From positions 204,056-268,055 of the forward strand of contig CAZIMC010000001.1 in NCBI GenBank assembly GCA_964540475.1: a stretch of 64,000 nt of DNA, given 5' to 3'. The notes beneath the pieces are model-generated. The model made no database searches, was not told where the DNA came from, and was given only the letters and a program-made list of their open reading frames with translations. Below are positions 1 through 64,000 of the stretch, piece after piece. The number at the start of each line of letters is the position of its first letter. Within the stretch, counting starts at the first letter, position 1. The stretch is from an uncultured Gammaproteobacteria bacterium (lineage in GTDB: Bacteria > Patescibacteriota > Microgenomatia > UBA8517). The position numbers and the translations under genes are program-made.

Positions 1-681
1 GCAGATAATCAGACTCAGGTTGAAATTCATGTGACCCAAGGCGAGCGCCCTCTAGCGGCTGACAATAAATCTCTTGGCAGATTTATCTTAGACGGGATTC
101 CTCCGGCACCGCGCGGTGTCCCGCAAGTGGAAGTTACATTTGATCTTGATGCGAGTGGAATTTTGACGGTTACAGCAAAAGATAAGGCAACCGGGAAAAG
201 CCAGAATATTAAAATTACGGGAGCAGTTGGGCTTTCTGACGACGAGGTTAAAAGAGCCCAGGAAGAAGCTGAAAAACACAAAGAAGAGGATCAGAAAAAA
301 GCAGAAACAATTCAAGCCAGGAATCAGGCTGACAGCCTTGTTGCAACCGCTGAAAAATCGCTTAAAGATGCGGGAGAAAAGATTCCGGCAGACGTTAAAG
401 AGAACGTAGAACAAAAAATTAAAGCGGTTCGCGAAACAATCGCAAAAGACAATGTGGCCAAAGAAGAGATTGAGACAGTAAACAAGGAATTGTCGGAAGA
501 GTTAAGTAAAATTGGTCAGGCAATGTACCAACAGGAAAGCCAGAACTCAAACGTCAAAGATCAAAATGAAGAGCCGGAGCAAGAAGATACCAAAAAAGAT
601 GAGAAAGAGAATAAAAAGGGAGAAAAAGCCAAAGGTCCTGAGCCTACCGAAAGGGTGGAAGAAGGCGAGGTAGTGGAATAA
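1..681 (+). CDS. dnaK: Chaperone DnaK, C-terminal part; gene starts upstream of the window
   Basis: Frame-1 translation from base 1 shows the Hsp70 substrate-binding and lid region ([35 protein letters not shown]), then a Lys/Glu-rich tail and stop at 681. Confidence 0.9.
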
Positions 682-757
682 TATTCCCATAAAAATTACT
701 TCTCTAAGAAGGCTTCACAAGCACGAAAAATACTTTTATAATTAGCACTGATATATT

Positions 758-1645
758 ATGGCTGCTAAGAGTGATTATTACGACATTTTAGGTATAACCA
801 AAACAGCTTCGGCCGATGAGATTAAAAAAGCCTATAGAAAGCAGGCTTTAGAGTGGCATCCGGACAGGCACAAAGATAACAAAGAGGCTGCCGAAAAACG
901 ATTCAAGGAAATAAACGAGGCATACCAGGTTTTGTCCGATTCTCAAAAAAGACAGGCATATGATCAATTCGGGCATTCTGCGTTTTCACCGGGTGGGGCC
1001 GCAGGAGCGGGAGGATTCGGCGGCCAGGGGCCGTTTGGCCAAGCAGGAAGATATGGTCCGTTTACATATACATACACCACGTCAGGTGGCAATGGACAAA
1101 ATCCATTTGCTGGTTTTGACTTTGGAGATCCATTCGATATTTTTGAGCAATTTTTTGGTGGGGGTGGTTTTAGACAGAGCAGGTCTGTTCCCAGGTATTC
1201 ATTGACAATTGATTTTATGGAAGCAATAAGCGGTACAACAAAAGAGGTGAGCATCGAAGGAAAAAAGCGGAAGATTAAAATTCCTGCAGGAGTAGATGAA
1301 GGGAGTAGGATTAATTTCAACGATTTTATCCTTTCAATAAACATTAGGCCTCACGATATTTTTGAGCGAGACCGCGAAGATATATATGTAAAAGTCGCAA
1401 TCCCTTTTTCCCTGGCTGTATTGGGAGGTATGTTTTCAGTTCCAACTGTTACCGGTGAGGTAAAAATCAGGGTTCGACCGGGAACGCAGTCAGGAACGAT
1501 GGTGCGTTTAAGAGGAAAGGGTGCTTCCAGACTTCATGGAGGAGGCCACGGTGATCAATATGTAAGAATTAATGTCCTGGTTCCTGAGAAGCTAACAAGC
1601 GAACAAAAGGATATTATTAATAAACTTAAAAAGACTGGTCTTTAG
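758..1645 (+). CDS. dnaJ: J-domain co-chaperone, DnaJ/CbpA-like, without the CxxCxGxG zinc-finger domain
   Basis: N-terminal J domain with HPD motif (DYYDILGITKTASADEIKKAYRKQALEWHPDRH), a Gly/Phe-rich linker and C-terminal substrate-binding domains; no Cys repeats. Confidence 0.85.
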   Translation: MAAKSDYYDILGITKTASADEIKKAYRKQALEWHPDRHKDNKEAAEKRFKEINEAYQVLSDSQKRQAYDQFGHSAFSPGGAAGAGGFGGQGPFGQAGRYGPFTYTYTTSGGNGQNPFAGFDFGDPFDIFEQFFGGGGFRQSRSVPRYSLTIDFMEAISGTTKEVSIEGKKRKIKIPAGVDEGSRINFNDFILSINIRPHDIFERDREDIYVKVAIPFSLAVLGGMFSVPTVTGEVKIRVRPGTQSGTMVRLRGKGASRLHGGGHGDQYVRINVLVPEKLTSEQKDIINKLKKTGL

Positions 1646-1646
1646 G

Positions 1647-1675
1647 TTAATTGCTTGACACGTAGCAATTAATTT
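1647..1675 (+). terminator. Hairpin downstream of dnaJ: 9-bp stem TTAATTGCT/AGCAATTAA, 8-nt loop, short T run
   Basis: Perfect inverted repeat read directly; the T tract is only 3 nt, so function is uncertain. Confidence 0.3.
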
Positions 1676-1707
1676 AGGTACTTTTAAGTTGCTGATAAAT
1701 ACAAACA

Positions 1708-1722
1708 GGTGCTGTTAGCACC
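1708..1722 (-). terminator. Intrinsic-terminator-like hairpin for the minus-strand KGG gene
   Basis: GGTGCT-GTT-AGCACC stem-loop, followed on the minus strand by UGUUUGUAUUUAU. Confidence 0.4.
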
Positions 1723-1754
1723 CGTTCGTATCCTAAAATGGAACTTTAAGCAGT

Positions 1755-1904
1755 TTATCTCTCGTTTTGCCCTCTGCCTTGATTACCTTTATTGGTTTTG
1801 TTGTTACGTGCCCTGGCTTTACCACCTTTTCTGCCTGCCTTTGCGTGTCCCTCAGGGTCACCGTGCCAACCTCTGCCTTGCCCTTGGTTGTTGTCTTGGT
1901 CCAT
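1755..1904 (-). CDS. Small KGG-motif general stress protein (YciG/Con-10-like), 49 aa; not in the ORF track
   Basis: Minus-strand ORF MDQDNNQGQGRGWHGDPEGHAKAGRKGGKARARNNKTNKGNQGRGQNER preceded by a strong SD (GGAGGGAGGTG). The EGHAKAGRKGG motif matches the KGG stress-protein repeat. A terminator hairpin follows; it lies downstream of the receiver gene on the same strand. Confidence 0.5.
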   Translation of the reverse strand: MDQDNNQGQGRGWHGDPEGHAKAGRKGGKARARNNKTNKGNQGRGQNER

Positions 1905-2005
1905 CTACTTCTTCACCTCCCTCCTCATTAATTTCAAGTATCATTTAAATAGGTAAGAAACAAAGGAAGGTGATGTAAGAAATATGAAAGAAATAGCTTG
2001 AGTTT

Positions 2006-2353
2006 TTAAAGAAGTTTTTCCACCTTGTTTATAACTGTATTAATGTTAAAAGGTTTAGCAATATAATCATCCGCATGACACTTTTGGGCCAATTGCTTAG
2101 TCTTTTCTTCTGGGTGAGCAGACATTAAAATTACGGGTATTTTTTTCTTTTGTTTCACTTGCAGACACAGATCCGACCCGTTAACGCCTTTAAGAATAAC
2201 ATCCATAATTATTAAGTCTGGTGGCGAATTCAGTTTTTGAAATATAGTGTTCCCCACCTCATCTATTTCCACGGCATATCCTCTGCCAGCCAACACTTCC
2301 CTAAGAACAACTGATATTTCTTTGCTATCTTCAACAATCAGAATTTTTTTCAT
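2006..2353 (-). CDS. Single-domain response-regulator receiver (CheY-like)
   Basis: 115 aa; the acidic pocket and conserved Lys of the REC fold are recognisable (IVEDS...IIMDV...AKPF). Confidence 0.8.
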   Translation of the reverse strand: MKKILIVEDSKEISVVLREVLAGRGYAVEIDEVGNTIFQKLNSPPDLIIMDVILKGVNGSDLCLQVKQKKKIPVILMSAHPEEKTKQLAQKCHADDYIAKPFNINTVINKVEKLL

Positions 2354-2474
2354 TCACCAATTGTAGGCAAAATCATGCCTTTTCTTCAAGCTAATCTTTT
2401 TAATTTCTTACGATAAATTGCCGTTATTTTGATTTAGCAAAGTGAGGATATTGTAAGAAAGGGGGTGATATAAA

Positions 2475-3011
2475 ATGGCTAAAACTATATTGGGAGTTTT
2501 TCCTCACGAGGAAAATGCAAACAGAGCGTTGTCTGAACTCCAAAATCAGGGGATCGATAGAAGTGATATATCGGTAATAATGAGAGAGACAACGGAAGGC
2601 AGGCCGGTTGATGAAAAAGGCAAGGGCGAGCAAATTGGGGAGTCGGCGGTTGAAGGCGCAACAACAGGCGGTGTTATTGGGGGAATTGCTGGGCTTCTGG
2701 CTGGAGTTGGGGCAATTGCCATACCTGGATTTGGTGCGATACTAGTGGGTGGCCCACTGGTTGCATTGTTGGGCTTGACTGGTGCAGCTGCTACGACAGC
2801 TTCGGGAGCCATAACAGGCGCATTGGCTGGTGGGGTAATCGGAGCCTTAGTAGGCTTGGGTGTTCCAAGAGAGCGGGCAGAAGCAATTGAGGAGCGCATC
2901 AAAAGAGGCGAAATCTTGCTTTCGGCGGATGCCGAAGACGGACGGGAAGATGAGATTTCAAGGGTTTTTAGTGAGAATGGTGCAAATGAAATTACCACAA
3001 TAACGAGGTAA
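2475..3011 (+). CDS. General stress protein: YflT/DUF1269-like N-domain plus a glycine-zipper membrane segment
   Basis: N-terminus MAKTILGVFPHEENANRALSELQNQGIDRSDISVI is the typical start of heat-induced stress protein YflT. A central GxxxG-rich hydrophobic stretch follows; the RBS is AAGGGGGTGA. Confidence 0.6.
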   Translation: MAKTILGVFPHEENANRALSELQNQGIDRSDISVIMRETTEGRPVDEKGKGEQIGESAVEGATTGGVIGGIAGLLAGVGAIAIPGFGAILVGGPLVALLGLTGAAATTASGAITGALAGGVIGALVGLGVPRERAEAIEERIKRGEILLSADAEDGREDEISRVFSENGANEITTITR

Positions 3012-3066
3012 TTTTTGGCAACCAATAATATGCCCCGCTATTTGCGGGGCATATTTAAATTTGTTT

Positions 3067-3315
3067 CTACCTTCTGGCCATTCTTACCAGGAAAAGCAGA
3101 ACACTTGCACCAATTACAGCCACTACTATGCTGTAAAGGTTGAATCCGGTGACCCCGGGTTGACCTAAAAAGTTAAATATAAGTCCTCCCAAAAGCCCTC
3201 CTATGACTCCAACCACAATATCACCAACTGTAGATTGCTGACTGTCGGTTTTCATTACAATTGATGCAATCCAACCAACTAATGCTCCAAATAAAATCCA
3301 AGCTAATATTGACAT
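3067..3315 (-). CDS. GlsB/YeaQ/YmgE-family transglycosylase-associated membrane protein
   Basis: 82 aa; the MSILAWILFGALVGWIA...VGVIGGLLGGLIFNFLG pattern is characteristic of this stress-membrane family. Confidence 0.8.
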   Translation of the reverse strand: MSILAWILFGALVGWIASIVMKTDSQQSTVGDIVVGVIGGLLGGLIFNFLGQPGVTGFNLYSIVVAVIGASVLLFLVRMARR

Positions 3316-3506
3316 TTATTTCACCCCCCTTCGCATAAATTGCTTAGGTACGTTAAGCCTTTATGAATGCTTAACGCCATTAAGATTTAATATCGCCCTT
3401 TACCATAAAAGGAATATTAATTTAATGTAAAGAAGCAGTAAGACCGATTGAAATTTGCTAATTGCTTGCCTTTTTGGTCGGGATTTGGGATCATATCTAA
3501 CAAATT

Positions 3507-4613
3507 GTGATGCTTGAAAAACTTCTAACCCGTGTTTCCTCGTCACTTGAACAAATTATAAGTAGTGCTGGCACCAGGGATTTTTACAAAACTATCGTAG
3601 TGGAAATCGTAGGTCTTACCCGTTCGGAAGGTGGCGGAATATATCTACTTGAAGAGGGCACACTCATGCTTGGATACTCGTCACAATCAAATTATTTTTC
3701 AAAGAAAATATCTAAATTCCACCCCTATTACACTGCTTTCGGCGACAGTCATCATCATGAACTTCTAAAAAAAGACCATAAATTATATATTTGGCCACTT
3801 TATGTGGGTAATAAGGATAAGGTCGGTTTGTTGGTGATGATTAGAAAAAGGAATTACCCCTTTAGATTTCAAGAGCTTTTTGCTACATATTGTCAGATAA
3901 TTGCAGTGATCATTAAAAAATTTGAGTTTAAAGAGCGTGTTGCACGGCTACTTGTGCAAAAGAACCATTTTATTTCCCTCACTGCCCACGAGATGCGCAC
4001 GCCCTTAACTTCAATTTTTGGTTACTTGCAGCTTTTATGTATATGTAGCGATGAAACTATATTGCCAAAGCATAAAAACTGGCTTAATGTAGCTCTTATT
4101 GAATCCCACAAGCTTAATAACATTGTAAACGAGCTTCTGTTGTTTAACAGGATTACCGACCTACGCTTAGTTTTTACTTGGGAGCGGGTGTCTTTGGGTA
4201 GACTCCTGAAAGAGATAAAGGAAAAACTATTATTTTTATATCCCAATGAAAACTTAAAATTTTTGGTGGATTTAAACTTTCCCGAGAATAAAAAGGTCAT
4301 AGTTGACGTTGATAAAATAGAAACGGCAATTGTAAACATGATTGATAAAATACTTAAAAAGTCAGACGCTGATACGGAAACCACCATTCTGACAAGCGGT
4401 ACTGGTGAGCACCTAGAGGTAATAATCAAGCAAGATAAAAAAATCGTGGGTATTGGAAGGGGTGCTAAAAGCCTCGCAGAAATTAATAACGATTGGGATT
4501 TAAGTATTTATATTGCAACCAAGATCCTGAATGCACATGGTGGGAAACTGAGAGTTGATAACTCAAAAGCATTTAAAATGAGAATAATATTTCCAAAAGT
4601 TAAATTTCACTAA
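3507..4613 (+). CDS. Cytoplasmic sensor histidine kinase: GAF-like N-domain, HisKA, HATPase
   Basis: H-box LTAHEMRTPLTSIFGYLQLL; C-terminal G2-like ATKILNAHGGKLRV; no TM segments seen. Confidence 0.65.
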   Translation: MMLEKLLTRVSSSLEQIISSAGTRDFYKTIVVEIVGLTRSEGGGIYLLEEGTLMLGYSSQSNYFSKKISKFHPYYTAFGDSHHHELLKKDHKLYIWPLYVGNKDKVGLLVMIRKRNYPFRFQELFATYCQIIAVIIKKFEFKERVARLLVQKNHFISLTAHEMRTPLTSIFGYLQLLCICSDETILPKHKNWLNVALIESHKLNNIVNELLLFNRITDLRLVFTWERVSLGRLLKEIKEKLLFLYPNENLKFLVDLNFPENKKVIVDVDKIETAIVNMIDKILKKSDADTETTILTSGTGEHLEVIIKQDKKIVGIGRGAKSLAEINNDWDLSIYIATKILNAHGGKLRVDNSKAFKMRIIFPKVKFH

Positions 4614-5281
4614 TCTTTTAAGATATATCCGAAACCACGAACGGAGTGTATCAGTTTATCTTCATAACCATTGTCGACCTTCTTTCTTAAATACCCAACA
4701 TATACATCAACGACCCTGGTTTCTATCTCGTTTGAATACATCCACACTCGGTTTAGAATCATCTCGCGTGTTAAAACTCTGTTTCGGTTACTCATTAAGT
4801 ATTGTAAAAGCTTAAATTCCTGGGGAGTTAATTCAATAAGCTTTTTGCCTCGCTTTACTTCGTGTGTTTGAAGATCTACCGTTAGGTCCTTGGCTTTTAA
4901 TTTTTGCTCTTGGGAAGAGCGTTTCCTAAGAAGTGCTTTAACTCGTGCTACAAGCTCAGTTGCATGGAATGGTTTTGTGACGTAATCGTCTGCCCCTAAT
5001 CCCAAACCCTTGACAATATCATCTACTGTGTCTTTTGCTGTCAAAATCAGAATGGGTATATCTGGGTAGTTACTCCTTATTTCCTGGCAAACGCTCTCTC
5101 CTGATACATCCGGTAAACCCAAGTCAAGTATTACCAGGTCGGGTTCCGTCCCTTCGAGAATTTCCAGAGCCTTAGTCCCGGTTGAGGCTGATTTTGCTGA
5201 ATAACCGTTCTCGAGCAGTAGATCTACTAAGAATTTTTGTAATTGTTTGTCATCCTCAACTATTAAGATGTTTTCCAGCAT
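4610..5281 (-). CDS. OmpR/PhoB-family response regulator (REC plus winged helix)
   Basis: Receiver with DLVILDLGLPD; C-terminal winged helix LTPQEFKLLQYLMSNRNRVLTREMILNRVW...RGFGY. Confidence 0.9.
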   Translation of the reverse strand: MLENILIVEDDKQLQKFLVDLLLENGYSAKSASTGTKALEILEGTEPDLVILDLGLPDVSGESVCQEIRSNYPDIPILILTAKDTVDDIVKGLGLGADDYVTKPFHATELVARVKALLRKRSSQEQKLKAKDLTVDLQTHEVKRGKKLIELTPQEFKLLQYLMSNRNRVLTREMILNRVWMYSNEIETRVVDVYVGYLRKKVDNGYEDKLIHSVRGFGYILKD

Positions 5282-5404
5282 GTGTTACTTTCCGGTAATA
5301 CAGATTACACTAGCGCACATAAACCTGCAATCAATTGAGCACCGTTCTAAATTGCTTGACTCCTAGCATTTTCCTATTGTACTGTAAGAGCTCTGTAAGA
5401 AACT

Positions 5405-5959
5405 ATGCAGAAAACGCAAAGAGCAGCCTCGTTTGAAGGATTTCCAAAACATAAAACTTTCGATACCGGACCGTTCAGGTTCAGTGTCCGTGTGGGCATG
5501 AATCAAACAGTCATGAGAATGACTTGCTATACGGACAAAATCTACACCTCATTTTACAGTTCAACATACAAGAATTTGTTAGCACACCTTCCTGGTATAT
5601 TTAATTGTCAATGTTTTAACCGCGACAACAAAAATTTTGCTGAAGAATCTAAAAATACTGAAATTGCCCACCTTTTTGAGCATATATTTATTCAGTACTT
5701 TTGCGAGATAAAGGCTAATTACTGTAATTGTGCTATCGAGTGCGAGGGCTATACGGAATGGGATTGGGTGGAGAACCCTCCGGGAACGTTCACCATAATC
5801 CTAAATATCGGAAAGAAAGACCTAAAATATATTGCGAAAGCATTAGAAAGGAGTATTGCCCTGTTTAATAAAATTATAGCCGAAAACGAGGATGAAGGTT
5901 TTTTCCCTCTCCCCCAGCCGGTCGTTGTCCCGGTCCCGATTTATGTACCATCAAGATAA
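5405..5959 (+). CDS. Hypothetical Cys-rich protein; start uncertain, internal Met possible
   Basis: 184-aa ORF with several CxC/CxxC pairs (CQCF, CNCAIECEGY); no family recognised. Confidence 0.3.
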   Translation: MQKTQRAASFEGFPKHKTFDTGPFRFSVRVGMNQTVMRMTCYTDKIYTSFYSSTYKNLLAHLPGIFNCQCFNRDNKNFAEESKNTEIAHLFEHIFIQYFCEIKANYCNCAIECEGYTEWDWVENPPGTFTIILNIGKKDLKYIAKALERSIALFNKIIAENEDEGFFPLPQPVVVPVPIYVPSR

Positions 5960-6138
5960 GATTAATTAGTTGGAGAGAAGTATGGTGTTGTTGCAGTTTG
6001 CAATACGCTCCCGGCGCCACTTTCTAGTTCTTGAATTATGGCATTTCTTCTACGGATAATTAAATCTCTTTGAGTATCCTTTAATGCATCACTGTCGGGA
6101 ACGCCTGTTTCTTCTACCATTCTGGCAGCTAGAGCATA

Positions 6139-6648
6139 TCATAGTAGACTCAGTGACAGGGTGTCTGGTTTTACCGTTTCATTTGATACATCTCCAACTG
6201 TAATAGTTTTAGATTCTGGATCGAAATCCTCATACCCCGCAATTCCATCTAAAATCTCAGGAGCAGCATAGTGCAGATTTGCTGAGCTTACAGTTTGAAA
6301 TTTCCAGTTAGGAGGCAAAATCTGAATCAAATCTAAAGATTTTCCCGCTCCCCCCTTTGTGTTGATGTCCAACCTATTGACGTCGTAAATTACTACTACG
6401 GGTGTGTGGCCATTCTCCATGTCAATTTTAACGACTTCTGCGGGTTTTTTTACCCCGCCTGAAATATGAAGTTCCCATTTACCACCTATTAAATCATGGC
6501 TATACTCCGGGGGAACCGAGCTGTCTATTGAGTAGCCGTTTTCAGCTGTGAGAGGTGGAGTTTTGTCTCGTTTGCCTACCAATGCTTTTATTTTTTGTAA
6601 AAAACCACCCGATGACTCCGACATATTATATAAATATAGCACACACAA
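6139..6648 (-). CDS. Hypothetical protein
   Basis: 169-aa ORF. The likely start MSESSGGFLQ shares the MSES start with the next gene. No recognisable motif. Confidence 0.35.
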   Translation of the reverse strand: MCVLYLYNMSESSGGFLQKIKALVGKRDKTPPLTAENGYSIDSSVPPEYSHDLIGGKWELHISGGVKKPAEVVKIDMENGHTPVVVIYDVNRLDINTKGGAGKSLDLIQILPPNWKFQTVSSANLHYAAPEILDGIAGYEDFDPESKTITVGDVSNETVKPDTLSLSLL

Positions 6649-6746
6649 TTTAATGCACCTTTTCTGCCACAGAGCTTATTGAACTAAAAGTCTCTTCTGT
6701 CATTTAAATCATTATATACAAAGCTCACCGGCCAAGGGGAATATTT

Positions 6747-7502
6747 TTAAGCGGCTGGCAAGGCCGTCATAGCTTTGTTTCTTCCACCAAGGGAATTAGT
6801 CAGACTCGAAATTCCATTGATATAAAAAACAGGAACGCTTTTTGCTTTCAATTCATCACTTCCGGTGTAGCATGATTCTAATAAAATTGCGGAATAAAGT
6901 GAACTGTCGTCATATTTTTTCAAAAGCTCATCAACCAAAACGGTGTTGCCTGCTCTTTGCAGTTGTACGCCTTCACTGTTTCTCGGAATATCGCTGTATT
7001 GCTCTCCGATACTGCGGGAACCATCTCCACCATGTCCTTGCACTATTACCACTCCAGTGGCCTGAGAGTTCTTAGTTGCATTTTGGAATTTTTGCCGGTC
7101 TTCGTTTGTGGGTAAAACCTTAATAAGCTCTCGGGCTAGATATTCGTAGGGACGTTCACCGTTCTTGGTAAGTGTATTTAGGTTTTTTGTTGTTTCGGCC
7201 ATCAATTGAAGCATGGATTCATGGGTACGGCTGGATCTTATAGTCCTTTGTTCCGGAGTAAGTGACTCCTGAGGCGAGAGGGTAAGAAATTTTATATTAA
7301 GAACTGATTGGGGAAGCTCGATATCGTAATTGGCAAGATAATTTTTAACATCAGCTGTTACAGGAATATCAACTTCTATTCCCCAGGCAATATTTTCACC
7401 TTCCCCAAAAGTAACCATTCTCCCAGACAACTCTTTTGCGAAGTTGTCAGGAACCTCAGGTGATATGGGAATAACCTGCAATTCGATTGGAGACTCACTC
7501 AT
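6747..7502 (-). CDS. Hypothetical protein with metacaspase/caspase-like His...Cys signature
   Basis: 251 aa. GVVIVQGHGGDG and, about 55 aa later, LLESCYTGS resemble the SGHGG and DSCHSG catalytic-dyad motifs of peptidase C14. Confidence 0.4.
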   Translation of the reverse strand: MSESPIELQVIPISPEVPDNFAKELSGRMVTFGEGENIAWGIEVDIPVTADVKNYLANYDIELPQSVLNIKFLTLSPQESLTPEQRTIRSSRTHESMLQLMAETTKNLNTLTKNGERPYEYLARELIKVLPTNEDRQKFQNATKNSQATGVVIVQGHGGDGSRSIGEQYSDIPRNSEGVQLQRAGNTVLVDELLKKYDDSSLYSAILLESCYTGSDELKAKSVPVFYINGISSLTNSLGGRNKAMTALPAA

Positions 7503-7567
7503 AAATAAATAGTAACATACGCTTGTCTAACTAACTTTTCTCTAAGATAAGAGCTTGCAAACATTTA

Positions 7568-8260
7568 TTGAAATGCTATTATCAATGTAAAGCTATGGCA
7601 GACAGAAACCAAGACACGATCAAGCAGATGCTTGGTGGACTTAATTCAGACTCGCGTATTACTTCAAATCGGCAAGGTAATCCCCTAGAACAAGCAATAG
7701 CCGCAGGATCCAATTCGCTTACGGAGCACGAGCTTTACAAGTTGTTTTATGAGTCGGGTGTAAAAAACGAAGATTTTGACAACCTTGATCCTAAATCGAA
7801 GGAAGCGGTAGCCAATGGATTATTTAGATTGTGGAAAATTGATAGATTTGGTAAAGAAGTTGAAGATAAAGATCAGCGAAATATACCTAACGTCCAAGAA
7901 CTTAAGGATGTTTATGAGCAAAGGGTTAGGGAGAAGAGTTACGCTGCACAAGGTTGGCTTAGAGAATCCACAAGAAATTTGGTACAACTTGCTGGGATGG
8001 TGGAGGAGCCGAAGGAGGAAAGGTCAAGAATAGCCGATAGAGTATACGGTAATGCGGAATCTTATGTTAAGTTTTTGAAACGATCGGGGGAGAATTATGA
8101 GGATGCCGCTAACAGACGGCTTGTGGCCGATACGCTTTATGAGATACGAGATTATTTAAAAAAAAGAGAAGGTGACATGGCGAATATACAAGGTGAATTA
8201 AACAAATTGGGTAATAATGAATTGGACTATTTTGTGAATCGGTCTAGCAGTGGGGTATGA
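7568..8260 (+). CDS. Hypothetical, predicted helical protein
   Basis: 230-aa ORF (start may be the internal MADRNQ); diverges from the caspase-like gene across a shared promoter region. Confidence 0.35.
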   Translation: MKCYYQCKAMADRNQDTIKQMLGGLNSDSRITSNRQGNPLEQAIAAGSNSLTEHELYKLFYESGVKNEDFDNLDPKSKEAVANGLFRLWKIDRFGKEVEDKDQRNIPNVQELKDVYEQRVREKSYAAQGWLRESTRNLVQLAGMVEEPKEERSRIADRVYGNAESYVKFLKRSGENYEDAANRRLVADTLYEIRDYLKKREGDMANIQGELNKLGNNELDYFVNRSSSGV

Positions 8261-8310
8261 ACTTTTCGCTTTGTTAGGTTACCATGGCGGCAAACCACAA
8301 CAACTTAGGT

Positions 8311-8339
8311 TTGACTTATTTTGTGCTTCGGAGTAGAAT
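8311..8339 (+). promoter_or_regulatory. Sigma-70-type promoter upstream of nusA (TTGACT-17-TAGAAT)
   Basis: Hexamers and spacing read directly. Confidence 0.4.
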
Positions 8340-8402
8340 TTAGGTAGTTTAAGTACGTTTTGATTTGGTGGGAGAAAAACCCGCCATTTTTTTTAGAAAA
8401 AT

Positions 8403-9707
8403 ATGCAGACACCAAGAACAGAATTTGCACAAGCTTTGAAAGCTGTCGCGACAGAGCGAGGGCTAGATGCTAACGTGATCCTTGAAACCATAAAGCAGGC
8501 AATTATTGCTGCCTACAGAAGAGATGCAAGAGAAAGAGGCGAAGAGACCGACGACTTGGAGTTTGATGTAGAGCTTAATCCCAGTAATGGCGAGGCGCGG
8601 GTTTTTGCATGGCCGGCTCGTGTTGTTGAAACTCCGGAAGCTGTGGCAGAAGAAGGCGTAGAGGCTGATCTTCCTGAAGAGCCGGAAGAAGAAAAGAAAG
8701 CAAGACTTGCACAAAAACAGGACGTAACCCCTCCGGGATTTGGAAGAATTGCAGCGCAAACCGCAAAGCAGGTTATCCATCAAAAGATCCGCGAGGCAGA
8801 GAAAGATGCTATTTTGGGAGAATTTTCGGAGAGAGTTGGTAACCTGGTTTCGGGAATGATTCTGCGGTTTGATGGGCCCAATGTACGCATTGATATTGGA
8901 AGAACGGAAGGCATAATGCCCGCTGAGGAACGTATTCCAACTGAGAGGCTTAACCCCAACCAGAGGTTAACCTTCCTTCTAAAAGATATCAAAGAAACAC
9001 CAAGGGGCAGGGAAATTATTCTTTCAAGAGCCGAACCCTCATTTGTTGAAAAACTGTTTGCAAGAGAGGTTCCTGAAATTGCATCAGGGAGTGTGATAGT
9101 TAAAAAAGTTGCAAGGGAGGCCGGTGTTAGAACGAAAATCGTTGTCTCTTCTGGTCAGCCGGGTGTTGATCCGGTGGGATCATGTGTAGGTCAAAAAGGT
9201 GTTCGTGTTCAGGCAGTTACAAATGAATTGGGAGGAGAGCGCGTAGATATTATTCCCTGGAGCGAGGATATGGTTGAGCTTATTAAGGCCTCCCTTTCCC
9301 CCGCTGAGAACTTGAGTGTTACTTTGGATGAGGAAAACAAAACAGCTATTGTGTATGCACCGGAAGATCAACTTTCACTCGTAATCGGCAAGGATGGACA
9401 AAACGTTAGGCTGGCTGCAAAAATAACCGGTTGGAAGATCGAAGCCATTGGAACACCGGTTGAAAAAGAAGAACAAGCAGGACAGGTAGAAGAGGTAGAG
9501 CAAGTAGATGGCGAAAAAGAGCCAGAAACCGGAGATGTAAATGCAGAAAAGAATGAAAAAGTAGAACCTGAGAAAGAGATGGAAAAGGTTGAGAAAAAGG
9601 AAAAAACGACCGAGGATACACAAGCTGATCAGCAAGAGGAACATCAGGTAAATTCGAAAGCTTTAAGTGAGGCAGACGCTAGCGGCTCCCAAGAAGACGA
9701 ACAGTAA
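8403..9707 (+). CDS. nusA: Transcription termination/antitermination factor NusA with a long acidic Lys/Glu tail
   Basis: S1 and KH-domain region conserved (GIMPAEERIPTERLNPNQR...SGQPGVDPVGSCVGQKGVRVQAV). Confidence 0.92.
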   Translation: MQTPRTEFAQALKAVATERGLDANVILETIKQAIIAAYRRDARERGEETDDLEFDVELNPSNGEARVFAWPARVVETPEAVAEEGVEADLPEEPEEEKKARLAQKQDVTPPGFGRIAAQTAKQVIHQKIREAEKDAILGEFSERVGNLVSGMILRFDGPNVRIDIGRTEGIMPAEERIPTERLNPNQRLTFLLKDIKETPRGREIILSRAEPSFVEKLFAREVPEIASGSVIVKKVAREAGVRTKIVVSSGQPGVDPVGSCVGQKGVRVQAVTNELGGERVDIIPWSEDMVELIKASLSPAENLSVTLDEENKTAIVYAPEDQLSLVIGKDGQNVRLAAKITGWKIEAIGTPVEKEEQAGQVEEVEQVDGEKEPETGDVNAEKNEKVEPEKEMEKVEKKEKTTEDTQADQQEEHQVNSKALSEADASGSQEDEQ

Positions 9708-9739
9708 AATGAAAAGCCTATTGGGTTTAAATTTAAATT

Positions 9740-11125
9740 ATGGAAACTTTACGCGCACCAATTGTAGCAGTTTTAGGCCACGTTGATCATGGTAAGACCT
9801 CGCTTCTTGATGCAGTAAGAAAAACCAAAGTAGCTGCAGGTGAAGCGGGAGGGATTACGCAAAGTATTGGAGCCTCGGTGGTTGAAACTTCGGACAAGAA
9901 AAAAATAACATTTATCGATACTCCAGGTCACGCAGCCTTTGCCAAAATGCGCGCTAGAGGCGTGGGGTTGGCAGATATTGTAATACTTGTAGTTGCAGCC
10001 AACGATGGGCCAAAACCACAAACATTGGAGAGCTTAAATGCCATTCGTGAAACTAATACCCCTTTTATTGTGGCTATAACAAAAATGGATTTGCCTTCGG
10101 CAAACCCGGAGGCAGTTCATGGTCAACTCGAGAAAGAAGGGGTTCTCTTCGAGGGGCGTGGAGGACAAACCCCCTCAGTGCTAGTTTCTTCCAAAACCGG
10201 TGAGGGTATAGAGGAGCTATTGCAGATGATAAGTTTACTGGCAGAAGTAAACGGTGTGAAGGCAGATGAGGATGCGGACCTTGAAGCTGTTGTTATTGAA
10301 ACTCAAAAAGGAAAGGGTGGTCCACAAGTGTCGTTGGTGGTTAGAAACGGGAAGGTGTCAGTTGGTGACCTGATTTCAACAGATTCAGTTTCAGCAAAGG
10401 TTCGTGGAATTTTGAATGAGCGAGGCACACCAGTTAAGCAAATTTTACCTGGCGAGCCGGGACTCATATTGGGATTTTCGGAGCTACCCGTGGTTGGCGC
10501 TTTAGTTAAAAAAGGAGAAGCCACCTATCACAAATCGCATGACGTTGTTGCTAAAAGTCCTCCTACCAAAGCCGATGTTACGGTTTACTTAAAAGCTGAA
10601 AATGCCGGGTCCCTGGAAGCATTGGAAGCCTCCATTCCCGAAGGGGTTGCTGTGGTTGGTTCGTCTGTGGGCGCTGTAACGGAAACTGATGTTTTTATGG
10701 CTAAGGCGGCTGGAGCGTGGATATTTGTATTTCAAGCAAACGTGCCCTCTGGTGTTTCAAAGCTAGCCGAAACCGAAGGGGTGAATATTGAAAGCTATGA
10801 AATTATTTATGAACTTCTGCAGCGACTTGATGAGCTTATTAAAAAGGGGCAGGTGCAAGTTTTGGGAAAAGCACAAATCTTGGAAACTTTCCCTTTTAAT
10901 AACAAGAAGGTTGCGGGTTGTAAGGTCGTTGAAGGAAGGATCAATAAGATAGACAAGCTTTTGCTTATGCGCGAAGATAAAGAACTTGGTGGAACAAAAA
11001 TCGCATCAATCAGAAAACAAAAACAGGAAGTTAGTGAAGTTCGTGCAGGTGAAGAGTTTGGGGTGATTCTTGAACCACAGCTTGATTTTAAAGCTGGCGA
11101 TATGATACTATCGGTCGCAAAGTAA
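9740..11125 (+). CDS. infB: Translation initiation factor IF-2, minimal form (G domain onward)
   Basis: [24 protein letters not shown]1 motif, DTPGH, NKMD; only 461 aa, with no N-terminal extension. Confidence 0.92.
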   Translation: METLRAPIVAVLGHVDHGKTSLLDAVRKTKVAAGEAGGITQSIGASVVETSDKKKITFIDTPGHAAFAKMRARGVGLADIVILVVAANDGPKPQTLESLNAIRETNTPFIVAITKMDLPSANPEAVHGQLEKEGVLFEGRGGQTPSVLVSSKTGEGIEELLQMISLLAEVNGVKADEDADLEAVVIETQKGKGGPQVSLVVRNGKVSVGDLISTDSVSAKVRGILNERGTPVKQILPGEPGLILGFSELPVVGALVKKGEATYHKSHDVVAKSPPTKADVTVYLKAENAGSLEALEASIPEGVAVVGSSVGAVTETDVFMAKAAGAWIFVFQANVPSGVSKLAETEGVNIESYEIIYELLQRLDELIKKGQVQVLGKAQILETFPFNNKKVAGCKVVEGRINKIDKLLLMREDKELGGTKIASIRKQKQEVSEVRAGEEFGVILEPQLDFKAGDMILSVAK

Positions 11126-11128
11126 ATA

Positions 11129-11983
11129 ATGGATAACTCTTTTAAGAATTTAGTTGAATCTGCCAATGCAATAACAATTCTTTTGCCTCAAAACCCTTCA
11201 ATGGACGAAGTCGCCGCTGGGCTGTCCTTTTATTTGGCATTAAGAGATAAAAAGGAGGTTGCGGTTTCTTGTCCCACGCCAATGGTAGTTGAATTTAACA
11301 GACTTATTGGTGTAAACAAAGTTAGTTCGGACTTGGGAAACAAAAATTTAAGCATAAGATTTACGGATTACGAAGCTAGTGATATCGAGCGTGTAAGTTA
11401 TGATATCGAAAACGGACAGTTTAAGCTTACAGTTATCCCTAAACCGGGTTTGTCTGCACCCAAACAAGAACAGGTAGAGATGAACTATTCTGGGTTGGCG
11501 GGTGATACGGTAATATTGGTTGGTGGTAACTCGGCTGATGATTTTCCCGCTCTGTCTTCAAAAGACATGCTTTCTTCAAAAATAATTCACGTCGGAACAA
11601 AGACTTTGGCAACAAGCGGCGACAAGGCCCTACTCTCTTTTGACAGACCAGCCTCCGCGGTCAGTGAAATTGCCTACGCTTTGATTAGCGAAACTGGCGT
11701 AACCATTGACAGCGACGTGTCGACAAATCTTTTGGCTGGGATTGAAGCTGCCAGTCAAGGATTTAAAGCCGATGGTGTATCCGCTGAGACATTTGAGATC
11801 GTTGCCCATCTTTTACGTGCTGGCGGACAAAGACTTGTGCGAAATCAAAATAAGGAAACTTTCCCGGGCAACATTATACCCGGTCAGGCAGTTTTTGCAG
11901 GACCGGACGAACCCGAAGTTAAGGAAAATGCCCCACAAGATTGGCTCGGGCCAAAAGTATACAAAGGCACTTCGATAAGTTAA
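11129..11983 (+). CDS. DHH-family (NrnA-like) homolog with degenerate catalytic motifs
   Basis: PSMDEVAAGLSFYLAL aligns with the PDGDAIGSALAL motif I of NrnA-type phosphoesterases but lacks the Asp pair. No DHH motif found. It sits where ylxP/rbfA/truB normally lie between infB and rpsO. Confidence 0.4.
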   Translation: MDNSFKNLVESANAITILLPQNPSMDEVAAGLSFYLALRDKKEVAVSCPTPMVVEFNRLIGVNKVSSDLGNKNLSIRFTDYEASDIERVSYDIENGQFKLTVIPKPGLSAPKQEQVEMNYSGLAGDTVILVGGNSADDFPALSSKDMLSSKIIHVGTKTLATSGDKALLSFDRPASAVSEIAYALISETGVTIDSDVSTNLLAGIEAASQGFKADGVSAETFEIVAHLLRAGGQRLVRNQNKETFPGNIIPGQAVFAGPDEPEVKENAPQDWLGPKVYKGTSIS

Positions 11984-12081
11984 AAAGGCTTTGCATTTTG
12001 AATTTGTAAAATTGTGTGATATTATTCCCTAGATGTATACGCAGTTAACCGGTTAGCCGGCTACTTCGTTCCACACGACAT

Positions 12082-12351
12082 ATGGCACTAGTTAAAGACG
12101 AAAAACAAGATATAATTAAAAAGTTCGCACGAGAAAAGGGCGATACTGGTTCTCCTGAAGTTCAGATTGCACTACTCACCTACCAGATCGATAAGCTGGT
12201 AGCCCATTTGAAAGATCACAATAAAGATGTTCATTCAAGACGCGGACTATTATCGATGGTTGCAAAAAGGCGAAGACTATTAGGGTATTTAAGGAAAAAA
12301 GACGAAGAACGGCACAAAAAGTTGACCACAGAACTTAAATTAGAGAAATAA
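12082..12351 (+). CDS. rpsO: 30S ribosomal protein S15
   Basis: 89 aa; full-length S15 similarity ([27 protein letters not shown]). Confidence 0.95.
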
Positions 12352-12416
12352 AAAGATTAGGTTACAGAATTCAAAACCAAGTTAAGGTAATTAGAATACA
12401 AGTTTATTAAAAGTTA

Positions 12417-14708
12417 ATGAAAAAGATCGAAAAAAGCATTGAGCTAGGGGGTAGAACCCTTACTTTAAAAGCGGGAATCTTAGCAGAACAAGCAACTTCA
12501 GCAGTTTTAGCCTCTTATGGTGATACGGTTGTTTTGGCTACAGTTGTATCTTCTCCTCAGAAAATGGACATTGGGTATTTCCCCCTTTATGTTGAATACC
12601 AAGAAAGGCTTTACGCGGGAGGAAGAATTAAAGGAAGCCGTTGGGTTAAAAGAGAAGGAAGACCGACCGATGAAGAAATATTGAATGGAAGATTGATAGA
12701 TAGATCAATTAGACCACTTTTCCCCAAAGAATACAAAGAAGAAGTTCAAGTTATGGTAACCGTTCTTTCGGTCGACCTCGAAAACGACCCCGGAATCTTA
12801 TCTGCAGTTGCTTGTTCGGCAGCATTGGCGGCATCGAGTATTCCATGGAAAGGGCCAGTGGGAGTTGTGAATGTAGGACTTAAAGACGGAACTTACTTTA
12901 CAAACCCAATCGACTCAGAGAAAAAATTCTCTGAACTTGACCTGGTGGTTTCGGCGACAAAAGAAGCAGTTTTAATGATTGAAGCGGGCGCAAACGAGGT
13001 TACCGAGGAAGAAATCCTGGGAGGCATAAAGCATGCGCAAGAAGAGATTGCGAAAATAAACACCTTTATTCAGGAATTTGCAGATGAAGTTGGACCTAAA
13101 AAGAAAGAAGTTAAAGAAACAAGTGCTTCCTCAGATTTAATTAAGCAAGTCAAGAAATTGGCTGAGCCTCAGATCCCGCAAATAATTGAGAACATGAATA
13201 AATTTGGCGGAGAGAGGTCAAGCGAGTACGAAGAATTGGTAAAGTCTGTATCCGAGGCTGTGTCTGAAGACAATAAGTCTTTAGTGTACGCAGTCGTAGA
13301 AGATTTAAAGAAGAAGTATATTAGAGAATTAATTCTTTCCGGCAAAAGAACCGATGGAAGAAAACATGATGAAATAAGGCCGCTTACGGCAATTGTAGGA
13401 GTGTTGCCACGAACACACGGCTCAGCAATATTTTCAAGGGGTGCAACCCAGGTTTTGACAGTTGCAACCTTGGGGGCTCCTTCAATGGGGCAACTTATTG
13501 AATCCGCTGAGGGAGAAGAAGAAAAAAGATATATGCATCACTATTCAATGCCTCCATATTCAACTGGTGAAGTAGGGAGAGTGGGGAGTCCTAATAGACG
13601 AGAGATTGGCCATGGTGCATTAGCAGAGCGTGCTTTAGAGCCAGTTATTCCCAGCGAAGAAGTTTTTCCGTATGCAATCCGTGTGGTTTCGGAAGTTATG
13701 AGCTCAAATGGATCAACTTCTATGGCTTCGGTGGTCGGTTCTACGCTTTCTTTGATGGATGCTGGAGTTCCTTTGACTGCGCCAGTTGCTGGTATTGCCA
13801 TGGGACTAATTCTCGATGAGAAAAAGCATGCAATACTATCTGACATTGCGGGAATTGAAGACTTTAATGGGGATATGGATTTCAAGGTTGCAGGAACTGC
13901 CAAGGGAGTTACCGCACTTCAACTTGATGTTAAGACATTGAATCTGACATTACCTGTTCTTGAGGAAGCGTTTGCTCAAGCTAAAAAGGGAAGAGAGCAT
14001 ATTATGGAGGCAATTCTGAAAGCAATTCCCGAGTCAAGAAAGCAAGTTTCTAACTTTGCGCCAAAAATTAAAGTTGTCAAAGTTCCGGTTGAGAAGATTG
14101 GGGAAGTTATTGGTCCAGGTGGGAAAATGATCAAAAAGATTATTGCCGAAACTGGCGCACAGGTTGAGGTTGAGGATGACGGGAGCGTTAACATCTCAGC
14201 CCAAGATGAGAGCGCCTTAGAGAAAGCAGTAACTTGGGTTGAATCACTGGTCAAAGAAGTAGCAGCTGGTGAAATTTACGAAGGAACAGTTAAAAGAATT
14301 CAACCGTTTGGAGCATTTGTTGAAGTTTTGCCAGGCAAGGAAGGCTTGGTACATGTGTCAGATATGGGAGAAGAGTTTGTTAAAGACCCGAACGATGTGG
14401 TAAGCGAAGGCGACACGGTCCAGGTCAGAGTCAAGGAAATTGATAATTTGGGAAGAATCAATCTATCAATGAGGATGGATCCTTCAAAAGATGCACCCAA
14501 GGAGGAGAGAAGCGACAGAGGGTTCTCCCGAGGTGGACGAGGAGGTTTTGGTGACCGAGACAGAAGGGGCGGAGGAAGAGGTTTTGGGGGTGACAGGCGA
14601 GGCGGGGGTTCACGGGGCGGCAGACAAAGCTTTGGTGACCGACCAAGCGGTCCTCACTTCCCTACTAGTAGATACTTGGACGACAAGAAAAAAAACTTCG
14701 ACAGATAA
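12417..14708 (+). CDS. pnp: Polyribonucleotide nucleotidyltransferase (PNPase) with a C-terminal RGG/Gly-Arg-rich tail
   Basis: Two RNase PH domains, then KH and S1 (GEIYEGTVKRIQPFGAFVE). The last ~70 aa are RGGRGGFGDRDRRGGGRGFGG repeats. Confidence 0.95.
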   Translation: MKKIEKSIELGGRTLTLKAGILAEQATSAVLASYGDTVVLATVVSSPQKMDIGYFPLYVEYQERLYAGGRIKGSRWVKREGRPTDEEILNGRLIDRSIRPLFPKEYKEEVQVMVTVLSVDLENDPGILSAVACSAALAASSIPWKGPVGVVNVGLKDGTYFTNPIDSEKKFSELDLVVSATKEAVLMIEAGANEVTEEEILGGIKHAQEEIAKINTFIQEFADEVGPKKKEVKETSASSDLIKQVKKLAEPQIPQIIENMNKFGGERSSEYEELVKSVSEAVSEDNKSLVYAVVEDLKKKYIRELILSGKRTDGRKHDEIRPLTAIVGVLPRTHGSAIFSRGATQVLTVATLGAPSMGQLIESAEGEEEKRYMHHYSMPPYSTGEVGRVGSPNRREIGHGALAERALEPVIPSEEVFPYAIRVVSEVMSSNGSTSMASVVGSTLSLMDAGVPLTAPVAGIAMGLILDEKKHAILSDIAGIEDFNGDMDFKVAGTAKGVTALQLDVKTLNLTLPVLEEAFAQAKKGREHIMEAILKAIPESRKQVSNFAPKIKVVKVPVEKIGEVIGPGGKMIKKIIAETGAQVEVEDDGSVNISAQDESALEKAVTWVESLVKEVAAGEIYEGTVKRIQPFGAFVEVLPGKEGLVHVSDMGEEFVKDPNDVVSEGDTVQVRVKEIDNLGRINLSMRMDPSKDAPKEERSDRGFSRGGRGGFGDRDRRGGGRGFGGDRRGGGSRGGRQSFGDRPSGPHFPTSRYLDDKKKNFDR

Positions 14709-14782
14709 CAACTTCGTGATACTATAAATTAGAAGCATCAGACCTTAGAGCCATGCTATTGCTGGATTCTAATTTATTTTTA

Positions 14783-14803
14783 AACATCTAGAGTTTAGAT
14801 GTT
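14783..14803 (+). other. Perfect 8-bp hairpin AACATCTA-GAGTT-TAGATGTT between pnp and the Lon-like gene
   Basis: Inverted repeat read directly; no trailing T tract. Confidence 0.3.
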
Positions 14804-14835
14804 CGAAATTAAAATTATTAGTAAAATTTAAAATT

Positions 14836-15882
14836 ATGGATACTGCCGCACAGGAAATTAACCTTCTTTCCCAACAAGTTGGGCAAACTCAGATTCCAGA
14901 AAAACTAAAAGAGTCGATAATTCTTAGGCTTGGCCAACTCGGGAAACTTACTCAATCACCAACTTTTTTGCCTGAATTTGACAGAGTTAATAAATATATT
15001 CAGTGGGTCATAAAAATTCCCTGGAATAATAAGACTCAAGATATTTTAAATATCGAAACGGCCAAAGCAATCTTAGACAAAAACCATTTTGGTTTAACAG
15101 ATATTAAGGAGCGCATTCTTGAATATGTTTCTGTAATGAAACTAAAGCAGGAGAGAGGAGAGGGACAGGATATTTACCGTGCGCCTATTTTGTTTTTTGT
15201 TGGTCTGGCGGGTACCGGAAAAACTACAATCGCAATCTCAATTGCCGAGGCTCTTGGGCGTAAGTTTGCAAGAATCCCTTTTGGCGGGATGGGTAGTCCG
15301 TTTGATTTACGGGGGCAGTCACGCATGCATCCTGAGGCAGAACCTGGAAATGTTATTAAGGCATTGGTTGATGTTGGTTCTAGAAACCCAGTAATTTTAC
15401 TCGATGAAATTGACAGGGTTACCGATGATGGCCGTTCCTCCATAATGGGTGTACTATTGGAACTACTAGACCCGGGACAGAATAAAGACTTTATTGACCA
15501 CTATATTGACTACCCTGTTAACTTATCAGAGGTTTTATTTGTTGCAACGGGAAATAATACTACCCACGTTTCAACAGCGGTTTTGGATAGGTTGGAGCCA
15601 ATTTCAATGCCCAGTTATACCGATTTGGAGAAAATCACAATTGCAAGGCAATATGTGTTGCCGAAACTAATAAAGCTTTCCGGGGTCCCGGAAAATGCTT
15701 TGGTAATTGATGAGAATGTATGGCCGAACATTGTGCGGCCATTGGGTTTTGATGCCGGAATCAGAACTTTAGAGCGCACTATCGAGGGAATAGTAAGGAA
15801 AGTGGCTCGGGCAATTGTCGAAGGAAAAGGTCACACCTTCCATATAACTTCAGATAATGTTAAACAGTTTTTGCCATTGTAA
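14836..15882 (+). CDS. Lon-like AAA+ ATPase module; no N-terminal substrate domain and no protease domain
   Basis: Collinear with the Lon helical linker plus AAA+ region (IQWVIKIPWNNKT, HFGLTDIKERILEYV, Walker A GLAGTGKTT, Walker B ILLDEIDRV, sensor-2 region). The ORF stops where the Lon protease domain would begin. Confidence 0.75.
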   Translation: MDTAAQEINLLSQQVGQTQIPEKLKESIILRLGQLGKLTQSPTFLPEFDRVNKYIQWVIKIPWNNKTQDILNIETAKAILDKNHFGLTDIKERILEYVSVMKLKQERGEGQDIYRAPILFFVGLAGTGKTTIAISIAEALGRKFARIPFGGMGSPFDLRGQSRMHPEAEPGNVIKALVDVGSRNPVILLDEIDRVTDDGRSSIMGVLLELLDPGQNKDFIDHYIDYPVNLSEVLFVATGNNTTHVSTAVLDRLEPISMPSYTDLEKITIARQYVLPKLIKLSGVPENALVIDENVWPNIVRPLGFDAGIRTLERTIEGIVRKVARAIVEGKGHTFHITSDNVKQFLPL

Positions 15883-16349
15883 TGAAAGTGGTGGTAGTTG
15901 GCGACTCACATGGGAATATTGCTAACTTAAAACATGCGTTGGGTTTTGCAAAACACATTAATGCAAGGGTAGTAATTCACACCGGCGATTGGGACAATTT
16001 GGAAGCTGTAAAGATTGTTTTAGACGCCGGCCTTGACATATATACAGTTGCCGGGAACGCTGACATAGATCCGAGGGTTGTGGAAAGCCTGAGGCTAAAT
16101 GCCAACGGATTTAGCAAAGATATATTAAAAATCGAAATCAATAGAAGAAAAATTGGCCTGGTTCATTCGTTTAAAGTGGGTGGCGATTGGTATAAAAATT
16201 GCGATATCGTATTTTGCGGACACAGACACTCACAGGATGAAAGAATGGTAGACGGAATAAAAGTGGTTAGGCCGGGAAGTTTAGCTACTGAAATCGCTTT
16301 CGCCATTTACGACGTTGTGACCAATGAAGTAGAATTCATAAGTGAATAA
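15882..16349 (+). CDS. Metallophosphoesterase, YfcE/MJ0936 family
   Basis: VVGDSHGN, HTGDWDN, GNAD and CGHRH motifs. Its ATG overlaps the upstream stop (ATGA). Confidence 0.8.
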   Translation: MKVVVVGDSHGNIANLKHALGFAKHINARVVIHTGDWDNLEAVKIVLDAGLDIYTVAGNADIDPRVVESLRLNANGFSKDILKIEINRRKIGLVHSFKVGGDWYKNCDIVFCGHRHSQDERMVDGIKVVRPGSLATEIAFAIYDVVTNEVEFISE

Positions 16350-16951
16350 TGGATAAAGAAACCAAACTGAATAAATTAAAAGAGAAAATGCTTGCAGATG
16401 ACACACTTCCTCTGAAGAAAGGTGCGACCAATCTGGTCTTTGGTGTAGGTAACGCCGATACCAAAATACTTTTTATAGGCGAGGGACCAGGCTTTTGGGA
16501 AGACCAAAAAGCGGAACCGTTTGTGGGTAATGCCGGTAAACTTCTTGACCGGGGACTTTTGGCTATTAAACTACCAAGGGAAAGTGTCTATATAACAAAT
16601 GTAGTTCACCACCGGCCGCCGAGAAACCGCGATCCTCTCCCAGAAGAACTTGAAGCGTATGGGAAGTATTTGGATAAAATTATTGAAATAATCGACCCGA
16701 AAGTTATTGTTACGCTGGGGCGTTTTTCGATGGGTAAATTTATCCCCAACGTAAAAATTACAGGTGTACATGGAGCCCCCCATAAGGTAAAATGGAGGAG
16801 TAGGAATTTAACAGTAGTTCCTATGTTTCATCCTGCAGCAGCCCTCAGGAATGGTAATGTGATGCAAATGTTTAAAGAAGATTTTTTAAAACTTCCCGAA
16901 TTGCTTAAAGAGGTAAATAAGCCAGATGTTAAACAGATGAAGTTGGTTTAA
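16349..16951 (+). CDS. Uracil-DNA glycosylase, family 4
   Basis: Motif A GEGPGFWEDQKAEPFVGNAG and motif B FHPAAALRN. Confidence 0.8.
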   Translation: MDKETKLNKLKEKMLADDTLPLKKGATNLVFGVGNADTKILFIGEGPGFWEDQKAEPFVGNAGKLLDRGLLAIKLPRESVYITNVVHHRPPRNRDPLPEELEAYGKYLDKIIEIIDPKVIVTLGRFSMGKFIPNVKITGVHGAPHKVKWRSRNLTVVPMFHPAAALRNGNVMQMFKEDFLKLPELLKEVNKPDVKQMKLV

Positions 16952-16955
16952 TATT

Positions 16956-18605
16956 ATGTCGTTAAAATTCATTGCAGTATCAGGAACCACCTCAGTTACA
17001 GAAAATCTGTATATTTATGAATATGGCAACGACATGGTTGTTCTGGATTGCGGTGTTGGTTTTCCCGAGCCGGAAATGTACGGAGTCGATTTAGTAGTTC
17101 CGGATACTACATATATTAAGGAAAATAAACACAAACTAAAAGGAGTTTTAATAACCCATGGACATGAAGATCATATGGGCGGCCTGCCCTTTTTACTGAA
17201 AGACGTAAACGTTCCAGTTTATTCGACTAAACTAGTGGCTGGTTTTATTGAAGAAAAGCTCTCCGATCACGGGCTAGATAGGGTAAAAATTCACGTTTTT
17301 GATCCTGAAAAAGACACAATCAGCTTGGGTGCATTTAAGATAACTCCTTTTAGAGTCTCTCATTCTGTACCCGACGGAGTTGGGTTTGCAATAGATACAC
17401 CGGAAGGCAGGGTTTACCACATTCCAGATTATAAATTTGACTGGACCCCGGTTGACGGCAAACCGTTTGATATAAGAAGACTTGCAAGTTTAGCTAACGA
17501 ACCAACCTTAGCTTTAGCATCCGATGCATTGGGGTCAACCTCTCCGGGTTATACCGAAAGCGAAAGAGAGATTGAAGGAAGGATTGAAATAATCGCGCGA
17601 GAAGCAAAAAAAAGAATCTATTTCACCACTATTTCCTCCAATATATCAAGGGTTCAACAGGCCCTGAATGTTGCTGCACGATTAAATCGAAAGGTAGTTT
17701 TTATTGGCAGATCAATTGACAGAAAGGCAAAAATAGCAGAAAGCCTAGGATATTTAAATTTTCCCAAGGGGTGTGTAATATCTCCTAAACAAGCTGACAA
17801 ACTACCTTTAAACCAAGTTTGGTATATTATTTCGGGTAGCTATGGTCAGCCCGGAAGCGCATTGTATAGGACAGCCATTGGCGAGCATCAGTTTTTATCA
17901 ATCGATGAGGAAGATGTTGTAATATTCTCTTCGGACCCGGCCCCTCCGGGGTCCAAAGCAAACGTAGATTTTGTGGTCGACAAGTTAATCGAAAAGAATG
18001 CGATTGTCCACTATTACGATATTCAGGAAGATATTTATGTTTCAGGGCATGGAAGCATTAAGGATATTGAGATGCTCTTTGCAATTTTAAGGCCAAAATA
18101 CTTTATTCCAATTGGCGGGACAAAAAGACATATGAGAGCATATAGCCATTTGGCGCAAAACATGGGTGCATCGGCTAATCAGGTTTTCGAACTTACATCA
18201 GGCCAGGTTTTGGAGTTTAGTAATAAAAACGCAAGGATTACCGGAAAAATTCCAGTTCGTGATATTTTGGTTGACGGGCTTGGAATCGGAGACGTTGGCA
18301 ATGTGGTTCTAAGGGATAGGCAGGTACTAGCAAAAGACGGGGTTGCAATTGTAATGCTTCAGATTGATAGAAGGGAAGGAAGACTAATTAGCGTACCGGA
18401 GGTAATAAGCCGCGGGTTTGTGTACGAGGAAAAAGAGAAAGGTTTTCTCATGGAATCCGGGCGAAAATTAAGAGAACAAATTGACAAAAAAGGCAAGACA
18501 AGCTCAAGAGAAGCAAGGGATGCCGCAATTGATTTCTTGGAAAAATATTTCTTCGATGTAACTGGGAGAAGACCCATGGTCCTTCCAGTTGTAGTGGAAG
18601 TTTAA
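16956..18605 (+). CDS. rnj: Ribonuclease J (metallo-beta-lactamase/beta-CASP)
   Basis: HGHEDHMGG zinc motif and beta-CASP region; 549 aa. Confidence 0.9.
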   Translation: MSLKFIAVSGTTSVTENLYIYEYGNDMVVLDCGVGFPEPEMYGVDLVVPDTTYIKENKHKLKGVLITHGHEDHMGGLPFLLKDVNVPVYSTKLVAGFIEEKLSDHGLDRVKIHVFDPEKDTISLGAFKITPFRVSHSVPDGVGFAIDTPEGRVYHIPDYKFDWTPVDGKPFDIRRLASLANEPTLALASDALGSTSPGYTESEREIEGRIEIIAREAKKRIYFTTISSNISRVQQALNVAARLNRKVVFIGRSIDRKAKIAESLGYLNFPKGCVISPKQADKLPLNQVWYIISGSYGQPGSALYRTAIGEHQFLSIDEEDVVIFSSDPAPPGSKANVDFVVDKLIEKNAIVHYYDIQEDIYVSGHGSIKDIEMLFAILRPKYFIPIGGTKRHMRAYSHLAQNMGASANQVFELTSGQVLEFSNKNARITGKIPVRDILVDGLGIGDVGNVVLRDRQVLAKDGVAIVMLQIDRREGRLISVPEVISRGFVYEEKEKGFLMESGRKLREQIDKKGKTSSREARDAAIDFLEKYFFDVTGRRPMVLPVVVEV

Positions 18606-18695
18606 ATTACAGATCAAACCCCACCCGTCTCGTATTTATTAGTTCTCAATTTCTTATGTTTACATATTTGCTCATGAGGTATAATGATTTAGATT

Positions 18696-20813
18696 ATGTC
18701 CAAAAAGAAAAAAAGAGGTGGCGGGAGGCGTTCATTCAGCCTCAAGCTTAAAAAAGAGACTGTCTATTCGATTGTTCAAATTTTGTTTTTTTCCCTTGCA
18801 CTTCTTGTTATAGTTTCTTTCTCAAGACGCGGGCTTATTCTTGTTCGTTTAAACGATCTGTTGGTTGAATATTTTTCCTGGACAACTGTTTTGTTACCTT
18901 TTATTTTTCTTTCATTTGCCTTTCTTCTTTCGAAGATTAAGTTTCCGCTTAGTCAACCCAACGTGATTGTTGGGAGTTTGTTGTTTTTTGTTTCTATTGC
19001 CTCAATTGCAAGAGCGGGAATAGCGGGCACTCTGGCTTGGGAGGGAATTGCAAGCCTTATAACGCCAGTTGGTGCTTTTATTGTACTTTTAGGAACATTA
19101 ATAACAGGCATTGTGATTCTTTTTAACACCTCTTTTGACCAGCTGTTTAAGTTTGTATCGGGCGTAGTGACCGCAATGAATAGATATATTTTTGGTGACA
19201 AGAGGTTCGTTGGTGCTGCTCCCCGCGGAGAATTGAAAGTAGTTGGAGGAACACCCTTTAGTAATACCGCTCAAGCTAAAGCTCCGGTTACCAATACCCC
19301 AAAAGAACCCTTGGCACCTAAGCTTGTAAGTAATGTCCCCGGTGAAGACAAGCTTTGGAAGTATCCTTCGGTTGAGCTTTTAAGCGATGCGGAATCAGGT
19401 AAGGCAGATCGTGGAGACATAAAAGGGAATGCTGCAATTATTGAGAAAACTTTGGAATCATTTGGAATTACAGCACGCGTCGTTGAGGTTAATTTAGGGC
19501 CTGCAGTTACACAATACGCAATTGAGGTCGCCTTAGGAACAAAGCTTAGTAAGATTACTGCCTTAGAGCGGGATTTGGCTTTGGCCCTTGCTGCTCCAAC
19601 TGGGACTATCAGAATTGAAGCACCTATTCCAGGAAGAAGCCTTGTTGGAATAGAACTTCCAAATAAAACATCGGAATTTGTGCCTCTTAGGAAAATGATT
19701 GAATCAGAAAGCATGAATTCTCATGGATCAAAACTAGCAGTAGCGCTGGGTCTTGACGTTGGTGGAAAGGCTTTAGTGGGTGATATTGCCAAAATGCCCC
19801 ATGTTATGATTGCCGGACAGACCGGTTCAGGTAAGTCGGTTTGTGTCAATGCTTTCCTTGCATCCATTCTTTTCCGCGCTAGCCCGAGTGAGGTTAAATT
19901 TATATTAGTTGACCCTAAAAGAGTTGAGTTAACAGGCTATAACGGTATTCCACACCTTTTGGCACCGGTTATTGTTGAGCCGGAAAAAGTTATTTCCGCA
20001 CTACGTTGGGTTTTGTCTGAAATGGACAGACGCTATAAGCTTTTTGCGGAGGCTGGGGTTAGGAATATTGATGGATATAATGAAATGAGCGGTTTTCAAG
20101 CACTTCCATATATTGTTGTAGTAATTGATGAACTAGCAGATATCATGCTTTTCTCGCCTGTTGAGGTTGAAGATGCCATCACTAGAATTGCGCAGATGAG
20201 CAGGGCTACGGGGATACACATGGTTCTTGCGACCCAAAGGCCGTCGGTTGATGTCATTACTGGCCTTATCAAAGCAAATATTCCCTCAAGAATTGCTTTC
20301 GCTGTTGCCTCCCTTGTTGACTCTAGAGTTATTTTGGATACCCAAGGAGCCGAGAAGTTACTTGGAAAAGGCGACATGCTTTACCTTCCCCCCGAGCAGG
20401 CTAAGCCATTACGAATTCAGGGAGCATTCGTTTCTGACAAAGAGGTAAATGAACTAGTCAGTTTTCTTAAAAACCAGGGAATCGAGCCACAGTACACCGA
20501 GGAAGTTACCACTATGACCAAGGCGGGTGTAGCTGGGTTACCGGGAGCTGGAAGTGATATCGATGATTTGTTTAAGGAGGCAATTAAGATTGTTTGCCAA
20601 TACGACCGCGCATCTGCATCGCTATTACAACGGAGGCTTTCAGTTGGATATGCCCGGGCAGCCAGAATAATTGATCAACTCGAAGCCGCTGGTGTCGTGG
20701 GGCCAGCCGAGGGGAGTAAACCCCGAGATGTATTGGTTCAGAATGCAGACGAATTTCTAGCATCATTAGGGGCTTCGACCGACACTCCTCAGGCGGAACA
20801 GGTGGCGAATTAG
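18696..20813 (+). CDS. ftsK: DNA translocase FtsK/SpoIIIE
   Basis: N-terminal TM helices, then motor domain with Walker A GQTGSGKSV and the C-terminal winged-helix gamma region. Confidence 0.9.
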   Translation: MSKKKKRGGGRRSFSLKLKKETVYSIVQILFFSLALLVIVSFSRRGLILVRLNDLLVEYFSWTTVLLPFIFLSFAFLLSKIKFPLSQPNVIVGSLLFFVSIASIARAGIAGTLAWEGIASLITPVGAFIVLLGTLITGIVILFNTSFDQLFKFVSGVVTAMNRYIFGDKRFVGAAPRGELKVVGGTPFSNTAQAKAPVTNTPKEPLAPKLVSNVPGEDKLWKYPSVELLSDAESGKADRGDIKGNAAIIEKTLESFGITARVVEVNLGPAVTQYAIEVALGTKLSKITALERDLALALAAPTGTIRIEAPIPGRSLVGIELPNKTSEFVPLRKMIESESMNSHGSKLAVALGLDVGGKALVGDIAKMPHVMIAGQTGSGKSVCVNAFLASILFRASPSEVKFILVDPKRVELTGYNGIPHLLAPVIVEPEKVISALRWVLSEMDRRYKLFAEAGVRNIDGYNEMSGFQALPYIVVVIDELADIMLFSPVEVEDAITRIAQMSRATGIHMVLATQRPSVDVITGLIKANIPSRIAFAVASLVDSRVILDTQGAEKLLGKGDMLYLPPEQAKPLRIQGAFVSDKEVNELVSFLKNQGIEPQYTEEVTTMTKAGVAGLPGAGSDIDDLFKEAIKIVCQYDRASASLLQRRLSVGYARAARIIDQLEAAGVVGPAEGSKPRDVLVQNADEFLASLGASTDTPQAEQVAN

Positions 20814-20821
20814 TTACAGAA

Positions 20822-21448
20822 ATGGTTACATTAGGCCAAATATTTAAGGAGGCGCGTCGCAAAAAAAAGCTTTCTATAGAGTCACTAGCTTATAAAACTA
20901 AGATAAAACAGAGCTTTCTGCGCGCGCTTGAAAATCATAGCTGGGAGTTATTACCAGAATACCCGGTTGTAGTTGGTTTTGTAAAAAATACTGCCTCGGT
21001 GTTGGGGGTGGATGAGCGAAAAGCGGTTGCGCTTCTAAGACGAGATTATCCGCCGCAAATCCTTCCAATTAACCCAAAACCTGACGTTGAAAACAAATTT
21101 TTGTGGAGTCCGAGGCTAACGTTTTTTGCTGGCCTTCTACTCATTTTTTTGGCGTTATCGGGATACCTGGTTTTGCAGTATTCCCGTTTTGTTAGTCCAC
21201 CACCCCTTGAAATTACTATTCCCCAGGAAGGGCAGATAATTAAGGAAACCAGCCTTCGTGTTATTGGAAGAACTAATCCTGAGGTAGCTGTACGAGTAAA
21301 CAATCAGCCTGTGATTGTTGAGCAGACTGGTGAATTTATTGCAAACTTAGAAATTTTCGAAGGGACAACTGAGATTATTGTTGTTGCAAGATCACGTTCT
21401 GGCAAAGAGACCACAGTTAAGCGTATGATAAAACCGGAGCTTAAATAA
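20822..21448 (+). CDS. RodZ-like protein: XRE-type HTH, single TM, C-terminal domain
   Basis: HTH LGQIFKEARRKKKLSIESLAYKTKIKQSFLRALEN, then a hydrophobic helix LTFFAGLLLIFLALSGYLVL. Confidence 0.55.
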   Translation: MVTLGQIFKEARRKKKLSIESLAYKTKIKQSFLRALENHSWELLPEYPVVVGFVKNTASVLGVDERKAVALLRRDYPPQILPINPKPDVENKFLWSPRLTFFAGLLLIFLALSGYLVLQYSRFVSPPPLEITIPQEGQIIKETSLRVIGRTNPEVAVRVNNQPVIVEQTGEFIANLEIFEGTTEIIVVARSRSGKETTVKRMIKPELK

Positions 21449-21531
21449 TGGATGGAGTCCAAACACTACTTGTAATTGTAATTGTAACTCTCACAATTCT
21501 TCTATTGATTGTTGGCATGCAGGTTTTTTGA
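21448..21531 (+). CDS. Possible 27-aa hydrophobic peptide
   Basis: MDGVQTLLVIVIVTLTILLLIVGMQVF; its ATG overlaps the RodZ-like stop; it ends at a T6 run. Confidence 0.2.
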   Translation: MDGVQTLLVIVIVTLTILLLIVGMQVF

Positions 21532-21692
21532 TAATCATAGATTTGAGAAAGGCCATTAAACGCTTAAATAATATTTTAGAGGACGCAATTTTGGGAGGAG
21601 GACTTATAAAGCCAGATAAATTAACTGGAATAATTGAAATGGTCAGAAAGAATAAAGGTATGACTTCCCATGGCCAAAGAGAAGATAAATGA

Positions 21693-22049
21693 CTACTTTG
21701 ATCTTGTTGTCAAAAAAGCAGCCGGGATCAGTCCTAGAAATGCTCCACCAAAAACCCCCAAGATACCGGAGCTTAACGCTAAAAGGATAAACGCAAAATT
21801 ATTTAAAAGCCCCTTAGTTTTAAGAATCAAAAAACTCATGATCGGAGGGTATAATACCGCTACCAAAAGTCCACCCTTTTGCCCTGCCTCAAAATTTAAC
21901 AATGCGTCGTTGCCTGGAGACAATAATGTTCCTGTTATTGCGCCGGCTATTCCGCCCAAAATAATTCCCAATATAAAGTACGCAACATAAAACCCAATAG
22001 CTTGTAATGGGGTTCGTTTGCAGGACAAATCTGCGAGTTTACTAAACAT
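21693..22049 (-). CDS. Small integral membrane protein, 3-4 TM
   Basis: 118 aa with Gly-rich hydrophobic helices. Preferred over the low-complexity antisense ORF 21670-21990. Confidence 0.4.
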   Translation of the reverse strand: MFSKLADLSCKRTPLQAIGFYVAYFILGIILGGIAGAITGTLLSPGNDALLNFEAGQKGGLLVAVLYPPIMSFLILKTKGLLNNFAFILLALSSGILGVFGGAFLGLIPAAFLTTRSK

Positions 22050-22097
22050 TCTTTAATGTTAAGTCCTGGCAAGTGCCCCTGTCAATAAGTGTCCAAT

Positions 22098-22126
22098 TGT
22101 TAACAACAAACCAAAAAGGGTATAAT
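22098..22126 (+). promoter_or_regulatory. Promoter for alaS with the -10 TATAAT 7 nt upstream of the ATG (leaderless-type)
   Basis: TATAAT at 22121-22126 and ATG at 22134; a weak -35 TTGTTA. Confidence 0.35.
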
Positions 22127-22133
22127 CCTAAGC

Positions 22134-23960
22134 ATGCTGGCCAGTGAAATACGAGAGAAATATTTGAAGTTTTTCGAAAAACGCGGGCATAAACGGATTG
22201 CTCCTGCACCCTTAGTTTTGGAAAATGACCCAACGACACTTTTTACTTCTTCCGGCATGCAGCCTCTGGTACCGTATCTATTGGGTAAAAATCATCCTGA
22301 AGGAAGAAGGCTTGTTGATTCCCAACCCTCCCTGCGGCTTCAAGACATCGAAGAAGTTGGTGACAATAGGCATACAACCTTTTTTGAAATGCTTGGCAAT
22401 TGGAGTTTGGGGGACTATTTTAAAAAAGAACAACTCAGCTGGTTTTATGAATTTCTAACGAAGGATCTTGGGCTCGAAAAAGACAAATTATGGGTCACTG
22501 TTTTTGAAGGAGACGCTCAGGTGCCAAAAGATCAGGAGTCAATCGAAATTTGGAAAAGTCTTGGTATTCCCAGAGAGCGGATATTTGAATACGGTGTAAA
22601 GAAAAACTGGTGGAGCAGGTCAGGAACCCCAGAACAAATGCCTGTGGGGGAAATTGGCGGCCCAGATTCAGAAGTTTTTTACGATTTCGGCGAGGAATTA
22701 GGACTTCATGAGAAATCACAGTGGAAAGACAGTAAATGTCATCCCAATTGCGATTGCGGAAGATTTATAGAATTGGGCAACTCGGTTTTTATCCAATATA
22801 AAAAGCTCGAAAGCGGTGATTTAGAAGAACTGCCTAACAAAAATGTGGATTTCGGTGGGGGACTCGAAAGAATTACAGCGGCAGTCTTGGGAACACCAGA
22901 TGTTTTCAAAACTGACCTTTTCTTGCAGACGGTTGCAAATGTTGAAAACACATATGGTGTTAGTTACGGCGGGTCGGAAGTAATCGACAGAAGTGTGCGA
23001 ATTATTGTAGAGCACTTAAGGGGTGCTTCAGCGCTCATTTCCGAAGGGGTATTGCCTGGTAACAAAGGCCAGGGATATATACTACGAAGACTGCTAAGAA
23101 GGTCTGTGCTTCATGCTAGACTGCTTAACAAAGATGCGCAGTTAAAGCTTCCTGAAGTAGATTTCTCGGATAGTGGTATACCCATCAACTTTAAGCCTTC
23201 GCAAGAAATAAATGCAGTAATACAGGAGGAAGCTAATAAATTTGCCAGGGCCTTGGACAAAGGAATGAAAAAACTACTGCAGTTGACAACTTCTGGGCAA
23301 GAGGTTACCGCACAAATCGCTTTTGATTTGTATCAGACAGAGGGATTTCCTTTGGAGGTAACGGTTGAAACCTTAGAAAATGCTGGACTTAAATTTTCTG
23401 ACGATGACCAAAAAAAGTTTGTCAAGGAATTTGAGAAACATAAAGAAAAATCCCGGACAGCTTCAGCGGGAATGTTTAAAGGCGGATTGGCAGATAAGGG
23501 CGAGGAAACTACAAAACTTCATACCGCGACACATCTGTTACATGCTTCTTTAAGAAAAGTGCTTGGAGAACATGTTTCTCAAAAAGGAAGCAATATTACA
23601 GCCGAGAGATTAAGATTTGATTTTTCCCACCCCCAAAAGTTAACGGACGATGAGCTTAAAAAGGTTGAAGGCTTAGTCAATGAGCAGATAGAAAAGAACA
23701 TGCCGGTTAGTATGGAAACAAAAAGCTTTAAAGAGGCGGTGGGCGAGGGTGCTTTGGCATTTTTTGGAGAACGTTACGACGAAAAGGTGAACGTTTATAC
23801 AATTGGAGAGAGTGGCAACTGGTTTTCCAAAGAAGTGTGTGGTGGACCGCATGTCACTTCTACAAACCAGATCGGTCATGTTAGAATTATAAAACAGGAA
23901 AGTATTGGCTCTGGTCTTGTCAGAGTCTATGCGTCTGTCTTGCCCAAAAATGAATCTTAG
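22134..23960 (+). CDS. alaS: Alanine--tRNA ligase, short form (catalytic, tRNA-binding and editing regions; no C-Ala domain)
   Basis: N-terminal class II AlaRS motifs (FTSSGMQPLVPYLLG, FFEMLGNWSLGDYFK). Editing-domain HxxxH (TATHLLH) and CGGPH are present; only 608 aa. Confidence 0.9.
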   Translation: MLASEIREKYLKFFEKRGHKRIAPAPLVLENDPTTLFTSSGMQPLVPYLLGKNHPEGRRLVDSQPSLRLQDIEEVGDNRHTTFFEMLGNWSLGDYFKKEQLSWFYEFLTKDLGLEKDKLWVTVFEGDAQVPKDQESIEIWKSLGIPRERIFEYGVKKNWWSRSGTPEQMPVGEIGGPDSEVFYDFGEELGLHEKSQWKDSKCHPNCDCGRFIELGNSVFIQYKKLESGDLEELPNKNVDFGGGLERITAAVLGTPDVFKTDLFLQTVANVENTYGVSYGGSEVIDRSVRIIVEHLRGASALISEGVLPGNKGQGYILRRLLRRSVLHARLLNKDAQLKLPEVDFSDSGIPINFKPSQEINAVIQEEANKFARALDKGMKKLLQLTTSGQEVTAQIAFDLYQTEGFPLEVTVETLENAGLKFSDDDQKKFVKEFEKHKEKSRTASAGMFKGGLADKGEETTKLHTATHLLHASLRKVLGEHVSQKGSNITAERLRFDFSHPQKLTDDELKKVEGLVNEQIEKNMPVSMETKSFKEAVGEGALAFFGERYDEKVNVYTIGESGNWFSKEVCGGPHVTSTNQIGHVRIIKQESIGSGLVRVYASVLPKNES

Positions 23961-26178
23961 GGATTTCTTAAACAGAGATGGTAAAACTCACGAGCTCTAT
24001 TGGGCTCTGAGCATAGAAGCGGATTGGGTGCAGTCGGCTATTTGGTATATAGAAGGTGAGGTTGCTCAGGTTGTTGCAACTAGTCCTGTTTCGGCTTGGC
24101 AAACTGAAGAAGAGCTAATCGAAGCTACCGATGCATCACTTTCTGCTGCTATTCAAAATCTTCCGGAGGATACAAAAGAGCCTGAAAAAACCGTATTTGG
24201 AGTTCCCCCAGGGTGGGTGAGCGACGGCCAGATTAAAGAAGAATACTTACTGAAGATCAAAAAGATCTGCTCCGAACTCTCACTCTCCCCGTCTGGTTTT
24301 GTAATTTTACCTGAGGCGATAGCCCACCTTATTAAGTCGGAAGAAGAAGCGCCCCTAACCGCTATTGTTTTGGGTGTATCAAAGGAAAATATTGAACTTA
24401 GCCTTTTTAGATTAGGGAACTTAATAGGAAATACTACTGTTGCTCGAAGCGTCTCGATATTCGATGACGCGATAGAAGGCCTAACCCGTTTTGGTACGCA
24501 AGACCCTCTTCCCTCACGGATTATTATCTACGATGGCAAAGAAGGACAGCTTGAGGATTTAAGGCAGGAACTTATTAAGGCAGATTGGAAAGAAATTGAG
24601 AATCTCAAATTTTTACATACACCTAAAGTGGAAGTGTTGGACTCGGAAAAGAAAGTGGCAGCAGTTTCTTTGGCTGGAGCATCAGAAATGGGTAATGTCA
24701 CCGCAATTGTTACAGAAAAAGAAGACAAAGAAGATCAGGCTGAGGCATTGGCAGTAGAAGAAGAGCCGAATTTTAGTGAAGCGGGAGACATATCTGCTGA
24801 AGAGCTAGGGTTTGTGGTTGGTAAAGATGTTTCAGAAGAAGAGACGCCCACCATCCCCGCCACTCCCGTTACACAAGAAAGCGGTGACCAGGAGTTTATA
24901 GCAGGTGACGGAAAGTTAAGCCACGATAAAGCGCCGACTGTTGCACACTTTCCCTCAGCGTCCAAATTTTCAGGTTTGACTAGCCGCGTTTTAGATTTTG
25001 CCAAAAGTCTAGCCGGCAAAGTACCTCCTAGGATGGGAGCGGGGGCCGCAGGAAAGCGTCCATTGATTTTTGCCGCACTAGGTGGTCTCTTTGTGGCACT
25101 GGCATTGGCGTGGTGGTTTTTGCCCAAAGCGACAGTTGCCATCTATGTAGCCCCACAATCAACCTCTGCAACTTTTCCGGTTAACCTTGATTCAAATGTA
25201 AGCTCTCCGCGCCTTTCCGAAAAGATGCTAAATGCGGTTCTAATTAGCACTCAAGCTTCAGGGGAGAAATCTAGGGGAACTACTGGCAGAAAGACCGTGG
25301 GAGATAGGGCAAAAGGAAGTGTACAAGTTCGCAATGGAAATAGTGCCCCAGTTAATCTACCTGCGGGAACTGTTTTTCTATCTTCAAACAACCTCGAATT
25401 TAGTTTAGACAAAAGTGCGTCAATAGCAGGTTCTCTTTCTCCTGTTACTCCGGGAACTGCGGAGGTGGATATTACTGCGCGTGCTATCGGAGCAGAATAT
25501 AATTTGGGTAAAGATGAAACTTTCAAAATTGGTAATTATCCCAAGGCAGATATAGATGCTGTAGCAATAAATCAACTGACAGGTGGGAGTAGCCGCGAGA
25601 TATCGGCAATTTCCGAATCAGATCAGCAGTCGCTCCGTGATGAATTAACAAAAGAGTTAACAGAAAAGGCAAAACAAGATTTATTTGGAAAAATTTCGTC
25701 AGAACAATATTTTATCGAAAATTCCCTCCAGACCCAAGTAGTGACATCGTCTTTTAGTGGTAGGGTGGGAGATGAATCCTCCAACTTGAGTTTAAGCTTA
25801 AATATTAGTGTTTCGGGTCTTGCGGTTGATAGAAACTTAATCTACGAGCTTTCAAGCGAGGAACTAAAAGATCGTATTCCTGGGGGTTACATTTTAAGAA
25901 ATGATCAAATGAGGTTGCAATTCGACCTTAAAGATCAAAAAGACGGAGTTTATGAATTTGAAGCAGATATAGCTGCCAATCTGCTGCCGGAAATTAACCC
26001 GGACGAAATTGCTAAAAAGATAGCAGGAAGAAACCCAGTTCGAGCAGAAGAATACCTAAGAACCGTGCCCGGATTCAGAAGAGCTGAGATTACTTTTTCC
26101 CCGCGTTTGCCTGGTTTTCTGGGAATAATGCCTAGGGTTTCCAGGAATATTAATATCGAAATAGGAGCTGAAAGGTAA
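23950..26178 (+). CDS. Large bitopic membrane protein: ~380-aa cytoplasmic domain, one TM, ~350-aa external domain
   Basis: The ORF track starts at 23905 inside alaS; the ATG at 23950 (MNLRDFLN) is more plausible. Central TM LIFAALGGLFVALALAWWFL; no LPXTG; followed by a sortase gene. Confidence 0.5.
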   Translation: MNLRDFLNRDGKTHELYWALSIEADWVQSAIWYIEGEVAQVVATSPVSAWQTEEELIEATDASLSAAIQNLPEDTKEPEKTVFGVPPGWVSDGQIKEEYLLKIKKICSELSLSPSGFVILPEAIAHLIKSEEEAPLTAIVLGVSKENIELSLFRLGNLIGNTTVARSVSIFDDAIEGLTRFGTQDPLPSRIIIYDGKEGQLEDLRQELIKADWKEIENLKFLHTPKVEVLDSEKKVAAVSLAGASEMGNVTAIVTEKEDKEDQAEALAVEEEPNFSEAGDISAEELGFVVGKDVSEEETPTIPATPVTQESGDQEFIAGDGKLSHDKAPTVAHFPSASKFSGLTSRVLDFAKSLAGKVPPRMGAGAAGKRPLIFAALGGLFVALALAWWFLPKATVAIYVAPQSTSATFPVNLDSNVSSPRLSEKMLNAVLISTQASGEKSRGTTGRKTVGDRAKGSVQVRNGNSAPVNLPAGTVFLSSNNLEFSLDKSASIAGSLSPVTPGTAEVDITARAIGAEYNLGKDETFKIGNYPKADIDAVAINQLTGGSSREISAISESDQQSLRDELTKELTEKAKQDLFGKISSEQYFIENSLQTQVVTSSFSGRVGDESSNLSLSLNISVSGLAVDRNLIYELSSEELKDRIPGGYILRNDQMRLQFDLKDQKDGVYEFEADIAANLLPEINPDEIAKKIAGRNPVRAEEYLRTVPGFRRAEITFSPRLPGFLGIMPRVSRNINIEIGAER

Positions 26179-26180
26179 AC

Positions 26181-26876
26181 ATGAGGCGCAGGTCTATTAT
26201 TAAGCTCTTTGGTTTTACATCAGGAATAACAGGCCTTGTCATACTAGCGGGAGTATTTTTACCGATTGTCGATTACGTAAGTTTTGCTAATGAAAAATAC
26301 CCCACGTTACTGTCTCCACTTGTTGAGGAAAATTCAGAAACAGGTTCTGTCAATCTGGATTATACTCTAGCCAGTAACTGGTTCACTGGTGTGAGTAGAG
26401 ACGCTTTCACAACTCCGAATATTAGTTACTTCAGTCTGTCGGTACCCAAACTGGGAATTAACAATGCGACTGTTGCAGTTGGTGGGGATGATTTATCAAA
26501 AAGCCTGATTCAATATCCGGGAACAGCGCTTCCCGGGAAAAAAGGTAATGCAGTAATTTTTGGTCACTCGATTTTGCCAATTTTCTATAATCCAAAGGAT
26601 TACATGGCAATCTTTTCAACGTTACATACCTTAAAAAAGGGCGATGAAATTCAGGTTAGTTATGATGGTGTGTTTTATAAATACCAGGTTGAGGAAATGT
26701 ATGAGGTTTTGCCAACTGATTTAAAAGTATTAAGTCAGGAAGGGTCGGATTCTTATATCACTCTTATCACATGTACACCTCCAGGTGATCCTCGGAAACC
26801 CAAGCGTTTGATTGTCAAAGCACGTGTGGTACCATTCAACCAGGCGAGTGGGCAAGCCACTACTAACCTTCAATGA
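26181..26876 (+). CDS. Sortase-family transpeptidase
   Basis: N-terminal TM anchor; catalytic His (VIFGHS), Cys (TLITCTPP) and Arg (RLIVKARV) in the canonical order. Confidence 0.85.
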   Translation: MRRRSIIKLFGFTSGITGLVILAGVFLPIVDYVSFANEKYPTLLSPLVEENSETGSVNLDYTLASNWFTGVSRDAFTTPNISYFSLSVPKLGINNATVAVGGDDLSKSLIQYPGTALPGKKGNAVIFGHSILPIFYNPKDYMAIFSTLHTLKKGDEIQVSYDGVFYKYQVEEMYEVLPTDLKVLSQEGSDSYITLITCTPPGDPRKPKRLIVKARVVPFNQASGQATTNLQ

Positions 26877-27259
26877 AAATACTGGGAATAGATTACGGAA
26901 GAAGAAAAGTTGGACTTGCGTTGGCAGAAGGGACTATTGCGGAACCACACATTGTTATACGTGCAAATTCAACCAAGGATGCCATGGAGAAAGTGGTAAA
27001 AGTAATACAGGCGGAACGGGTAGATAAAATTGTGGTTGGTCTGTCCGAGGGAGAAATGGGCGAAGAATCCAAGAGTTTCAGCCTTCAGCTTTCAGCCAGA
27101 CTGCCTATTCCAGTTGAAACTTTTGATGAGACGCTTAGTACACAAGAGGCCCAATCCCTAGCTATTAAATCCGGGGTTAAAAGAAGTAAGCGGAGAAAAA
27201 TGGAAGATGCCTACGCTGCGACGATTATGCTTCAGGGCTATATCGACAATTTGAGTTGA
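26873..27259 (+). CDS. ruvX: Putative pre-16S rRNA nuclease / Holliday-junction resolvase-like YqgF (RuvX)
   Basis: MKILGIDYGRRKVGLALAE start and RNase H-like acidic residues; 128 aa. Confidence 0.9.
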   Translation: MKILGIDYGRRKVGLALAEGTIAEPHIVIRANSTKDAMEKVVKVIQAERVDKIVVGLSEGEMGEESKSFSLQLSARLPIPVETFDETLSTQEAQSLAIKSGVKRSKRRKMEDAYAATIMLQGYIDNLS

Positions 27260-27300
27260 CTTCTTGACTGACGGCCTCAAAGGAAGTAAAGTTTAGAGAA

Positions 27301-27504
27301 GTGTTTAAAAATGTAATCTCACCGATTCAAGCTTGGCTTTTGTCGCAAGGCAGGTGTGTCGGTTGTGGCCGCGAACTTTCAGAGGGAAGGGTCGTAGACA
27401 GAAAAGATAGTACAAAAAAAGTGACATGCAAAAATTGTGGTAGAATTTTTGTTCTAGATCCAAAAACCAAGAAGTATAGACGCGCCCTCCTTGAAGAAGC
27501 CTAA
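27301..27504 (+). CDS. Small C4 zinc-ribbon protein (GTG start)
   Basis: CVGCG...CKNCG pairs in a 67-aa ORF. Confidence 0.4.
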   Translation: MFKNVISPIQAWLLSQGRCVGCGRELSEGRVVDRKDSTKKVTCKNCGRIFVLDPKTKKYRRALLEEA

Positions 27505-27511
27505 ATAGGCC

Positions 27512-28498
27512 ATGAAGAAACTTTTTTTAGCCCCATTTTTATTGGCAATATTCTTATTTGTTGCTGTTCTTTGGTGGATACAAAATAGCAAGCCAGTTTC
27601 TGGTAAGACCGAAATGCAAGATTTTCTAATTGTACGCGGTGCATCGGCGGGTCAAATTGCTAATAAACTACATGGGGACGGCCTAATCAAAAGCCCTCTG
27701 GCATTTAAGATTTATGTTCAGGTTACAAATAAGCAAAACAAAATTCAGGCCGGCGAATTCAGACTTTCGCCAAGTTTTAGCTTACAAAGAATAGTCGAAG
27801 AGCTGGAAAGTGGTCCAACTGAGGTTTGGGTAACAATTCCTGAAGGATTTAGGCGGGAAGAAATAGCAAAGCGCTTTGCAAGCGTATTAGAAAAAGACGA
27901 ACAATTTACAGTTGATTTTTTAAACGTCACCCAAGGCCAAGAAGGTCTTTTATTTCCTGACACGTACCTTTTTGCCAAAGAGGCTTCCCCTTCGGCAGTT
28001 GCAAATAAATTACGCTCTACATTTGATAGTAAACTAAGCGCTAAAATGCGCCAGGATATTGCGGAGCTGGGTTATACAATGAATCAAGTAGTTACCATGG
28101 CCTCTATTGTCGAAAGAGAAACGTTAACTGGTGGGGAAAGACCAGTTGTTGCTGGGATTCTTTATAAAAGATTGCGTGCTGGTTGGCCACTTCAAGCCGA
28201 TGCAACACTCCAGTATGCTGTGGCAAATGCTAAATGCCAAATGCCAAATGCCAAATGCGAGAACTGGTGGCAAACACCAACCTCTGCAGATAAAGAGATC
28301 AATTCTGCCTATAACACTTACCGATCTGGTGGGCTTCCTCCAGGGCCTATCGCAAATCCAGGTCTTTCTTCCTTGGAGGCTGCAATCTATCCAGAAGACA
28401 GTCCCTATTGGTACTATATTCACGATAGGTCGGGAAAAATTCATTATGCGGTAACTCTTGAAGAGCATAATGAAAATATTAGACGGTACTTACGTTAG
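27512..28498 (+). CDS. mltG: Endolytic murein transglycosylase MltG (YceG-like)
   Basis: N-terminal TM; YceG motifs GEFRLSPSFS, LFPDTYLF, LQADATLQYA, YNTYRSGGLPPGPIANPG. Confidence 0.9.
   Translation: MKKLFLAPFLLAIFLFVAVLWWIQNSKPVSGKTEMQDFLIVRGASAGQIANKLHGDGLIKSPLAFKIYVQVTNKQNKIQAGEFRLSPSFSLQRIVEELESGPTEVWVTIPEGFRREEIAKRFASVLEKDEQFTVDFLNVTQGQEGLLFPDTYLFAKEASPSAVANKLRSTFDSKLSAKMRQDIAELGYTMNQVVTMASIVERETLTGGERPVVAGILYKRLRAGWPLQADATLQYAVANAKCQMPNAKCENWWQTPTSADKEINSAYNTYRSGGLPPGPIANPGLSSLEAAIYPEDSPYWYYIHDRSGKIHYAVTLEEHNENIRRYLR
28224..28258 (+). repeat. Five tandem copies of heptanucleotide (C/T)AAATGC inside mltG
   Basis: CAAATGC TAAATGC CAAATGC CAAATGC CAAATGC read directly; encodes ANAKCQMPNAKC. 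Confidence 0.9.
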
Positions 28499-28607
28499 CG
28501 TGGGTCTTGACAAACCTCATAAATTACATATAATTCTGTTTAGGCGTAACTAAGTTTACGCTCGTCCCGCGTCTAAAGCGGGAATTTTCTGTGTAAAGAG
28601 GTAAATA

Positions 28608-31600
28608 ATGGCGTCCAACCTTACCCGACAACAGTTTGGAAAAAAAGAAAAAAACCTACCCGAACTTGATCTCTCGTTGATTCAACGAGAATCGTGGGAC
28701 TGGTTTTTGACGGAAGGAATCGCACAGGAATTAACTCAAATTTCCCCAATCGATGATTTTACAGGCAAGAATTGGCAACTTGTCTTGGGCGAGCACACAC
28801 TTGGTGAACCCCTCACAACTTCAAGAATCGCGCTTCAAAAAGGAATTACATACGCCTCTCAGCTTAAAATTTCAGCTACGTTGGTAAACAAACGAACAGG
28901 AAAAGAAGTGACTCAGGAAGTATTCTTAGGAGAACTTCCACAAATGACGTCCAGAGGGACATTTATTGTTAATGGAGTTGAGCGCGCAGTTATAAATCAA
29001 ATTGTAAGAAGTCCGGGAGTTTATTTTTCTGGAGAACTTGATGCTTCAACAGGAAGAATGCTCTATAAAGCAGAAGTGAGACCTCTTCATGGATCCTGGC
29101 TTGAGTTTGAGGTTTCAAAGGGAGACGTAATTTCAGCAAGAATTGACAGAAGAAGAAAAGTTGTTGCCACCGTTCTTCTTCGTGCAATGGGCATAGAAAG
29201 CGACAATGAAATCAGGCAAACGTTTAAGATGCTCGATATTGATCCACAGCATAAATACATTGAGAGCACAATTGCAAAAGACCCTACAAAGTCCCGCGAA
29301 GAAGCATTGATCGAGATATACAAAAAGTTAAGACCGGGAGAACCGGCTGTTTTGGAAAACGCTGAAAATCTATTTAATTCTCTATTTTTTGATTTTAGAA
29401 GATATGATTTAGGGAAGGTTGGACGATTTAAAATCAATAAAAGACTTGATCTAAATCTTCCTAACGACCGGTCAACGTGGGTTTTAACAAAACAGGATAT
29501 TGTTGGGGCAATAAATTATCTTATTGGTCTACAAAGGGGTATTGGCAGGGTCGATGATATAGATCACTTGGCCAACAGAAGACTTCGCAGAGTGGGAGAG
29601 TTGGTTGCGACAAATGCATTCAGAATCGGACTCATTAGGCTGGAGAGAAGCGTTAAGGAAAAGATGAGTTTAATTTCTGCTGACGATAGGCCACTCCCTG
29701 CAACCTTAATAAACGCAAGACCTCTAATTGCCGCGCTAAATGAATTCTTTAGAAGTAATCAGCTTTCAACTATCCTAGACGATACTAACCCATTAAGCGA
29801 GATTGATAACCTTAGGCGTGTGTCAGTTTTGGGTACAGGGGGCATAAACCGTGAAAGAGCAAGTTTTTCAATCCGTGACGTTAATTCATCGCAATATGGA
29901 AGAATTGATCCTGTTCGTTCTCCTGAAGGTCAAAACATTGGTTTGGTTACATACCTTGCGCTTTACACAAGAGTAAATGAATATGGATTCTTAGAAACAC
30001 CCTATCGCAAAGTCGAAAAGACAAAGTCCGGCAAGAAAGAGAAGGTCAAGGTAACTGATGAGGTTATTTATATCACAGCCGACGATGAGGAAACCTATCA
30101 CATTACCCATGCCGGGGTAAATATCGATGACGAAGGGTTTTTAACCGATGAGCGTGTTCCCTTGCGCTTCCAAGGGACGTTTACTGAAGGAGATGCTTCG
30201 CTTGTGGATCTTATTGATGTTACCCCAAGACAAGTTGTCGGAGTGTCGGCGTCGCTTATCCCATTTTTGGCACACGATGAAGGAAACCGCGCTCTTATGG
30301 GAAGCAACATGCAATGTCAGGCAGTTCCACTAGTTAACCCTGAATCACCTGTTGTTGGAACTGGTATGGAAGCGGAGGTCGCTGGGGCTATGCAAAGAGT
30401 TGTTAGAGCCAGAAATAGTGGAACTGTAGAGTATGCAGATGGTAATCGTATTGAGGTTAAGCTTGATAAGGCAATCGATCTTGATTCGACAGAGGATATT
30501 GAGGTTGCAAGCGGCGGGAAACAGGAAATTTATCACTTAGTTAAGTTTAAAAGAACTGCACATTCAACCTGCTATAACCCCCGAGTGGTAGTCAAAGCCG
30601 GAGATAAGGTGAAGCAAGGAGACTTGCTGGCGGATGGACCATCAGCCCAGGACGGAGAATTGGCGTTAGGCAGAAACCTTGTTATTGCATATATGTCATT
30701 TGAAGGATACGGTTTTGAAGATGCAATTTTAGTTTCAGATCGCCTTGTCAAAGAAGATTTACTAACTTCAGTCCATATAGAGGAATATGAGGCAGACGTA
30801 GTTGATACCAAACTTGGTCCGGAGGAGCTTACGCGGGATATTCCCAATGTTGCCGAAACGGAGCTTGCCAATCTGGCTGAGGATGGAATCGTTGTGATTG
30901 GGGCAGAAGTGGGGCCTAACGATATATTGGTCGGGAAGATTGCACCCAAAGGAGAGACAGAACTTACCTCAGAAGAACGGCTTTTGAGGGCAATTTTCGG
31001 TGAAAAGGCTCGTGAGGTTAGGGATACATCGCTTCGTGTCCCTCATGGAGAAAAAGGAATTGTTGTTGATGTTCAGATCCTAGACAAAGATAAAGGTGAT
31101 GAGTTGGGGCCAGGAATAATTAAAAAAGTAATTGTAAGGGTTGCGCAGATGAGAAAGATTACAGTGGGAGACAAGGTAGCGGGAAGGCATGGAAATAAGG
31201 GCGTTATTGCTAAAATTCTGCCAATTGCGGATATGCCTTATCTTGAAGATGGAACGCCTGTTGATATCATCATCTCACCTCTTTCGGTTTTAGCGCGTAT
31301 GAATCTGGGCCAGTTGCTTGAAGCACATCTCGGTTGGGCATTCGCCAAGAAAGGGGCCAAAGCCGCAATACCAGTATTTGAGAAGATGGGTGAAGAGACT
31401 ATAACCGAGGAGCTTAAAAAGGAAGGATTGCCGGTTAGCGGGAAAGTAAGACTTTACGATGGTAGAACTGGTGAATCATACAAAGAAGATACGGTTGTGG
31501 GTGTTGGATACATCATGAAACTTATCCATATGGTTGAGGATAAAACCCACGCCAGATCAACCGGACCGTACTCACTAGTTACACAACAACCTCTCGGTGG

Positions 31601-31982
31601 AAAGGCGCAAATGGGGGGACAGAGATTTGGAGAAATGGAGGTATGGGGACTGGAAGCTCATAGGGCAGCATACACCTTACAAGAGATGTTAACAATTAAA
31701 TCTGATGATATACTAGGCCGAGCTAGGGCATTTGAATCTATTGTTAAGGGAGAGGACATCCCCGAAGCAACAATTCCTGAGTCTTTCAAAGTATTGGTTC
31801 GGGAACTTAACTCGTTAGGACTTTCGGTTGATGCAAAGGGTGCAGTTATTGCCGCAGAAGAAGCTGAAGAAGAGACCAAAGAAGGCGAAGAGTTTGCCCA
31901 GGCAGTAGGTGCACAACTGGTTGCAGATGAAAGCATGACCGAACCGGCAAGCCCAATTGAGATTGAGGAGGTTAAAAGTTAA
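28608..31982 (+). CDS. rpoB: DNA-directed RNA polymerase beta subunit
   Basis: 1124 aa; conserved rif cluster and catalytic regions throughout. Confidence 0.97.
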   Translation: MASNLTRQQFGKKEKNLPELDLSLIQRESWDWFLTEGIAQELTQISPIDDFTGKNWQLVLGEHTLGEPLTTSRIALQKGITYASQLKISATLVNKRTGKEVTQEVFLGELPQMTSRGTFIVNGVERAVINQIVRSPGVYFSGELDASTGRMLYKAEVRPLHGSWLEFEVSKGDVISARIDRRRKVVATVLLRAMGIESDNEIRQTFKMLDIDPQHKYIESTIAKDPTKSREEALIEIYKKLRPGEPAVLENAENLFNSLFFDFRRYDLGKVGRFKINKRLDLNLPNDRSTWVLTKQDIVGAINYLIGLQRGIGRVDDIDHLANRRLRRVGELVATNAFRIGLIRLERSVKEKMSLISADDRPLPATLINARPLIAALNEFFRSNQLSTILDDTNPLSEIDNLRRVSVLGTGGINRERASFSIRDVNSSQYGRIDPVRSPEGQNIGLVTYLALYTRVNEYGFLETPYRKVEKTKSGKKEKVKVTDEVIYITADDEETYHITHAGVNIDDEGFLTDERVPLRFQGTFTEGDASLVDLIDVTPRQVVGVSASLIPFLAHDEGNRALMGSNMQCQAVPLVNPESPVVGTGMEAEVAGAMQRVVRARNSGTVEYADGNRIEVKLDKAIDLDSTEDIEVASGGKQEIYHLVKFKRTAHSTCYNPRVVVKAGDKVKQGDLLADGPSAQDGELALGRNLVIAYMSFEGYGFEDAILVSDRLVKEDLLTSVHIEEYEADVVDTKLGPEELTRDIPNVAETELANLAEDGIVVIGAEVGPNDILVGKIAPKGETELTSEERLLRAIFGEKAREVRDTSLRVPHGEKGIVVDVQILDKDKGDELGPGIIKKVIVRVAQMRKITVGDKVAGRHGNKGVIAKILPIADMPYLEDGTPVDIIISPLSVLARMNLGQLLEAHLGWAFAKKGAKAAIPVFEKMGEETITEELKKEGLPVSGKVRLYDGRTGESYKEDTVVGVGYIMKLIHMVEDKTHARSTGPYSLVTQQPLGGKAQMGGQRFGEMEVWGLEAHRAAYTLQEMLTIKSDDILGRARAFESIVKGEDIPEATIPESFKVLVRELNSLGLSVDAKGAVIAAEEAEEETKEGEEFAQAVGAQLVADESMTEPASPIEIEEVKS

Positions 31983-34900
31983 TGGAACCATTATCTGACC
32001 TTAAAACACTAACAGACTTTAAAAGTCTCGTATTAAGACTTGCGTCTTCTGAGGAAATCAGAAAGTGGTCCCGTGGAGAAGTAACCAAGCCCGAGACCAT
32101 CAACTACAGAACCCTAAAACCCGAAAAAGATGGTCTATTCGATGAGCGAATTTTTGGCCCAACAAAAGATTGGGAATGTTACTGTGGAAAATATAAAAGA
32201 ATTAGATATAAAGGTGTGGTTTGTGACAAATGTGGAGTTGAGGTCACCCAATCGCGAGTAAGGCGCGAAAGAATGGGACATGTTGCACTGGCGTGCCCTG
32301 TTGTACATGTTTGGTATTTCAAGGGTGCTCCCTCAAAAATCTCTTTACTTCTAGGAGTTGCACCACGTGCGTTGGAGCAGGTCATTTACTTTGCCCGCTA
32401 TTTGGTCACAGAAATTGACGAGCAGGGTAGAAAAGATGCCATTTCATCGCTCGAAAAAGCAGCCAAAGTACGCTTGGATGAGATAGCTCAAAACTACAAG
32501 GAAAGAAAAGAAATTTTGGCAAAGGAGTCAGTCGATGCGAAGCAGAAGATTCAAAACAAAATTAAAGACAAAGAACAGCTATCACTGGCTTTAAGCGAGG
32601 TTGACTTGGAATTCAGGAAGAAAGAGACGCTGCTCTCCGAAGAAGAACGCTCAACCATGGAAAAAACAAGCCAGCTATTTGAGAATTTGGCATCGGTTGT
32701 TAGGAGCCTTAAGCCACTTTCAGTTCTCTCTGAGGAGGAATATGATGAGCTGGCAAGTTATGAAGCAGAACGTTTCTTTACGGCTAAAATGGGGGCAGAT
32801 GCAGTAAGTACTGCTCTTGAAACAATTGATCTGGAAGCCATCTCTAAGGATTTGCGAGTGGAAATCGAAGAAGTTAAGGGAGGAGGAGCCAGATACACAA
32901 AGATTGCCAAGAGGCTAAAACTTATTGATGGTCTCAGGCGGGCAAAAATCGATCCGTCCTGGATGATTATGAAGGTTTTGCCAGTTTTGCCTCCCGACCT
33001 TAGGCCTATGGTTCAGCTTTCCGGTGGAAGATTTGCAACTAGCGATTTGAATGATTTATATAGAAGAGTTATTAACCGCAATAATCGCCTAAAGCACCTT
33101 ATTGGTTTGGGGGCTCCGGAGATAATACTCAGGAACGAAAAGAGAATGCTTCAAGAGGCAGTCGATTCGTTAATCGATGCTTCGCAAAGAAAGGCTGTCA
33201 GGCGGGGCCGAGGTAGACAGGTATTAAGATCGCTATCCGATATGCTTCGAGGAAAGCAGGGGAGATTTAGACAAAATTTGTTAGGTAAAAGAGTCGACTA
33301 TTCAGGACGAAGCGTTATTATAGTAGGCCCGGAACTTAAGCTCAATCAATGTGGTCTTCCGAAAGACATGGCTTTGGAGATGTTTAAGCCTTTTGTCCTT
33401 AAGGAAATGATAGTTCGGGGTATCGCACCTAACGTTAAAAGTGCTAAAAACATGCTCGAAAGAAGACCGGCTGAGGTCTTTGATATTTTGGAAGAGATTA
33501 CCAAAAATCATCCGATTTTGCTTAATCGTGCACCAACTTTACACAAGCTTTCTATCCAAGCATTTTACCCTGTCTTAATTGAGGGTAACGCAATTCGTGT
33601 TCACCCTGCAGTGTGTTCCGGGTTTAATGCAGACTTTGATGGAGACCAGATGGCCGTTCATATTCCCCTTTCAAAGAAAGCCGTCGAAGAAGCAAGAGCA
33701 CTTATGCTGCCTGAGAATAATTTACTAAGACCCGCGGATGGTACTCCAATTTCTGCTCCATCATCAAAAGAAATGGCTTTAGGGGTTTACTACCTAACAA
33801 GTGAAGACCCAAGAATCGAAAGCGGCGATTGGTTCTTTGCAGACAGCAACGAGGCAATATTGGCATATCAGGCTGGAAAGGTTGAATTGCGACAAAAAGT
33901 CAACGTACGTGTTAATGGTAAGGTTTTGGAAACAACCGCAGGACGCGTCATCTTCAATGAGGTTTTGCCCGAAAACTTCGAGTTTGTGAATGAGGCAATT
34001 ACCTCAACTGTCATTAAAAAGCTCTTCAGTAAAGCATATGCCACAGTTAGCAAAGAACGTGTTGTTCAAATGATTGATGCAATTAAAGATCTGGGCTTTA
34101 TGGGTGGCACACTGTCTGGCCTTTCTTTTGGAATAACAGACGCCAAGATTTTACCTGAAAAAGCGAAGCTCTTGGCCGATGCTAACGAGAGAATTAAAGA
34201 GATTGAGAGTAACTATGCCCAAGGGCTTATTACCTATGAGGAAAAGAAAAGGCTTACTCAGGAAATCTGGATCGAGGTAACAGAAGAGCTAGCGGATAAA
34301 ACCTGGGAAGCAATGGAGGCAACTAACTCGATTAAGCTTGTGATCGACGCAAAGGTTGGTCGTGCATCCAGGGATCAAGTTAAGCAGTTGGCAGCAATCC
34401 GAGGGCTTATCGTTGATCCATTAGGCAAGATTGTAGAACTACCAATCAAAAGCAATTTCCGTGAGGGACTTTCAGTTTTTGAATACGTCACATCTTCTCG
34501 GGGTTCGCGAAAGGGCCTTACTGATACAGCCATCAAGACCGCTGATGCAGGCTACTTAACTCGTAGGCTTGTCGATGTTGCACACGATCAGATTGTCCGG
34601 CTTGATGATTGTGGTTCTAGCGAAAAGTTCATAATCCAAAAGAGCATTAGGCCAACCAGTTTTGTGTTAAGGATTACAGGCAGATTTGCTGCGGAGGATA
34701 TTAATCTTAAGGACGGAAAGACTCTGGTTGCCCACAATGAAATTATAGATGAAGAGAAGGCTGCGCAAATTGACGAATCGGGTATTGAAAATGTGGCTGT
34801 TAGGTCGCCATTAACTTGTGTAAGCAGGTATGGAATTTGTGCTAAGTGTTATGGTTGGGACCTGTCCACAAAAAAGGTGGTGGATTTGGGGATGCCTGTT

Positions 34901-35719
34901 GGGGTTGTAGCTGCTCAGTCAATCGGTGAGCCAGGAACTCAGCTTACACTTAAAACTAAGCACTCCGGAGGAATTGTTGGGCTTGATGTTACACAAGGCC
35001 TTCCACGTGTTGAAGAGTTGGTTGAAGCCCGTGTGCCAAAAGTCCTAGCACCACTTGCTGAGATTTCAGGAAAAGTTACAGTTAATGAGGCAACTGAAGG
35101 ATGGAAGATTACCATAACCTCGGTTAATACCAAGCCAAAAGAGGAAAGAGAGTATATTATTCCTAAAACACTGAAATTAGCTGTAGAGGACAAGCAATTG
35201 GTGGATGCTGGTACACAGCTTGCAGCAGGATACCTGGATATTAAAGAGATTTTGTCTATCAAGGGCCTGCGAAGTGCCCAGGAATACCTGGTGAACGAGA
35301 TTCAAAGGGTGTATGAGTCGCAAGGAATTCCCATTAATGATAAGCATTTTGAGGTCATTGTAAGAAAGATGAGCGATGAGGTTAGGATTGTTACTCCTGG
35401 CGACACCAATTTCTTACCGGGCGAGCTTACCGCTAAAACTACTTTTGAAGAAGAAAATGAAAGAGTTTTAGCTGCAGGTGGAGAACCTGCAAGTGGCCAA
35501 CAGGTAATATTGGGTATCACCAGAAGATCGCTTTATACTGAAAGCTGGTTGTCTTCGGCCTCTTTTGAACAGACCACGGATGTTTTAACTGATGCATCTT
35601 TGCAGGCAAAAGAGGATAAATTGGCTGGTCTCAAAGAAAATGTAATTATTGGAAGACTTATACCAGTCACCCCAGACAGAGCGGCACTACCCACCTTGCC
35701 CACCGAGACTGTGCAGTGA
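31982..35719 (+). CDS. rpoC: DNA-directed RNA polymerase beta-prime subunit
   Basis: 1245 aa; zinc-binding CYCGKYKRIRYKGVVCDKCG and NADFDGDQM catalytic motif. Confidence 0.97.
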   Translation: MEPLSDLKTLTDFKSLVLRLASSEEIRKWSRGEVTKPETINYRTLKPEKDGLFDERIFGPTKDWECYCGKYKRIRYKGVVCDKCGVEVTQSRVRRERMGHVALACPVVHVWYFKGAPSKISLLLGVAPRALEQVIYFARYLVTEIDEQGRKDAISSLEKAAKVRLDEIAQNYKERKEILAKESVDAKQKIQNKIKDKEQLSLALSEVDLEFRKKETLLSEEERSTMEKTSQLFENLASVVRSLKPLSVLSEEEYDELASYEAERFFTAKMGADAVSTALETIDLEAISKDLRVEIEEVKGGGARYTKIAKRLKLIDGLRRAKIDPSWMIMKVLPVLPPDLRPMVQLSGGRFATSDLNDLYRRVINRNNRLKHLIGLGAPEIILRNEKRMLQEAVDSLIDASQRKAVRRGRGRQVLRSLSDMLRGKQGRFRQNLLGKRVDYSGRSVIIVGPELKLNQCGLPKDMALEMFKPFVLKEMIVRGIAPNVKSAKNMLERRPAEVFDILEEITKNHPILLNRAPTLHKLSIQAFYPVLIEGNAIRVHPAVCSGFNADFDGDQMAVHIPLSKKAVEEARALMLPENNLLRPADGTPISAPSSKEMALGVYYLTSEDPRIESGDWFFADSNEAILAYQAGKVELRQKVNVRVNGKVLETTAGRVIFNEVLPENFEFVNEAITSTVIKKLFSKAYATVSKERVVQMIDAIKDLGFMGGTLSGLSFGITDAKILPEKAKLLADANERIKEIESNYAQGLITYEEKKRLTQEIWIEVTEELADKTWEAMEATNSIKLVIDAKVGRASRDQVKQLAAIRGLIVDPLGKIVELPIKSNFREGLSVFEYVTSSRGSRKGLTDTAIKTADAGYLTRRLVDVAHDQIVRLDDCGSSEKFIIQKSIRPTSFVLRITGRFAAEDINLKDGKTLVAHNEIIDEEKAAQIDESGIENVAVRSPLTCVSRYGICAKCYGWDLSTKKVVDLGMPVGVVAAQSIGEPGTQLTLKTKHSGGIVGLDVTQGLPRVEELVEARVPKVLAPLAEISGKVTVNEATEGWKITITSVNTKPKEEREYIIPKTLKLAVEDKQLVDAGTQLAAGYLDIKEILSIKGLRSAQEYLVNEIQRVYESQGIPINDKHFEVIVRKMSDEVRIVTPGDTNFLPGELTAKTTFEEENERVLAAGGEPASGQQVILGITRRSLYTESWLSSASFEQTTDVLTDASLQAKEDKLAGLKENVIIGRLIPVTPDRAALPTLPTETVQ

Positions 35720-35751
35720 TACAATACTGTGTTACATAAGGGAAAACAGAT

Positions 35752-36204
35752 ATGCCAACAGTAAATCAATTAGTTCGAAAAGGTCGTAAACAAATAAAGA
35801 AAAAGGAAAGCACCACTTCTCTTAAAAAGTGGTTTAGTGCAAAAGATAGGAAATTTTCCGAATTTTCATCCCCTTTAAAACGAGGGGTAGTTCTTTCTGT
35901 GCGCACAATGACACCCAGAAAGCCAAATTCGGCTCTTAGAAAAGTTGCCAGAGTTAGACTTTCTAATAAGCAGGAAATTACTGCTTATATTCCCGGCGAA
36001 GGCCATGAATTGGCAGAACATTCAATTGTCTTAGTTCGCGGTGGTAAGGTTAAGGATTTGGCAGGAGTTAAATTCCATGTGGTGAGAGGAAAATATGACA
36101 CAACTGGGGTTGTGGGAAGACAGCGTGGTAGAAGCAAATACGGAACAAAGAAAGGAGGCGGTGGCGCAGCTCCAAAAGCAGCTGGTGCGCCAGCAGAAGG
36201 ATAA
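35752..36204 (+). CDS. rpsL: 30S ribosomal protein S12 with a short N-terminal insertion and a Gly/Ala-rich C-terminal extension
   Basis: [11 protein letters not shown] start, [24 protein letters not shown]. Confidence 0.95.
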
Positions 36205-36205
36205 T

Positions 36206-36685
36206 ATGGCAAGACGAGGCGGAGTGCGACCAAGAAAGATCGACCCAGATCCAATTTATGGAAGCGCTGTAGTTACCAAGCTTATAAACAGGCTGATGAA
36301 AGATGGCAAGAAAAGCGTAATTCAAAAGCAGGTATATAACGCTTTTGAGTTGATTAAAGAAAAAACGGGGGAAGATCCTTTAAAAGTTTTTGAGACGGCA
36401 ATGGAAAACATTAAACCGACAATGGAAGTTCGCCCAAGAAGAGTTGGCGGTGCAGCTTATCAGGTTCCAATGAGTGTCCGTGGGCCAAGACGCGAATCTT
36501 TGGCAATTCGCTGGCTAGCACAAGCCGCAAATTCAAGGAGCAATTCCGAATACCATACATTTGCTGAAAAATTGGCAGCTGAAATTATAGATGCTAAAGA
36601 AGGAGAAGGGGCAGCTATGAAGAAAAAACAAGACATGGAACGTTCAGCTGAAGCCAACCGCGCCTTTGCCCACTTCAGGTGGTAA
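36206..36685 (+). CDS. rpsG: 30S ribosomal protein S7
   Basis: MARRGGVRPRKIDPDPIYGS...; the track ORF starting at 36095 overlaps rpsL, so the in-frame ATG at 36206 is preferred. Confidence 0.93.
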   Translation: MARRGGVRPRKIDPDPIYGSAVVTKLINRLMKDGKKSVIQKQVYNAFELIKEKTGEDPLKVFETAMENIKPTMEVRPRRVGGAAYQVPMSVRGPRRESLAIRWLAQAANSRSNSEYHTFAEKLAAEIIDAKEGEGAAMKKKQDMERSAEANRAFAHFRW

Positions 36686-36704
36686 ATCAACCTCATCCTA
36701 GACC

Positions 36705-37727
36705 ATGACAGCAGACAATGTTCCTAGCAAACGCCCCGATCTTGACATAGAGTTGACCCCCACAGGTATTCGAAATTTAATGGGTGAAATACAAAAGCGT
36801 GGTTTTCATCCATTAACCGAAGAAGGAGAGAATAAAGAAATTGCCAACTTACAAGCTCATGAATTTTTAAATTTTGTACAGGTGGTGCTTGATAGAATTG
36901 GAGTAAGACAACACGAGGTGGACAAAACTTTAGCCCTTGATTTGGGTGGGCAGGATCCAGACTGGGATAAAATTTTAAAAACAATATGGAACAAACGAGC
37001 GAAGGTTTGGGGTTGGGTCGAAACCCCAACCAACTATTTTGCCACCTTTAGCACTTTAGTGGAGCACTTTGAAACCGACAACAATCAACGTAAGAAAGAG
37101 AGAATAGCTAGCTTAGGCTCTGGCCCAGGATTGTACGAGGCATACCTTATGTATTTGCTCTCACGAGTAGGAGGCCATCAAAATGTAGAAATGTATTGTG
37201 TTGATTTTGCTCGCGAGATGACTGCAATCAATTCACGAATATTAAAATTGTATAAAGATGAAAGCGGCAAAATGATACAAAACACTAGAGCTTTAACTGG
37301 CGATATGACGAATTTAGATTTTCCTGATAATCATTTTAATCAAATTATATGCAATAACGCACTACAATGGACCCAAAACTGGAAAGACGCAGTTTCTGAA
37401 ATGGCACGTGTTCTTAATCCCCAAGGCCTTGGAGTTTTGTATATTTTTATTAATCGCCATCCTATGAGATTGATTAATCAGGAAACTAACGAAGTTATGT
37501 TGAGTATTGGGGGTATTGATCCAGCAGAGTTATTTGATGCACTGGAAGAAAAGAACTTCCAAATTGAGCGAACCAGGCAATATCGCACCGCAAAAGGTTT
37601 GGGCCAAATGGGTGGAACATCAGACAGAATGTTCATTAAAGCAAGACTGAGCAAAGACGGAACTGTTAATAGTTGGAGGCAAGCTAATATTGGATATTCG
37701 GTGTCAACCTGGGAATCTGGTAGGTGA
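36705..37727 (+). CDS. Class I SAM-dependent methyltransferase with an unrecognised ~135-aa N-domain, inserted between rpsG and fusA
   Basis: Motif I SLGSGPGLYEAYL, acidic motif II (CVDFA), motif IV-like NNALQW; 340 aa. Confidence 0.7.
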   Translation: MTADNVPSKRPDLDIELTPTGIRNLMGEIQKRGFHPLTEEGENKEIANLQAHEFLNFVQVVLDRIGVRQHEVDKTLALDLGGQDPDWDKILKTIWNKRAKVWGWVETPTNYFATFSTLVEHFETDNNQRKKERIASLGSGPGLYEAYLMYLLSRVGGHQNVEMYCVDFAREMTAINSRILKLYKDESGKMIQNTRALTGDMTNLDFPDNHFNQIICNNALQWTQNWKDAVSEMARVLNPQGLGVLYIFINRHPMRLINQETNEVMLSIGGIDPAELFDALEEKNFQIERTRQYRTAKGLGQMGGTSDRMFIKARLSKDGTVNSWRQANIGYSVSTWESGR

Positions 37728-37767
37728 GTTGTTGATTTAGATATTGAACACTGTTAAAATTGTTAAA

Positions 37768-37792
37768 GCTTCCGATAGGAAGCGATTTTTTT
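37768..37792 (+). terminator. Intrinsic terminator after the methyltransferase gene (GCTTCC-GATA-GGAAGC plus T7)
   Basis: Perfect 6-bp GC-rich stem, 4-nt loop, then GATTTTTTT. Confidence 0.6.
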
Positions 37793-37872
37793 GACAGGCT
37801 AGTCCATAGCGCACAGAGCATAGGTCAGTTTTCTATGCACTATGAGCTGTGTACTAATTATTAAGCAAACTC

Positions 37873-40041
37873 ATGGCAGAAGCAGCAAAAAAGAAAAGCT
37901 CAATGGTTTTAACGGTCACAAAAGACCGAACTGTTCCATTGGAGAAACTCCGAAATATCGGCATTATCGCCCATATCGATGCAGGTAAAACTACTACAAC
38001 TGAAAGAATACTTTACGAAACAGGGAAAACTTACAAACTTGGTTCAGTTGATGAAGGCACAACTGTTACTGACTGGATGGAGCAGGAGAGGGAGCGCGGA
38101 ATTACAATCGTTTCGGCGGCAATTACAACATTTTGGGATATCAAAGAAACAACTTCAGTCGAGGCGGGCCACTACCGGGTTAATATTATTGATACCCCAG
38201 GACACATCGATTTTACCGCAGAAGTTGAACGATCATTAAGGGTTTTAGACGGGGCAGTAATGGTTTTTGACGGAAGAACGGGAGTTGAGAGTCAGTCGGA
38301 AACTGTCTGGAGACAAGCAGATAAATACAATGTGCCAAGGATTTGTGTTTTGAACAAATTAAATTTGATAGGCGCTGATTTTGAAGGAAGCCTTAAGTCG
38401 ATTCGAGAAAGGTTGGGAGCAAATGCGGCTCCAGTTATTTATCCAATAGGACAAGAACACGCACACCGAGGAGTAATCGATTTAATCAAAATGAAAGCGT
38501 TTACCTTCGAAAATGTAAACGACAATGCGCTTAAAGAAGAAGAAATTCCAGCAGACTTTCTTGACACAGCACAAAAATACAGAGCCGATTTAATTGAAAA
38601 GATTGCAGAATATGACGATGAGGCCTTGAATAAGTATCTGGAGGGGCAAGAGCTAACCGAAGTTGATATCAAAAGAGCCATAAGAAAAGGTGTAGTTGCC
38701 GGCCGCTTTTTCCCGATATTCGGAGGAGATAATAGAACCGCCGAAACTCAACTTTTGTTAAATGGAGTGGTTGAATACCTGCCTTCTCCCTTGGATCTTC
38801 CTGCAGTCGAAGGAACTAATCCACAAACTGGCGAAAAGGAAAAGAGAGAGCGCAAGAACGAAGAAAGCTTTTCTGCTTTAGCCTTTAAAGTTATTACAGA
38901 TCCGCACGTAGGACGTTTGGTTTATTTAAGAATCTATTCAGGAACGCTTAAGACTGGGCAAACTATCTACAATACCACCAAAAAGACCCAGGAAAGAATT
39001 GGGAAATTAGTGCTTTTGCATGCTGACCAGAGAGAACTTATCGAAGAGGCTTTTTCGGGAGAAATTGTTGCCGCGGTTGGAATTAAAGATACTACAACCG
39101 GTGATACGGTTTGTGATCCAAACAAGCAGATTTTACTTGAATCCATAAGTTTTCCTGAGCCAGTTATATCTCTTGCTATTGAGCCGGCTACAAAGACAGA
39201 CCAGGAAAAGATGGGTACTGCTTTGCAAAAGCTATCAGACGAAGACCCGACATTTACAATTAAAAGTAATCCTGAAACAGGGCAAACTATTATTTCCGGA
39301 ATGGGTGAGTTGCAACTTGAAGTTCTTGTAGACCGCATGAAGAGGGAATTTAATGTTGTAGCTACAACCGGTGCGCCCCAAGTTGCATACAAAGAAACAA
39401 TTAAAAGAACTGGTCAAGGAGAAGGAAAGTATATTCGCCAAACTGGTGGTCGGGGACAATATGGACACTGTTTGCTTCGCATAGAACCAAAAGGACGCGG
39501 CGAAGGGTTCGAATTTAAGAGCGAGATTAAGGGAGGAGCAATTCCACAAGAATTTATTGCACCAATTGAAAAAGGTGTTAAGGAAAAATTGGATAACGGA
39601 ATATTGGCAGGCTTCCCGTTAGTTGACGTATTTGTTGCAGTGTATGACGGGTCATTCCACGATGTAGATTCCTCTGAAATGGCCTTTAAGATTGCCGGAT
39701 CCATGGCTGTTGAAGATGCTGCTAAAAGGGCCGAAATGGTTCTTCTTGAGCCTATAATGAAGGTTGAGGTTTTTACTCCGGCTGAGTTTATGGGGGACGT
39801 TATGGGAGACCTTTCAAGTAAACGCGCCCAAATTAGCGGAACAGAAGAAAAAGCAGGCGAAACTGTAATTTACGCAACAGCTCCTTTGGCCGAGCTTTCA
39901 GGATATGCAACCAAGTTAAGGTCCTTAACCCAGGGAAGGGCACGAGCATATGTTGAGCCAAGTCATTACGAGGAGGTTCCAAGCCATATTGCTGCTCAAA
40001 TTGTCGCAAAGAGCGGCAAAGCCCCTATTAGTGCGAGTTGA
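37873..40041 (+). CDS. fusA: Elongation factor G
   Basis: G domain AHIDAGKTTTTE, DTPGH, NKLN; 722 aa, full-length. Confidence 0.97.
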   Translation: MAEAAKKKSSMVLTVTKDRTVPLEKLRNIGIIAHIDAGKTTTTERILYETGKTYKLGSVDEGTTVTDWMEQERERGITIVSAAITTFWDIKETTSVEAGHYRVNIIDTPGHIDFTAEVERSLRVLDGAVMVFDGRTGVESQSETVWRQADKYNVPRICVLNKLNLIGADFEGSLKSIRERLGANAAPVIYPIGQEHAHRGVIDLIKMKAFTFENVNDNALKEEEIPADFLDTAQKYRADLIEKIAEYDDEALNKYLEGQELTEVDIKRAIRKGVVAGRFFPIFGGDNRTAETQLLLNGVVEYLPSPLDLPAVEGTNPQTGEKEKRERKNEESFSALAFKVITDPHVGRLVYLRIYSGTLKTGQTIYNTTKKTQERIGKLVLLHADQRELIEEAFSGEIVAAVGIKDTTTGDTVCDPNKQILLESISFPEPVISLAIEPATKTDQEKMGTALQKLSDEDPTFTIKSNPETGQTIISGMGELQLEVLVDRMKREFNVVATTGAPQVAYKETIKRTGQGEGKYIRQTGGRGQYGHCLLRIEPKGRGEGFEFKSEIKGGAIPQEFIAPIEKGVKEKLDNGILAGFPLVDVFVAVYDGSFHDVDSSEMAFKIAGSMAVEDAAKRAEMVLLEPIMKVEVFTPAEFMGDVMGDLSSKRAQISGTEEKAGETVIYATAPLAELSGYATKLRSLTQGRARAYVEPSHYEEVPSHIAAQIVAKSGKAPISAS

Positions 40042-40132
40042 AATTAGGTATTGACATAGCAATTCGGGCTTTAATATAATACGGACACTGAGGGCAATTT
40101 AAGCCCTCGTTTTATTGTAAAAGCTTACGGCT

Positions 40133-40160
40133 TTTGCAAACTGAAAAAATAAAGTATAAT
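40133..40160 (+). promoter_or_regulatory. Internal promoter for tuf: TTGCAA-16-TATAAT, with the -10 box 6 nt upstream of the ATG
   Basis: TATAAT at 40155-40160; ATG at 40167. Confidence 0.35.
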
Positions 40161-40166
40161 AACAAT

Positions 40167-41360
40167 ATGGCAGCAGATACAAAACAAAAATTTGACAGAA
40201 GCAAACCGCACGTAAATGTTGGAACTATTGGTCACGTTGACCATGGTAAGACCACATTAACCTCAGCAATCACAATGGTTTTGGCAAAGCAGGGTTTGGC
40301 CCAGGCCAGAAAATATGAAGACATTGATTCGGCTCCCGAAGAAAAAGAAAGAGGAGTCACAATCAATATTTCTCACCAAGAATACGAAACCGAAAAAAGG
40401 CATTATGCCCACATCGATGCCCCGGGACATGCTGACTACATTAAAAACATGATTACGGGTGCCGCACAAATGGATGGGGCAATTTTAGTTGTCTCAGCGG
40501 CTGATGGACCAATGCCTCAAACTCGTGAGCACGTCATTTTAGCAAGGCAAGTTAATGTTCCAGCTTTAGTTGTCTTTTTGAATAAAGTTGACACAGTTGA
40601 TGATCCCGAAATTGTTGATTTGGTTGAGGCAGATATTCGTGATCTTCTTAAGAAATACGAATACCCGGGAGATGAGGTTCCAGTTATAAGGGGAAGCGCC
40701 CTCAAAGCAACAGAAGGGGACGCCGAAGCTGAAAAGCAAATTTTAGAGCTTATGAAGGCAGTTGATGAATATATCCCAGACCCACAACGCGAAGTTGATA
40801 AACCCTTCTTGATGCCGGTTGAGGATGTATTTACAATTCAGGGACGCGGAACAGTTGTAACCGGTCGGGTTGAGCGCGGTAAATTGGCCTTAAACGAGGA
40901 AATTGAGATCGTTGGACTCAGGGACACTAAAAAGACGGTTGTTACCGGAATCGAAATGTTCCACAAGATGCTTGACGAAGCTCAAGCTGGGGACAACACA
41001 GGACTGCTTCTAAGAGGAGTTGAAAAAACAGAAATTGAGCGCGGACAAGTTCTTGCAAAGACTGGCTCAGTGACACCACACACAGAATTTGAGGCAGAAG
41101 TATATATTTTGAGCAAGGACGAAGGTGGACGTCATACACCATTCTTTACGGGATACAAGCCACAATTTTTCATCCGCACAGCAGATGTAACCGGTGAGGT
41201 GACACTTCCGGAAGGAATTGAGATGGTTATGCCTGGAGATAACGCAAAGATGAAGGTTAAACTCATGAAACCGGTCGCCATGGAAGAAGGGCTTAGATTT
41301 GCAATCAGAGAAGGTGGATCAACAGTTGGGGCAGGAGTTATCACAAAGATATTAGCCTGA
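40167..41360 (+). CDS. tuf: Elongation factor Tu
   Basis: [31 protein letters not shown]; the track ORF at 40134 begins on a TTG; the ATG at 40167 matches the canonical EF-Tu N-terminus. Confidence 0.96.
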
Positions 41361-41386
41361 TCCAGAAGTAATTTTGCACATTTAAT

Positions 41387-41695
41387 ATGCCAGTAGGTAG
41401 ACTTAGAGTCAAGCTCAAAAGCTATGACCACCGTCTTATAGACGAAGTGGCAGGCAAGATATTAGATACAGCTCTGGCAACTGGTGCAAAAGTAAAAGGC
41501 CCCATTCCTCTTCCTACTCAAAGAAGTATAATCTCTGTTAAGGAATCTCCGTTCAAGCATAAAGATGCGCAAGAACATTTTGAAATTTTAGTCCATAAAA
41601 GACTAATCGATCTTTTAGACCCTTCTGAGCGTACAATTGATTCTCTAAGCAACCTCGACCTCCCCGCAGGAGTAAGTATTGAAATAAAAATGTAA
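41387..41695 (+). CDS. rpsJ: 30S ribosomal protein S10
   Basis: 102 aa; RLRVKLKSYDHRLIDEV... Confidence 0.95.
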   Translation: MPVGRLRVKLKSYDHRLIDEVAGKILDTALATGAKVKGPIPLPTQRSIISVKESPFKHKDAQEHFEILVHKRLIDLLDPSERTIDSLSNLDLPAGVSIEIKM

Positions 41696-41725
41696 TCTTT
41701 GGTCATATGACTTATTATAAGTAAT

Positions 41726-42799
41726 ATGTCAGAAGATGGCGCATCAAAGTATATTCAGGTAACTCATTCGGATCTTGAGCCAGATATAAAAATAACAGAA
41801 GCCGAACTTGCGCCTGATATACAAATAATGAATGACGAGCTTGCTAATTCCCCAGAAATTAGAATAACACGCAAGGATCTCGCAAGAAATCCACTCGAGT
41901 GGCTTCAAGCAACCTATCGCGACACAAGAGAAAGACTTACAGATAATTTGAATTGGTGGGGGAATATGGCCAAACAAAAGCTAGATGCTTACAAAAGAGT
42001 AGATCGCGAACGCAGAGACGTAGAAGGCATTGTAGTTACTATACTTAATACCCGTGGGGAAAAGGAACCGCAATCATGGGAAACATTAACAGAAAGAGAT
42101 TTGGGTGATGCAGAAAGCGAAGCAATCGGCTTAACTAAAGAAGAGCTGCTAAGTGAACTTACGCTCACATTGGAAGAGTTGGACAGGGGTGTTCGGCCCG
42201 ATCGTACTGCAATTCAACAGTATATTCGAGAACTTTCACAACTACACGAAAGACAAGCTGCAGAAGCAAATAGAATCTATGGTAGCAGAGAATTTTCCAC
42301 ACCCATCAGAATGGAGAACCACCGGAGTCAACAGTATTTGTTTCGGGCGAAAGACGGTAGATCCATATCTACCTGTGTAATTGCCTCAACCCTAAATGGT
42401 TTAACTGCGCTTGGTATTGCCCAATCCCAAGAAACCGAAGACACAGTAATTGACGCCATTGGAGGAGTTCGGGAATTTGACGAGAGGGGTTATCTTGAAA
42501 TGGGCAAGGTGGAAGGTTATTTAAGAGAAAGAGGTACACGCTTATCAAGATCAGGTAATATACTGGAGTTGTTGCAGAGTCTGGAGAATGGAGGAGTTGC
42601 AATTATCGCATATGGAGGTCACGCAAGATTAATTTCCGGAGCTGAGTCGCAAAATGGTCAGGTTATGTTACGTGAACACGATCCACTGAATACGAATGTA
42701 CGATTAGTGCCAGTTTCAGAGATGGTCACGAGGGTTAACAGTACTGAGATGTATCTTAATTTGTTACTTATCGAGAGAAATCCTTCATCTGTTCGTTAG
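41726..42799 (+). CDS. Hypothetical protein inserted between rpsJ and rplC: N-terminal 9-11-aa tandem repeats and a C-terminal putative Cys/His/Asp (papain-like?) domain
   Basis: Repeats DLEPDIKIT / ELAPDIQIM / ELANSPEIRIT. C-terminal candidate catalytic residues STCVIAST ... AYGGHARLISG ... REHDP; 357 aa. Confidence 0.5.
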   Translation: MSEDGASKYIQVTHSDLEPDIKITEAELAPDIQIMNDELANSPEIRITRKDLARNPLEWLQATYRDTRERLTDNLNWWGNMAKQKLDAYKRVDRERRDVEGIVVTILNTRGEKEPQSWETLTERDLGDAESEAIGLTKEELLSELTLTLEELDRGVRPDRTAIQQYIRELSQLHERQAAEANRIYGSREFSTPIRMENHRSQQYLFRAKDGRSISTCVIASTLNGLTALGIAQSQETEDTVIDAIGGVREFDERGYLEMGKVEGYLRERGTRLSRSGNILELLQSLENGGVAIIAYGGHARLISGAESQNGQVMLREHDPLNTNVRLVPVSEMVTRVNSTEMYLNLLLIERNPSSVR

Positions 42800-42835
42800 A
42801 TTCTGCCTTGTTCTATTGCGTAAGTTAGGTTCATT

Positions 42836-42844
42836 TGATATAAT
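42836..42844 (+). promoter_or_regulatory. Extended -10 element TGATATAAT in the leader upstream of rplC
   Basis: TGnTATAAT read directly. Confidence 0.3.
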
Positions 42845-42907
42845 TTCTGCTACATGAGAGTGGTTTTAAACCTTGACCACTAGTTACGTGCTAGATGTGC
42901 TTAAGTA

Positions 42908-42932
42908 AAGCGCCTCTGGGCGCTTTTTTGTT
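42908..42932 (+). terminator. Intrinsic terminator/attenuator hairpin 18 nt upstream of the rplC start
   Basis: AAGCGCC-TCTG-GGCGCTT perfect 7-bp stem, then TTTTTTGTT. Confidence 0.55.
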
Positions 42933-42949
42933 GGATTTCAAAGCTAAAA

Positions 42950-43744
42950 ATGTTAAACGCAATGATCGGATCAAAAGTCGGAATGAATCAGTCCTTTATT
43001 GAAGGGAGAAGGATTCCAGTGACCAAAATTGTTGTTGGTCCCTGTGTGGTTACACAAGTCAAAAAACAGGAAAAGGATGGTTATTGGGCAATACAACTAG
43101 GATTTGGAAGCAGAAAAGCCAAGCATACTTCCAAAGCTCTTCAAGGACACTTCAAGGAAATTCAAAGTTCAAAAATCAAAAATCAAAATGAAAAGACTAA
43201 GACTACAAATTACCCCCGACACTTAAGAGAAATTAGACTAGAAAAAGAGCCCGACTTTAAAGTTGGAGACGTGATAAACGTCTCCGATGTTTTTAAGAGA
43301 GGGGATATTATTGCCGTTACCGGAGTTTCAAAAGGCAAGGGTTTTGCAGGAGGAGTTAAAAGATGGGGTTTTGCAGGTGGCTCAAGGACTCATGGCCAGA
43401 GCGACCGTGAACGTGCACCTGGTTCAATTGGTCAAGGAACAACTCCCGGAAGAGTATTAAAAGGCAAGAAGATGGCCGGCAAAATGGGAGATGAGCAGGT
43501 AACTGTTAAAAATCTTCAGATTGTAGCTGTCAATCATGACGTTAACGAAATTGAAATAAGCGGACCAGTACCCGGAAGACCGGAAGGACTGTTAATTATT
43601 CGTAAAATCGCTGAAGGTAAATTAGAGGGTATTCAGGAAGTTCAAGCACAAGTGGTTGAGGGTGAAGGTGGAGAAGAAGCGGGCGAAGGAGCAGAAAGCT
43701 CGGAGAAACCACAAGAAGTAAAGGAGGAACAGGCTAATGGCTAA
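42950..43744 (+). CDS. rplC: 50S ribosomal protein L3 with an internal insertion and an acidic C-terminal tail
   Basis: FAGGVKRWGFAGGSRTHGQSDRERAPGSIG core. Confidence 0.95.
   Translation: MLNAMIGSKVGMNQSFIEGRRIPVTKIVVGPCVVTQVKKQEKDGYWAIQLGFGSRKAKHTSKALQGHFKEIQSSKIKNQNEKTKTTNYPRHLREIRLEKEPDFKVGDVINVSDVFKRGDIIAVTGVSKGKGFAGGVKRWGFAGGSRTHGQSDRERAPGSIGQGTTPGRVLKGKKMAGKMGDEQVTVKNLQIVAVNHDVNEIEISGPVPGRPEGLLIIRKIAEGKLEGIQEVQAQVVEGEGGEEAGEGAESSEKPQEVKEEQANG
43169..43189 (+). repeat. Three tandem heptamers TCAAAAA/TCAAAAT within the rplC insertion
   Basis: Read directly. Confidence 0.8.
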
Positions 43745-44450
43745 AGCGGATCTTTATACAATGAAGGGAAATAAAACAAAGGTTATTAACTTGCCTTCGG
43801 ATTTTGGCCAAGAGATCAATATGTCTCTTGTGGCACAAGCAATGAGGGTTTATGAAGATCGCAGCCACGTTGGTTTTGCGAAGACAAAAACACGAGGGGA
43901 AGTTATTCGAACTAAAAAGAAAATTTACAGACAGAAGGGAACCGGTGGTGCAAGACACGGTGCGCGTTCTGCTCCAATCTATGTAGGCGGGGGAATCGCA
44001 CACGGGCCCAGACCAGTTAAAAGGGTTTTAAGCTTGCCTGCTAAATTAAAAAGAAAGGCACTTAATATGGCACTTAGCTCCAAGGCAGCCGATGGTGGAC
44101 TGATTGTTGTGGAAGGATTGTCTAAAGTAAAGAAGACTAAAGAAGTTTCAGAATTTCTTAAAAAAGCCAGCAAAGATATGAATTTCAAAAGATTTACATT
44201 TGTTTTAGCCGATGACAAAAAGGATACTGCCGGTTTCACCAGAAATCTTAAAAATACCAATACATATTTCAAGAAAGATCTTAATGCTTACAATATATAT
44301 CTTGGGGGTTTGGTAATTCTGGATGCTGATTTGGTTGGTAACATTAAAACCGAGAACACTACCAGTAAAACTAAAATGAAAACTAGTGCCAAACTAAAGG
44401 ATAAATCAGGTAAAAAAGTTACAAATGCAACAAGGAGGACAACTAAATGA
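43737..44450 (+). CDS. rplD: 50S ribosomal protein L4
   Basis: GTGGARHGARSAPIYVGGGIAHGP. Confidence 0.95.
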   Translation: MAKADLYTMKGNKTKVINLPSDFGQEINMSLVAQAMRVYEDRSHVGFAKTKTRGEVIRTKKKIYRQKGTGGARHGARSAPIYVGGGIAHGPRPVKRVLSLPAKLKRKALNMALSSKAADGGLIVVEGLSKVKKTKEVSEFLKKASKDMNFKRFTFVLADDKKDTAGFTRNLKNTNTYFKKDLNAYNIYLGGLVILDADLVGNIKTENTTSKTKMKTSAKLKDKSGKKVTNATRRTTK

Positions 44451-44725
44451 GAATTACACCTCTTATGACTGAAAAAAGTATGACAGAAGCCAAAGATGGA
44501 AGATACAGTTTCTGGGTGCCAACAAGTTTAACGAAAAATCAAATAAAAACTCAAATCGGTGAGATTTTTGGGGTAAGTGTGGTTTCGGTTAGAACAATAA
44601 ACTACAAGAGACTAACCAAAAGAAACATTCGTGGTAAAAAACAAGTAGTCAAGGCTAGAAAAAAAGCTGTAGTTACTCTTTCAGGTAAAGATAAAATTGA
44701 TTTATTTGAGGAGAAAACTAAATGA
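44447..44725 (+). CDS. rplW: 50S ribosomal protein L23
   Basis: Length (92 aa), position and sequence. Confidence 0.93.
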   Translation: MRITPLMTEKSMTEAKDGRYSFWVPTSLTKNQIKTQIGEIFGVSVVSVRTINYKRLTKRNIRGKKQVVKARKKAVVTLSGKDKIDLFEEKTK

Positions 44726-45468
44726 AACTTAAAAATTTATTACCTAAAAAAAGCGGCAGATCTAATGGTAAACTAACCGTTAGACACCAAGGTGGCAGGC
44801 ACAAAAGATTTTTGAGAGAAATTGACTTTAAGCGCGACAAAAGAGATATCGCCGGCCGTGTTGAGGGAATTGAATACGATCCTAACAGGAATGTTGATAT
44901 TGCGCGTATTGTTTACTTAGACGGGGAAAGACGTTATATTTTAGCACCTGTTGGTGTTCTTGTGGGACAAAAGATATACGCAGGAGCAGCTGCACCAGTT
45001 GAAGCGGGAAATGCTTTGCCCTTGAGTGCTATTCCTGTAGGAACACCCGTCCACAATCTGGAGATTCGCCCTGGAAAAGGCGGACAAATTGTTAAAAGCG
45101 CAGGCAGTGTAGCATATGTGCATGGAAAAGAAGAAGAGTTTGTACTTTTAAGACTGCCCTCCGGTGAGATTAGAAGGTTTAAGCCGGAAAGTTATGCAAG
45201 CATCGGACAATTGGGTAATGTTGAGCAGAAAGCCAGAAGGTTTAAAAAAGCAGGAACCAAAAGGCACATGGGTATCAGGCCAACTGTAAGGGGAGTAGCA
45301 ATGCACCCTAATGCACATCCACATGGTGGAGGAGAGGGCAGAAGCGGTGTGGGCATGAAGGCGCCCAAGACAGTTTATGGTAAGTCTGCTGCTGGCAAAA
45401 CCAGGAAAAAAAGAAAGTATTCCGATAAGTTGATAGTGCAAGGCAGAAAAAAAGGAGCACACGCATAA
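44722..45468 (+). CDS. rplB: 50S ribosomal protein L2
   Basis: GVAMHPNAHPHGGGEGRS motif. Confidence 0.95.
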   Translation: MKLKNLLPKKSGRSNGKLTVRHQGGRHKRFLREIDFKRDKRDIAGRVEGIEYDPNRNVDIARIVYLDGERRYILAPVGVLVGQKIYAGAAAPVEAGNALPLSAIPVGTPVHNLEIRPGKGGQIVKSAGSVAYVHGKEEEFVLLRLPSGEIRRFKPESYASIGQLGNVEQKARRFKKAGTKRHMGIRPTVRGVAMHPNAHPHGGGEGRSGVGMKAPKTVYGKSAAGKTRKKRKYSDKLIVQGRKKGAHA

Positions 45469-45750
45469 ATGGCAAGATCAAGTAAAAAAGGACCATATGT
45501 TGACACAAACCTGTTGAAAAAGGTAGGGAACGGTATGGGTAGCAAGGAAAAGTCCATAAAAACGTGGGCTCGTGCTTCTCAAATTCCGCCTGAATTTGTG
45601 GGAAAGTATTTTCAAGTGCACAATGGTCGAATTTTTGTTGAGGTTTTTGTTACAGAAGATATGGTGGGGCATAGACTCGGGGAATTTGCACCGACGCGAA
45701 CATTCCGGGGACATGGAGAAATTGTAAAACGCACAATGGACAAAACATAA
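45469..45750 (+). CDS. rpsS: 30S ribosomal protein S19
   Basis: [12 protein letters not shown]...[17 protein letters not shown]. Confidence 0.95.
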
Positions 45751-45754
45751 TACT

Positions 45755-46210
45755 ATGGAATTTATATCTGAACAAAAGTTCTTATTGTTATCACCTAGAA
45801 AAGTGAGACCTGTTGTTGATGTTATAAGAAAAATGAGCCCAACTTATGCATTGGCTGTGTTGCCGCAGGTTAATAAGAAAGCTGCAGATTCAATTTCGAA
45901 GGTGATAAAGTCTGCCATTGCGAATGCAAAGGTCAAAGGTGTAAGCGAAAGTGATTTATCTTTTAAGGAAATTCAAATAAATGAAGGACCGAGACTTAAG
46001 AGAGGTAGGCCGGTTTCAAGAGGAATGTGGCACCCTGTTAAAAAAAGAATGAGCCATATTCGAATTGTGTTGCAAACAGTGGATAGACCACAGGCTACTG
46101 CCAAGATGGTTTCCAAAGATCCGGCAAAAAGCGACAAGAAGAAGGTTAATAATGATAAGACAGTTGAGTTAAAGAAGACCAAAACTAAGAAAGGAGCTAA
46201 GCAGGTTTAG
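45755..46210 (+). CDS. rplV: 50S ribosomal protein L22 with a Lys-rich tail
   Basis: Position and sequence. Confidence 0.93.
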   Translation: MEFISEQKFLLLSPRKVRPVVDVIRKMSPTYALAVLPQVNKKAADSISKVIKSAIANAKVKGVSESDLSFKEIQINEGPRLKRGRPVSRGMWHPVKKRMSHIRIVLQTVDRPQATAKMVSKDPAKSDKKKVNNDKTVELKKTKTKKGAKQV

Positions 46211-46221
46211 AATTTAGCAAT

Positions 46222-46872
46222 ATGGGACAAAAGATAAATCCTACCGGTTTTAGAACGGGACACTTTCTACCTTGGAAGTCCAGGTGGTTTTCAGAAAATG
46301 ATATTTATAAAGAAAACCTGGTTGAAGATATAAAAATTCGAAGAACATTAATGGATAGATTGAAACTGGCAGGTATAACATCAGTTGAAATAGAAAGACT
46401 ACCAAAGAGCATGGTTATATATATGACAGTTGCCAGGCCGGGTGTTGTTATTGGAAGGGGTGGGTCGGGGATCGAGGATGTTAAAAATCAAATATTAAAA
46501 GTGATCTCTGACAATCGTGGAAAGAAAATTACTGACGTTAAAATTGATCCACGGGTTTCGGAAATCAAAAATCCGGAAACATCTTCATACTTAGTTGCAA
46601 GCAGAATTGCCGCTGAGCTGGAAAGAAGAATGCCTCACCGAAGAGTGGTTACACGAGCCATGGAGAGAGTAATAGCAGCAGGAGCAAAAGGTGTTAAAAT
46701 TGTGCTTTCGGGAAGAATTGGGGGAGCTGACATTTCAAGAGTTGAAAAATACCACTTAGGATCAGTGCCCACCCAAACTTTAAGAGAAAATATTGATTAT
46801 GCACAATATACAGCCCTTCTTAAAAGAGGTTATGTAGGGGTAAAGGTTTGGATACACAGAAAGGAAGATTAA
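46222..46872 (+). CDS. rpsC: 30S ribosomal protein S3
   Basis: MGQKINPTGFRTG, KH domain. Confidence 0.95.
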   Translation: MGQKINPTGFRTGHFLPWKSRWFSENDIYKENLVEDIKIRRTLMDRLKLAGITSVEIERLPKSMVIYMTVARPGVVIGRGGSGIEDVKNQILKVISDNRGKKITDVKIDPRVSEIKNPETSSYLVASRIAAELERRMPHRRVVTRAMERVIAAGAKGVKIVLSGRIGGADISRVEKYHLGSVPTQTLRENIDYAQYTALLKRGYVGVKVWIHRKED

Positions 46873-46873
46873 T

Positions 46874-47284
46874 ATGATACAGCCAAAACGGCAAAAATAC
46901 AGAAAAATGTTCAGAGGAAGAAGAAGGGGCACAGCTTTAAGGGGCTCCGAGCTTTCTTTTGGTGAATATGGTATAAAAGCATTGGAAGTAGCCTGGCTTA
47001 CTTCTTCCCAGATTGAGTCTGCCAGAAGGACGATCACACATAGTCTCAAAAAAGGCGGGCGAGTATGGATAAGAATTTTTCCAGACAAGCCAATTACAGC
47101 AAGAGCTGCTGGAAGAAGGATGGGTGGAGGAAAAGGCGATATCTCTACGTATGTTGCTGTGGTAAAACCAGGCAGAATGCTATTTGAAGTGGCAGGTGCC
47201 GCACCGGAATACGTTTTAGAAGCCTTTAGAAAGGCAGCTACTAAGCTACCAATTAAAACAAAAATTATAACAAAGGAAGAATAA
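46874..47284 (+). CDS. rplP: 50S ribosomal protein L16
   Basis: MIQPKRQKYRKMFRGRRRG. Confidence 0.95.
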   Translation: MIQPKRQKYRKMFRGRRRGTALRGSELSFGEYGIKALEVAWLTSSQIESARRTITHSLKKGGRVWIRIFPDKPITARAAGRRMGGGKGDISTYVAVVKPGRMLFEVAGAAPEYVLEAFRKAATKLPIKTKIITKEE

Positions 47285-47285
47285 T

Positions 47286-47513
47286 ATGAAGAAAAAAGAA
47301 TTAAGCGATCTAAGAAAAAAAGACATAGTAGGTTTAACCAAACTGGTATCCGAAAAAAGGGCAGAATTAACTAAAGCATATTCCGAGAAAGACGCTGGAA
47401 AACAAAAGAATCTTAAACACACCAAAATCTTAAAAAGGGATATTGCCCAGATTTTAACTATAGTTACGGAGTTGGAGCTAAACAACCAAAAGGAGGTTAA
47501 GGAAAAAATATGA
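47286..47513 (+). CDS. rpmC: 50S ribosomal protein L29
   Basis: 75 aa; position between L16 and S17. Confidence 0.9.
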   Translation: MKKKELSDLRKKDIVGLTKLVSEKRAELTKAYSEKDAGKQKNLKHTKILKRDIAQILTIVTELELNNQKEVKEKI

Positions 47514-47758
47514 AAGTATTTACTGGAAGAGTGGTTTCAGTCAAAAACAACAAGACGGCAGCAGTCGTTGTGGAGAATGTCTTTATGCATCCCATCTACA
47601 AAAAACGTTCCAAGAGAAGTAGAAAATATCATGTACATACCGAAACTAATGTTCAAGTTAATGACATTGTAAGATTTGTGGCAACTAAGCCTTACAGTAA
47701 GTTAAAAAAGTGGAGACTCATTGATATGCAAGAAGAAAAGAAGGGTGGAAAGAAATGA
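47510..47758 (+). CDS. rpsQ: 30S ribosomal protein S17
   Basis: VFTGRVVSVKNNKTAAVVVE. Confidence 0.95.
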   Translation: MKVFTGRVVSVKNNKTAAVVVENVFMHPIYKKRSKRSRKYHVHTETNVQVNDIVRFVATKPYSKLKKWRLIDMQEEKKGGKK

Positions 47759-48120
47759 TACAACTAAGAAGTGTTTTAAGGCCAGCTGATAATTCAGGGG
47801 CCAAAAGGTTAATGGTAATTGGAATTTCTCACAAAATTGGCAAAAAAGCTAGTTTGGGAGACACAATACTATGTGTAGTACACGGAGCTGATCCTGCTGG
47901 GGCGGTGGCTGACCACGAGAAGGTAAAAGTATTAGTAGTAAGGACAAAAAAAGAAGTAAAACGAAAAGATGGTAGTTATATTAGATTTGACGATAACGCC
48001 GGTGTGGTAATAGATAAGCAAGGGCTTCCGGTTGGTACCCGAGTTTTGGGTCCAATTGCCAGAGAGGTAAAAGAGGCGGGTTATAATAAGATAGCCTCGC
48101 TTGCAAGGGAGGTAGTCTAA
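47755..48120 (+). CDS. rplN: 50S ribosomal protein L14
   Basis: MIQLRSVLRPADNSGAKRLMVIG. Confidence 0.95.
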   Translation: MIQLRSVLRPADNSGAKRLMVIGISHKIGKKASLGDTILCVVHGADPAGAVADHEKVKVLVVRTKKEVKRKDGSYIRFDDNAGVVIDKQGLPVGTRVLGPIAREVKEAGYNKIASLAREVV

Positions 48121-48179
48121 TTATTCTAAATTTCTTTTAGAAAAAGAAAGTTAGGCAAAGAAAATAATCAGAAAAACGT

Positions 48180-48494
48180 ATGTTGAAATTTAAAACTGGA
48201 GATACAATTAAAGTTACTGCCGGAAAGGATAAAGGTCGTGAGGGTAAAATTGAAAAAGTTTTACCGAAGAAGGAAATGGTCATAGTGCCGGGCCTAAATA
48301 TGTATAAAAAACACGTAAAAGGTTTTCAAGGCCAAAAGGGTGGCATTTATGATTTAGTTAGACCACTTCCTTATTCAAAAATTGCCCTGGTTTGCCCAAA
48401 TTGCAAAAAGATCACCAGAGTTGGTTATAAATTGGAAAAAGAAGACAAAATCAGAGTTTGTAAAAAGTGTGGTAAGCAAATAAATATTAAATAA
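48180..48494 (+). CDS. rplX: 50S ribosomal protein L24 with a C-terminal C4 zinc-ribbon extension
   Basis: KOW region FKTGDTIKVTAGKDKGREGKI, then CPNCKK...CKKCGK. Confidence 0.9.
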   Translation: MLKFKTGDTIKVTAGKDKGREGKIEKVLPKKEMVIVPGLNMYKKHVKGFQGQKGGIYDLVRPLPYSKIALVCPNCKKITRVGYKLEKEDKIRVCKKCGKQINIK

Positions 48495-48495
48495 T

Positions 48496-49053
48496 ATGAA
48501 TACACAAGTTAAACCCAGACTAAAAGAAAAATACAACAATGAAGTAGCCGGCATGTTGTCTAGTGAGTTTGCCATTAAAAATAAAATGGCAGTTCCGTAC
48601 ATAGAAAAGGTGGTAGTAAATATGGGAATTGGTGAGATTTCGAGAAGCAAAGAGCTAAAAGAATCATTAATCAAAGACTTATCAACAATTACTGGTCAGG
48701 TTCCGTCTATTAGGCGAGCCAAGGTATCCATTGCAACATTTAATCTGCGAGCTGGAATGCCAGTGGGTCTGGCAGTTACCTTAAGAAAAGATAAAATGTA
48801 CAGCTTCATAGACAAGCTTTTTTCTATAGTATTACCTCGACTGCGTGATTTTAAAGGTGTTCCGGTAGGATCATTTGATAAAAGTGGAAGCTACACTTTG
48901 GGATTAACAGAGCATACAATATTTCCGGAAATTGACATTGCCAAAACCCCAAGTCCTAAAAGCTTGGAGATAACGGTAGTAATTAAACAGTCTGATCCAG
49001 AAAAAAGCAGGAGACTATTGGAGTTATTAGGTATGCCTTTTGAGAAAGTATAA
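48496..49053 (+). CDS. rplE: 50S ribosomal protein L5
   Basis: Position and sequence. Confidence 0.95.
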   Translation: MNTQVKPRLKEKYNNEVAGMLSSEFAIKNKMAVPYIEKVVVNMGIGEISRSKELKESLIKDLSTITGQVPSIRRAKVSIATFNLRAGMPVGLAVTLRKDKMYSFIDKLFSIVLPRLRDFKGVPVGSFDKSGSYTLGLTEHTIFPEIDIAKTPSPKSLEITVVIKQSDPEKSRRLLELLGMPFEKV

Positions 49054-49062
49054 GGAGGAAAT

Positions 49063-49248
49063 ATGGCAACAACAGCAAAAGAAGTTAGAGAAAACAAGAA
49101 ATTAAAATTTAGTATTAGATACCGCAACCGATGCAGGCTTTGCGGAAGGCCTAGAGGTTATTTGCGTAAATTCGGTCTTTGCAGAATTTGTTTCAGGGAA
49201 TTTGCCCACAAAGGTGAGTTGCCAGGGGTTAGAAAGGCGAGTTGGTAA
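49063..49248 (+). CDS. rpsN: 30S ribosomal protein S14, zinc-binding type Z
   Basis: 61 aa; [23 protein letters not shown]. Confidence 0.9.
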
Positions 49249-49249
49249 T

Positions 49250-49627
49250 ATGACAAATTATCCAGTAGGTGACTTTTTAATAAGACTCAAAAACGCAGCC
49301 AATGCTGGTCTCAAGGAGGTTTCGGCCGATTCAACCAAACAAATTCGGTCTGTTTCCGAAGCTCTTAAAAAGGCGGGCTATATAGAGGATGTTGTTGAAG
49401 AGGATGGAATAATAAAAGTTAAGCTATCTATAAGAAGCAAGCAACCCGTTCTTGCTAACGTCAAACTTATTTCTCGCCCCGGGCTCAGAGTATACATGGA
49501 AGTTAAAGATCTTGGCAAAAAGCGAGGACCATCAATTTATTTAGTCAGTTCGTCGCGAGGGGTGCTAACTTCAAAAGAGGCACTAAAGCAAAGAGTTGGT
49601 GGTGAAGTAATAGCAGAAATCTGGTAA
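49250..49627 (+). CDS. rpsH: 30S ribosomal protein S8
   Basis: MTNYPVGDFLIRLKNA; the in-frame ATG at 49250 is preferred over the track start at 49202, which overlaps rpsN. Confidence 0.9.
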   Translation: MTNYPVGDFLIRLKNAANAGLKEVSADSTKQIRSVSEALKKAGYIEDVVEEDGIIKVKLSIRSKQPVLANVKLISRPGLRVYMEVKDLGKKRGPSIYLVSSSRGVLTSKEALKQRVGGEVIAEIW

Positions 49628-49629
49628 TT

Positions 49630-50178
49630 ATGAGCAAAATAGGAAAACAACCAATAAAAATACCTGCCGGAATCAACGTCAAGGTCGTTGATGGAGGAGT
49701 CAAGATATCTACTCCCCAGGTGGAAGAAGAATATATTCTGCCCAGCGGGATCGAAGCTGTATTAGAAGATAGCAAGCTTTTAATAAGTAGAAAAAGTGCA
49801 AAGGCAAGCATGGCAGTCTATGGAACTACACGTGCCAATATTTCCAATATAATTCACGGACTTAGTCAGGGATGGGAGAAACAGTTGGAGATTATCGGAA
49901 CGGGGTATAGAGCAGAGGTTGCAGGGGGCGACCTGGTTTTGAATGTGGGATTTTCTCATCCTGTGAAGTTCGAGGCACCTGAAGGTGTTACATTTAAGGT
50001 TGAGAAGACTATAATCACAGTATCTGGTGCCGATAAAATGCTTGTTGGGAAGGTGGCATCAGAGGTAAGGGGAATTAGGCCCCCTGAGCCATACAAAGGC
50101 AAGGGAATAAAATATTTAGACGAACTTATCAGAAGAAAGGTGGGTAAGGCAGCTAAAGCTGCAGGCGCAGGAGCATAA
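49630..50178 (+). CDS. rplF: 50S ribosomal protein L6
   Basis: MSKIGKQPIKIPAGI. Confidence 0.95.
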   Translation: MSKIGKQPIKIPAGINVKVVDGGVKISTPQVEEEYILPSGIEAVLEDSKLLISRKSAKASMAVYGTTRANISNIIHGLSQGWEKQLEIIGTGYRAEVAGGDLVLNVGFSHPVKFEAPEGVTFKVEKTIITVSGADKMLVGKVASEVRGIRPPEPYKGKGIKYLDELIRRKVGKAAKAAGAGA

Positions 50179-50179
50179 A

Positions 50180-50530
50180 ATGTCAAACTTGAAACTTAAG
50201 CGATTTAATCAAAGAAAGAGAAGAGTCTCCACTAAAATTAGTGGTACAGGGAAATATCCCAGATTGTCTGTCTTTCGCTCAAATAAGTATACCTACGCAC
50301 AGATAATAGATGACGCAAAGGCAGCTACATTGGTTTTTGTATCATCGAAGGAGATAAATGACGAAAAGGCGAATAAAGTGAGTAAATCCGAAGCACTGGG
50401 CGAACTCTTGGCAAAAAAAGCATTGGCTAAAAAAATCAATAAAGTTAAATTTGATAGAAGTGGATATAAATATCATGGTAGGATAGCTGCTATTGCCAAT
50501 GGCGCAAGGAAAGGGGGATTAACAATCTAA
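50180..50530 (+). CDS. rplR: 50S ribosomal protein L18
   Basis: Position and sequence. Confidence 0.9.
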   Translation: MSNLKLKRFNQRKRRVSTKISGTGKYPRLSVFRSNKYTYAQIIDDAKAATLVFVSSKEINDEKANKVSKSEALGELLAKKALAKKINKVKFDRSGYKYHGRIAAIANGARKGGLTI

Positions 50531-50532
50531 TT

Positions 50533-51027
50533 ATGCAATATCAAGGAGGAGGCAACAAATACGCAATGAATACAATCAAGGAATTTGAGGAAACAGTTGT
50601 GCAGATTAACAGAATCTCTAAAAAGACTAAAGGTGGAAATCAAATAAGATTTTCTGCTTTAGTAGTTGTGGGTGACAAAAAAGGTAAAGTGGGTGTTGGT
50701 CTGTCGAAGGCGGGGGATGTGAGAAATGCGATCAGAAAAGCAATATCATTTGCCAAGCGTCGAATGATTGAAGTGCCTTTGGTGGGTTCCACAATTCCCC
50801 ATTCAACGAGAGAGAAATTCTCTGCAGCCAAAGTTCTTTTGAAACCAGCTCCTCCTGGCTCAGGTATCATAGCCGGGGGACCGATGAGAGTAGTGCTCGA
50901 GGCTGCTGGAGTAAAAGATGCTGTTGGCAAGATCTTGGGTACTAGTAACAAAATCTCGAATGTATATGCTACCATCAAGGCACTGGAGACAATCGCCGAA
51001 ATAGAAAGACTCAAAAAGGAAGCTTAA
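50533..51027 (+). CDS. rpsE: 30S ribosomal protein S5
   Basis: RFSALVVVGDKKGKVGVGLSKAGDVRNAIRKA. Confidence 0.92.
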   Translation: MQYQGGGNKYAMNTIKEFEETVVQINRISKKTKGGNQIRFSALVVVGDKKGKVGVGLSKAGDVRNAIRKAISFAKRRMIEVPLVGSTIPHSTREKFSAAKVLLKPAPPGSGIIAGGPMRVVLEAAGVKDAVGKILGTSNKISNVYATIKALETIAEIERLKKEA

Positions 51028-51032
51028 TAAAT

Positions 51033-51512
51033 ATGACTAGAACATTACCCAAAATAGTACAAAGATCTAAAAAAAGAACGGGCCGTGGCTACGGAAGCGG
51101 GAAAGGTGGCCATACTGTTGGTAAAGGACAAAAAGGTCAAAAGACACGCGGTAGAATAAGTGTAATTTTTGAGGGAGTAAAGGTAAGGAAAAGCCTGATC
51201 AAAAGACTTCCGTTTAAACGAGGTAAGGGGAAATTTGGACCCAGCGGAAAACCAGTTATTGTAAAGCTGGCATCTCTTGAGATCCTTCCTAAAGGAGCCA
51301 AGGTGGATACCGAAACACTAATTAAAAACGGAATTGTTAATAAGGAAGATATTGATAGAGTAGGTGTAAAAGTGTTAGGCAATAGTGAGATTACTAAAGC
51401 CCTAACAATTTTAGTACCTATATCGAGATCTGCCGCCAGGAGAGTAGAGACTGCAGGTGGGAAGGTTGAAGTGTCTAATAAAAAGCTAGGCAATAATAAA
51501 GACCTGGGTTAA
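51033..51512 (+). CDS. rplO: 50S ribosomal protein L15 (no rpmD/L30 gene before it)
   Basis: GRGYGSGKGGHTVGKGQKGQKTR. Confidence 0.9.
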   Translation: MTRTLPKIVQRSKKRTGRGYGSGKGGHTVGKGQKGQKTRGRISVIFEGVKVRKSLIKRLPFKRGKGKFGPSGKPVIVKLASLEILPKGAKVDTETLIKNGIVNKEDIDRVGVKVLGNSEITKALTILVPISRSAARRVETAGGKVEVSNKKLGNNKDLG

Positions 51513-51558
51513 TTTATCTGTCTAGAGGAAACACATATTACCAGAAAGTGGATCTTTT

Positions 51559-52842
51559 ATGCTCTCTTCCATATTAAGTTTTTTCTCAAAATCGTTAAAG
51601 ATAGCTGCAATTAGGCGCAAGCTAATTATCACTGCCTTAGTAATTTTTGTATTCAGGTTGGTTGCCCATATACCAGCTGCCGGTGTCGATCGTGAGTCTT
51701 TATCTGCATTATTTGATGGTAGTCCACTCTTATCGCTCCTGGACGTGTTTTCAGGAGGGACATTAGCCAATTTTTCAATAATGGCAGTTGGTTTGGGGCC
51801 TTACATTAATGCCTCAATTGTGTTGCAGCTTCTGGTTCACGTTATCCCGCAACTAGAAGAACTCCAGAAAGAAGGCGAGTATGGTCAAGAGAAAATAAAC
51901 CAATACACCAGATTTTTAACCGTACCCCTGGCGGTTTTGCAATCATTTGTAATGTATTCATTACTTCGCTCCCAGGGAATAATTGATTTTATTTCGCCCT
52001 TAGCACTAATCTCGCTTGTTATCACAATGACGGCCGGAACAGTTTTTGCAGTATGGCTTGGGGAACTTATAACCGAATATGGATTCAAAAACGGAATTTC
52101 GATTTTAATTTTTGCTGGTATTGTAGCCCGGCTTCCCGTTACCGTGGGGCAATCAATCGGAGCACTTTCGTCTTCAGACCTTTTGAAAATTGCAATATTT
52201 CTCGTTATTTCTGCAATCGTTGTTGGGTTTATTGTTTTTATGAGTGAAGCAATTCGTAAAATCCCAGTCAATTATGCGAGAAGTGCAAATCGCAATAATT
52301 CGGTAGCATCCTACCTCCCATTGCGTGTAAATCAGGCGGGAGTTATTCCAATTATCTTTGCTGTCTCTTTAGTGTTTTTACCATCTCTATTGATGCAATT
52401 CTTGGCACCCTTGGCAAGTAATGAAGTTGCTGGCGTTATTGCAAGCATTGAGCGATTATTTAATCCAGAAAGTGCAATTTATAATATAATTTATTTCCTT
52501 CTAGTTTTTGGTTTTACATATTTTTACACATCAATAGTTTTCGACCCCGCTAAGATATCTGAGAATTTGCAAAAAAGTGGTGGATTTATACCTGGTATCA
52601 GACCAGGGACACAAACTGCAAAACATCTCTCTTTCGTATTAAATCGAATTACATTTGTGGGTGCTAGTTTTTTGGGGTTTGTTGCCGTGCTACCTTCTCT
52701 ATTTCAGAATATAATCGGAGTAGCCAATTTGGCAGTTGGGGGGACGGGTGTTTTGATCGTGGTTTCTGTGGTGTTGGAAATTACCCGTGAGCTAGAATCT
52801 CAGATGGTTATGGGGAGGTATGATACGTTTCTAAGAAATTAG
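51559..52842 (+). CDS. secY: Preprotein translocase SecY
   Basis: 10-TM profile; 427 aa. Confidence 0.95.
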
Positions 52843-52845
52843 TCG

Positions 52846-53490
52846 ATGAATATCATAATACTTGGCTCTCCCGCTTCAGGAAAAGGTACACAAGCAGAAC
52901 TTCTTGCCAATAGATTGGGTCTATTTCACTTGCAGGGCGGTGAAATTGCCAGAGATCTTGCCGGTAAAGACGCTCGTATAGCTAAGATCGTGAATTCTGG
53001 TAAGCTAATTCCGCAAGATGAAATGACAATGTACGTCATCGATTACTTGAATAAAAACAAGCCGGATTATAAGGATATTATATATGAAGGTTTTCCCAGG
53101 TTTATATCCCAATATGAAGCCCTGGAAAAGTTTCTTGGAACCAAGGGTGTTGCGTTAGATTATGTAATAACGCTAGACATAAGCAAAAAAGAAGCTGTAA
53201 AAAGAATTTCTTCTCGAAGAATTTGCACCAAATGTGGCGAGGTTTATAACCTTATTACCAACCCACCAGTTAATGAGAATAAGTGCAATAAATGCGGGGG
53301 AGAGTTGATTCAAAGAAAAGATGATAACCCGGAATCTGTGGAGACCAGATTTGAGTATTACAAAAAAAATACAAAAGAATTAGTAGATTATATCGAAGGT
53401 AAGGGCAAACTAGTAAAGATCGATGGAGAAAGGCCGATTGAAGATATATATAACGACATATTAACTAAAATTAAGGCAAATGTTAAGTAG
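52846..53490 (+). CDS. adk: Adenylate kinase with a zinc-binding lid
   Basis: P-loop GSPASGKGTQ; lid Cys pairs CTKCG...CNKCGG. Confidence 0.95.
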   Translation: MNIIILGSPASGKGTQAELLANRLGLFHLQGGEIARDLAGKDARIAKIVNSGKLIPQDEMTMYVIDYLNKNKPDYKDIIYEGFPRFISQYEALEKFLGTKGVALDYVITLDISKKEAVKRISSRRICTKCGEVYNLITNPPVNENKCNKCGGELIQRKDDNPESVETRFEYYKKNTKELVDYIEGKGKLVKIDGERPIEDIYNDILTKIKANVK

Positions 53491-54238
53491 TATCCACATA
53501 AAGACTTCTGAGGAAATAAAAATTATGAAGGAAGGGGGAGAAAAACTGTTGGCTGTTAAGTCGGCAGTTACAAAGGCAATTACAAGTGGTATAAGTGCTT
53601 ATGATATAGATAAGCTGGCAGATGAGCTGATAATTAAACAAGGTGGCACGCCTTCATTTAAAAAAGTCCCCGGTTATTATTGGGCTACTTGCGTGAATGT
53701 GAACGCGGGCATTGTTCATGGAGTGCCTAAAAGGGAAATAATTTTTAAGAAAGGGGATATTGTTAGTGTAGATATGGGTATGTATTACAAAGGATTTCAT
53801 ACGGATACTTCAATTAGCGTGGGAATTGACGCTGGCAAGGAAATAAAGGAATTTTTAAAGGCAGGAGAGATAGCTTTAAGGAAAGCTATTAAGAAGGCAA
53901 AAGTCGGAGGACGAATTTATGACATATCTGAAAGCATAGAATTGGTAATTAAGGGTTCTGGATTTAGCCCAGTATTGTCACTTGTAGGTCATGGGGTAGG
54001 CAGAAACCTGCATGAAGAGCCCCAAATACCCTGCTTTGTGTATGATGAGAGGGAAAATACCCCCAAGATATTGGAAGGAATGACTTTAGCAATTGAGGTT
54101 ATGTATACAAAAGGCAAACCAGAACTGGTACACGAAGACGACGGGTGGACAATTTCAACTGCTGATGGTAAAATATCAGGGCTTTTCGAAGAGACCGTGG
54201 CAGTTAGCGCGCACGGTCCTGTTGTTTTGACGGCATAA
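53480..54238 (+). CDS. map: Methionine aminopeptidase type I
   Basis: Pita-bread fold with metal-ligand residues conserved. Confidence 0.93.
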
Positions 54239-54239
54239 T

Positions 54240-54452
54240 ATGCAATCTGATTTTGAAGAGATAGACGGTATTATAACCGAGAGTTTGCCCAACACAATGT
54301 TTAGGGTGGAGCTTGTCACTGGAAAAGTAGTATTAGCGACGCTTAAAGGAAGAATGAGAAAGAATTATGTAAGGATATTTCCGGGTGATAGGGTAAAAGT
54401 AGAAATGACCAAATATGACCAGGAAAGAGGTAGAATAGTTTACAAATATTAA
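54240..54452 (+). CDS. infA: Translation initiation factor IF-1
   Basis: 70 aa; S1-like domain. Confidence 0.95.
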
Positions 54453-54453
54453 T

Positions 54454-54567
54454 ATGAAAGTAATCAGTTCAATCAAAAAAAGATGCAAAGATTGCAAGAT
54501 AGTTAAAAGGGGTGGAGTTTTGTATATAGTTTGCAAAAATCCAAGACATAAACAAAGACAAGGGTAA
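54454..54567 (+). CDS. rpmJ: 50S ribosomal protein L36 (37 aa; not in the ORF track)
   Basis: [37 protein letters not shown] translated directly from the sequence. Confidence 0.85.
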
Positions 54568-54583
54568 AAAAATATAAAAATTT

Positions 54584-55000
54584 ATGGCACGTATTGCTGG
54601 TATTGAGTTACAAGACAATCATAGAATAGACTACGCCTTGACAAGAATAAAAGGTATTGGGTGGGTGTTGTCTAAAAGGATCTTGAATGATGTTAATATT
54701 GAAAGCACTAAAAGAGTAAAGGACTTATCAAGTGATGAAATTTCTAAAATATCCAGCAATCTCGAAAATTTTAATGTTGAAGGAGATTTGATTAGTCAGA
54801 TTAGAGAAAATATAATAAGACTTCAGAGAATTGGTAGCTTTAGGGGTCTAAGGCACAATAAAAGTCTTCCCGTAAGGGGGCAGAGAACACGAACCAATGC
54901 GCGTACAAAAAGAGGCAAAAGAAAAACTGTTGGCGCTTTCAAAAAAGAAGCTCTAACCAAAATGAAGACTACAGATACTGCCTCAGAGAAGAAAGGTTAA
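54584..55000 (+). CDS. rpsM: 30S ribosomal protein S13
   Basis: MARIAGIELQDNHRIDYALTRIKGIG. Confidence 0.95.
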   Translation: MARIAGIELQDNHRIDYALTRIKGIGWVLSKRILNDVNIESTKRVKDLSSDEISKISSNLENFNVEGDLISQIRENIIRLQRIGSFRGLRHNKSLPVRGQRTRTNARTKRGKRKTVGAFKKEALTKMKTTDTASEKKG

Positions 55001-55003
55001 TAT

Positions 55004-55372
55004 ATGGCAAAAGCAAATAAGCAGGTAGGAGTAGGAAAAGTTTTTATATCAGCATCATTTAACAACACATTAATTAACGTTACCGATGAAAAAGGTAATA
55101 GTCTGGCATGGGGGTCATCTGGAAACGCAGGCTTTAAGGGTACAAGAAAAGCTACTCCTTATGCAGCAACTACAGCAGTTGAAAAGGTACTTAAAAAGGC
55201 CAAGGACGAGCATGGATTTGATGAAGCGGAAGTATACATTAAGGGCCCAGGTCCAGGCAGAGACGCTGCTCTGCGAGCAATTAAAGCGGGTGGGGTTAAA
55301 ATATCATTAATCGCTGACGTGACACCAATACCGCATAATGGTCCAAGACCCAGAAAGAAAAGGAGAGCTTAA
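55004..55372 (+). CDS. rpsK: 30S ribosomal protein S11
   Basis: Position and sequence. Confidence 0.95.
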   Translation: MAKANKQVGVGKVFISASFNNTLINVTDEKGNSLAWGSSGNAGFKGTRKATPYAATTAVEKVLKKAKDEHGFDEAEVYIKGPGPGRDAALRAIKAGGVKISLIADVTPIPHNGPRPRKKRRA

Positions 55373-55374
55373 AA

Positions 55375-55974
55375 ATGGCTAGATATACTGGAGCAAAAGA
55401 CAGACTATCAAGAAGAGAAGGATTTGATCTTTTCGGAAAAGGTTCTAAGCTTACTCGGTTAACCGTACCGCCCGGTGTACATGGACCTAAGGGCACATTC
55501 TCATCACCTTCCCAATATGGAAGGCAACTACGGGAAAAACAAAAGGTAAAAAGAATGTATGGTGTTTTGGAGAAGCAGTTCGCAGGTTATGTGGCGGAGG
55601 CTTTTAAAACTCGGGGAAACACGACAGAGAAGATTTTATCCTTTTTGGAAAGAAGACTGGATAATGTAGTGTATAGACTAGGATTTGCGCCAACAAGGCC
55701 TGCTGCAAGGCAATTGGTTTCACACCGCCATGTGTTGGTAAATGGAAAAAAGCTAAATATTCCTTCGTATCAAGTAAAGCCGGGCGATACCGTAAGTTTA
55801 GACAATAAGGCAGCAGAAATTCCAGCCACAAAAAAGCTGCTACAAGAGGAGACCAAACTGCCTGAGTGGCTGAAGAAGAAGGCTATAGTCGGAAAAGTTG
55901 TTCGGGAACCAAAGCGCGATGATGTGGTAGAACCAGTATCAATGCAAGATATAGTTGAGTTCTACTCAAGATAG
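55375..55974 (+). CDS. rpsD: 30S ribosomal protein S4
   Basis: MARYTGAKDRLSRREG. Confidence 0.95.
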   Translation: MARYTGAKDRLSRREGFDLFGKGSKLTRLTVPPGVHGPKGTFSSPSQYGRQLREKQKVKRMYGVLEKQFAGYVAEAFKTRGNTTEKILSFLERRLDNVVYRLGFAPTRPAARQLVSHRHVLVNGKKLNIPSYQVKPGDTVSLDNKAAEIPATKKLLQEETKLPEWLKKKAIVGKVVREPKRDDVVEPVSMQDIVEFYSR

Positions 55975-56035
55975 CTGTAAAATAGCTTCACCCCCATATA
56001 TTTGGGGGTGATTTGTGAAAAGGGAGGTGATTTGA

Positions 56036-56959
56036 ATGAATGAACCAATGTTTGAAATAAATGTTCAAGAAACAAAGCAGAATTATGCTGTTATCGCTGT
56101 TTCTCCTTTGGAACAGGGTTATGGTGATACTTTGGGAAACTCCCTAAGAAGAGTTCTGCTTACAAGTTTACCCGGGATGGCAGTAACAAAAGTGAGAATG
56201 AATGGAGTAAAGCATCAATTCACCACACTTAAAGGAATGAAGGAAGATGTGGTCGAATTTTTACTCAACTTAAAAAGGGTAAGATTCTCAGGTGAGCAAA
56301 TTGAAACAGGTCAGGTGATTAAAGCATCTATATCAGTTAAAGGGCCTGGTGAAGTAAGAGCTAAGGATATTAAGCTTCCTTCCAACGTAAAGGCAGCAAA
56401 TCCAGAAATGCTCTTAGCTGTACTTAACAAAGGAGCATCCTTAGAAGCAGACTTGGAGATAGAGTCGGGAGTTGGCTATATTCCCGCCAAGGATAGGGAT
56501 TCTGGCGCATTAGGGGAAATTTCTCTTGATGCATCGTTTTCTCCGATAGTCAGAGTAAATTACAAAGTTGAAGAAACTCGTGTAGGAAGACTGACAAATT
56601 ATGATAAATTACTTTTACAAATCTGGACCGATGGAACAGTTGACGCTAAGGACGCACTAGTTACGGCTGGGAAAATTTTGGTCTCCTATTTCTCGCAAGT
56701 TGTTACACCAAAAAGGGTGGTAAAACAGGAGAATGGTGTTGGACTAGACGATTTAGGGCCAGTGGGTAAATTATCAGTTGAAGAGATTGGGCTTCCCACC
56801 CGAGTATCAAATGCCTTAGTTAAAGCTGACTATGAAACGGTTGAGGATTTGGTCAATGCAGACAGAGAAAAGCTGGTCAAAGTTAGAAATCTCGGAGAAA
56901 AGTCGCTTAAAATAATAGCGGTTGCTTTAGCTGAAAAAGGAGTCAAATTTGCGATATGA
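56036..56959 (+). CDS. rpoA: DNA-directed RNA polymerase alpha subunit
   Basis: 307 aa; N-terminal and C-terminal domains. Confidence 0.95.
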   Translation: MNEPMFEINVQETKQNYAVIAVSPLEQGYGDTLGNSLRRVLLTSLPGMAVTKVRMNGVKHQFTTLKGMKEDVVEFLLNLKRVRFSGEQIETGQVIKASISVKGPGEVRAKDIKLPSNVKAANPEMLLAVLNKGASLEADLEIESGVGYIPAKDRDSGALGEISLDASFSPIVRVNYKVEETRVGRLTNYDKLLLQIWTDGTVDAKDALVTAGKILVSYFSQVVTPKRVVKQENGVGLDDLGPVGKLSVEEIGLPTRVSNALVKADYETVEDLVNADREKLVKVRNLGEKSLKIIAVALAEKGVKFAI

Positions 56960-57450
56960 GAAAAATGGTTTATGGTAGACAGCTAGGGAGAAGTCGTAAA
57001 GCTAGACTGGCATTATTTAGAACTTTAGTCAGATCGTTGGTTCTTAAGGAGGCTATTGTTACGACAAAAGCTAAAGCTAAGTCTGTTGTTCCTTTAGTGG
57101 AAAAGCTTATGACTTTGTCCAAAAAAAGCACAATAGCTTCAAGACGAAGAGTGTTATCCGAAGTTGGCAATCAGAGAGAGGTTGTAGATAAATTGCTTAC
57201 TCAAGTTACACCCTCATTCAAAGAGAAAAACAGCGGTTTTTTGAGAATTACCCCTCTACCGAAAAGAAGAGGGGATGCATCAGATGTGGTGAGGATTGAG
57301 TGGACAGAGAAAATCAACAAACAAGAGGAGAGAGCAAGTAAAAACAAAATAGAAAAGGCCAAACAAGTAAAGACGACAAAAAAAGAAGTTTCTAAAAAGC
57401 CTGTTAAAAAAGCTGTCAAAGAGAAGATCAAATCACAAAAGAAGAAATGA
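56956..57450 (+). CDS. rplQ: 50S ribosomal protein L17 with a Lys-rich C-terminal extension
   Basis: Position and sequence. Confidence 0.9.
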   Translation: MRKMVYGRQLGRSRKARLALFRTLVRSLVLKEAIVTTKAKAKSVVPLVEKLMTLSKKSTIASRRRVLSEVGNQREVVDKLLTQVTPSFKEKNSGFLRITPLPKRRGDASDVVRIEWTEKINKQEERASKNKIEKAKQVKTTKKEVSKKPVKKAVKEKIKSQKKK

Positions 57451-57860
57451 AAACCTTCCAACCCAGCATAAAAGAAGTTAAGAGAAATTGGCATTTAATT
57501 GATGCTAAAGAAGCAGTATTAGGCAGAATCAGTACAGATATTGCAAAACTATTGATGGGTAAGCATAAATCAGATTATGTTGCCCATCTTGATTTAGGTG
57601 ATAATGTTGTCGTTCTAAATGCTGAGAAGGTTAAGCTTACTGGTAAAAAAGCTGACCAGAAAATTTATAGACGCCATTCTGGTTACCCAGGTGGCCTAAA
57701 GGAAGTTTCATTCACAAAAATGATTGAGGAAAAACCCGAAGATGTAATTAGGCTAGCTGTTTCTGGAATGCTACCTGACAACAGGCTCAAAAAAGTTAGA
57801 CTTACTAGACTAAAGATTATAAAGGGGCCCAATAACCCATACGAAGAGAATTTTAAATAA
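57447..57860 (+). CDS. rplM: 50S ribosomal protein L13
   Basis: WHLIDAKEAVLGRISTDIAKLL. Confidence 0.95.
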   Translation: MKTFQPSIKEVKRNWHLIDAKEAVLGRISTDIAKLLMGKHKSDYVAHLDLGDNVVVLNAEKVKLTGKKADQKIYRRHSGYPGGLKEVSFTKMIEEKPEDVIRLAVSGMLPDNRLKKVRLTRLKIIKGPNNPYEENFK

Positions 57861-58264
57861 TGAAAAAAGCAAGTAAAAATTTTACATACGCGGCAGGAAA
57901 AAGGCGGATGGCTTCAGCAAGAGTCAGACTGTTTAAAGGTAAGGGAGATACGCTGGTTAATGACAAACCTATCAAAGAGTATTTTTCTGATGTGGTTGGC
58001 GGTGATTTGTGGAGTCAGCCATTTGAGGTTTCGGTGGCTATGGAAAATTATTATGCCCATGTCAGAGTGATTGGGGGGGGCAAAAAGGGGCAATTTGAGG
58101 CAGTTTTGCATGGAATCGCAAAAGCTTTAGGGACATTAGATACCAACAATAAATTACCCTTAAGAAAGCAGGGACTTTTGACGCGCGACGCAAGAATTCG
58201 CGAACGAAGGAAAGTGGGCAAAGGCGGTAAAGCAAGACGCGCTAAGCAGTCTCCGAAAAGGTAA
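57860..58264 (+). CDS. rpsI: 30S ribosomal protein S9
   Basis: C-terminal RRKVGKGGKARRAKQSPKR. Confidence 0.95.
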   Translation: MKKASKNFTYAAGKRRMASARVRLFKGKGDTLVNDKPIKEYFSDVVGGDLWSQPFEVSVAMENYYAHVRVIGGGKKGQFEAVLHGIAKALGTLDTNNKLPLRKQGLLTRDARIRERRKVGKGGKARRAKQSPKR

Positions 58265-58819
58265 CTACTTGCTTTTTAAATACTGACTAGCCAAATCTGG
58301 GTGGTTAGACTCCAAAACCTGCTTAAGTAACCTTTTTGCTCTATATAGCTTGCCTTCAACAGAACGCTCACCCGCATTCATTGCTTTGGCAATTTCCTTT
58401 ATGGTTAAGTTTCCCCAAAATCTTAGATAAATAAGTTGTCTTTTTTCTGGGGGAATCAGTTTTACGCATTCCCTAATTGAGGCTCTAACTTCATGCAATA
58501 TAGTGATCTCCTCGGGAGAATAATCATTGTCTTGCAACTCAAAGGCCATTGACTCAAGAAATGGAGAAATCATTACCGAGTTAGTGTGTACCTGTTCTCT
58601 GTAATAGTCAGCGATTTTTTTAATCGCAATGGCGCAAAACCAGGTCAAATATCCACTTTTGTTTCTGAAAGTCCCCCACCCTTTCCACGCAGCGCAAATA
58701 GTTCTGGCAAAGATTTCATCCAGCGCTTCGGGATCGCTCCCTAGCTTTTTTGCTATAAATTTTGTTAGCGGAGAGGAGATGGTAGTATAAACATTTTCAA
58801 ACGAATTTCTGGTAGGCAT
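58265..58819 (-). CDS. ECF-type sigma-70 family sigma factor
   Basis: Region 2 (YLTWFCAIAIKKIADYYR) and region 4 HTH (LTIKEIAKAMNAGERSVEGKLYRAKRLLK). Convergent with rpsI, abutting it with no spacer. Confidence 0.8.
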   Translation of the reverse strand: MPTRNSFENVYTTISSPLTKFIAKKLGSDPEALDEIFARTICAAWKGWGTFRNKSGYLTWFCAIAIKKIADYYREQVHTNSVMISPFLESMAFELQDNDYSPEEITILHEVRASIRECVKLIPPEKRQLIYLRFWGNLTIKEIAKAMNAGERSVEGKLYRAKRLLKQVLESNHPDLASQYLKSK

Positions 58820-58988
58820 TTGTTGGGTCGAGAATCAGAAAATTATCACGAACTTTACAACCATATTATAGAACATCTGGACTGGTTGAGTGTAACCAAA
58901 GAGGAAATTGAGGCTATTTCAGCCAAGGAAGCTGAGATGCAAAAGTCACCACTATTTATTACCTACTGACATTGGCTATAATAAAAGC

Positions 58989-59252
58989 ATGGACAAAGTT
59001 AAAAAAGACAATCTAACAGATCTGATAGGAGATGTAACCAAACCTCAAGAATCTACGCCTCCCGAGCCGGATGCAAACCCAAAGCCTCAACTTGGATTAG
59101 ATGACTATCAAGTAACTACTCCTGATGGTGAAGTCATAGATTTAGCCTTGCTTACAGTTGATAAAAGCCAGAATATAAATCAAACTTTGATGCGAGGAAC
59201 AGATCAAAAAGGAAATCACTACATCCTCATAGTACAGAGGAAAACTCCATAA
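58989..59252 (+). CDS. Hypothetical 88-aa protein (start chosen at MDKVKKDN); divergent from the ECF sigma gene
   Basis: ORF with TATAAT 6 nt upstream of the ATG; no similarity recognised. Confidence 0.3.
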   Translation: MDKVKKDNLTDLIGDVTKPQESTPPEPDANPKPQLGLDDYQVTTPDGEVIDLALLTVDKSQNINQTLMRGTDQKGNHYILIVQRKTP

Positions 59253-59500
59253 ATTACACTAGCTCGAATCCTCCCGAACTTAGTATATGTAGTGGTATTG
59301 GTAAATGAATCATCAATGATGGAAATGATAGACGGGGGTGGTTATTTTAGCTGTTGAACTTTTGTTACAATTGGTTAGTAGCCTCTAAAATCTCTGGCTC
59401 TTTTTGAAATTGAGTTTTTAAGGCTAAATAGTCTTAGTTTAAGTCTTTCAGAATTAAGTTTTTAGTATGAGTAAAACTATCAAACTCTTAACAAAATCAA

Positions 59501-60013
59501 ATGGCACAAAATTTAATCTCAAATTCAAGGCGGGATCGGTTACTAAGGCAGTGCGAGAGCCTCATGTTGCGTGGCATAGATTCTCCAACTGACATATCCG
59601 ATACACTCAACATCTCCTACAACACAGCAAAATCCTACATTTCCCTTATCAGGGAGAGATGGGCTTGTTTGTCTACAGTTGATGAATTACAGGCCAAAAG
59701 GCAGGAATTGATACGCAAGACTGAGGAGATCGTCAAAGAGTCATGGGAGCTAAAAAAGACTGCTAGAAACAACCTAGAGGCTGTAGGTGCATTGAGAACC
59801 GCCTTGATGGCCATAGAAAGGCTTGAGAGGCTACAGGGGATTAGTTCTTTACCCTTGCCAATAGAAAAGCCAAGGGAGCAACAAATATCCGAACTTGCTC
59901 ATAAGATCAATCAATTACCATCAGAGGAGAAACAAAAATATATATTACGGGTAAGAGAGGAGATAAAAAGAAGAAAAGGCAAGAACTACAACTTGTCAAA
60001 TTATCCTCTTTAG
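59501..60013 (+). CDS. Hypothetical element-borne protein with a probable N-terminal HTH
   Basis: 170 aa; DISDTLNISYNTAKSYISLIRE resembles an HTH; coiled-coil C-terminus. Confidence 0.4.
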   Translation: MAQNLISNSRRDRLLRQCESLMLRGIDSPTDISDTLNISYNTAKSYISLIRERWACLSTVDELQAKRQELIRKTEEIVKESWELKKTARNNLEAVGALRTALMAIERLERLQGISSLPLPIEKPREQQISELAHKINQLPSEEKQKYILRVREEIKRRKGKNYNLSNYPL

Positions 60014-60059
60014 TATGGGCAGTATGCACCACTGCCCATCGTTAAAAAAGACAATTTAC

Positions 60060-60440
60060 TTAGCCTTGCTCTTTTTTAGGTGCATATGGTGCTAATCTTG
60101 TCTTTACAAAATCAGCAAACGCCTCTGTTGGCCTAAGCATTTTGTTGCCCTCTTTATCAGTCTCTACTGTTGCAAAACCTGCCTCCACTACTTGCTCATA
60201 GTGTCCTTGCAGGGGTACGTCTACCCATCTACCAGCTTCAACTGCATGCACAGTCATTCTTCCCATCAATACTTCTGATTCGGAGTGGTTAGTTGGGGAA
60301 TTTCTGTAAATGGAAACCCAACCCATTCCTGTCAATGTTTTTGACTGTTCTGCATTTTCAGGAGTCAGTAATTCAGGTACAGGAATTTTTTCATCTAGTT
60401 GTTTCAATGGGCTTTCTACTCCTTGTGGTATTTCAGACAT
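60060..60440 (-). CDS. Hypothetical protein, co-oriented with and 3 nt downstream of the excisionase-like gene
   Basis: 126-aa ORF; no family recognised. Confidence 0.4.
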   Translation of the reverse strand: MSEIPQGVESPLKQLDEKIPVPELLTPENAEQSKTLTGMGWVSIYRNSPTNHSESEVLMGRMTVHAVEAGRWVDVPLQGHYEQVVEAGFATVETDKEGNKMLRPTEAFADFVKTRLAPYAPKKEQG

Positions 60441-60443
60441 TAC

Positions 60444-60653
60444 TTAATCACCTCCTTTCTTATGATCTATTGTAACTTGTTTTGATAAGTTCTGCTTAAT
60501 AAAGCTATCTAGAGCGTCTTTTGATATTCGATACCCTCTACCTAGTTTTACTGCTTCCAATCTGCCATTTTTTATGTAGTTCAAAACTGTCTGCCAGTGT
60601 ACTTGAAGGAGTCTTGCTACCTGTTCCACTGTGTAAAAAGAATTGCTTTTCAT
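60444..60653 (-). CDS. Excisionase-family (MerR-like) HTH DNA-binding protein; candidate recombination directionality factor
   Basis: YTVEQVARLLQVHWQTVLNYIKNGRLEAVKLGRGYRISKDALDSFI matches the excisionase-family HTH pattern. Confidence 0.75.
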   Translation of the reverse strand: MKSNSFYTVEQVARLLQVHWQTVLNYIKNGRLEAVKLGRGYRISKDALDSFIKQNLSKQVTIDHKKGGD

Positions 60654-60749
60654 AGCTGAATAAGTTATAAATTATTATAAGCATTTGTCAATCAAAATAG
60701 CAAGTGCAAGTTCCATCATCGATGATGGAAATAGAAAATTTAGACAATT

Positions 60750-62411
60750 ATGGCTACTACACAAGACTTATTGTCCATCCTAGAAAAATTGCAGGGTAAG
60801 GATCAGGAACGGGATACTTCACAATATCGCTATGTTATTTATGCCAGAAAATCTACAGAGGGTGAGGAACGGCAAGCCAGATCTTTGGGAGATCAAGTTG
60901 TTGAATGTACAAAGATAGCAAGTAGCCGAGGATTAAAGTTACTCGCTCGTCCATTTAGCCCAATTGAGGAGAAACAAAGTGCCAAAGAACCAGATATCAG
61001 GCCGAAGTTCCGGAAAATGTTGGATGACATTAAACAAGGCAAATACGAGGGTATCATAGCCTGGCATCCAGATAGACTTGCTCGCAATATGAAAGACGCG
61101 GGGGAGATTATCGACTTACTGGATAAGCAAATCATAAAAGATTTACAATTTGTGAGCTTCACTTTCGAGAATGACACGGCTGGCAAGATGCTTCTGGGTA
61201 TGTCTTTTGTCCTCTCCAAGCAGTATTCAGACAAGCTACGAGATGACGTTAAACGTGGAATCAGACGGAGTATTGAGGACGGCAAATACCTGAGTAAAGC
61301 CAAGCATGGCTATTATCGGGATCGCAACATGATGCTCAGGCCAGACGGCAACAACTTTACTTTACTCAAAGAAGCCTGGCAATTAAGGCTACAAGGCAAA
61401 ACTCAAAAGGATATTGCCAAGTATCTGACTGATAAGAATTACAAGCGAAGTGAGGGAGTTGGCGATATTACCCACAAGACGTTGAAGATGACGGACAAAG
61501 TTTTGTCTGAGATTTTCCAGGATACGTTCTATACTGGTGTGTTAGATTACGGCACCAGTGGTTTAGTAGACTTAACCGAGGTTTACGATTTTGTCCCTAT
61601 GGTTACAGTTGATGAGTTTTTAAGGATTAACCGCTTCAGTGATATTAGAAAAGCCTTTGAAAACAAGCGTAGAGGGCTTAAAACCGATATTAAAGCGGAC
61701 TTCTTGCGTAGGATCGTCTATTGTGGCCATTGTAACGAACAGATGAGTACGGGCATTACTGTCAAATACTCCAAGACTGATAAAACCAATTATTTCAACT
61801 TCAGGTGTGATACAGTCGGATGTAAGATTACTCTCCCAAGTGGCAGGAAAGTCAATCAGAACGTCCGAGGCAAGGTTGTCCTAGATTTTGTGTACCAATT
61901 CCTAGAGGAAAACAAGTTTACCGACAAAAGAGCCTACAACCATTACTTACAGGAAATGAAACATGTTCAGGAGAATAAACGCAAAGAACTTGAAGCAAGG
62001 AGAAAATCAATCCAGATAGCAGTTAAAGAGCTTGAGGAGCGTATAAACCTCATTAAAGAGTCGTTGTATCACGAAAATGATAGTGAGATTAAGGATGAGT
62101 ACAAGGTTGACTTGAAAGCCAAAAAAGCCCAACTCAAGCAAGCCAATGATGAATTAGTCAAGATCAAGGAAGCTAAAGTCAAGGGAAGTAAGGTTGTACT
62201 GACTTATCAGGAGTTTGTCGAACTTTTTAACAATCTGCCCGATATATTGAGAAAAACCAAGTCTATGGAGGGCAAGGATCAGATCATCCGAAAAATCTTC
62301 TCGAACTTTGTTCTCAAGGATAAAAAAGTGGCGTTATATGGGCTAAATCAGCCTTTCAAGGACTTCATTGATAAAGGCTATTTCGCCTCTAGTCGGGGTA
62401 CTCGGAATTGA
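60750..62411 (+). CDS. Large serine recombinase (phage-integrase type)
   Basis: N-terminal resolvase catalytic domain (YVIYARKSTEGEE, HPDRLARN). Recombinase domain and zinc ribbon (CGHCNEQMS...FRCDTVGCK), then a coiled coil. Its 3' end overlaps tRNA-Pro by 19 nt. Confidence 0.85.
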   Translation: MATTQDLLSILEKLQGKDQERDTSQYRYVIYARKSTEGEERQARSLGDQVVECTKIASSRGLKLLARPFSPIEEKQSAKEPDIRPKFRKMLDDIKQGKYEGIIAWHPDRLARNMKDAGEIIDLLDKQIIKDLQFVSFTFENDTAGKMLLGMSFVLSKQYSDKLRDDVKRGIRRSIEDGKYLSKAKHGYYRDRNMMLRPDGNNFTLLKEAWQLRLQGKTQKDIAKYLTDKNYKRSEGVGDITHKTLKMTDKVLSEIFQDTFYTGVLDYGTSGLVDLTEVYDFVPMVTVDEFLRINRFSDIRKAFENKRRGLKTDIKADFLRRIVYCGHCNEQMSTGITVKYSKTDKTNYFNFRCDTVGCKITLPSGRKVNQNVRGKVVLDFVYQFLEENKFTDKRAYNHYLQEMKHVQENKRKELEARRKSIQIAVKELEERINLIKESLYHENDSEIKDEYKVDLKAKKAQLKQANDELVKIKEAKVKGSKVVLTYQEFVELFNNLPDILRKTKSMEGKDQIIRKIFSNFVLKDKKVALYGLNQPFKDFIDKGYFASSRGTRN

Positions 62412-62464
62412 ACCGAGATCTTACGCACCCCATGCGCAAATACTAGCCGTTATACTATACCCCG
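62393..62464 (-). tRNA. tRNA-Pro (anticodon GGG)
   Basis: Hand-folded cloverleaf: 7-bp acceptor stem with C1:G72, discriminator A73, D arm, anticodon stem TGCGC/GCGTA, loop AT-GGG-GT (U33, G37), 4-nt variable loop, T arm CTCGG-TTCAATT-CCGAG. No encoded CCA. Confidence 0.75.
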
Positions 62465-62508
62465 TAGGTGCTATTTTACCACAAACACAAAGTATAGGCT
62501 TCATACTC

Positions 62509-62537
62509 TTGACTTCGGGTTTTGTTTGGTACATAAT
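62509..62537 (+). promoter_or_regulatory. recA promoter TTGACT-17-CATAAT
   Basis: Hexamers and spacing read directly. Confidence 0.45.
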
Positions 62538-62547
62538 GATTTTTGCA

Positions 62548-62567
62548 ATTGTAACTTTTCTTACAAT
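62548..62567 (+). promoter_or_regulatory. Palindromic operator-like box ATTGTAA-N6-TTACAAT between the recA -10 and the start codon (candidate SOS/LexA-type box)
   Basis: Perfect 7-bp inverted repeat read directly. Confidence 0.35.
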
Positions 62568-62583
62568 GTGATAAAAGAAAGCC

Positions 62584-63666
62584 ATGGCAAAGAAAAAAGA
62601 TGTTCAAAATCCAGTAGCCCAAACTGATTCTTCCCAGAAACTTCAGGCTATAAGGTTAGCAATGGATCAGATCGAGAAGCAATACGGTAGAGGCTCTATT
62701 ATGAGACTAGGACAACAAGACGCAAGTAGGTTAAAAATCGGTGTTATTCCAACAGGTGCCATAGCTCTTGATCTAGCCCTAGGAGTTGGCGGCTTACCGA
62801 CAGGAAGAATCATTGAGATTTATGGCCCGGAAGCTTCGGGAAAAACCACACTCGCTCTTTCTGTGGTTGCCGAAGCCCAAAAAAGAGGCGGCCAGGCTGC
62901 ATTTGTAGATGCTGAACATGCACTTGACCCAGTTCGAGCTGAGACAATAGGTGTTAACTTAGACGACTTATTGCTTTCTCAACCAGATACTGGTGAGCAG
63001 GCGCTAGAGATTACTGAGACCCTAGTGCGATCAGGGGCATTGGACGTTATAGTGGTTGATTCAGTGGCAGCTTTGGTTCCGAGAGCAGAATTAGAGGGTG
63101 AAATGGGTGATGCTGTTATGGGGATGCAGGCAAGACTTATGAGTCAGGCATTGAGGAAATTAACAGGTGCAATCTCTAAATCTAATACGATTTTAATTTT
63201 TACAAATCAGATCAGGCAGAAGATAGGAGTAATGTTTGGTAATCCGGAAACTACACCTGGTGGGCTAGCTCTTAAATTCTATTCATCGGTTAGAATTGAT
63301 GTTCGAAGAACGGAAGCCATTAAAGATGGTGACAATGTAATAGGCACTAGAGTAAGGGCTAGGATAGTTAAAAATAAAGTTGCTCCTCCCCTGAAGGTTG
63401 CTGAGTTTGACATAATGAACGATGTTGGAATATCAAAGGCCGGAGGGCTTTTAGATGTAGCAGTAGAACTTGGCATAATAGGAAAGAGTGGCTCCTTCTA
63501 TAATTATGAGAGCAAACCTTTTGCTCAAGGGCGTGAGGCAGCAAAGCAGTATATACAAGATAATCCTAAATTCGCTGAGGAGTTAGACAAAAAGATTCGT
63601 GAAGTTATGGCTTCAGGCAAAAAGCTCCCAAAGGAAATCGGGGAAGTAGAGGAGAAAGAGGAATAA
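62584..63666 (+). CDS. recA: Recombinase RecA
   Basis: Walker [11 protein letters not shown]1/L2 loop regions; 360 aa. Confidence 0.97.
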
Positions 63667-63676
63667 ACCTTTTTAA

Positions 63677-64000
63677 TGACCGAAATCACTGCATTTAAAT
63701 CCCAGAAAAGCGGCAATAGAGTAAATGTGTATATCGACGGGCAATTCGGGTTTGGAATTGATTTGGAAAATTTTGTTGTATTAGGACTCAGAGTCGGACA
63801 GGTGCTTTCGGAAGAGAGAATAAATGAAATTGTCAAGAAAGCTGAGCAACAGAAGACCTACGATAAACTTTTACGCTTCGCGACTATTAGGCCAAGAAGC
63901 GAAAAAGAAATTAACAGCTGGTTTATTAGAAAAAAGGTGTACACAAGCCTTCGTCCCGAGCTATTTGATAGGTTAAAGAGATTGGAATTAGTTGATGATT
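63677..64000 (+). CDS. recX: Regulatory protein RecX, N-terminal part; continues beyond the window
   Basis: MTEITAFKSQKSGNRVNVYIDGQFGFGIDLENFVVLGLRVGQVLSEERINEI is typical RecX. Confidence 0.8.

Follow-up and report, generated by a model that had tools for sequence, protein, structure and literature searches.

Four open reading frames at 5405-8260 adjoin nusA in a 64,000-nt stretch of DNA (the window, meaning the whole stretch analysed) from an uncultured small-genome bacterium. What do they encode, and do they belong together? An earlier note had seen in one of them, gene C, a metacaspase-like catalytic dyad, and in the four together a candidate module for regulated proteolysis or defence.

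Gene content and neighbourhood of the locus

All four ORFs are present where the earlier note had placed them, and all appear to be coding (Table 1). The codon usage of the window scores A, B, C, D and an additional 52-aa ORF highest in their own frame. The genes flanking the block encode, on one side, a HisKA kinase together with an OmpR-type response regulator and, on the other, NusA and IF2. C, B and the 52-aa ORF share one orientation, while D diverges from C across a gap of 92 bp. Searches of A-D against Pfam, NCBIfam and PADLOC returned zero matches reaching a curated threshold; for B, C and D there was no match of any weight in these collections, and the 52-aa ORF lacks a Pfam match. 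In cluster look-ups, each protein tested was a singleton at 90% identity.

Table 1. Positions in the window of the genes at the locus and of the conserved codons of gene C.
Feature	Position	Strand	Description
Gene A	5405-5959	+	184 aa, 7 Cys; ORF list
52-aa ORF	5962-6120	-	18 bp downstream of B; possible fifth gene
Gene B	6139-6648	-	169 aa from TTG; 161 aa (6139-6624) from internal ATG 6624
Gene C	6747-7502	-	251 aa; ORF list
Gene D	7568-8260	+	230 aa from TTG; 221 aa (7595-8260) from ATG 7595
Cys211 codon	6870..6872	-	SCYTG motif after strand 203-209; invariant 61/61; proposed nucleophile
Glu167 codon	7002..7004	-	IGEQ motif, small beta section after His157; invariant 61/61
His157 codon	7032..7034	-	GHG motif after strand 150-155; invariant 61/61; proposed general base
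Conserved loop P77-Q78-E79 ... R86-x-I88	7245..7268	-	after strand 69-74

Gene A has one homolog (46% identity), and in L012, a syntenic relative, and L013 it likewise lies divergent to the gene of an OmpR-type regulator. Its conserved motifs read CxC...AHLFEHIFIQYFC...C. A sub-threshold Pfam match to PF18921, the cyanophycin synthetase N-domain (E 1e-3), was set aside as a sign of homology because nothing in Pfam or NCBIfam rose above threshold and the PDB search was unsupportive; A, D and a profile of A with P0095 gave no relevant match to the PDB (phmmer/hmmsearch). The conserved pairing of gene A is with the divergent response regulator and not with C. Gene B finds only itself among 5.8 billion proteins and is thus an ORFan. 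It lies downstream of C, behind a 122-nt gap with a possible -10 box of its own. Both minus-strand genes had been described as beginning with MSES, which holds for C and, in the case of B, for the internal ATG but not for the TTG start. A kinship between B and C was rejected (blastp empty, hhalign probability 0.1%), as was a duplicated 5' end behind the MSES, since codons and upstream DNA differ between the two genes. Gene D encodes a charged protein, and a terminator follows it at 8366-8386. Because its TTG start is overlapped by a promoter-like site (7555-7582), the ATG is the more likely start of the predicted protein. Relatives of D were not found in metagenome contigs.

Do the four genes form one module, with C as its protease effector in regulated proteolysis or anti-phage defence? 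They are adjacent, the C-D gap holds the promoter-like site for D, C and B are co-oriented with the 52-aa ORF, and the block is missing from the syntenic relative, as is often seen for accessory islands. The genomic neighbourhoods, however, argue strongly against it. An all-against-all comparison of ORFs from 15 C-family loci (this one and 14 others), with Pfam run on the immediate neighbours, found no conserved neighbour gene, which rules out a conserved operon or conserved neighbours for C; no homolog of A, B or D stands beside C at any of the 14 other loci, and nothing co-occurs with it. The genes found near C homologs encode DnaB, EF-P, RRF, peptide deformylase and glycosidases. In L012, A is present and B, C and D are replaced by unrelated genes before nusA. 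Furthermore, B is confined to this genome, D has no metagenomic relatives and the conserved partner of A is the response regulator rather than C. PADLOC gave no meaningful defence match for A, B, C or D. The genes of the C locus had zero matches in phage, plasmid and viral contig collections, and neither a compositional anomaly at the block nor flanking repeats around it were found, results that likewise dispose of a mobile element or horizontal transfer. The neighbourhood analysis that the earlier note had suggested therefore gives a clear result, in that the four genes do not co-occur, and its module, judged by gene content, is largely refuted and must be considered extremely improbable. The apparent module arose by chance, from genes that happen to be adjacent in a variable genomic slot. 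The slot lies between A and nusA, and B, D and the 52-aa ORF may be its lineage-specific fillers. No new defence system is revealed here; the dyad motif is real.

Conservation and profile matches of gene C

Gene C belongs to a small unannotated family: clustering at 90% gives it 12 relatives, and at 50% identity the family comprises 84 clusters. Among 61 members, with identity down to 17%, the only invariant columns are His157, Glu167 and Cys211. The two stretches that had suggested a dyad, VVIVQGHGGDG and LLESCYTGS, both lie within the gene C protein, where His157 and Cys211 are 54 residues apart and Cys211 is the sole cysteine. As both residues are invariant in the family, chance falls far short of explaining the His/Cys motif. 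A lack of conservation among homologs had been named as the outcome that would speak against the dyad; with the pair kept in all 61 diverse homologs, the alignment instead supports its behaviour as a putative catalytic dyad.

Conservation extends to the neighbouring glycines. At position 156, 44 members have Gly and 15 have Ala (59/61); at position 158, Gly occurs in 48 members and Ser in another 12 (60/61); and G166, just before Glu167, is kept in 60/61. In the conserved loop, P77 is found in 54 of the 61 members, E79 is Glu in 58 (and Asp in 2) and R86 is Arg in 51 (and Lys in 5). The residues around Cys211 vary, the window protein having ESCYTG and its relatives RACNSK, GSCYSG, HNCHSS, NGCNHD or VSCNTG. 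Neither a TM segment nor a signal-like hydrophobic stretch was found in the gene C protein, and it is predicted to be soluble.

When the 61 members were searched against Pfam, the lowest E-value was that of Peptidase_C11 (0.0022; best 25 of 30 families listed). The PF03415 match in one member, P0035, spans residues 189-282 and so covers its His224 and Cys279; at 18 bits, with a cut-off of 25.8, it falls short of the curated threshold. Peptidase_C13 was weakly matched by 2 members. In NCBIfam, the only families matched by more than one member were the caspase model (2 members, E 0.007) and clostripain TIGR02806 (2 members, E 0.013). The sub-threshold HMM matches thus recur on clan CD families (clostripain, legumain, caspase model). 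Searching the PDB by sequence (phmmer/hmmsearch), with C or with the 61-sequence profile, gave no relevant match.

Predicted fold and alternative assignments

A deep AlphaFold (AF2) model of the gene C protein, built from the 61-sequence alignment, has a pLDDT of 94.6 and a pTM of 0.91. From the N-terminus, its elements are β39-47, α50-57, β69-74, helices, β150-155 (followed by the His), three short β pieces, α190-197, β203-209 (followed by the Cys), β225-230, α234-238 and β243-247; a short strand, 164-166, directly precedes Glu167. His157 comes after strand 150-155 (VVIVQG) and Cys211 after strand 203-209 (YSAILLE), and these strands are consecutive. The caspase fold is described as β1-α1-β2-α2-β3-(small three-stranded sheet)-α3-β4-β5-...-β6, in which β3 and β4 carry the dyad at their C-terminal ends (PMC4357240), and clan CD is defined by His and Cys at the ends of consecutive strands, hydrophobic residues preceding them and a Gly adjoining the His (PMC4357240, PMC12445089). 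The gene C model shows this placement of the dyad, with Gly beside the His at positions 156 and 158, and the order His ... Cys is strictly conserved. Along the chain, its elements keep the linear order of the caspase description; the clan CD core is further described by a spatial sheet order of 2-1-3-4(-5-6).

Foldseek found no significant structural match in the PDB for this model. Its best 10 matches were all clan CD proteins (caspase-11/-7/-4 and GPI transamidase subunit K), at weak scores (E 0.07-0.3, TM about 0.2, Foldseek probability <= 0.63). A first model best matched caspases, butelase, GPI-T and MARTX CPD; clan CD thus gave the best PDB matches with both independent models. The clan had already been named from sequence alone, ahead of the structure search. 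A non-caspase fold, which the earlier note had held to be fatal to its reading, did not emerge. The wider caspase-like reading is supported: the element order of the model and the weak database matches lead to clan CD (caspase/clostripain/legumain) and to nothing else.

Is gene C then a bona fide member of C14, a metacaspase/orthocaspase or CHAT-type relative, as had been claimed? Its local motifs resemble metacaspase SGHG ... DSCHSG, the dyad spacing is near that of Yca1 and, as noted, two members weakly match the NCBIfam caspase model. However, Peptidase_C14 and CHAT gave no Pfam match for the window protein and are missing among the matches listed for the 61 members at E <= 10 (best 25 of 30 families), and the weak matches go equally to C11 and C13. 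In an hhalign comparison of the family alignment with the p20 region of Yca1/Mca1/TbMCA2 (sequences harvested from the PDB), both motifs fall within one 72-column alignment in a plausible register, but its E of 0.021 (probability 2%) lies in the range of 45 unrelated control proteins, the best of which reached E 0.037, and the match was rejected as evidence. From the C14 motif (D/E/Q)-(A/S)-C-(H/R)-(S/G)-G, only the Cys is conserved across the family; the acidic residue two before it (E209) is not, relatives having RAC, GSC, HNC, NGC and others. Furthermore, the p10-like region with helices α4/α5 is absent and the protein stops 40 residues past the Cys. Membership of C14 is therefore very unlikely.

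Alternatively, His157, Glu167 and Cys211 could sit on an α/β fold that does not derive from caspases, new or convergent, and serve a function other than that of a clan CD peptidase: a His/Glu/Cys catalytic metal site, a small-molecule amidohydrolase or transferase, or another His-Glu-Cys triad. This would fit a confident model without a significant PDB match (TM about 0.2 to the best), the absence of a profile-level link and an invariant Glu 10 residues after the His for which clan CD has no obvious counterpart, the third residue of that clan lying N-terminal to the His. In TcdA/B, which have an Asp-His-Cys arrangement, the His and Cys bind Zn too, so that metal binding and catalysis are not mutually exclusive (PMC12445089). 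Against a new fold, the best structural and HMM near-matches are consistently clan CD, with no other fold recurring among the matches listed, and the secondary structure follows the caspase description element by element. In papain-like and clan CE enzymes the Cys starts a helix, and the clan CL (sortase) fold is a β-barrel; the Cys of gene C instead follows a strand, and its model is of the α/β type. We consider such a fold unlikely, if less so than C14 membership.

It is probable that the gene C family is a new clan-CD-like cysteine hydrolase family. A bolder proposal, that gene C founds an unrecognised cysteine-hydrolase family of CPR-like groundwater bacteria, with a His-Glu-Cys centre and an R86 switch, is a tentative one; it would represent a new clan CD family or else a new fold, given a pLDDT-95 model without a significant PDB neighbour. 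If true, R86 would be a built-in pseudo-substrate or autoprocessing switch, and the protein would rank among the smallest self-contained caspase-type enzymes.

Predicted activity and relation to known clan CD enzymes

The gene C protein most likely stands alone and is distantly related to the caspase/clostripain/legumain cysteine proteases. More specifically, there is a reasonable likelihood that it is a soluble cysteine hydrolase with a divergent, stripped-down clan CD fold, from a small unnamed family and encoded by a single gene without partners. Its predicted activity would most likely be that of an endopeptidase. The model, together with what is known of clan CD, suggests Cys211 as the nucleophile and His157 as the general base. 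The invariant Glu167 and near-invariant Glu79 may orient the His and/or shape an acidic S1 pocket; with such a pocket the enzyme would preferentially cut after Arg/Lys, like metacaspases, clostripain and gingipains. E79, N-terminal to the His, is a candidate third residue of the clan CD type. More speculatively, the conserved basic residue 86 could be an internal cleavage site, a built-in P1 or a pseudo-substrate. The family seems to occur only in uncultured small-genome bacteria, where the gene would travel singly among housekeeping genes.

Clan CD now comprises C11, C13, C14, C25, C50, C80, C84 and C123, with YabG proposed, and would gain a further family if the assignment holds. Gene C would then encode a minimal, single-domain enzyme of ~250 residues in bacteria whose genomes are very reduced. 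So minimal a scaffold would help to establish the catalytic requirements of the caspase fold and would provide a way into the study of proteolysis in CPR-like episymbionts, most of whose proteins lack annotation.

How does the protein compare with established families? Metacaspases and orthocaspases (C14B; Yca1 4F6O, TbMCA2 4AFP) also have His and then Cys, ~55 residues apart and each after a hydrophobic strand. Like them, the gene C protein has G-H-G and S-C-x-[ST]-G motifs, a helix of the G-x-[VI]-x-x-x-E-L type between these motifs and the character of a soluble cytoplasmic protein. Unlike them, it lacks a conserved Asp ahead of the Cys, a p10-like C-terminal half and the extra strands β7/β8, and it matches them significantly neither by sequence nor by profile; the invariant Glu167 and the PQE...R motif have no C14 counterpart. 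Caspases (C14A: -11, -7, -4) are its best Foldseek matches (TM about 0.2, rmsd about 10 Å) and share its secondary-structure order, including the small β section after the His. In contrast to caspases, the protein lacks the Arg/Gln/Arg S1 pocket motif (no QACRG) and the inter-subunit linker, and its C-terminal part is much shorter.

Family C13 (legumain, butelase, GPI transamidase PIGK/GPI8) consists of eukaryotic, secretory enzymes that are specific for Asn/Asp and use an Asn-His-Cys triad. C13 enzymes rank near the top of the Foldseek matches (8imx_K, 8imy_K, 7w72_K, 6dhi), at E 0.09-0.5 and TM 0.16-0.2. Their caspase-like core is six-stranded and the monomers are active (PMC4357240). The bacterial family C11 (clostripain, PmC11 3UWS) gives the best sub-threshold HMM match. 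Most C11 enzymes are secreted. They are larger than the gene C protein, having a sheet of nine strands and a helical domain at the C-terminus (PMC4357240), and they cut after Arg and self-process (PMC4850288, PMC12445089).

YabG is limited to spore formers, and its family is absent among the Pfam matches listed for the gene C family (best 25 of 30 families). This sporulation protease, lately proposed for clan CD, is a small bacterial His-Cys enzyme with a Gly beside the His, Arg specificity and autoprocessing, and its sequence resembles none of the other clan CD families (PMC12445089). By this description, YabG sets a precedent for small bacterial His-Cys proteases of the kind proposed for gene C.

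Conservation within the C family

The protein encoded by gene C carries the motifs VVIVQGHGGDG (His157) and LLESCYTGS (Cys211), with a spacing of 54 residues between His157 and Cys211, its sole cysteine. A search of 5.8 billion proteins returned 12 relatives at 35-57% identity, and a profile run against 1.84 billion 50%-identity representatives gave a family of 84 clusters, of which 69 score E <= 1e-10. When 61 full-length members are aligned, some with as little as 17% identity to the window protein, just three positions never vary: His157, Glu167 and Cys211. Gly166 (60/61) and Glu79 (58/61, with Asp in two more) are nearly so, while Pro64, Pro77 and Asn186 are each retained as Pro or Asn in 54 members or more and position 86 is basic in 56. 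His157 lies between Gly/Ala (59/61) on one side and Gly/Ser (60/61) on the other. Judged from the alignment, this is the pattern of an active site. The His/Cys dyad read in the earlier note, which had named a lack of conservation among homologs as what would refute it, is borne out: both residues are present in all 61 members.

A subfamily of about 310-350 aa (P0035, P0040-P0048, P0053, P0060-P0064 and P0067) has an N-terminal extension of roughly 60-100 residues and an insertion; P0067 (492 aa) has a further C-terminal extension of about 180 aa, without a Pfam match. Nine members (P0009, P0010, P0012, P0016, P0020, P0022, P0042, P0043 and P0045) begin with M-[S/P]-E, resembling the MSES start of the ORFan gene B, which is unrelated to the family. 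Duplication as the origin of these shared starts is ruled out, as the codons differ; they may reflect a preference in start context or N-terminal processing in these genomes.

Probable resemblance to clan CD peptidases

Does this site place the family among the peptidases of clan CD, which share the caspase/haemoglobinase fold? Searched against the PDB with a cut-off of E <= 10, the 61-sequence profile recovered no chain from clan CD. When the 61 members were scanned singly against NCBIfam, two matched the "caspase, EACC1-associated type" (best E 0.007) and two matched clostripain (E 0.013), the only families with more than one matching member; a PorU-related model matched once. Among the Pfam matches listed, Peptidase_C11 had the best E-value of all families (0.0022) and Peptidase_C13 was matched by two members, as were three unrelated families. 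The Peptidase_C11 match in P0035 aligns residues 189-282 with profile positions 59-148, a stretch holding both His224 and Cys279.

The earlier note had likened the protein to the metacaspases of family C14, a membership that these tests do not sustain. Aligned by hhalign with metacaspase p20 sequences taken from a PDB search (Yca1 4F6O, Mca1 7QP0 and TbMCA2 4AFR), the family profile gave one 72-column alignment (E 0.021, probability 2%) that sets GHG on GHG and SCYTG on SCHSG. This match is set aside as evidence because, of 45 unrelated window proteins run as controls, the top scorer came close to it (E 0.037). Furthermore, E209, the acidic residue before Cys211 that gave the window motif its metacaspase look, is not kept across the family. 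By profile, the resemblance to clan CD is probable at the level of the clan, and assignment to C14 or any existing family is unsupported.

An AlphaFold2 model built from 12 sequences reached a pLDDT of 79 and a pTM of 0.81, and one from 61 sequences, a single compact domain, reached 94.6 and 0.91. The latter comprises b26-32, b39-47, a50-57, b69-74 and a helical insertion (77-144); then b150-155 followed by His157, short beta pieces (164-166, 174 and 180) and a190-197; and finally b203-209 followed by Cys211, b225-230, a234-238 and b243-247. The caspase fold is a six-stranded sheet of order 2-1-3-4-5-6 with an antiparallel final strand and helices a1-a5, in which the His/Cys dyad sits at the C-terminal ends of b3 and b4 and b1-b4 with a1-a3 form the minimal caspase/haemoglobinase core (McLuskey and Mottram, PMC4357240). 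The linear order of predicted elements fits this description element by element, although the model is much shorter than caspases past b5, with one short helix and b6.

Foldseek searches of the PDB with both models found nothing at E <= 0.001, and the best matches of both belong to clan CD: caspase-11, -4, -7 and -6, Dronc, butelase 1, GPI transamidase and MARTX CPD for the 12-sequence model; caspase-11, GPI-T subunit K (three entries), caspase-7 (four entries) and caspase-4 in the top ten for the 61-sequence model (E 0.07-0.3, probability up to 0.63). With TM-scores of only about 0.2 and an rmsd near 10 A, the resemblance is local, not global. Since the clan had been named beforehand from sequence, its monopoly of the top ranks is meaningful, short of proving the fold.

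Genomic setting

Features of the region between the two-component genes and nusA
Feature	Position	Strand	Remarks
Gene A	5405-5959	+	184 aa, 7 Cys
52-aa ORF	5962-6120	-	18 bp downstream of B
Gene B	6139-6648	-	MSES start is an internal ATG at 6624, giving 161 aa
Gene C	6747-7502	-	251 aa
Promoter-like site	7555-7582		Overlaps TTG start of D
Gene D	7568-8260	+	TTG start; alternative ATG at 7595 gives 221 aa
Terminator-like hairpin	8366-8386		Between D and nusA

ORF calling recovered the four ORFs, A to D, listed in the earlier note, which lie between the genes for a HisKA kinase and an OmpR-type response regulator and those for NusA/IF2. The four and the 52-aa ORF score highest in their own frames under a codon model fitted to the conserved genes of the window, and their GC content equals that of the surroundings. 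In codon usage the 52-aa ORF looks no less like a gene than its neighbours do (in-frame score 0.29 vs -0.58 and -0.73), and it is possibly a fifth small gene of the variable slot described below. The ATG is the likelier start of D because the promoter-like site overlaps its TTG; the nine promoter-like sites in the region are not above chance (7.3 +/- 2.4 expected). No hydrophobic segments were found in the region's ORFs. B, C and D are, as had been noted, without a recognisable family, having no Pfam, NCBIfam or PADLOC match of any weight. Gene A weakly matches PF18921, the N-terminal domain of cyanophycin synthetase (E 1e-3; 19 bits, below the cut-off of 27), and a search of PDB sequences did not confirm the likeness.

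The proposal that the four genes form a proteolysis or defence module did not survive comparison. Across 15 C-family loci (window, L001-L004, L006, L008-L011 and L014-L018), all-against-all ORF comparison turned up no gene that recurs beside C, and no homolog of A, B or D. The neighbours are housekeeping genes (RRF, M50 peptidase, GreA, peptide deformylase, DnaB, EF-P, RecF-like ATPase and glycosidases). PADLOC gave no match for A-D, no relatives were found in viral contigs, phage genomes or plasmids, and no repeats flank the block. B occurs in this genome only among 5.8 billion proteins, and a close-relative scan of metagenome contigs found no relative of D. The contig L012 shows synteny to the window (DnaK, DnaJ, regulator, A, ..., NusA, IF2, a 284-aa protein and S15), and at 8597-10475 two unrelated, unannotated genes without Pfam match (245 aa, +; 361 aa, -) replace B, C and D. 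The interval from A to nusA is thus a variable slot and a hotspot of lineage-specific genes; A goes with the regulator, and C stands as a single-gene unit.

The single homolog of gene A is 46% identical to it. In three contigs (window 4610-5959, L012 7233-8528 and L013 59-1354) the gene lies divergent from the OmpR-type regulator and preserves the motifs CxC...AHLFEHIFIQYFC...CxC; it may partner the two-component system in a metal- or redox-linked role. The histidine kinase (3507-4613, +) has HisKA as its sole domain match, with no HATPase_c at E <= 1e-3; neither a sensor nor a TM region is evident in the family scan, and its ATP-binding domain may be degenerate. In BLASTP clustering, a short ORF (2006-2353, -) groups with the response regulators of L012 and the window (4610-5281) and may encode a second, stand-alone receiver-domain protein.

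At 90% identity, none of RpoB, EF-G, NusA and IF2 of the host clusters with any other of about 15 billion proteins. At 50533-51512, L15 follows ribosomal protein S5 by 5 bp, and the L30 gene is absent from this spot. CPR/Patescibacteria typically have small genomes and have lost L30; the missing L30, a 461-aa IF2 and a 1124-aa RpoB suggest a reduced genome of this kind. Two C-family loci derive from 0.2-um-filtered Hainich groundwater.

A candidate cysteine hydrolase

C is a soluble single-domain protein with an invariant His/Glu/Cys site, in which His and Cys each follow a predicted strand. The three residues could instead bind a metal, or the locally similar fold could be convergent; on balance, the weak clan CD matches obtained with both models and in the scans of single members favour a new, small, clan-CD-like family of cysteine hydrolases in uncultured small-genome bacteria, a reading we hold with fair but far from full confidence. 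C is not a C14 metacaspase in the sense of membership, nor part of a four-gene or defence module.

If C is such a hydrolase, its mechanism would be that of clan CD, the thiolate of Cys211 attacking a peptide bond and His157 serving as general base. Glu79, past the strand that would correspond to b1/b2, could be a third residue N-terminal to the His, a position used by gingipain, legumain and TcdB, the TcdA/B triad being Asp-His-Cys (PMC12445089). Glu167 may form part of an acidic S1 pocket selecting Arg/Lys at P1, the specificity of metacaspases, clostripain and gingipains (PMC12445089). More speculatively, the conserved basic residue 86 (loop PQESLxxxxRxI) might serve as a pseudo-substrate or be cleaved internally.

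What the first reader, a model, noticed from the sequence alone, without database searches (positions are those of the whole stretch)
36705..37792. SAM-dependent methyltransferase with a novel N-domain, plus its own terminator, inserted into the str operon between rpsG and fusA
rpsL-rpsG-fusA-tuf is normally contiguous. Here a 340-aa class I methyltransferase (motif I SLGSGPGLY) with an unrecognised ~135-aa N-domain follows rpsG by 19 nt. It is then followed by a strong intrinsic terminator (37768-37792) that transcriptionally separates fusA-tuf from rpsL-rpsG. A methyltransferase co-expressed with S12/S7 is a candidate rRNA, r-protein or elongation-factor methyltransferase, possibly aminoglycoside-related given the S12 K42R-equivalent noted separately.
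Basis: partly seen in the sequence, partly recalled or inferred. Interest (0 to 1): 0.6.

Follow-up and report, generated by a model that had tools for sequence, protein, structure and literature searches.

The report
Uncharacterised methyltransferase inside the str operon
A Woesebacteria-like (candidate phyla radiation) bacterium carries an intact SAM-dependent methyltransferase of an uncharacterised family between ribosomal protein S7 and EF-G, in an insertion-prone spacer, and the "terminator" after it is an older fusA promoter/hairpin module that relatives without the enzyme also have.

Summary
The sequence observation holds. A 340-aa ORF (36705-37727) starts 19 nt after rpsG, has intact class I SAM-binding motifs, and is followed by a hairpin plus T7 (37768-37792) before fusA.

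It belongs to a small uncharacterised family: about 70 clusters at 50% identity among 1.84 billion representatives, with source names that are mostly Patescibacteria. It scores far below every curated family cut-off; BioC is best at 57 bits against 185.

The insertion is not a chimera. A 60%-identical homolog from forest soil also follows the S7 C-terminus. A 34%-identical homolog in a groundwater contig lies in rpoC-rpsL-rpsG-MT-fusA, with its ATG overlapping the rpsG stop.

The insertion is patchy. The closest relatives (EF-G about 90% identical) lack it, one carries unrelated ORFs at the same junction, and at least 13 other family members lie in unrelated neighbourhoods.

The terminator is not the gene's own. 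The same extended -10, hairpin and T-run module precedes fusA in relatives without the methyltransferase.

Nothing supports an aminoglycoside or rRNA methyltransferase. The S12 K42R-equivalent also occurs in relatives that have no methyltransferase at this junction.

Best reading: an accessory methyltransferase expressed as the third cistron of an rpsL-rpsG unit. The substrate is unknown, and the link to translation rests on position alone.

The parts
35696..35725 (+). Promoter-like site for rpsL (TTGCCC-18-TACAAT with TG, giving the extended -10 TGATACAAT at 35717-35725)
   Evidence: Promoter scan. A TGGTAAAAT extended -10 lies at the equivalent place in L029 and L030. Function is inferred.
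35752..36204 (+). rpsL (S12, 150 aa), first cistron of the proposed unit
   Evidence: Pfam Ribosom_S12_S23, 113.8 bits.
36206..36685 (+). rpsG (S7, 159 aa), second cistron
   Evidence: 100% match to P0164 with Pfam PF00177; 80-82% identical to Woesebacteria S7.
36686..36704 (+). 19-nt rpsG-MT spacer with no promoter-like or terminator-like site
   Evidence: Sequence and scan. The equivalent spacer is 30 nt in L007. In L022 there is no spacer: the MT ATG lies inside the last rpsG codons (ATGGTAA; MT starts at 5878, rpsG ends at 5884).
36705..37727 (+). Methyltransferase ORF, 340 aa (includes stop). Aa 1-85 are a family-specific helical extension, aa 86-130 are canonical N-terminal cap helices, and aa 131-315 are the seven-strand Rossmann core with a beta5/6 hairpin insertion.
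37110..37139 (+). Motif I SLGSGPGLYE (SAM-binding glycine loop). S136, G138, G140, P141, G142, L143, Y144 and E145 are invariant in 22 homologs.
   Evidence: Alignment A1.
37350..37370 (+). Motif after beta4, CNNALQW. C216, N217 and N218 are invariant; L220, Q221 and W222 are conserved in at least 90%.
   Evidence: Alignment A1.
37732..37760 (+). fusA promoter-like site: TTGATT, 17 nt, TAAAAT, with the extended -10 TGTTAAAAT at 37752-37760
   Evidence: Scan. TG-TA-AATT is invariant in 5 aligned loci, 3 of them without the MT.
37768..37792 (+). Hairpin GCTTCC-GATA-GGAAGC followed by GA and T7. It is an intrinsic-terminator-like element that would also be the 5'-terminal stem-loop of a transcript started at the adjacent promoter.
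   Evidence: Three different stem sequences occupy the same position in relatives.
37800..37856 (+). Second, long imperfect hairpin in the fusA leader
   Evidence: Fold. The 3' arm is partly shared with L030. It is not repeated elsewhere in the window and matches no Rfam family.
37873..40041 (+). fusA (EF-G, 722 aa)
   Evidence: 90% identical to EF-G of L030, which carries the Pfam EF-G domains.

Best explanation
The ORF encodes an active class I SAM-dependent methyltransferase of a small, uncharacterised family that evolves faster than the flanking core genes and whose few source names are mostly Patescibacteria. Members of the family normally sit as stand-alone accessory genes in variable neighbourhoods. 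In one sub-lineage of Woesebacteria-like bacteria, a member was captured into the spacer between the rpsG stop codon and a pre-existing fusA promoter/hairpin module. That spacer tolerates insertions because fusA has its own promoter. The gene has no promoter of its own. It is transcribed by read-through as the third cistron of an rpsL-rpsG-MT unit that starts at the extended -10 promoter at 35696-35725 and ends at the hairpin+T7 at 37768-37792. Its translation follows S7, and in the L022 relative it is coupled by an overlapping stop and start. Its level is therefore tied to S12/S7 synthesis. Chemically it transfers a methyl group from SAM to a substrate held in a pocket capped by the N-terminal helices and the beta5/6 hairpin. 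The substrate is not known. The fold and profile matches are closest to small-molecule or carboxyl-type enzymes (BioC, UbiE, ArsM, NNMT, PMT), and the family has neutral charge, which makes an rRNA substrate the least likely option. Shown: gene order, family membership, motif conservation, patchy synteny, and conservation of the promoter/hairpin module without the gene. Inferred: co-transcription, termination, hitch-hiking as the reason for the location, and the substrate class.
For: Class I fold and SAM motifs: Pfam, a confident AF2 model with pLDDT 88 and pTM 0.89, and 738 PDB fold matches at E<=0.001, with the 50 listed being class I methyltransferases or close relatives. Distinct small family: 22 word-index hits; 72 clusters at E<1e-30 among 1.84e9 representatives; invariant SLGSGPGLYE, CNN, GQ and W324, with R325 conserved in at least 90%. 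Purifying selection: pN 0.26 against pS 0.78 versus L007. Composition is like the neighbours: GC3 0.349 against 0.347 for fusA. The insertion is real and recurs: L007 has the S7 C-terminus, 30 nt, then a 60%-identical MT; L022 has rpoC-rpsL-rpsG-MT-fusA with overlapping ATGGTAA. Patchiness and hot spot: L029 and L031 have rpsG, 100 nt, fusA; L030 has unrelated 67-aa and 174-aa ORFs at the same junction and a 239-aa ORF between fusA and tuf; L032 and L033 are canonical; the window also has a 357-aa orphan ORF between rpsJ and rplC. Other family members lie next to unrelated genes: tRNAs, MFS transporter, Ro60/TROVE, HAD hydrolase, pyruvate kinase, PBP. The promoter/hairpin module is conserved without the MT. 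No promoter-like site lies between 35725 and 37732. The family is charge-neutral: median pI 7.07 and net charge 0; the window protein has pI 6.0.
Against: Two divergent members of the same family (34% identical, never sister in 100 NJ bootstraps) occupy exactly the same junction, and one is translationally coupled to rpsG. That is more than a random hitch-hiker model predicts, and it hints at a functional tie to the operon's products. No transcript data exist, so co-transcription and termination are not shown. A hairpin 7-8 nt downstream of a -10 element is an unusual arrangement, and its role (terminator, 5' stabiliser or attenuator) is untested. Patescibacteria are generally described as lacking quinone and biotin pathways (background knowledge, not tested here), so the small-molecule enzymes that score best are poor functional models. 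Only contigs, not whole genomes, were available for the relatives, so a copy elsewhere in the 'MT-less' relatives cannot be excluded.
Confidence: 0.5

Rival explanations
1. It is a dedicated methyltransferase of a protein made from, or working with, this operon: the N-terminus or a flexible tail of S7, S12, EF-G or EF-Tu. It would work like EftM or PrmA, and it is kept next to rpsG so that enzyme and substrate are made together.
For: The same junction is occupied by two divergent family members. The stop and start overlap with rpsG in L022. The P0001-P0003 str-linked clade has 100% bootstrap support and has persisted to 51-60% identity under purifying selection. The architecture (class I core, N-terminal helices, beta5/6 hairpin, conserved beta6/7 loop GxGQxGG) has the same elements as the modelled EF-Tu Lys5 methyltransferase EftM. 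EftM's own closest structure is a small-molecule enzyme, so a small-molecule-like fold does not exclude a protein substrate (10.1101/773556).
Against: At least 13 distinct family loci are nowhere near translation genes. The closest relatives of the window by EF-G lack the gene at this junction. Unrelated ORFs fill the same and neighbouring spacers. There is no sequence or profile hit to PrmA, PrmB or any other protein methyltransferase family.
Confidence: 0.28
2. It is an rRNA or tRNA methyltransferase acting on the 30S subunit during assembly with S12/S7, but not one conferring resistance.
For: Some Methyltransf_11-type enzymes act on RNA. Weak hits include a PHROG family named 'tRNA methyltransferase' (E 0.0015), CmoM for the L022 protein (E 0.085), and METTL6 and a Trm112-partner methyltransferase among the fold matches. 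There is also the operon position.
Against: The family is charge-neutral, and the window protein is acidic (pI 6.0, net -4). No RNA-binding domain is present. No curated rRNA or tRNA methyltransferase family hits the window protein at E<=1. The best fold matches are small-molecule enzymes with capped pockets.
Confidence: 0.1
3. It is an aminoglycoside-resistance 16S rRNA methyltransferase (m7G1405 ArmA/Rmt type or m1A1408 NpmA/KamB type) linked to the S12 K42R-like change.
For: Only its position next to rpsL/rpsG and the R at the K42-equivalent of S12.
Against: No Pfam or NCBIfam hit to any such family at E<=1, although NCBIfam is understood to include resistance models (the inclusion is from background knowledge). 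None appears in the top 50 fold matches. The S12 R (and A at the P90-equivalent) is also found in L029 and L030, which have no MT at this junction, and L022 has R with a very different MT.
Confidence: 0.02
4. It is an assembly or binning artefact, with a foreign gene joined into the operon by mis-assembly.
For: The gene's GC is slightly lower (0.40 against 0.43-0.45 for neighbours). No close genome was found in the species-representative collection.
Against: Three independent assemblies from different sources show rpsG followed by the MT: this NCBI genome, ENA forest soil (L007) and groundwater (L022). GC3 equals that of fusA.
Confidence: 0.01

Closest known systems
Generic Methyltransf_11/25 class I SAM-dependent methyltransferases (for example B. 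subtilis YcgJ 1xxl and B. thuringiensis 3l8d)
   Same: Seven-strand Rossmann core, glycine-rich motif I, an acidic residue after beta2, and N-terminal cap helices. Pfam scores are above cut-off. These are the best PDB sequence matches (E 4e-8 and 9e-7) and 3l8d is the best fold match (Foldseek E 1.4e-11).
   Different: The window protein has an extra helical extension of about 85 aa. It also has the family-specific invariant signatures YE after motif I, CNN, GxGQxGG in the beta6/7 loop, and a C-terminal W324 (with R325 in at least 90%). Identity to these relatives is only 14-19%, and they are themselves of unknown function.
BioC (malonyl-ACP O-methyltransferase) and other small-molecule methyltransferases (UbiE/MenG, ArsM)
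   Same: BioC is the best curated-family hit (TIGR02072) for both the window protein (57 bits) and the L022 protein (43 bits). A BioC structure (8x8j) is among the fold matches. From memory only, the CNNALQW motif resembles the motif after beta4 in BioC and Tam.
   Different: Scores are far below the cut-offs (57 against 185; UbiE 28 against 158-378). No biotin or quinone genes were seen in any neighbourhood. The N-terminal extension and the C-terminal signature are absent from those families.
EftM, the Pseudomonas aeruginosa EF-Tu Lys5 trimethyltransferase
   Same: Same kind of architecture as described for the EftM model: a class I core embellished by an N-terminal helix, a beta5/6 linker sheet and a beta6/7 linker around a substrate channel. 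EftM's nearest structural relative is also a small-molecule enzyme (10.1101/773556). Both would have a link to a str-operon product.
   Different: eftM is not described as a str-operon gene. The N-terminal extension here is much longer (six helices). No evidence exists for an EF-Tu substrate.
Canonical str operon (rpsL-rpsG-fusA-tuf)
   Same: Same gene order and strand. Relatives L032 and L033 have the uninterrupted form.
   Different: Here and in L007 and L022 a methyltransferase gene sits between rpsG and fusA. In this lineage fusA and tuf are each preceded by a promoter-like site followed by a hairpin+T-run, so the 'operon' is probably several transcription units.

Membership tests
Class I (Rossmann-fold) SAM-dependent methyltransferase superfamily, Methyltransf_11/25 | Pfam domain score above the gathering threshold | tested here: met
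   PF08241 scores 48 bits against 21.2; PF13649 scores 44.2 against 27.
Class I (Rossmann-fold) SAM-dependent methyltransferase superfamily, Methyltransf_11/25 | Seven-strand beta sheet with a glycine-rich motif I and an acidic residue at the end of beta2 | tested here: met
   The AF2 model (pLDDT 88) has strands at 132-137, 161-167, 194-198, 213-217, 244-250, 285-294 and 307-315. GSGPG and D167 are invariant. The listed fold matches are class I methyltransferases or close relatives.
Class I (Rossmann-fold) SAM-dependent methyltransferase superfamily, Methyltransf_11/25 | Binds SAM and transfers a methyl group | not testable with these tools
   Needs a biochemical assay.
BioC (TIGR02072 equivalog) | Score at or above the curated cut-off of 184.95 bits | tested here: not met
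   56.9 bits, covering only profile positions 22-137 of 244.
UbiE/MenG quinone C-methyltransferases | Score at or above the curated cut-offs (158-378 bits) | tested here: not met
   27-28 bits. Pfam Ubie_methyltran scores 18.8 against 20.1.
16S rRNA aminoglycoside-resistance methyltransferases (ArmA/Rmt m7G1405; NpmA/KamB m1A1408) | Sequence or fold similarity to those families | tested here: not met
   No such family at E<=1 in Pfam or NCBIfam. None in the top 50 Foldseek PDB matches.
Ribosomal-protein methyltransferases PrmA and PrmB/HemK type | PrmA (PF06325) or MTS-type domain with an (N/D)PPY motif IV | tested here: not met
   No Pfam or NCBIfam hit. The motif after beta4 is CNNALQW, not (N/D)PPY.
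EftM-type EF-Tu methyltransferase | Sequence homology to EftM and methylation of the EF-Tu N-terminal lysine | not tested
Only an architectural resemblance from the paper's description.
str operon member (co-transcribed with rpsL-rpsG) | Same strand, short spacer, no intervening promoter or terminator, terminator after the gene | tested here: met
   A 19-nt spacer with no predicted sites between 35725 and 37732, and a hairpin+T7 at 37768-37792. Overlapping stop and start in L022. Actual transcripts were not tested.
str operon member (co-transcribed with rpsL-rpsG) | Conserved synteny across relatives | tested here: inconclusive
   Present in L007 and L022, and probably in the P0003 contig. Absent in L029, L030, L031, L032 and L033.

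The most novel reading that the evidence does not exclude
Divergent members of one CPR-specific methyltransferase family were recruited independently at least twice to the same rpsG-fusA junction, once with translational coupling to S7. The reason would be that the family methylates a component of the translation machinery encoded there (S7, S12, EF-G or EF-Tu). That would define a new family of translation-apparatus methyltransferases in Patescibacteria, whose ribosomes are already known to be atypical.
Probability: 0.22. Interest if true: 0.65.

Novelty: new member of a known kind. Interest (0 to 1): 0.35.

Why it matters
If the position is only hitch-hiking, this is an ordinary accessory methyltransferase. 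The useful lessons are then about genome architecture. In these reduced genomes the str and S10 clusters are broken into several promoter/hairpin-bounded units. Their spacers act as landing pads for lineage-specific genes, which gain expression tied to S12/S7 synthesis. If the position is functional, the family would be a new ribosome or elongation-factor modifying enzyme restricted to candidate phyla radiation bacteria. Translation in these bacteria is poorly understood and cannot yet be studied in culture. The conserved arrangement of an extended -10, then a hairpin and U-tract at the 5' end of the transcript, upstream of fusA and in a related form upstream of tuf, is a testable candidate for a combined terminator and 5'-stabiliser or attenuator.

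Tried and rejected
1. Aminoglycoside-resistance or rRNA methyltransferase, PrmA and PrmB: no Pfam or NCBIfam hits at E<=1 and none among the top fold matches. Rejected.
2. Link to the S12 K42R-equivalent: the same S12 variant is found in L029 and L030, which have no MT at this junction. Rejected.
3. 'Own terminator': the same module exists without the gene. Rejected.
4. Mobile-element or phage origin: no relatives in IMG/VR; only weak generic PHROG and PADLOC hits (mad2 at 30.9 bits is the generic MTase core); no flanking repeats; composition like the neighbours. No support.
5. Conserved partner gene across the family: an all-against-all comparison of neighbours found only two sporadic shared neighbours, L024/L026 (57% identical, weak Response_reg-like) and L002/L020 (46%, unknown), and no translation genes.
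6. Trm112-like small partner: the 59-aa ORF abutting the L008 homolog has no Pfam hit.
7. Known cis-regulatory RNA in the MT-fusA spacer: no Rfam hit at gathering score, and only chance sub-threshold hits. The second hairpin is not a dispersed repeat.
8. The N-terminal 135 aa alone against PDB sequences: nothing.
9. The species-representative genome scan found no close relative, not even the source genome.
11. Literature searches for a methyltransferase in the str operon, or in Woesebacteria or CPR ribosomal clusters, found nothing relevant.
12. dN/dS could not be computed because synonymous sites are saturated; only pN much lower than pS is reported.
Full report
**1. What is in the sequence**

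The ORF list and raw sequence give this order on the + strand:
- rpoB 28608-31982
- rpoC 31982-35719
- rpsL 35752-36204
- rpsG 36206-36685 (the 196-aa ORF listed from 36095 is the same frame read from an upstream ATG inside rpsL)
- a 340-aa ORF at 36705-37727
- fusA 37873-40041
- tuf, about 40167-41360
- rpsJ 41387-41695
- an orphan 357-aa ORF at 41726-42799
- rplC 42950-43744

The gap between rpsG and the ORF is 19 nt. The start MTADN... is conserved in the closest homolog. A hairpin GCTTCC-GATA-GGAAGC followed by GA and T7 lies at 37768-37792 and folds at -10.2 kcal/mol. The stretch spanning the MT-fusA spacer (37725-37875, 151 nt) folds much better than shuffles (z = -5.1). It contains a second long hairpin at about 37800-37856.

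**2. What the protein is**

- Pfam places aa 136-242 in Methyltransf_11/25 above threshold.
- Every curated NCBIfam hit is far below its cut-off. BioC is best at 56.9 bits against 185, followed by the DVU_1556 family, UbiE, ArsM and MpqE.
- No rRNA, ribosomal-protein or resistance methyltransferase family appears at E<=1.
- An AlphaFold2 model built on 22 homologs is confident (pLDDT 88.2, pTM 0.89). It is one globular unit with six N-terminal helices (19-121), a seven-strand Rossmann core and a beta-hairpin insertion after beta5.
- Foldseek against the PDB returns only class I enzymes and close relatives at TM <= 0.49 normalised to the query. The best are uncharacterised type-11 proteins (3l8d, 3sm3). 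Then come SpnF, a Trm112-partner methyltransferase, NNMT, phosphoethanolamine methyltransferases and BioC.
- A PDB profile search agrees (YcgJ E 4e-8). It shows that residues about 86-135 align to the normal N-terminal helices of such proteins.
- The family-specific extension is thus about 85 aa, not about 135. Many family members lack the first ~40 residues.

**3. The family**

- The word-indexed search found 22 proteins, full length and 33-60% identical. The few source names are generic: 'Patescibacteria group bacterium', one 'Chlamydiae bacterium' MAG, and a JGI 'UbiE' label.
- The exhaustive profile search of 1.84 billion representatives found 72 clusters at E<1e-30 and 134 at E<1e-10.
- The alignment shows invariant S136, G138, G140-E145, D167, C216-N218, D278, E281, R291, G300-Q301, R308 and W324. 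Conserved N-terminal positions include the invariant E106 and T114, plus F54, W95, Y111 and T117 (at least 90%).
- Between the window and the 60% homolog, pN is 0.26 and pS is 0.78, which indicates purifying selection. Synonymous sites are saturated.
- The family is charge-neutral: median pI 7.07, and the window protein has pI 6.0.
- No relatives were found in IMG/VR.

**4. Synteny, the decisive comparison**

The window's S7 is 80-82% identical to *Candidatus* Woesebacteria S7.

Family members at this junction:
- The 60%-identical homolog P0002 (L007, forest soil) is preceded by ...ANRAFAHFRW*, the S7 C-terminus, then 30 nt.
- The 51% homolog P0003 has a partial gene ending 25 nt upstream and another starting 75 nt downstream.
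- L022 (groundwater; P0021, 34% identical) carries rpoC (71%), rpsL (73%), rpsG (71%), MT, then fusA (79%). The MT ATG overlaps the rpsG stop codon in AGATGGTAA.

The insertion is therefore real and not a chimera.

Relatives without it:
- L029 and L031 (EF-G about 90% identical): rpsG, 100 nt, fusA.
- L030 (rpoC 83%, EF-G 90%): an unrelated 67-aa ORF and a reverse-strand 174-aa ORF at this junction, plus a 239-aa ORF between fusA and tuf. None has a Pfam hit.
- L032 and L033 (EF-G 82%): canonical.

Other family members lie in unrelated contexts:
- beside an M16 peptidase/prepilin peptidase gene cluster
- near Ro60/TROVE
- near an MFS transporter, Der and Pth
- near small hypothetical genes and a resolvase
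- near PriA
- near a HAD hydrolase and an Lnb_N-domain protein
- next to pyruvate kinase
- next to a penicillin-binding protein
- next to a Methyltransf_33-like gene
- between tRNA genes

In an NJ tree, P0001, P0002 and P0003 form a clade with 100% bootstrap support. Its neighbours P0004 and P0030 are not str-linked. P0021 never joins the clade (0 of 100 replicates), although it sits on a long branch. Either the family entered this junction twice, or it entered once and was lost several times, with fast evolution in L022. The MT dN of 0.72 is about three times that of rpoC and S7.

**5. The 'terminator' is not the gene's own**

I compared the sequence upstream of fusA in five loci:
- Window: TGTTAAAAT, 7 nt, GCTTCC-GATA-GGAAGC, then GA and T7.
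- L029 (no MT): TGGTACAAT, then AGCTTCC-ACAA-GGAAGC, GA and T7.
- L030 (different insert): TGATAGAAT, then the same hairpin.
- L031 (no MT): TGATACAAT, then GTCCCGT-AAT-ACGGGAC, G and T7.
- L022 (MT): TGATACAAT, then TCCGCC-GTTGG-GGCGGA and TTTTCG.

The columns TG-TA-AATT and the T-run are invariant. Three different stem sequences keep a 6-7 bp GC-rich hairpin of -9.4 to -11.8 kcal/mol. A TTGnnn -35 lies 17 nt upstream in the window, L029 and L022.

The methyltransferase therefore sits between the rpsG stop and an older module of promoter plus hairpin/T-run. A similar module precedes tuf in the window and in L033: a perfect TTGACA-18-TATAAT at 40051-40080, then a hairpin at 40089-40109 and a T-run. 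rpsL has its own extended -10 at 35717-35725, conserved in relatives.

My inference is that transcription runs rpsL-rpsG-MT and stops at the hairpin, and that fusA is re-initiated from the adjacent promoter. The same hairpin would then be the 5'-terminal stem-loop of the fusA mRNA. No transcript data were available. No Rfam family matches.

**6.

- Aminoglycoside link: the S12 K42-equivalent is R, and the P90-equivalent is A, in the window and also in L029 and L030, which have no MT at this junction. L022 has R and S, and L033 has K and P. The S12 variants do not track the methyltransferase.
- Resistance, rRNA and PrmA families: no similarity.
- A protein substrate from the operon remains possible. 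The published EftM model has the same kinds of embellishment (N-terminal helix, beta5/6 sheet, beta6/7 linker), and its nearest structure is a small-molecule enzyme (10.1101/773556). A small-molecule-like fold is therefore not evidence against a protein substrate. Equally, nothing beyond position supports one.

**7. Verdict**

This is an intact accessory class I SAM-dependent methyltransferase of an uncharacterised family that is probably Patescibacteria-restricted. It is embedded as a third cistron after rpsL-rpsG, in a spacer that in this lineage repeatedly accepts foreign ORFs. It lies upstream of a conserved fusA promoter/hairpin module.

My estimates:
- about 0.5 for expression hitch-hiking with an unrelated substrate (small molecule or peptide)
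- about 0.28 for a genuine S7, S12, EF-G or EF-Tu methyltransferase
- about 0.1 for an RNA methyltransferase
- about 0.02 for aminoglycoside resistance
- about 0.01 for an artefact

Novelty: a new member of a known kind.

Interest is 0.35. The recurrence of the family at one junction and the promoter-hairpin module raise it. The generic fold, the patchy synteny and the lack of any functional evidence lower it.

Noticed in passing
window 41726-42799 (+): A 357-aa ORF lies between rpsJ and rplC. It has no hit in Pfam, NCBIfam, PADLOC, PHROGs or PDB sequences. It is absent from the Woesebacteria relative L033, where rpsJ and rplC are 85 nt apart. By eye, the C-terminal half has a Cys...His...Asp spacing (STCVIAS / GGHARL / HDP) reminiscent of a papain-like peptidase; this was not tested.
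   Followed up: partly
window 40051-40117 (+); L033 about 7670-7740: A perfect TTGACA-18-TATAAT promoter consensus between fusA and tuf is followed by a hairpin (TGAGGGC-7 nt-GCCCTCG) and a T-run. The same arrangement of promoter then hairpin/T-run precedes tuf in L033. Placing a promoter upstream of a terminator-like hairpin is unusual, and it recurs at the fusA junction.
   Followed up: partly
window 35752-36204 (rpsL): S12 has R at the K42-equivalent (TPRKPNSA) and A at the P90-equivalent (KDLAGV); from background knowledge, both are classic streptomycin-phenotype positions. It also has an N-terminal insertion of about 13 aa and a Gly/Ala/Pro-rich C-terminal tail. The R/A pair is shared with L029 and L030. 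L022 has R/S, and L033 has the usual K/P.
   Followed up: partly
L030 5481-6426 and 8589-9308: The closest long relative (EF-G 90% identical) carries unrelated orphan ORFs in str-operon spacers: 67 aa (+) and 174 aa (-) between rpsG and fusA, and 239 aa (-) between fusA and tuf. None has a Pfam hit, and the 174-aa ORF also has no NCBIfam hit. The spacers of this operon appear to be insertion-prone in the lineage.
   Followed up: partly
window 37800-37856 (+): A long imperfect hairpin lies in the fusA leader between the T-run and the start codon. Its 3' arm (CTATGCACT.TG..CTGTG.ACTA) is shared with L030, but it is absent from L029, L031 and L022, which have short leaders. It is not repeated in the window and has no Rfam match.
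   Followed up: partly
L024 5068-5865 (-) and L026 2507-3424 (+); L002 7153-7761 and L020 4757-5434: Two pairs of otherwise unrelated family loci share a neighbouring gene. One is a protein 57% identical between loci with a weak, sub-threshold Response_reg match, directly adjacent to the methyltransferase. The other is a protein of unknown function, 46% identical. These are possible sporadic partners of the family.
   Followed up: no
L034 1-109 and 1094-1536: The methyltransferase homolog P0030, a neighbour of the str-linked clade in the tree, appears to be flanked by tRNA genes, judged by eye from the sequence (no tRNA scan was run). No str genes are nearby.
   Followed up: no
window 37011-37031 (+): A terminator-like hairpin (GGTTGGG-TCGAAAC-CCCAACC) followed by a weak T-rich tail lies inside the methyltransferase ORF. 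It is probably a chance match.
   Followed up: no

What the first reader, a model, noticed from the sequence alone, without database searches (positions are those of the whole stretch)
41726..42799. Lineage-specific 357-aa gene inserted at the almost universally conserved rpsJ-rplC junction of the S10 operon
In bacteria rplC follows rpsJ directly. Here a 1.07-kb gene sits between them, only 30 nt after rpsJ, so it is probably co-transcribed with the str/S10 genes. Its N-terminus carries about four degenerate 9-11-aa tandem repeats, (D/E)L(E/A)PDI(K/Q)I(T/M), also visible as ~27-nt DNA repeats at 41770-41880. Its C-terminal half has an ordered Cys (STCVIAST), His (AYGGHARLISG), Asp/His (REHDP) arrangement reminiscent of papain-like/C39-like peptidase or acyltransferase folds. 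A protein of unknown function expressed stoichiometrically with ribosomal proteins could be a ribosome-associated or translation-factor-modifying enzyme.
Basis: partly seen in the sequence, partly recalled or inferred. Interest (0 to 1): 0.7.

Follow-up and report, generated by a model that had tools for sequence, protein, structure and literature searches.

The report
Accessory C39-like cysteine peptidase beside rpsJ
The gene between rpsJ and rplC is a real, rare papain-type (C39-like) cysteine protease gene, but in this lineage that spot is the boundary between two transcription units where unrelated genes often land, so its position says little about a ribosomal role.

Summary

The ribosomal reading fails. 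Seven homolog loci sit in unrelated contexts, and none of 80 related rplC loci carries the gene. In this CPR-like clade rplC has its own conserved promoter (TTGCNN-17-TGATATAAT) and a roughly 100-nt leader ending in a terminator hairpin. The site just upstream holds varied cargo elsewhere (metallophosphoesterase, Hsp70-like, FtsJ, GIY-YIG, PaREP1), or rpsJ is unlinked. The gene is probably the last cistron of a tuf-rpsJ unit. The rplC leader, which has no Rfam match, is the more interesting by-product.

The parts
40051..40109 (+). Consensus promoter TTGACA-18-TATAAT (40051-40080) followed by a hairpin plus T-run (40089-40109), upstream of tuf. It is the likely start of the tuf-rpsJ-X transcription unit.
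   Evidence: Pattern scan gave a 12/12 promoter match; sequence read. Function is inferred, not shown.
41387..41695 (+). rpsJ (ribosomal protein S10, 102 aa)
   Evidence: ORF list. It is 42-85% identical to the rpsJ found upstream of rplC in related loci.
41696..41725 (+). 30-nt rpsJ-X spacer with no terminator-like hairpin and no convincing promoter
41726..42799 (+). Gene X, 357 aa: an accessory C39-like (clan CA) cysteine peptidase
41753..41881 (+). Four tandem IxITxx(D/E)L units (aa 10-52) inside the acidic N-terminus (aa 1-70), which is predicted to be disordered
   Evidence: TRF period 33 nt. Conserved in homologs. pLDDT below 50. Family-wide enrichment against shuffles.
41936..42283 (+). 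Helical linker or possible pro-region (aa 71-186). Its last long helix (aa 160-186) belongs to the conserved family core.
   Evidence: AF2 secondary structure. Profile matches begin at about profile position 150-180 in most family members.
42284..42787 (+). Papain-like catalytic domain (aa 187-354), pLDDT mostly above 90
42329..42331 (+). Gln202 codon (CAA), candidate oxyanion-hole residue
   Evidence: Q in 69 of 79 family sequences. Its geometry was not measured.
42374..42376 (+). Cys217 codon (TGT), predicted nucleophile at the start of helix 217-228
   Evidence: 86/86 conserved; helix position
42620..42622 (+). His299 codon (CAC), predicted general base
   Evidence: 89/89 conserved. It aligns with the His of the C39-like peptidase 3erv.
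42680..42682 (+). Asp319 codon (GAT), predicted third triad residue in the DP motif
   Evidence: 82 D, 6 N and 1 E of 89; Pro320 is 86/89. It aligns with the DP of 3erv.
42816..42844 (+). rplC promoter: -35 TTGCGT (42816-42821), 17-nt spacer, extended -10 TGATATAAT (42836-42844)
   Evidence: TTGCNN-17-TGATATAAT was read by eye in the window and 5 type-A loci. An extended -10 at the same register is present in all 10.
42859..42881 (+). Leader hairpin P1 (AGUGGUU...GACCACU), conserved in sequence among type-A leaders
42888..42902 (+). GUGCUAGAUGUGCUU, predicted anti-terminator strand that pairs with the terminator arms
   Evidence: When each RNA is truncated before the terminator's 3' arm, the fold pairs the 5' arm with this element in 10 of 10 type-A leaders.
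42907..42932 (+). Intrinsic-terminator-like hairpin AAAGCGCC-UCUG-GGCGCUUU plus T-run, 18 nt before the rplC ATG. It is the likely end of the tuf-rpsJ-X unit and the attenuator of the rplC unit.
   Evidence: Only generic terminator fragments match Rfam.
42950..43744 (+). rplC (L3, 264 aa), first gene of the downstream ribosomal-protein unit

Best explanation
X encodes a soluble, probably cytoplasmic cysteine peptidase. It belongs to a rare, uncurated branch of the C39-like part of the papain superfamily (clan CA).

Mechanism (inferred from the fold and conservation). Cys217, at the N-terminus of a helix, is the nucleophile. His299, on the facing beta-sheet, is the general base. Asp319 orients the His. 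Gln202 probably forms the oxyanion hole.

Architecture. The catalytic domain is preceded by a helical linker and by an acidic, disordered N-terminus. That N-terminus carries four IxITxx(D/E)L units. The motif travels with the domain across the family. I infer that it is a cis-acting regulatory, pseudo-substrate or docking element, as in zymogen-like control.

Genomic setting. X is an accessory cargo gene. It sits at the 3' end of a tuf-rpsJ transcription unit, immediately upstream of rplC's own promoter and leader-terminator. This operon boundary repeatedly accepts unrelated genes in this CPR-like clade.

Expression (inferred). Transcription most likely reads through from the tuf promoter and stops at the rplC-leader hairpin. 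Nothing indicates a ribosome-related substrate.
For: Real gene. There are 6 homologs at 36-49% identity with 47 invariant columns. Composition and codon usage match the neighbouring genes.

Family. The profile search finds 84 representatives, nearly all through the C-terminal domain. Cys is 86/86, His 89/89, Asp 82/89 and Gln 69/79.

Sequence link. 17 of 53 family domains hit Peptidase_C39_2 (best 1.2e-9), 9 hit Peptidase_C70 and 4 hit Phytochelatin. The HAxLISG...DP motif aligns with the His and Asp region of 3erv.

Localisation. In a crude Kyte-Doolittle scan, only 1 of 82 members has a hydrophobic segment at its N-terminus and 9 have one anywhere.

Motif. It is enriched about 8-fold over shuffles, and also among distant members: 32 motifs against 6.1 +/- 2.5.

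Cargo status. Seven homolog loci are in unrelated contexts. No X homolog is present in 80 rplC loci. Different genes occupy the same site in L013, L015, L024, L046, L065, L066, L067, L071 and L083. rpsJ is unlinked from rplC in L021, L022, L025, L030, L058, L063 and L087.

Transcription units. No hairpin lies between tuf and X. A conserved promoter and a terminator lie between X and rplC.
Against: There is no biochemical evidence. X itself matches no Pfam, NCBIfam or PDB sequence model, so the family link is transitive and structural.

Catalytic geometry could not be measured because no model coordinates were available. Gln202 lies 15 residues before the Cys, against 6 in papain and C39 (from my own knowledge of those families).

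The fold is also used by isopeptidases, deubiquitinase-like enzymes, acyltransferases and toxins, so 'peptidase' is the majority reading, not a proven one.

AF2 gives no docking of the N-terminal motifs (pLDDT below 50), so their regulatory role is pure inference.

Co-transcription and termination rest on sequence patterns only. A target in the translation apparatus cannot be excluded by genomics alone.
Confidence: 0.6

Rival explanations
1. X is a translation-linked enzyme. It would be a protease or modifier acting on a ribosomal protein, EF-Tu or nascent chains, kept in the tuf/S10 cluster so that it is co-expressed with its targets.
For: X starts 30 nt after rpsJ with no intervening terminator, and downstream of a consensus tuf promoter. 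Its codon usage matches the neighbouring genes.
Against: None of seven homolog loci is near a translation gene. X is absent from 80 related rplC loci. The same site carries unrelated cargo in relatives. A second unrelated cargo gene, a methyltransferase, sits in the equivalent position after rpsG in this window.
Confidence: 0.05
2. X is a toxin or effector. A papain-fold domain would be delivered to, or act against, another cell (the host of an episymbiont, or a competitor), and the disordered repeat N-terminus would serve as a targeting or translocation signal.
Against: No conserved adjacent immunity gene was found: the small ORFs downstream in L001 and L008 show no obvious similarity when their translations are read side by side. 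There is no signal peptide and no known secretion-system neighbour. There is no PADLOC or PHROG hit.
Confidence: 0.15
3. X is a papain-fold enzyme that is not a classical protease. It could be a cell-wall endo(iso)peptidase (like PeiR, or the Peptidase_C39_2 domains of endolysins), or a gamma-glutamyl or acyl transferase (like phytochelatin synthase or BtrH).
Confidence: 0.18
4. The ORF is a chance or decaying reading frame in an expanded intergenic region.
For: X has no database annotation and no family model.
Against: The frame is open for 357 codons. Homologs at 36-49% identity conserve the full length and 47 invariant columns. A confident fold is predicted.
Confidence: 0.02

Closest known systems
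Pfam Peptidase_C39_2 (PF13529), e.g. the Bacillus anthracis C39-like peptidase PDB 3erv
   Different: X itself scores below every threshold. X has a conserved preceding helix plus a TPIxMxxHxxQxY segment, and N-terminal IxITxxDL repeats, neither of which the Pfam C39_2 model covers. Only 15% of the structurally aligned residues are identical.
Peptidase C39 double-glycine leader proteases (ComA and PCAT1 peptidase domains, LahT150; PDB 5xe8, 8vp3, 6mpz)
   Different: X is not fused to an ABC transporter. No Gly-Gly follows the motif. No bacteriocin-like precursor gene is nearby. The candidate oxyanion Gln lies 15 residues before the Cys, not 6. The motif resemblance is a lead, not a test.
PeiR pseudomurein endoisopeptidase (C71; PDB 8z4h), staphopains (C47) and AvrRpt2 (C70)
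   Different: There is no detectable sequence similarity for X itself. Substrates and localisation differ: a cell wall, secreted proteases and a type III effector, against a protein with no signal peptide.
E. coli S10 operon leader (L4-mediated transcription attenuation) and the other ribosomal-protein leaders in Rfam. This is the closest known system for the X-rplC spacer, not for X.
   Same: It is a 5' leader of an operon that encodes L3, L4 and the following proteins. It ends in an intrinsic-terminator hairpin just before the first gene, and alternative pairing is predicted.
   Different: It lies upstream of rplC, not rpsJ. No Rfam model matches. It comes in three unrelated sequence types within the clade. 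The ligand is unknown.

Membership tests
Clan CA (papain-like) cysteine peptidases | Papain-like alpha/beta fold, with the nucleophile at the N-terminus of a helix facing a beta-sheet that bears the His | tested here: met
Clan CA (papain-like) cysteine peptidases | Catalytic Cys, then His, then Asn or Asp, in that order and conserved | tested here: met
   Cys is 86/86, His is 89/89, and Asp is 82 D, 6 N and 1 E of 89.
Clan CA (papain-like) cysteine peptidases | Oxyanion-hole Gln a few residues N-terminal of the Cys | tested here: inconclusive
   Gln202 is conserved in 69 of 79 sequences but lies 13-15 residues upstream of the Cys. No coordinates were available to check its position.
Clan CA (papain-like) cysteine peptidases | Thiol-dependent hydrolysis of peptide or isopeptide bonds | not testable with these tools
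   This needs enzyme assays with the C217A and H299A controls.
Pfam Peptidase_C39_2 (PF13529) | Score at or above the curated gathering threshold (24 bits) | tested here: not met
   X has no hit even at E <= 1. 17 of 53 relatives hit (best E 1.2e-9), and P0075 scores 21 bits. X is therefore a superfamily relative, not a member by Pfam's criterion.
Peptidase C39 bacteriocin-processing domain (PF03412) | N-terminal domain of an ABC exporter, with a double-glycine leader substrate encoded nearby | tested here: not met
   X is a stand-alone 357-aa protein with no transmembrane or ABC domain. The neighbours are rpsJ and rplC. Only 1 of 53 relatives hits PF03412 weakly.
Conserved component of the str/S10 ribosomal gene cluster | Conserved synteny with ribosomal protein genes across homologs and relatives | tested here: not met
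   None of the 7 homolog loci is ribosomal. None of the 80 rplC loci contains an X homolog.
Anti-phage defence or phage protein families | Match to PADLOC or PHROG models, or presence on viral contigs | tested here: not met
Ribosomal-protein leader or attenuator (for the 42800-42949 spacer) | Conserved 5' UTR element upstream of a ribosomal protein operon, with a terminator and an alternative structure | tested here: met
   Among the distinct rplC loci read, a terminator-like hairpin was found only where the rpsJ-rplC gap exceeds 27 nt or rpsJ was not detected upstream, and never where the gap is 11-27 nt. It lies 11-48 nt before rplC in most of them and about 110-125 nt in four (L019, L021, L024, L046). 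A -10-like element is present in most. Anti-terminator pairing is predicted in 10 of 10 type-A leaders. Compensatory pairs are seen in type C.
Ribosomal-protein leader or attenuator (for the 42800-42949 spacer) | Match to a described Rfam leader family, or binding of a ribosomal protein | tested here: not met
   There is no Rfam hit for the window or for 15 related loci. Protein binding cannot be tested here.

The most novel reading that the evidence does not exclude
The more novel object here is the site rather than the gene. In a CPR-like clade the S10 cluster is split at rpsJ|rplC. There, rplC is driven by its own conserved promoter through an undescribed attenuator leader. The leader occurs in three structural types, each ending in a terminator with a competing anti-terminator, and is plausibly sensed by L4 or L3. 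The few nucleotides between the rpsJ stop codon and that promoter act as a recurrent landing pad. Cargo genes there, X among them, would ride on read-through from the tuf-rpsJ unit and borrow the leader's terminator.

For X itself, the unexcluded novel reading is this: its IxITxxDL repeats are built-in, leader-like pseudo-substrates of its C39-like domain, which would make it a self-regulated zymogen.
Probability: 0.35. Interest if true: 0.55.

Novelty: new member of a known kind. Interest (0 to 1): 0.3.

Why it matters
For X, the result defines a small, unannotated branch of the C39-like cysteine peptidases. It has a clear catalytic triad and an unusual N-terminal repeat motif, found in candidate-phyla-type bacteria whose proteomes are largely uncharacterised. 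That gives a concrete handle for biochemistry, but nothing that changes current views.

For genome scans, it is a caution. 'Inserted in a universal operon junction' is not evidence of a linked function when the junction is an operon boundary in that lineage.

The by-product could matter more. A conserved promoter plus attenuator leader sits in front of rplC, with no Rfam match, and similar promoter-then-hairpin modules sit before rpoB, fusA and tuf. If confirmed, these would add a new ribosomal-protein regulatory RNA and would show how ribosomal gene clusters are organised in reduced genomes.

Tried and rejected
Searches for X that found nothing:
- Pfam, NCBIfam, PHROGs and PADLOC on X gave no significant hit.
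- A sequence and profile search of the PDB gave nothing for A1. For A2 it gave only a weak, sub-significant 3erv alignment at E 0.24.
- NCBIfam on 53 family domains gave only noise.
- A viral-contig scan found no relatives. The second scan, with A2, could not be run because the alignment has no conserved stretch.

Unavailable or uninformative:
- The AFDB50 fold library was not available.
- An exact look-up of X's own contig found nothing on record.
- Contexts of P0002, P0016, P0020 and P0021 came from contigs too short to be informative.

Ideas rejected:
- A mobile-element origin for X. No direct or inverted repeats flank it, there is no integrase nearby, and its composition matches the host.
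- A conserved small downstream partner gene. The 64-aa (L001) and 65-aa (L008) ORFs show no obvious similarity when their translations are read side by side; no alignment was run.
- The P0081 match to the N-terminal repeats, a 1640-aa protein with APTISISQAALSV repeats, was judged low-complexity similarity and ignored.
- An own promoter for X in the 30-nt spacer. There is only a poor TATAAG with no -35.
- A leader peptide within the rplC leader (short ORFs starting at the conserved RTGGTT) was considered but not pursued. The apparent GGAG lies 0-1 nt from the start codon, and the conservation is equally explained by the P1 stem.

Other:
- The MAFFT alignment of type-A leaders misaligns the P1 3' arm. 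I therefore did not build a covariance model or run pair counts on it, and used per-sequence folding instead.
- The literature search found no description of this family, or of an rplC leader in these bacteria.

Full report
OBSERVATION

The ORF exists as described. It runs from 41726 to 42799 on the + strand, starts with ATG and encodes 357 aa. It lies between rpsJ (41387-41695) and rplC (42950-43744). The rpsJ-X spacer is 30 nt and has no hairpin plus T-run.

The N-terminal repeats are real, but their period is 33 nt (11 aa). TRF reports 41774-41844 with 2.2 copies and 79% matches. At protein level there are four IxITxx(D/E)L units, at aa 10-17, 21-28, 32-39 and 45-52.

WHAT THE PROTEIN IS

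No curated model matches X in Pfam, NCBIfam, PHROGs or PADLOC, and no PDB sequence matches it.

The gene is nonetheless under selection.
- A search of 5.8 billion proteins returns six homologs at 36-49% identity, nearly all of the same length.
- Their alignment has 47 invariant columns, including Cys217, His299 and Asp319.
- X's GC content, GC3 and codon usage are indistinguishable from those of neighbouring genes.

A profile of these sequences, searched against 1.84 billion cluster representatives, finds only 84 proteins (24 at E <= 1e-30). Almost all match through profile positions of about 170-352, which is the C-terminal domain plus the helix preceding it.

Conservation in that set:
- Cys217: 86/86
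- His299: 89/89
- Asp319: 82 D, 6 N and 1 E of 89
- Pro320: 86/89
- Asn224: 83/87
- Gln202: 69/79

Structure prediction (AlphaFold2 on the 7-sequence alignment, pTM 0.76):
- aa 1-70 are disordered (pLDDT below 50);
- aa 75-186 form a helical region;
- aa 187-354 form an alpha/beta domain, mostly above pLDDT 90, with Cys217 at the start of a helix and His299 on a beta-strand.

Fold comparison:
- Foldseek against the PDB and against viral models gives almost only papain-like proteases among its best hits.

At sequence level the link is transitive.
- 17 of 53 family domains hit Pfam Peptidase_C39_2 (best E 1.2e-9), 9 hit Peptidase_C70, 4 hit Phytochelatin, and one each hit C39 and C78.
- The family's HAxLISG...DP motif aligns with the His and Asp-Pro of 3erv.

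X is therefore a member of a rare, uncurated branch of the C39-like papain superfamily.

THE N-TERMINUS

Hardly any family member has a hydrophobic N-terminus in a crude Kyte-Doolittle scan: 1 of 82, and 9 have such a segment anywhere. The proteins therefore look cytoplasmic, or are exported by some non-classical route.

The motif [ILV]x[ILV][TSNEDM]xx[DE][ILFM] occurs 64 times in the N-terminal parts of 31 of 75 non-redundant members. Shuffles give 7.5 +/- 2.8 (maximum 17 in 500). Among the 66 distant members alone there are 32 motifs, against 6.1 +/- 2.5. The motif is thus coupled to the domain across the family.

The motif resembles the first half of the double-glycine leader consensus LSXXELXXIXGG, which C39 peptidases recognise (PMC1538908). 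However, no Gly-Gly follows it, and AF2 does not dock it onto the domain. I treat a cis-regulatory or pseudo-substrate role as an inference only.

WHY THE LOCATION IS NOT INFORMATIVE

Homolog contexts are unrelated to one another and to translation:
- L001/L002: SEC-C protein, X, a small ORF, then a serine recombinase;
- L003-L005: MFS transporter, zeta-toxin-like kinase, X, then an ABC transporter;
- L008: next to ATP synthase genes;
- L009: next to a LysM protein;
- L010: in a Candidatus Saccharibacteria MAG, between a radical-SAM-like gene and a large membrane protein.

A metagenome scan with the window's rplC gave 80 loci. None encodes an X homolog. The loci fall into two groups.
- Where rpsJ and rplC are 11-27 nt apart, which is the usual arrangement in bacteria, there is no promoter-like or terminator-like element.
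- A hairpin plus T-run upstream of rplC was found only in loci whose gap exceeds 27 nt or where rpsJ was not detected upstream. These include the window's closest relatives (rplC 44-67% identical, gap 136 nt or more). The hairpin ends 11-48 nt before the ATG in most of them and about 110-125 nt before it in four, and most also have a TATAAT (usually TG-extended) about 105-175 nt upstream of rplC. A few loci in this group showed no hairpin (L025/L026, L080, L087).

In the window and five other type-A loci I read the promoter as TTGCNN-17-TGATATAAT, and an extended -10 at the same register is present in all ten type-A examples. In the window that is -35 at 42816-42821 and -10 at 42836-42844.

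In relatives without cargo, the rpsJ stop codon lies 1-10 nt from the -35 element. In the window, X and about 46 nt of flanking sequence lie exactly between the two.

The same slot holds other genes elsewhere:
- metallophosphoesterases (L013, L015, L083);
- a NUDIX/AEP-like protein plus an FtsJ methyltransferase (L015);
- Hsp70-like proteins (L067, L071);
- a GIY-YIG nuclease (L066);
- PaREP1 (L046);
- unknown ORFs (L024, L065).
Some of these are on the opposite strand.

In L021, L022, L025, L030, L058, L063 and L087, rplC with its leader follows entirely unrelated genes, and no rpsJ lies within the 0.9-4 kb of upstream sequence available.

So in this clade rpsJ|rplC is an operon boundary and an insertion hot spot, not a conserved intra-operon junction.

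The window itself looks like a candidate-phyla-radiation genome, because S5 is followed directly by L15 with no L30 gene. This taxonomic reading is an inference.

TRANSCRIPTION MODEL (INFERRED)

A perfect TTGACA-18-TATAAT lies upstream of tuf (40051-40080). No hairpin plus T-run occurs from there to 42907.

X is therefore most simply the third cistron of a tuf-rpsJ-X unit that ends at the hairpin at 42907-42926. That hairpin lies downstream of the rplC promoter.

A second cargo gene has the same arrangement. A 340-aa class I methyltransferase (36705-37727) follows rpsG by 19 nt. It precedes a promoter-like element plus hairpin (37732-37783) upstream of fusA.

THE rplC LEADER (BY-PRODUCT)

From the predicted start at about 42851, the leader contains:
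- a conserved hairpin (42859-42881);
- a GUGC...GUGCUU element (42888-42902);
- the terminator (42907-42932).

In 10 of 10 type-A leaders, folding the RNA truncated before the terminator's 3' arm pairs the 5' arm with the upstream GUGC element. That is an anti-terminator.

Two other sequence types occupy the same position in more distant relatives. In type C, RNAalifold finds compensatory changes in an internal stem (CG in 8 sequences and UA in 4) and in the terminator.

No Rfam 15 family matches the window or 15 related loci. The catalogue of ribosomal leaders that I read lists none for these bacteria (PMC7247131).

This looks like an undescribed ribosomal-protein attenuator. The ligand is unknown.

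VERDICT

- The enzymatic-fold interpretation is supported.
- The ribosome-linked interpretation is not supported.
- X is a new member of a known kind: a C39-like clan CA peptidase with a distinctive repeat-bearing N-terminus. It was acquired as cargo at a permissive operon boundary.
- Interest in X itself is modest. The junction architecture and the leader deserve a separate look.

Noticed in passing
window 42800-42949, with L011-L024 (type A), L023/L027-L029/L032/L033/L044 (type B) and L058-L089 (type C): A conserved promoter plus a roughly 100-nt leader ending in a terminator hairpin sits immediately upstream of rplC, with predicted anti-terminator pairing. It is found only in loci whose rpsJ-rplC gap exceeds 27 nt or that lack a nearby rpsJ, and never where the gap is 11-27 nt. 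It comes in three sequence types, and no Rfam family matches. It is a candidate new ribosomal-protein attenuator.
   Followed up: partly
related loci L013, L015, L024, L046, L065, L066, L067, L071, L083; also L021, L022, L025, L030, L058, L063, L087: The slot between the rpsJ stop codon and the rplC promoter carries different unrelated genes in different genomes: metallophosphoesterase, NUDIX/AEP-like, FtsJ, Hsp70-like, GIY-YIG and PaREP1. In other loci rpsJ is not linked to rplC at all. The site is a lineage-wide insertion hot spot.
   Followed up: partly
window 36705-37727 (+): A second non-ribosomal gene sits in the str cluster. It is a 340-aa class I SAM methyltransferase (Methyltransf_11/25, E 2e-12) that starts 19 nt after rpsG and ends 145 nt before fusA. 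Its position relative to a downstream promoter-hairpin module is the same as that of X.
   Followed up: partly
window 28507-28583, 37732-37790, 40051-40116: Promoter-then-hairpin-plus-T-run modules lie upstream of rpoB (perfect TTGACA-16-TATAAT), fusA and tuf (perfect TTGACA-18-TATAAT). For fusA and tuf the hairpin begins at about the predicted transcription start. The order, with the promoter before the terminator-like hairpin, is unusual and unexplained.
   Followed up: no
window 50533-51512: The S5 gene (50533-51027) is followed after 5 nt by the L15 gene (51033-51512), with no L30 gene between them. This is consistent with a candidate-phyla-radiation (Patescibacteria) genome. In addition, rpoB is preceded by a YceG-family gene and sortase genes rather than by rplJ-rplL.
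   Followed up: partly
window 35752-36204, 42950-43744, 43737-44450, 45755-46210: Several ribosomal proteins carry low-complexity C-terminal extensions. S12 ends in [17 protein letters not shown]3 has an acidic E/G-rich tail, and L4 and L22 have Lys-rich tails.
   Followed up: no
window 41753-41881 and family members P0020, P0021, P0028, P0030, P0046, P0072, P0078, P0085: The IxITxx(D/E)L motif recurs N-terminal to the peptidase domain even in distant members with otherwise unrelated N-termini, including a 1919-aa protein that also has a PP2C phosphatase domain. It resembles the first half of the double-glycine leader consensus.
   Followed up: partly
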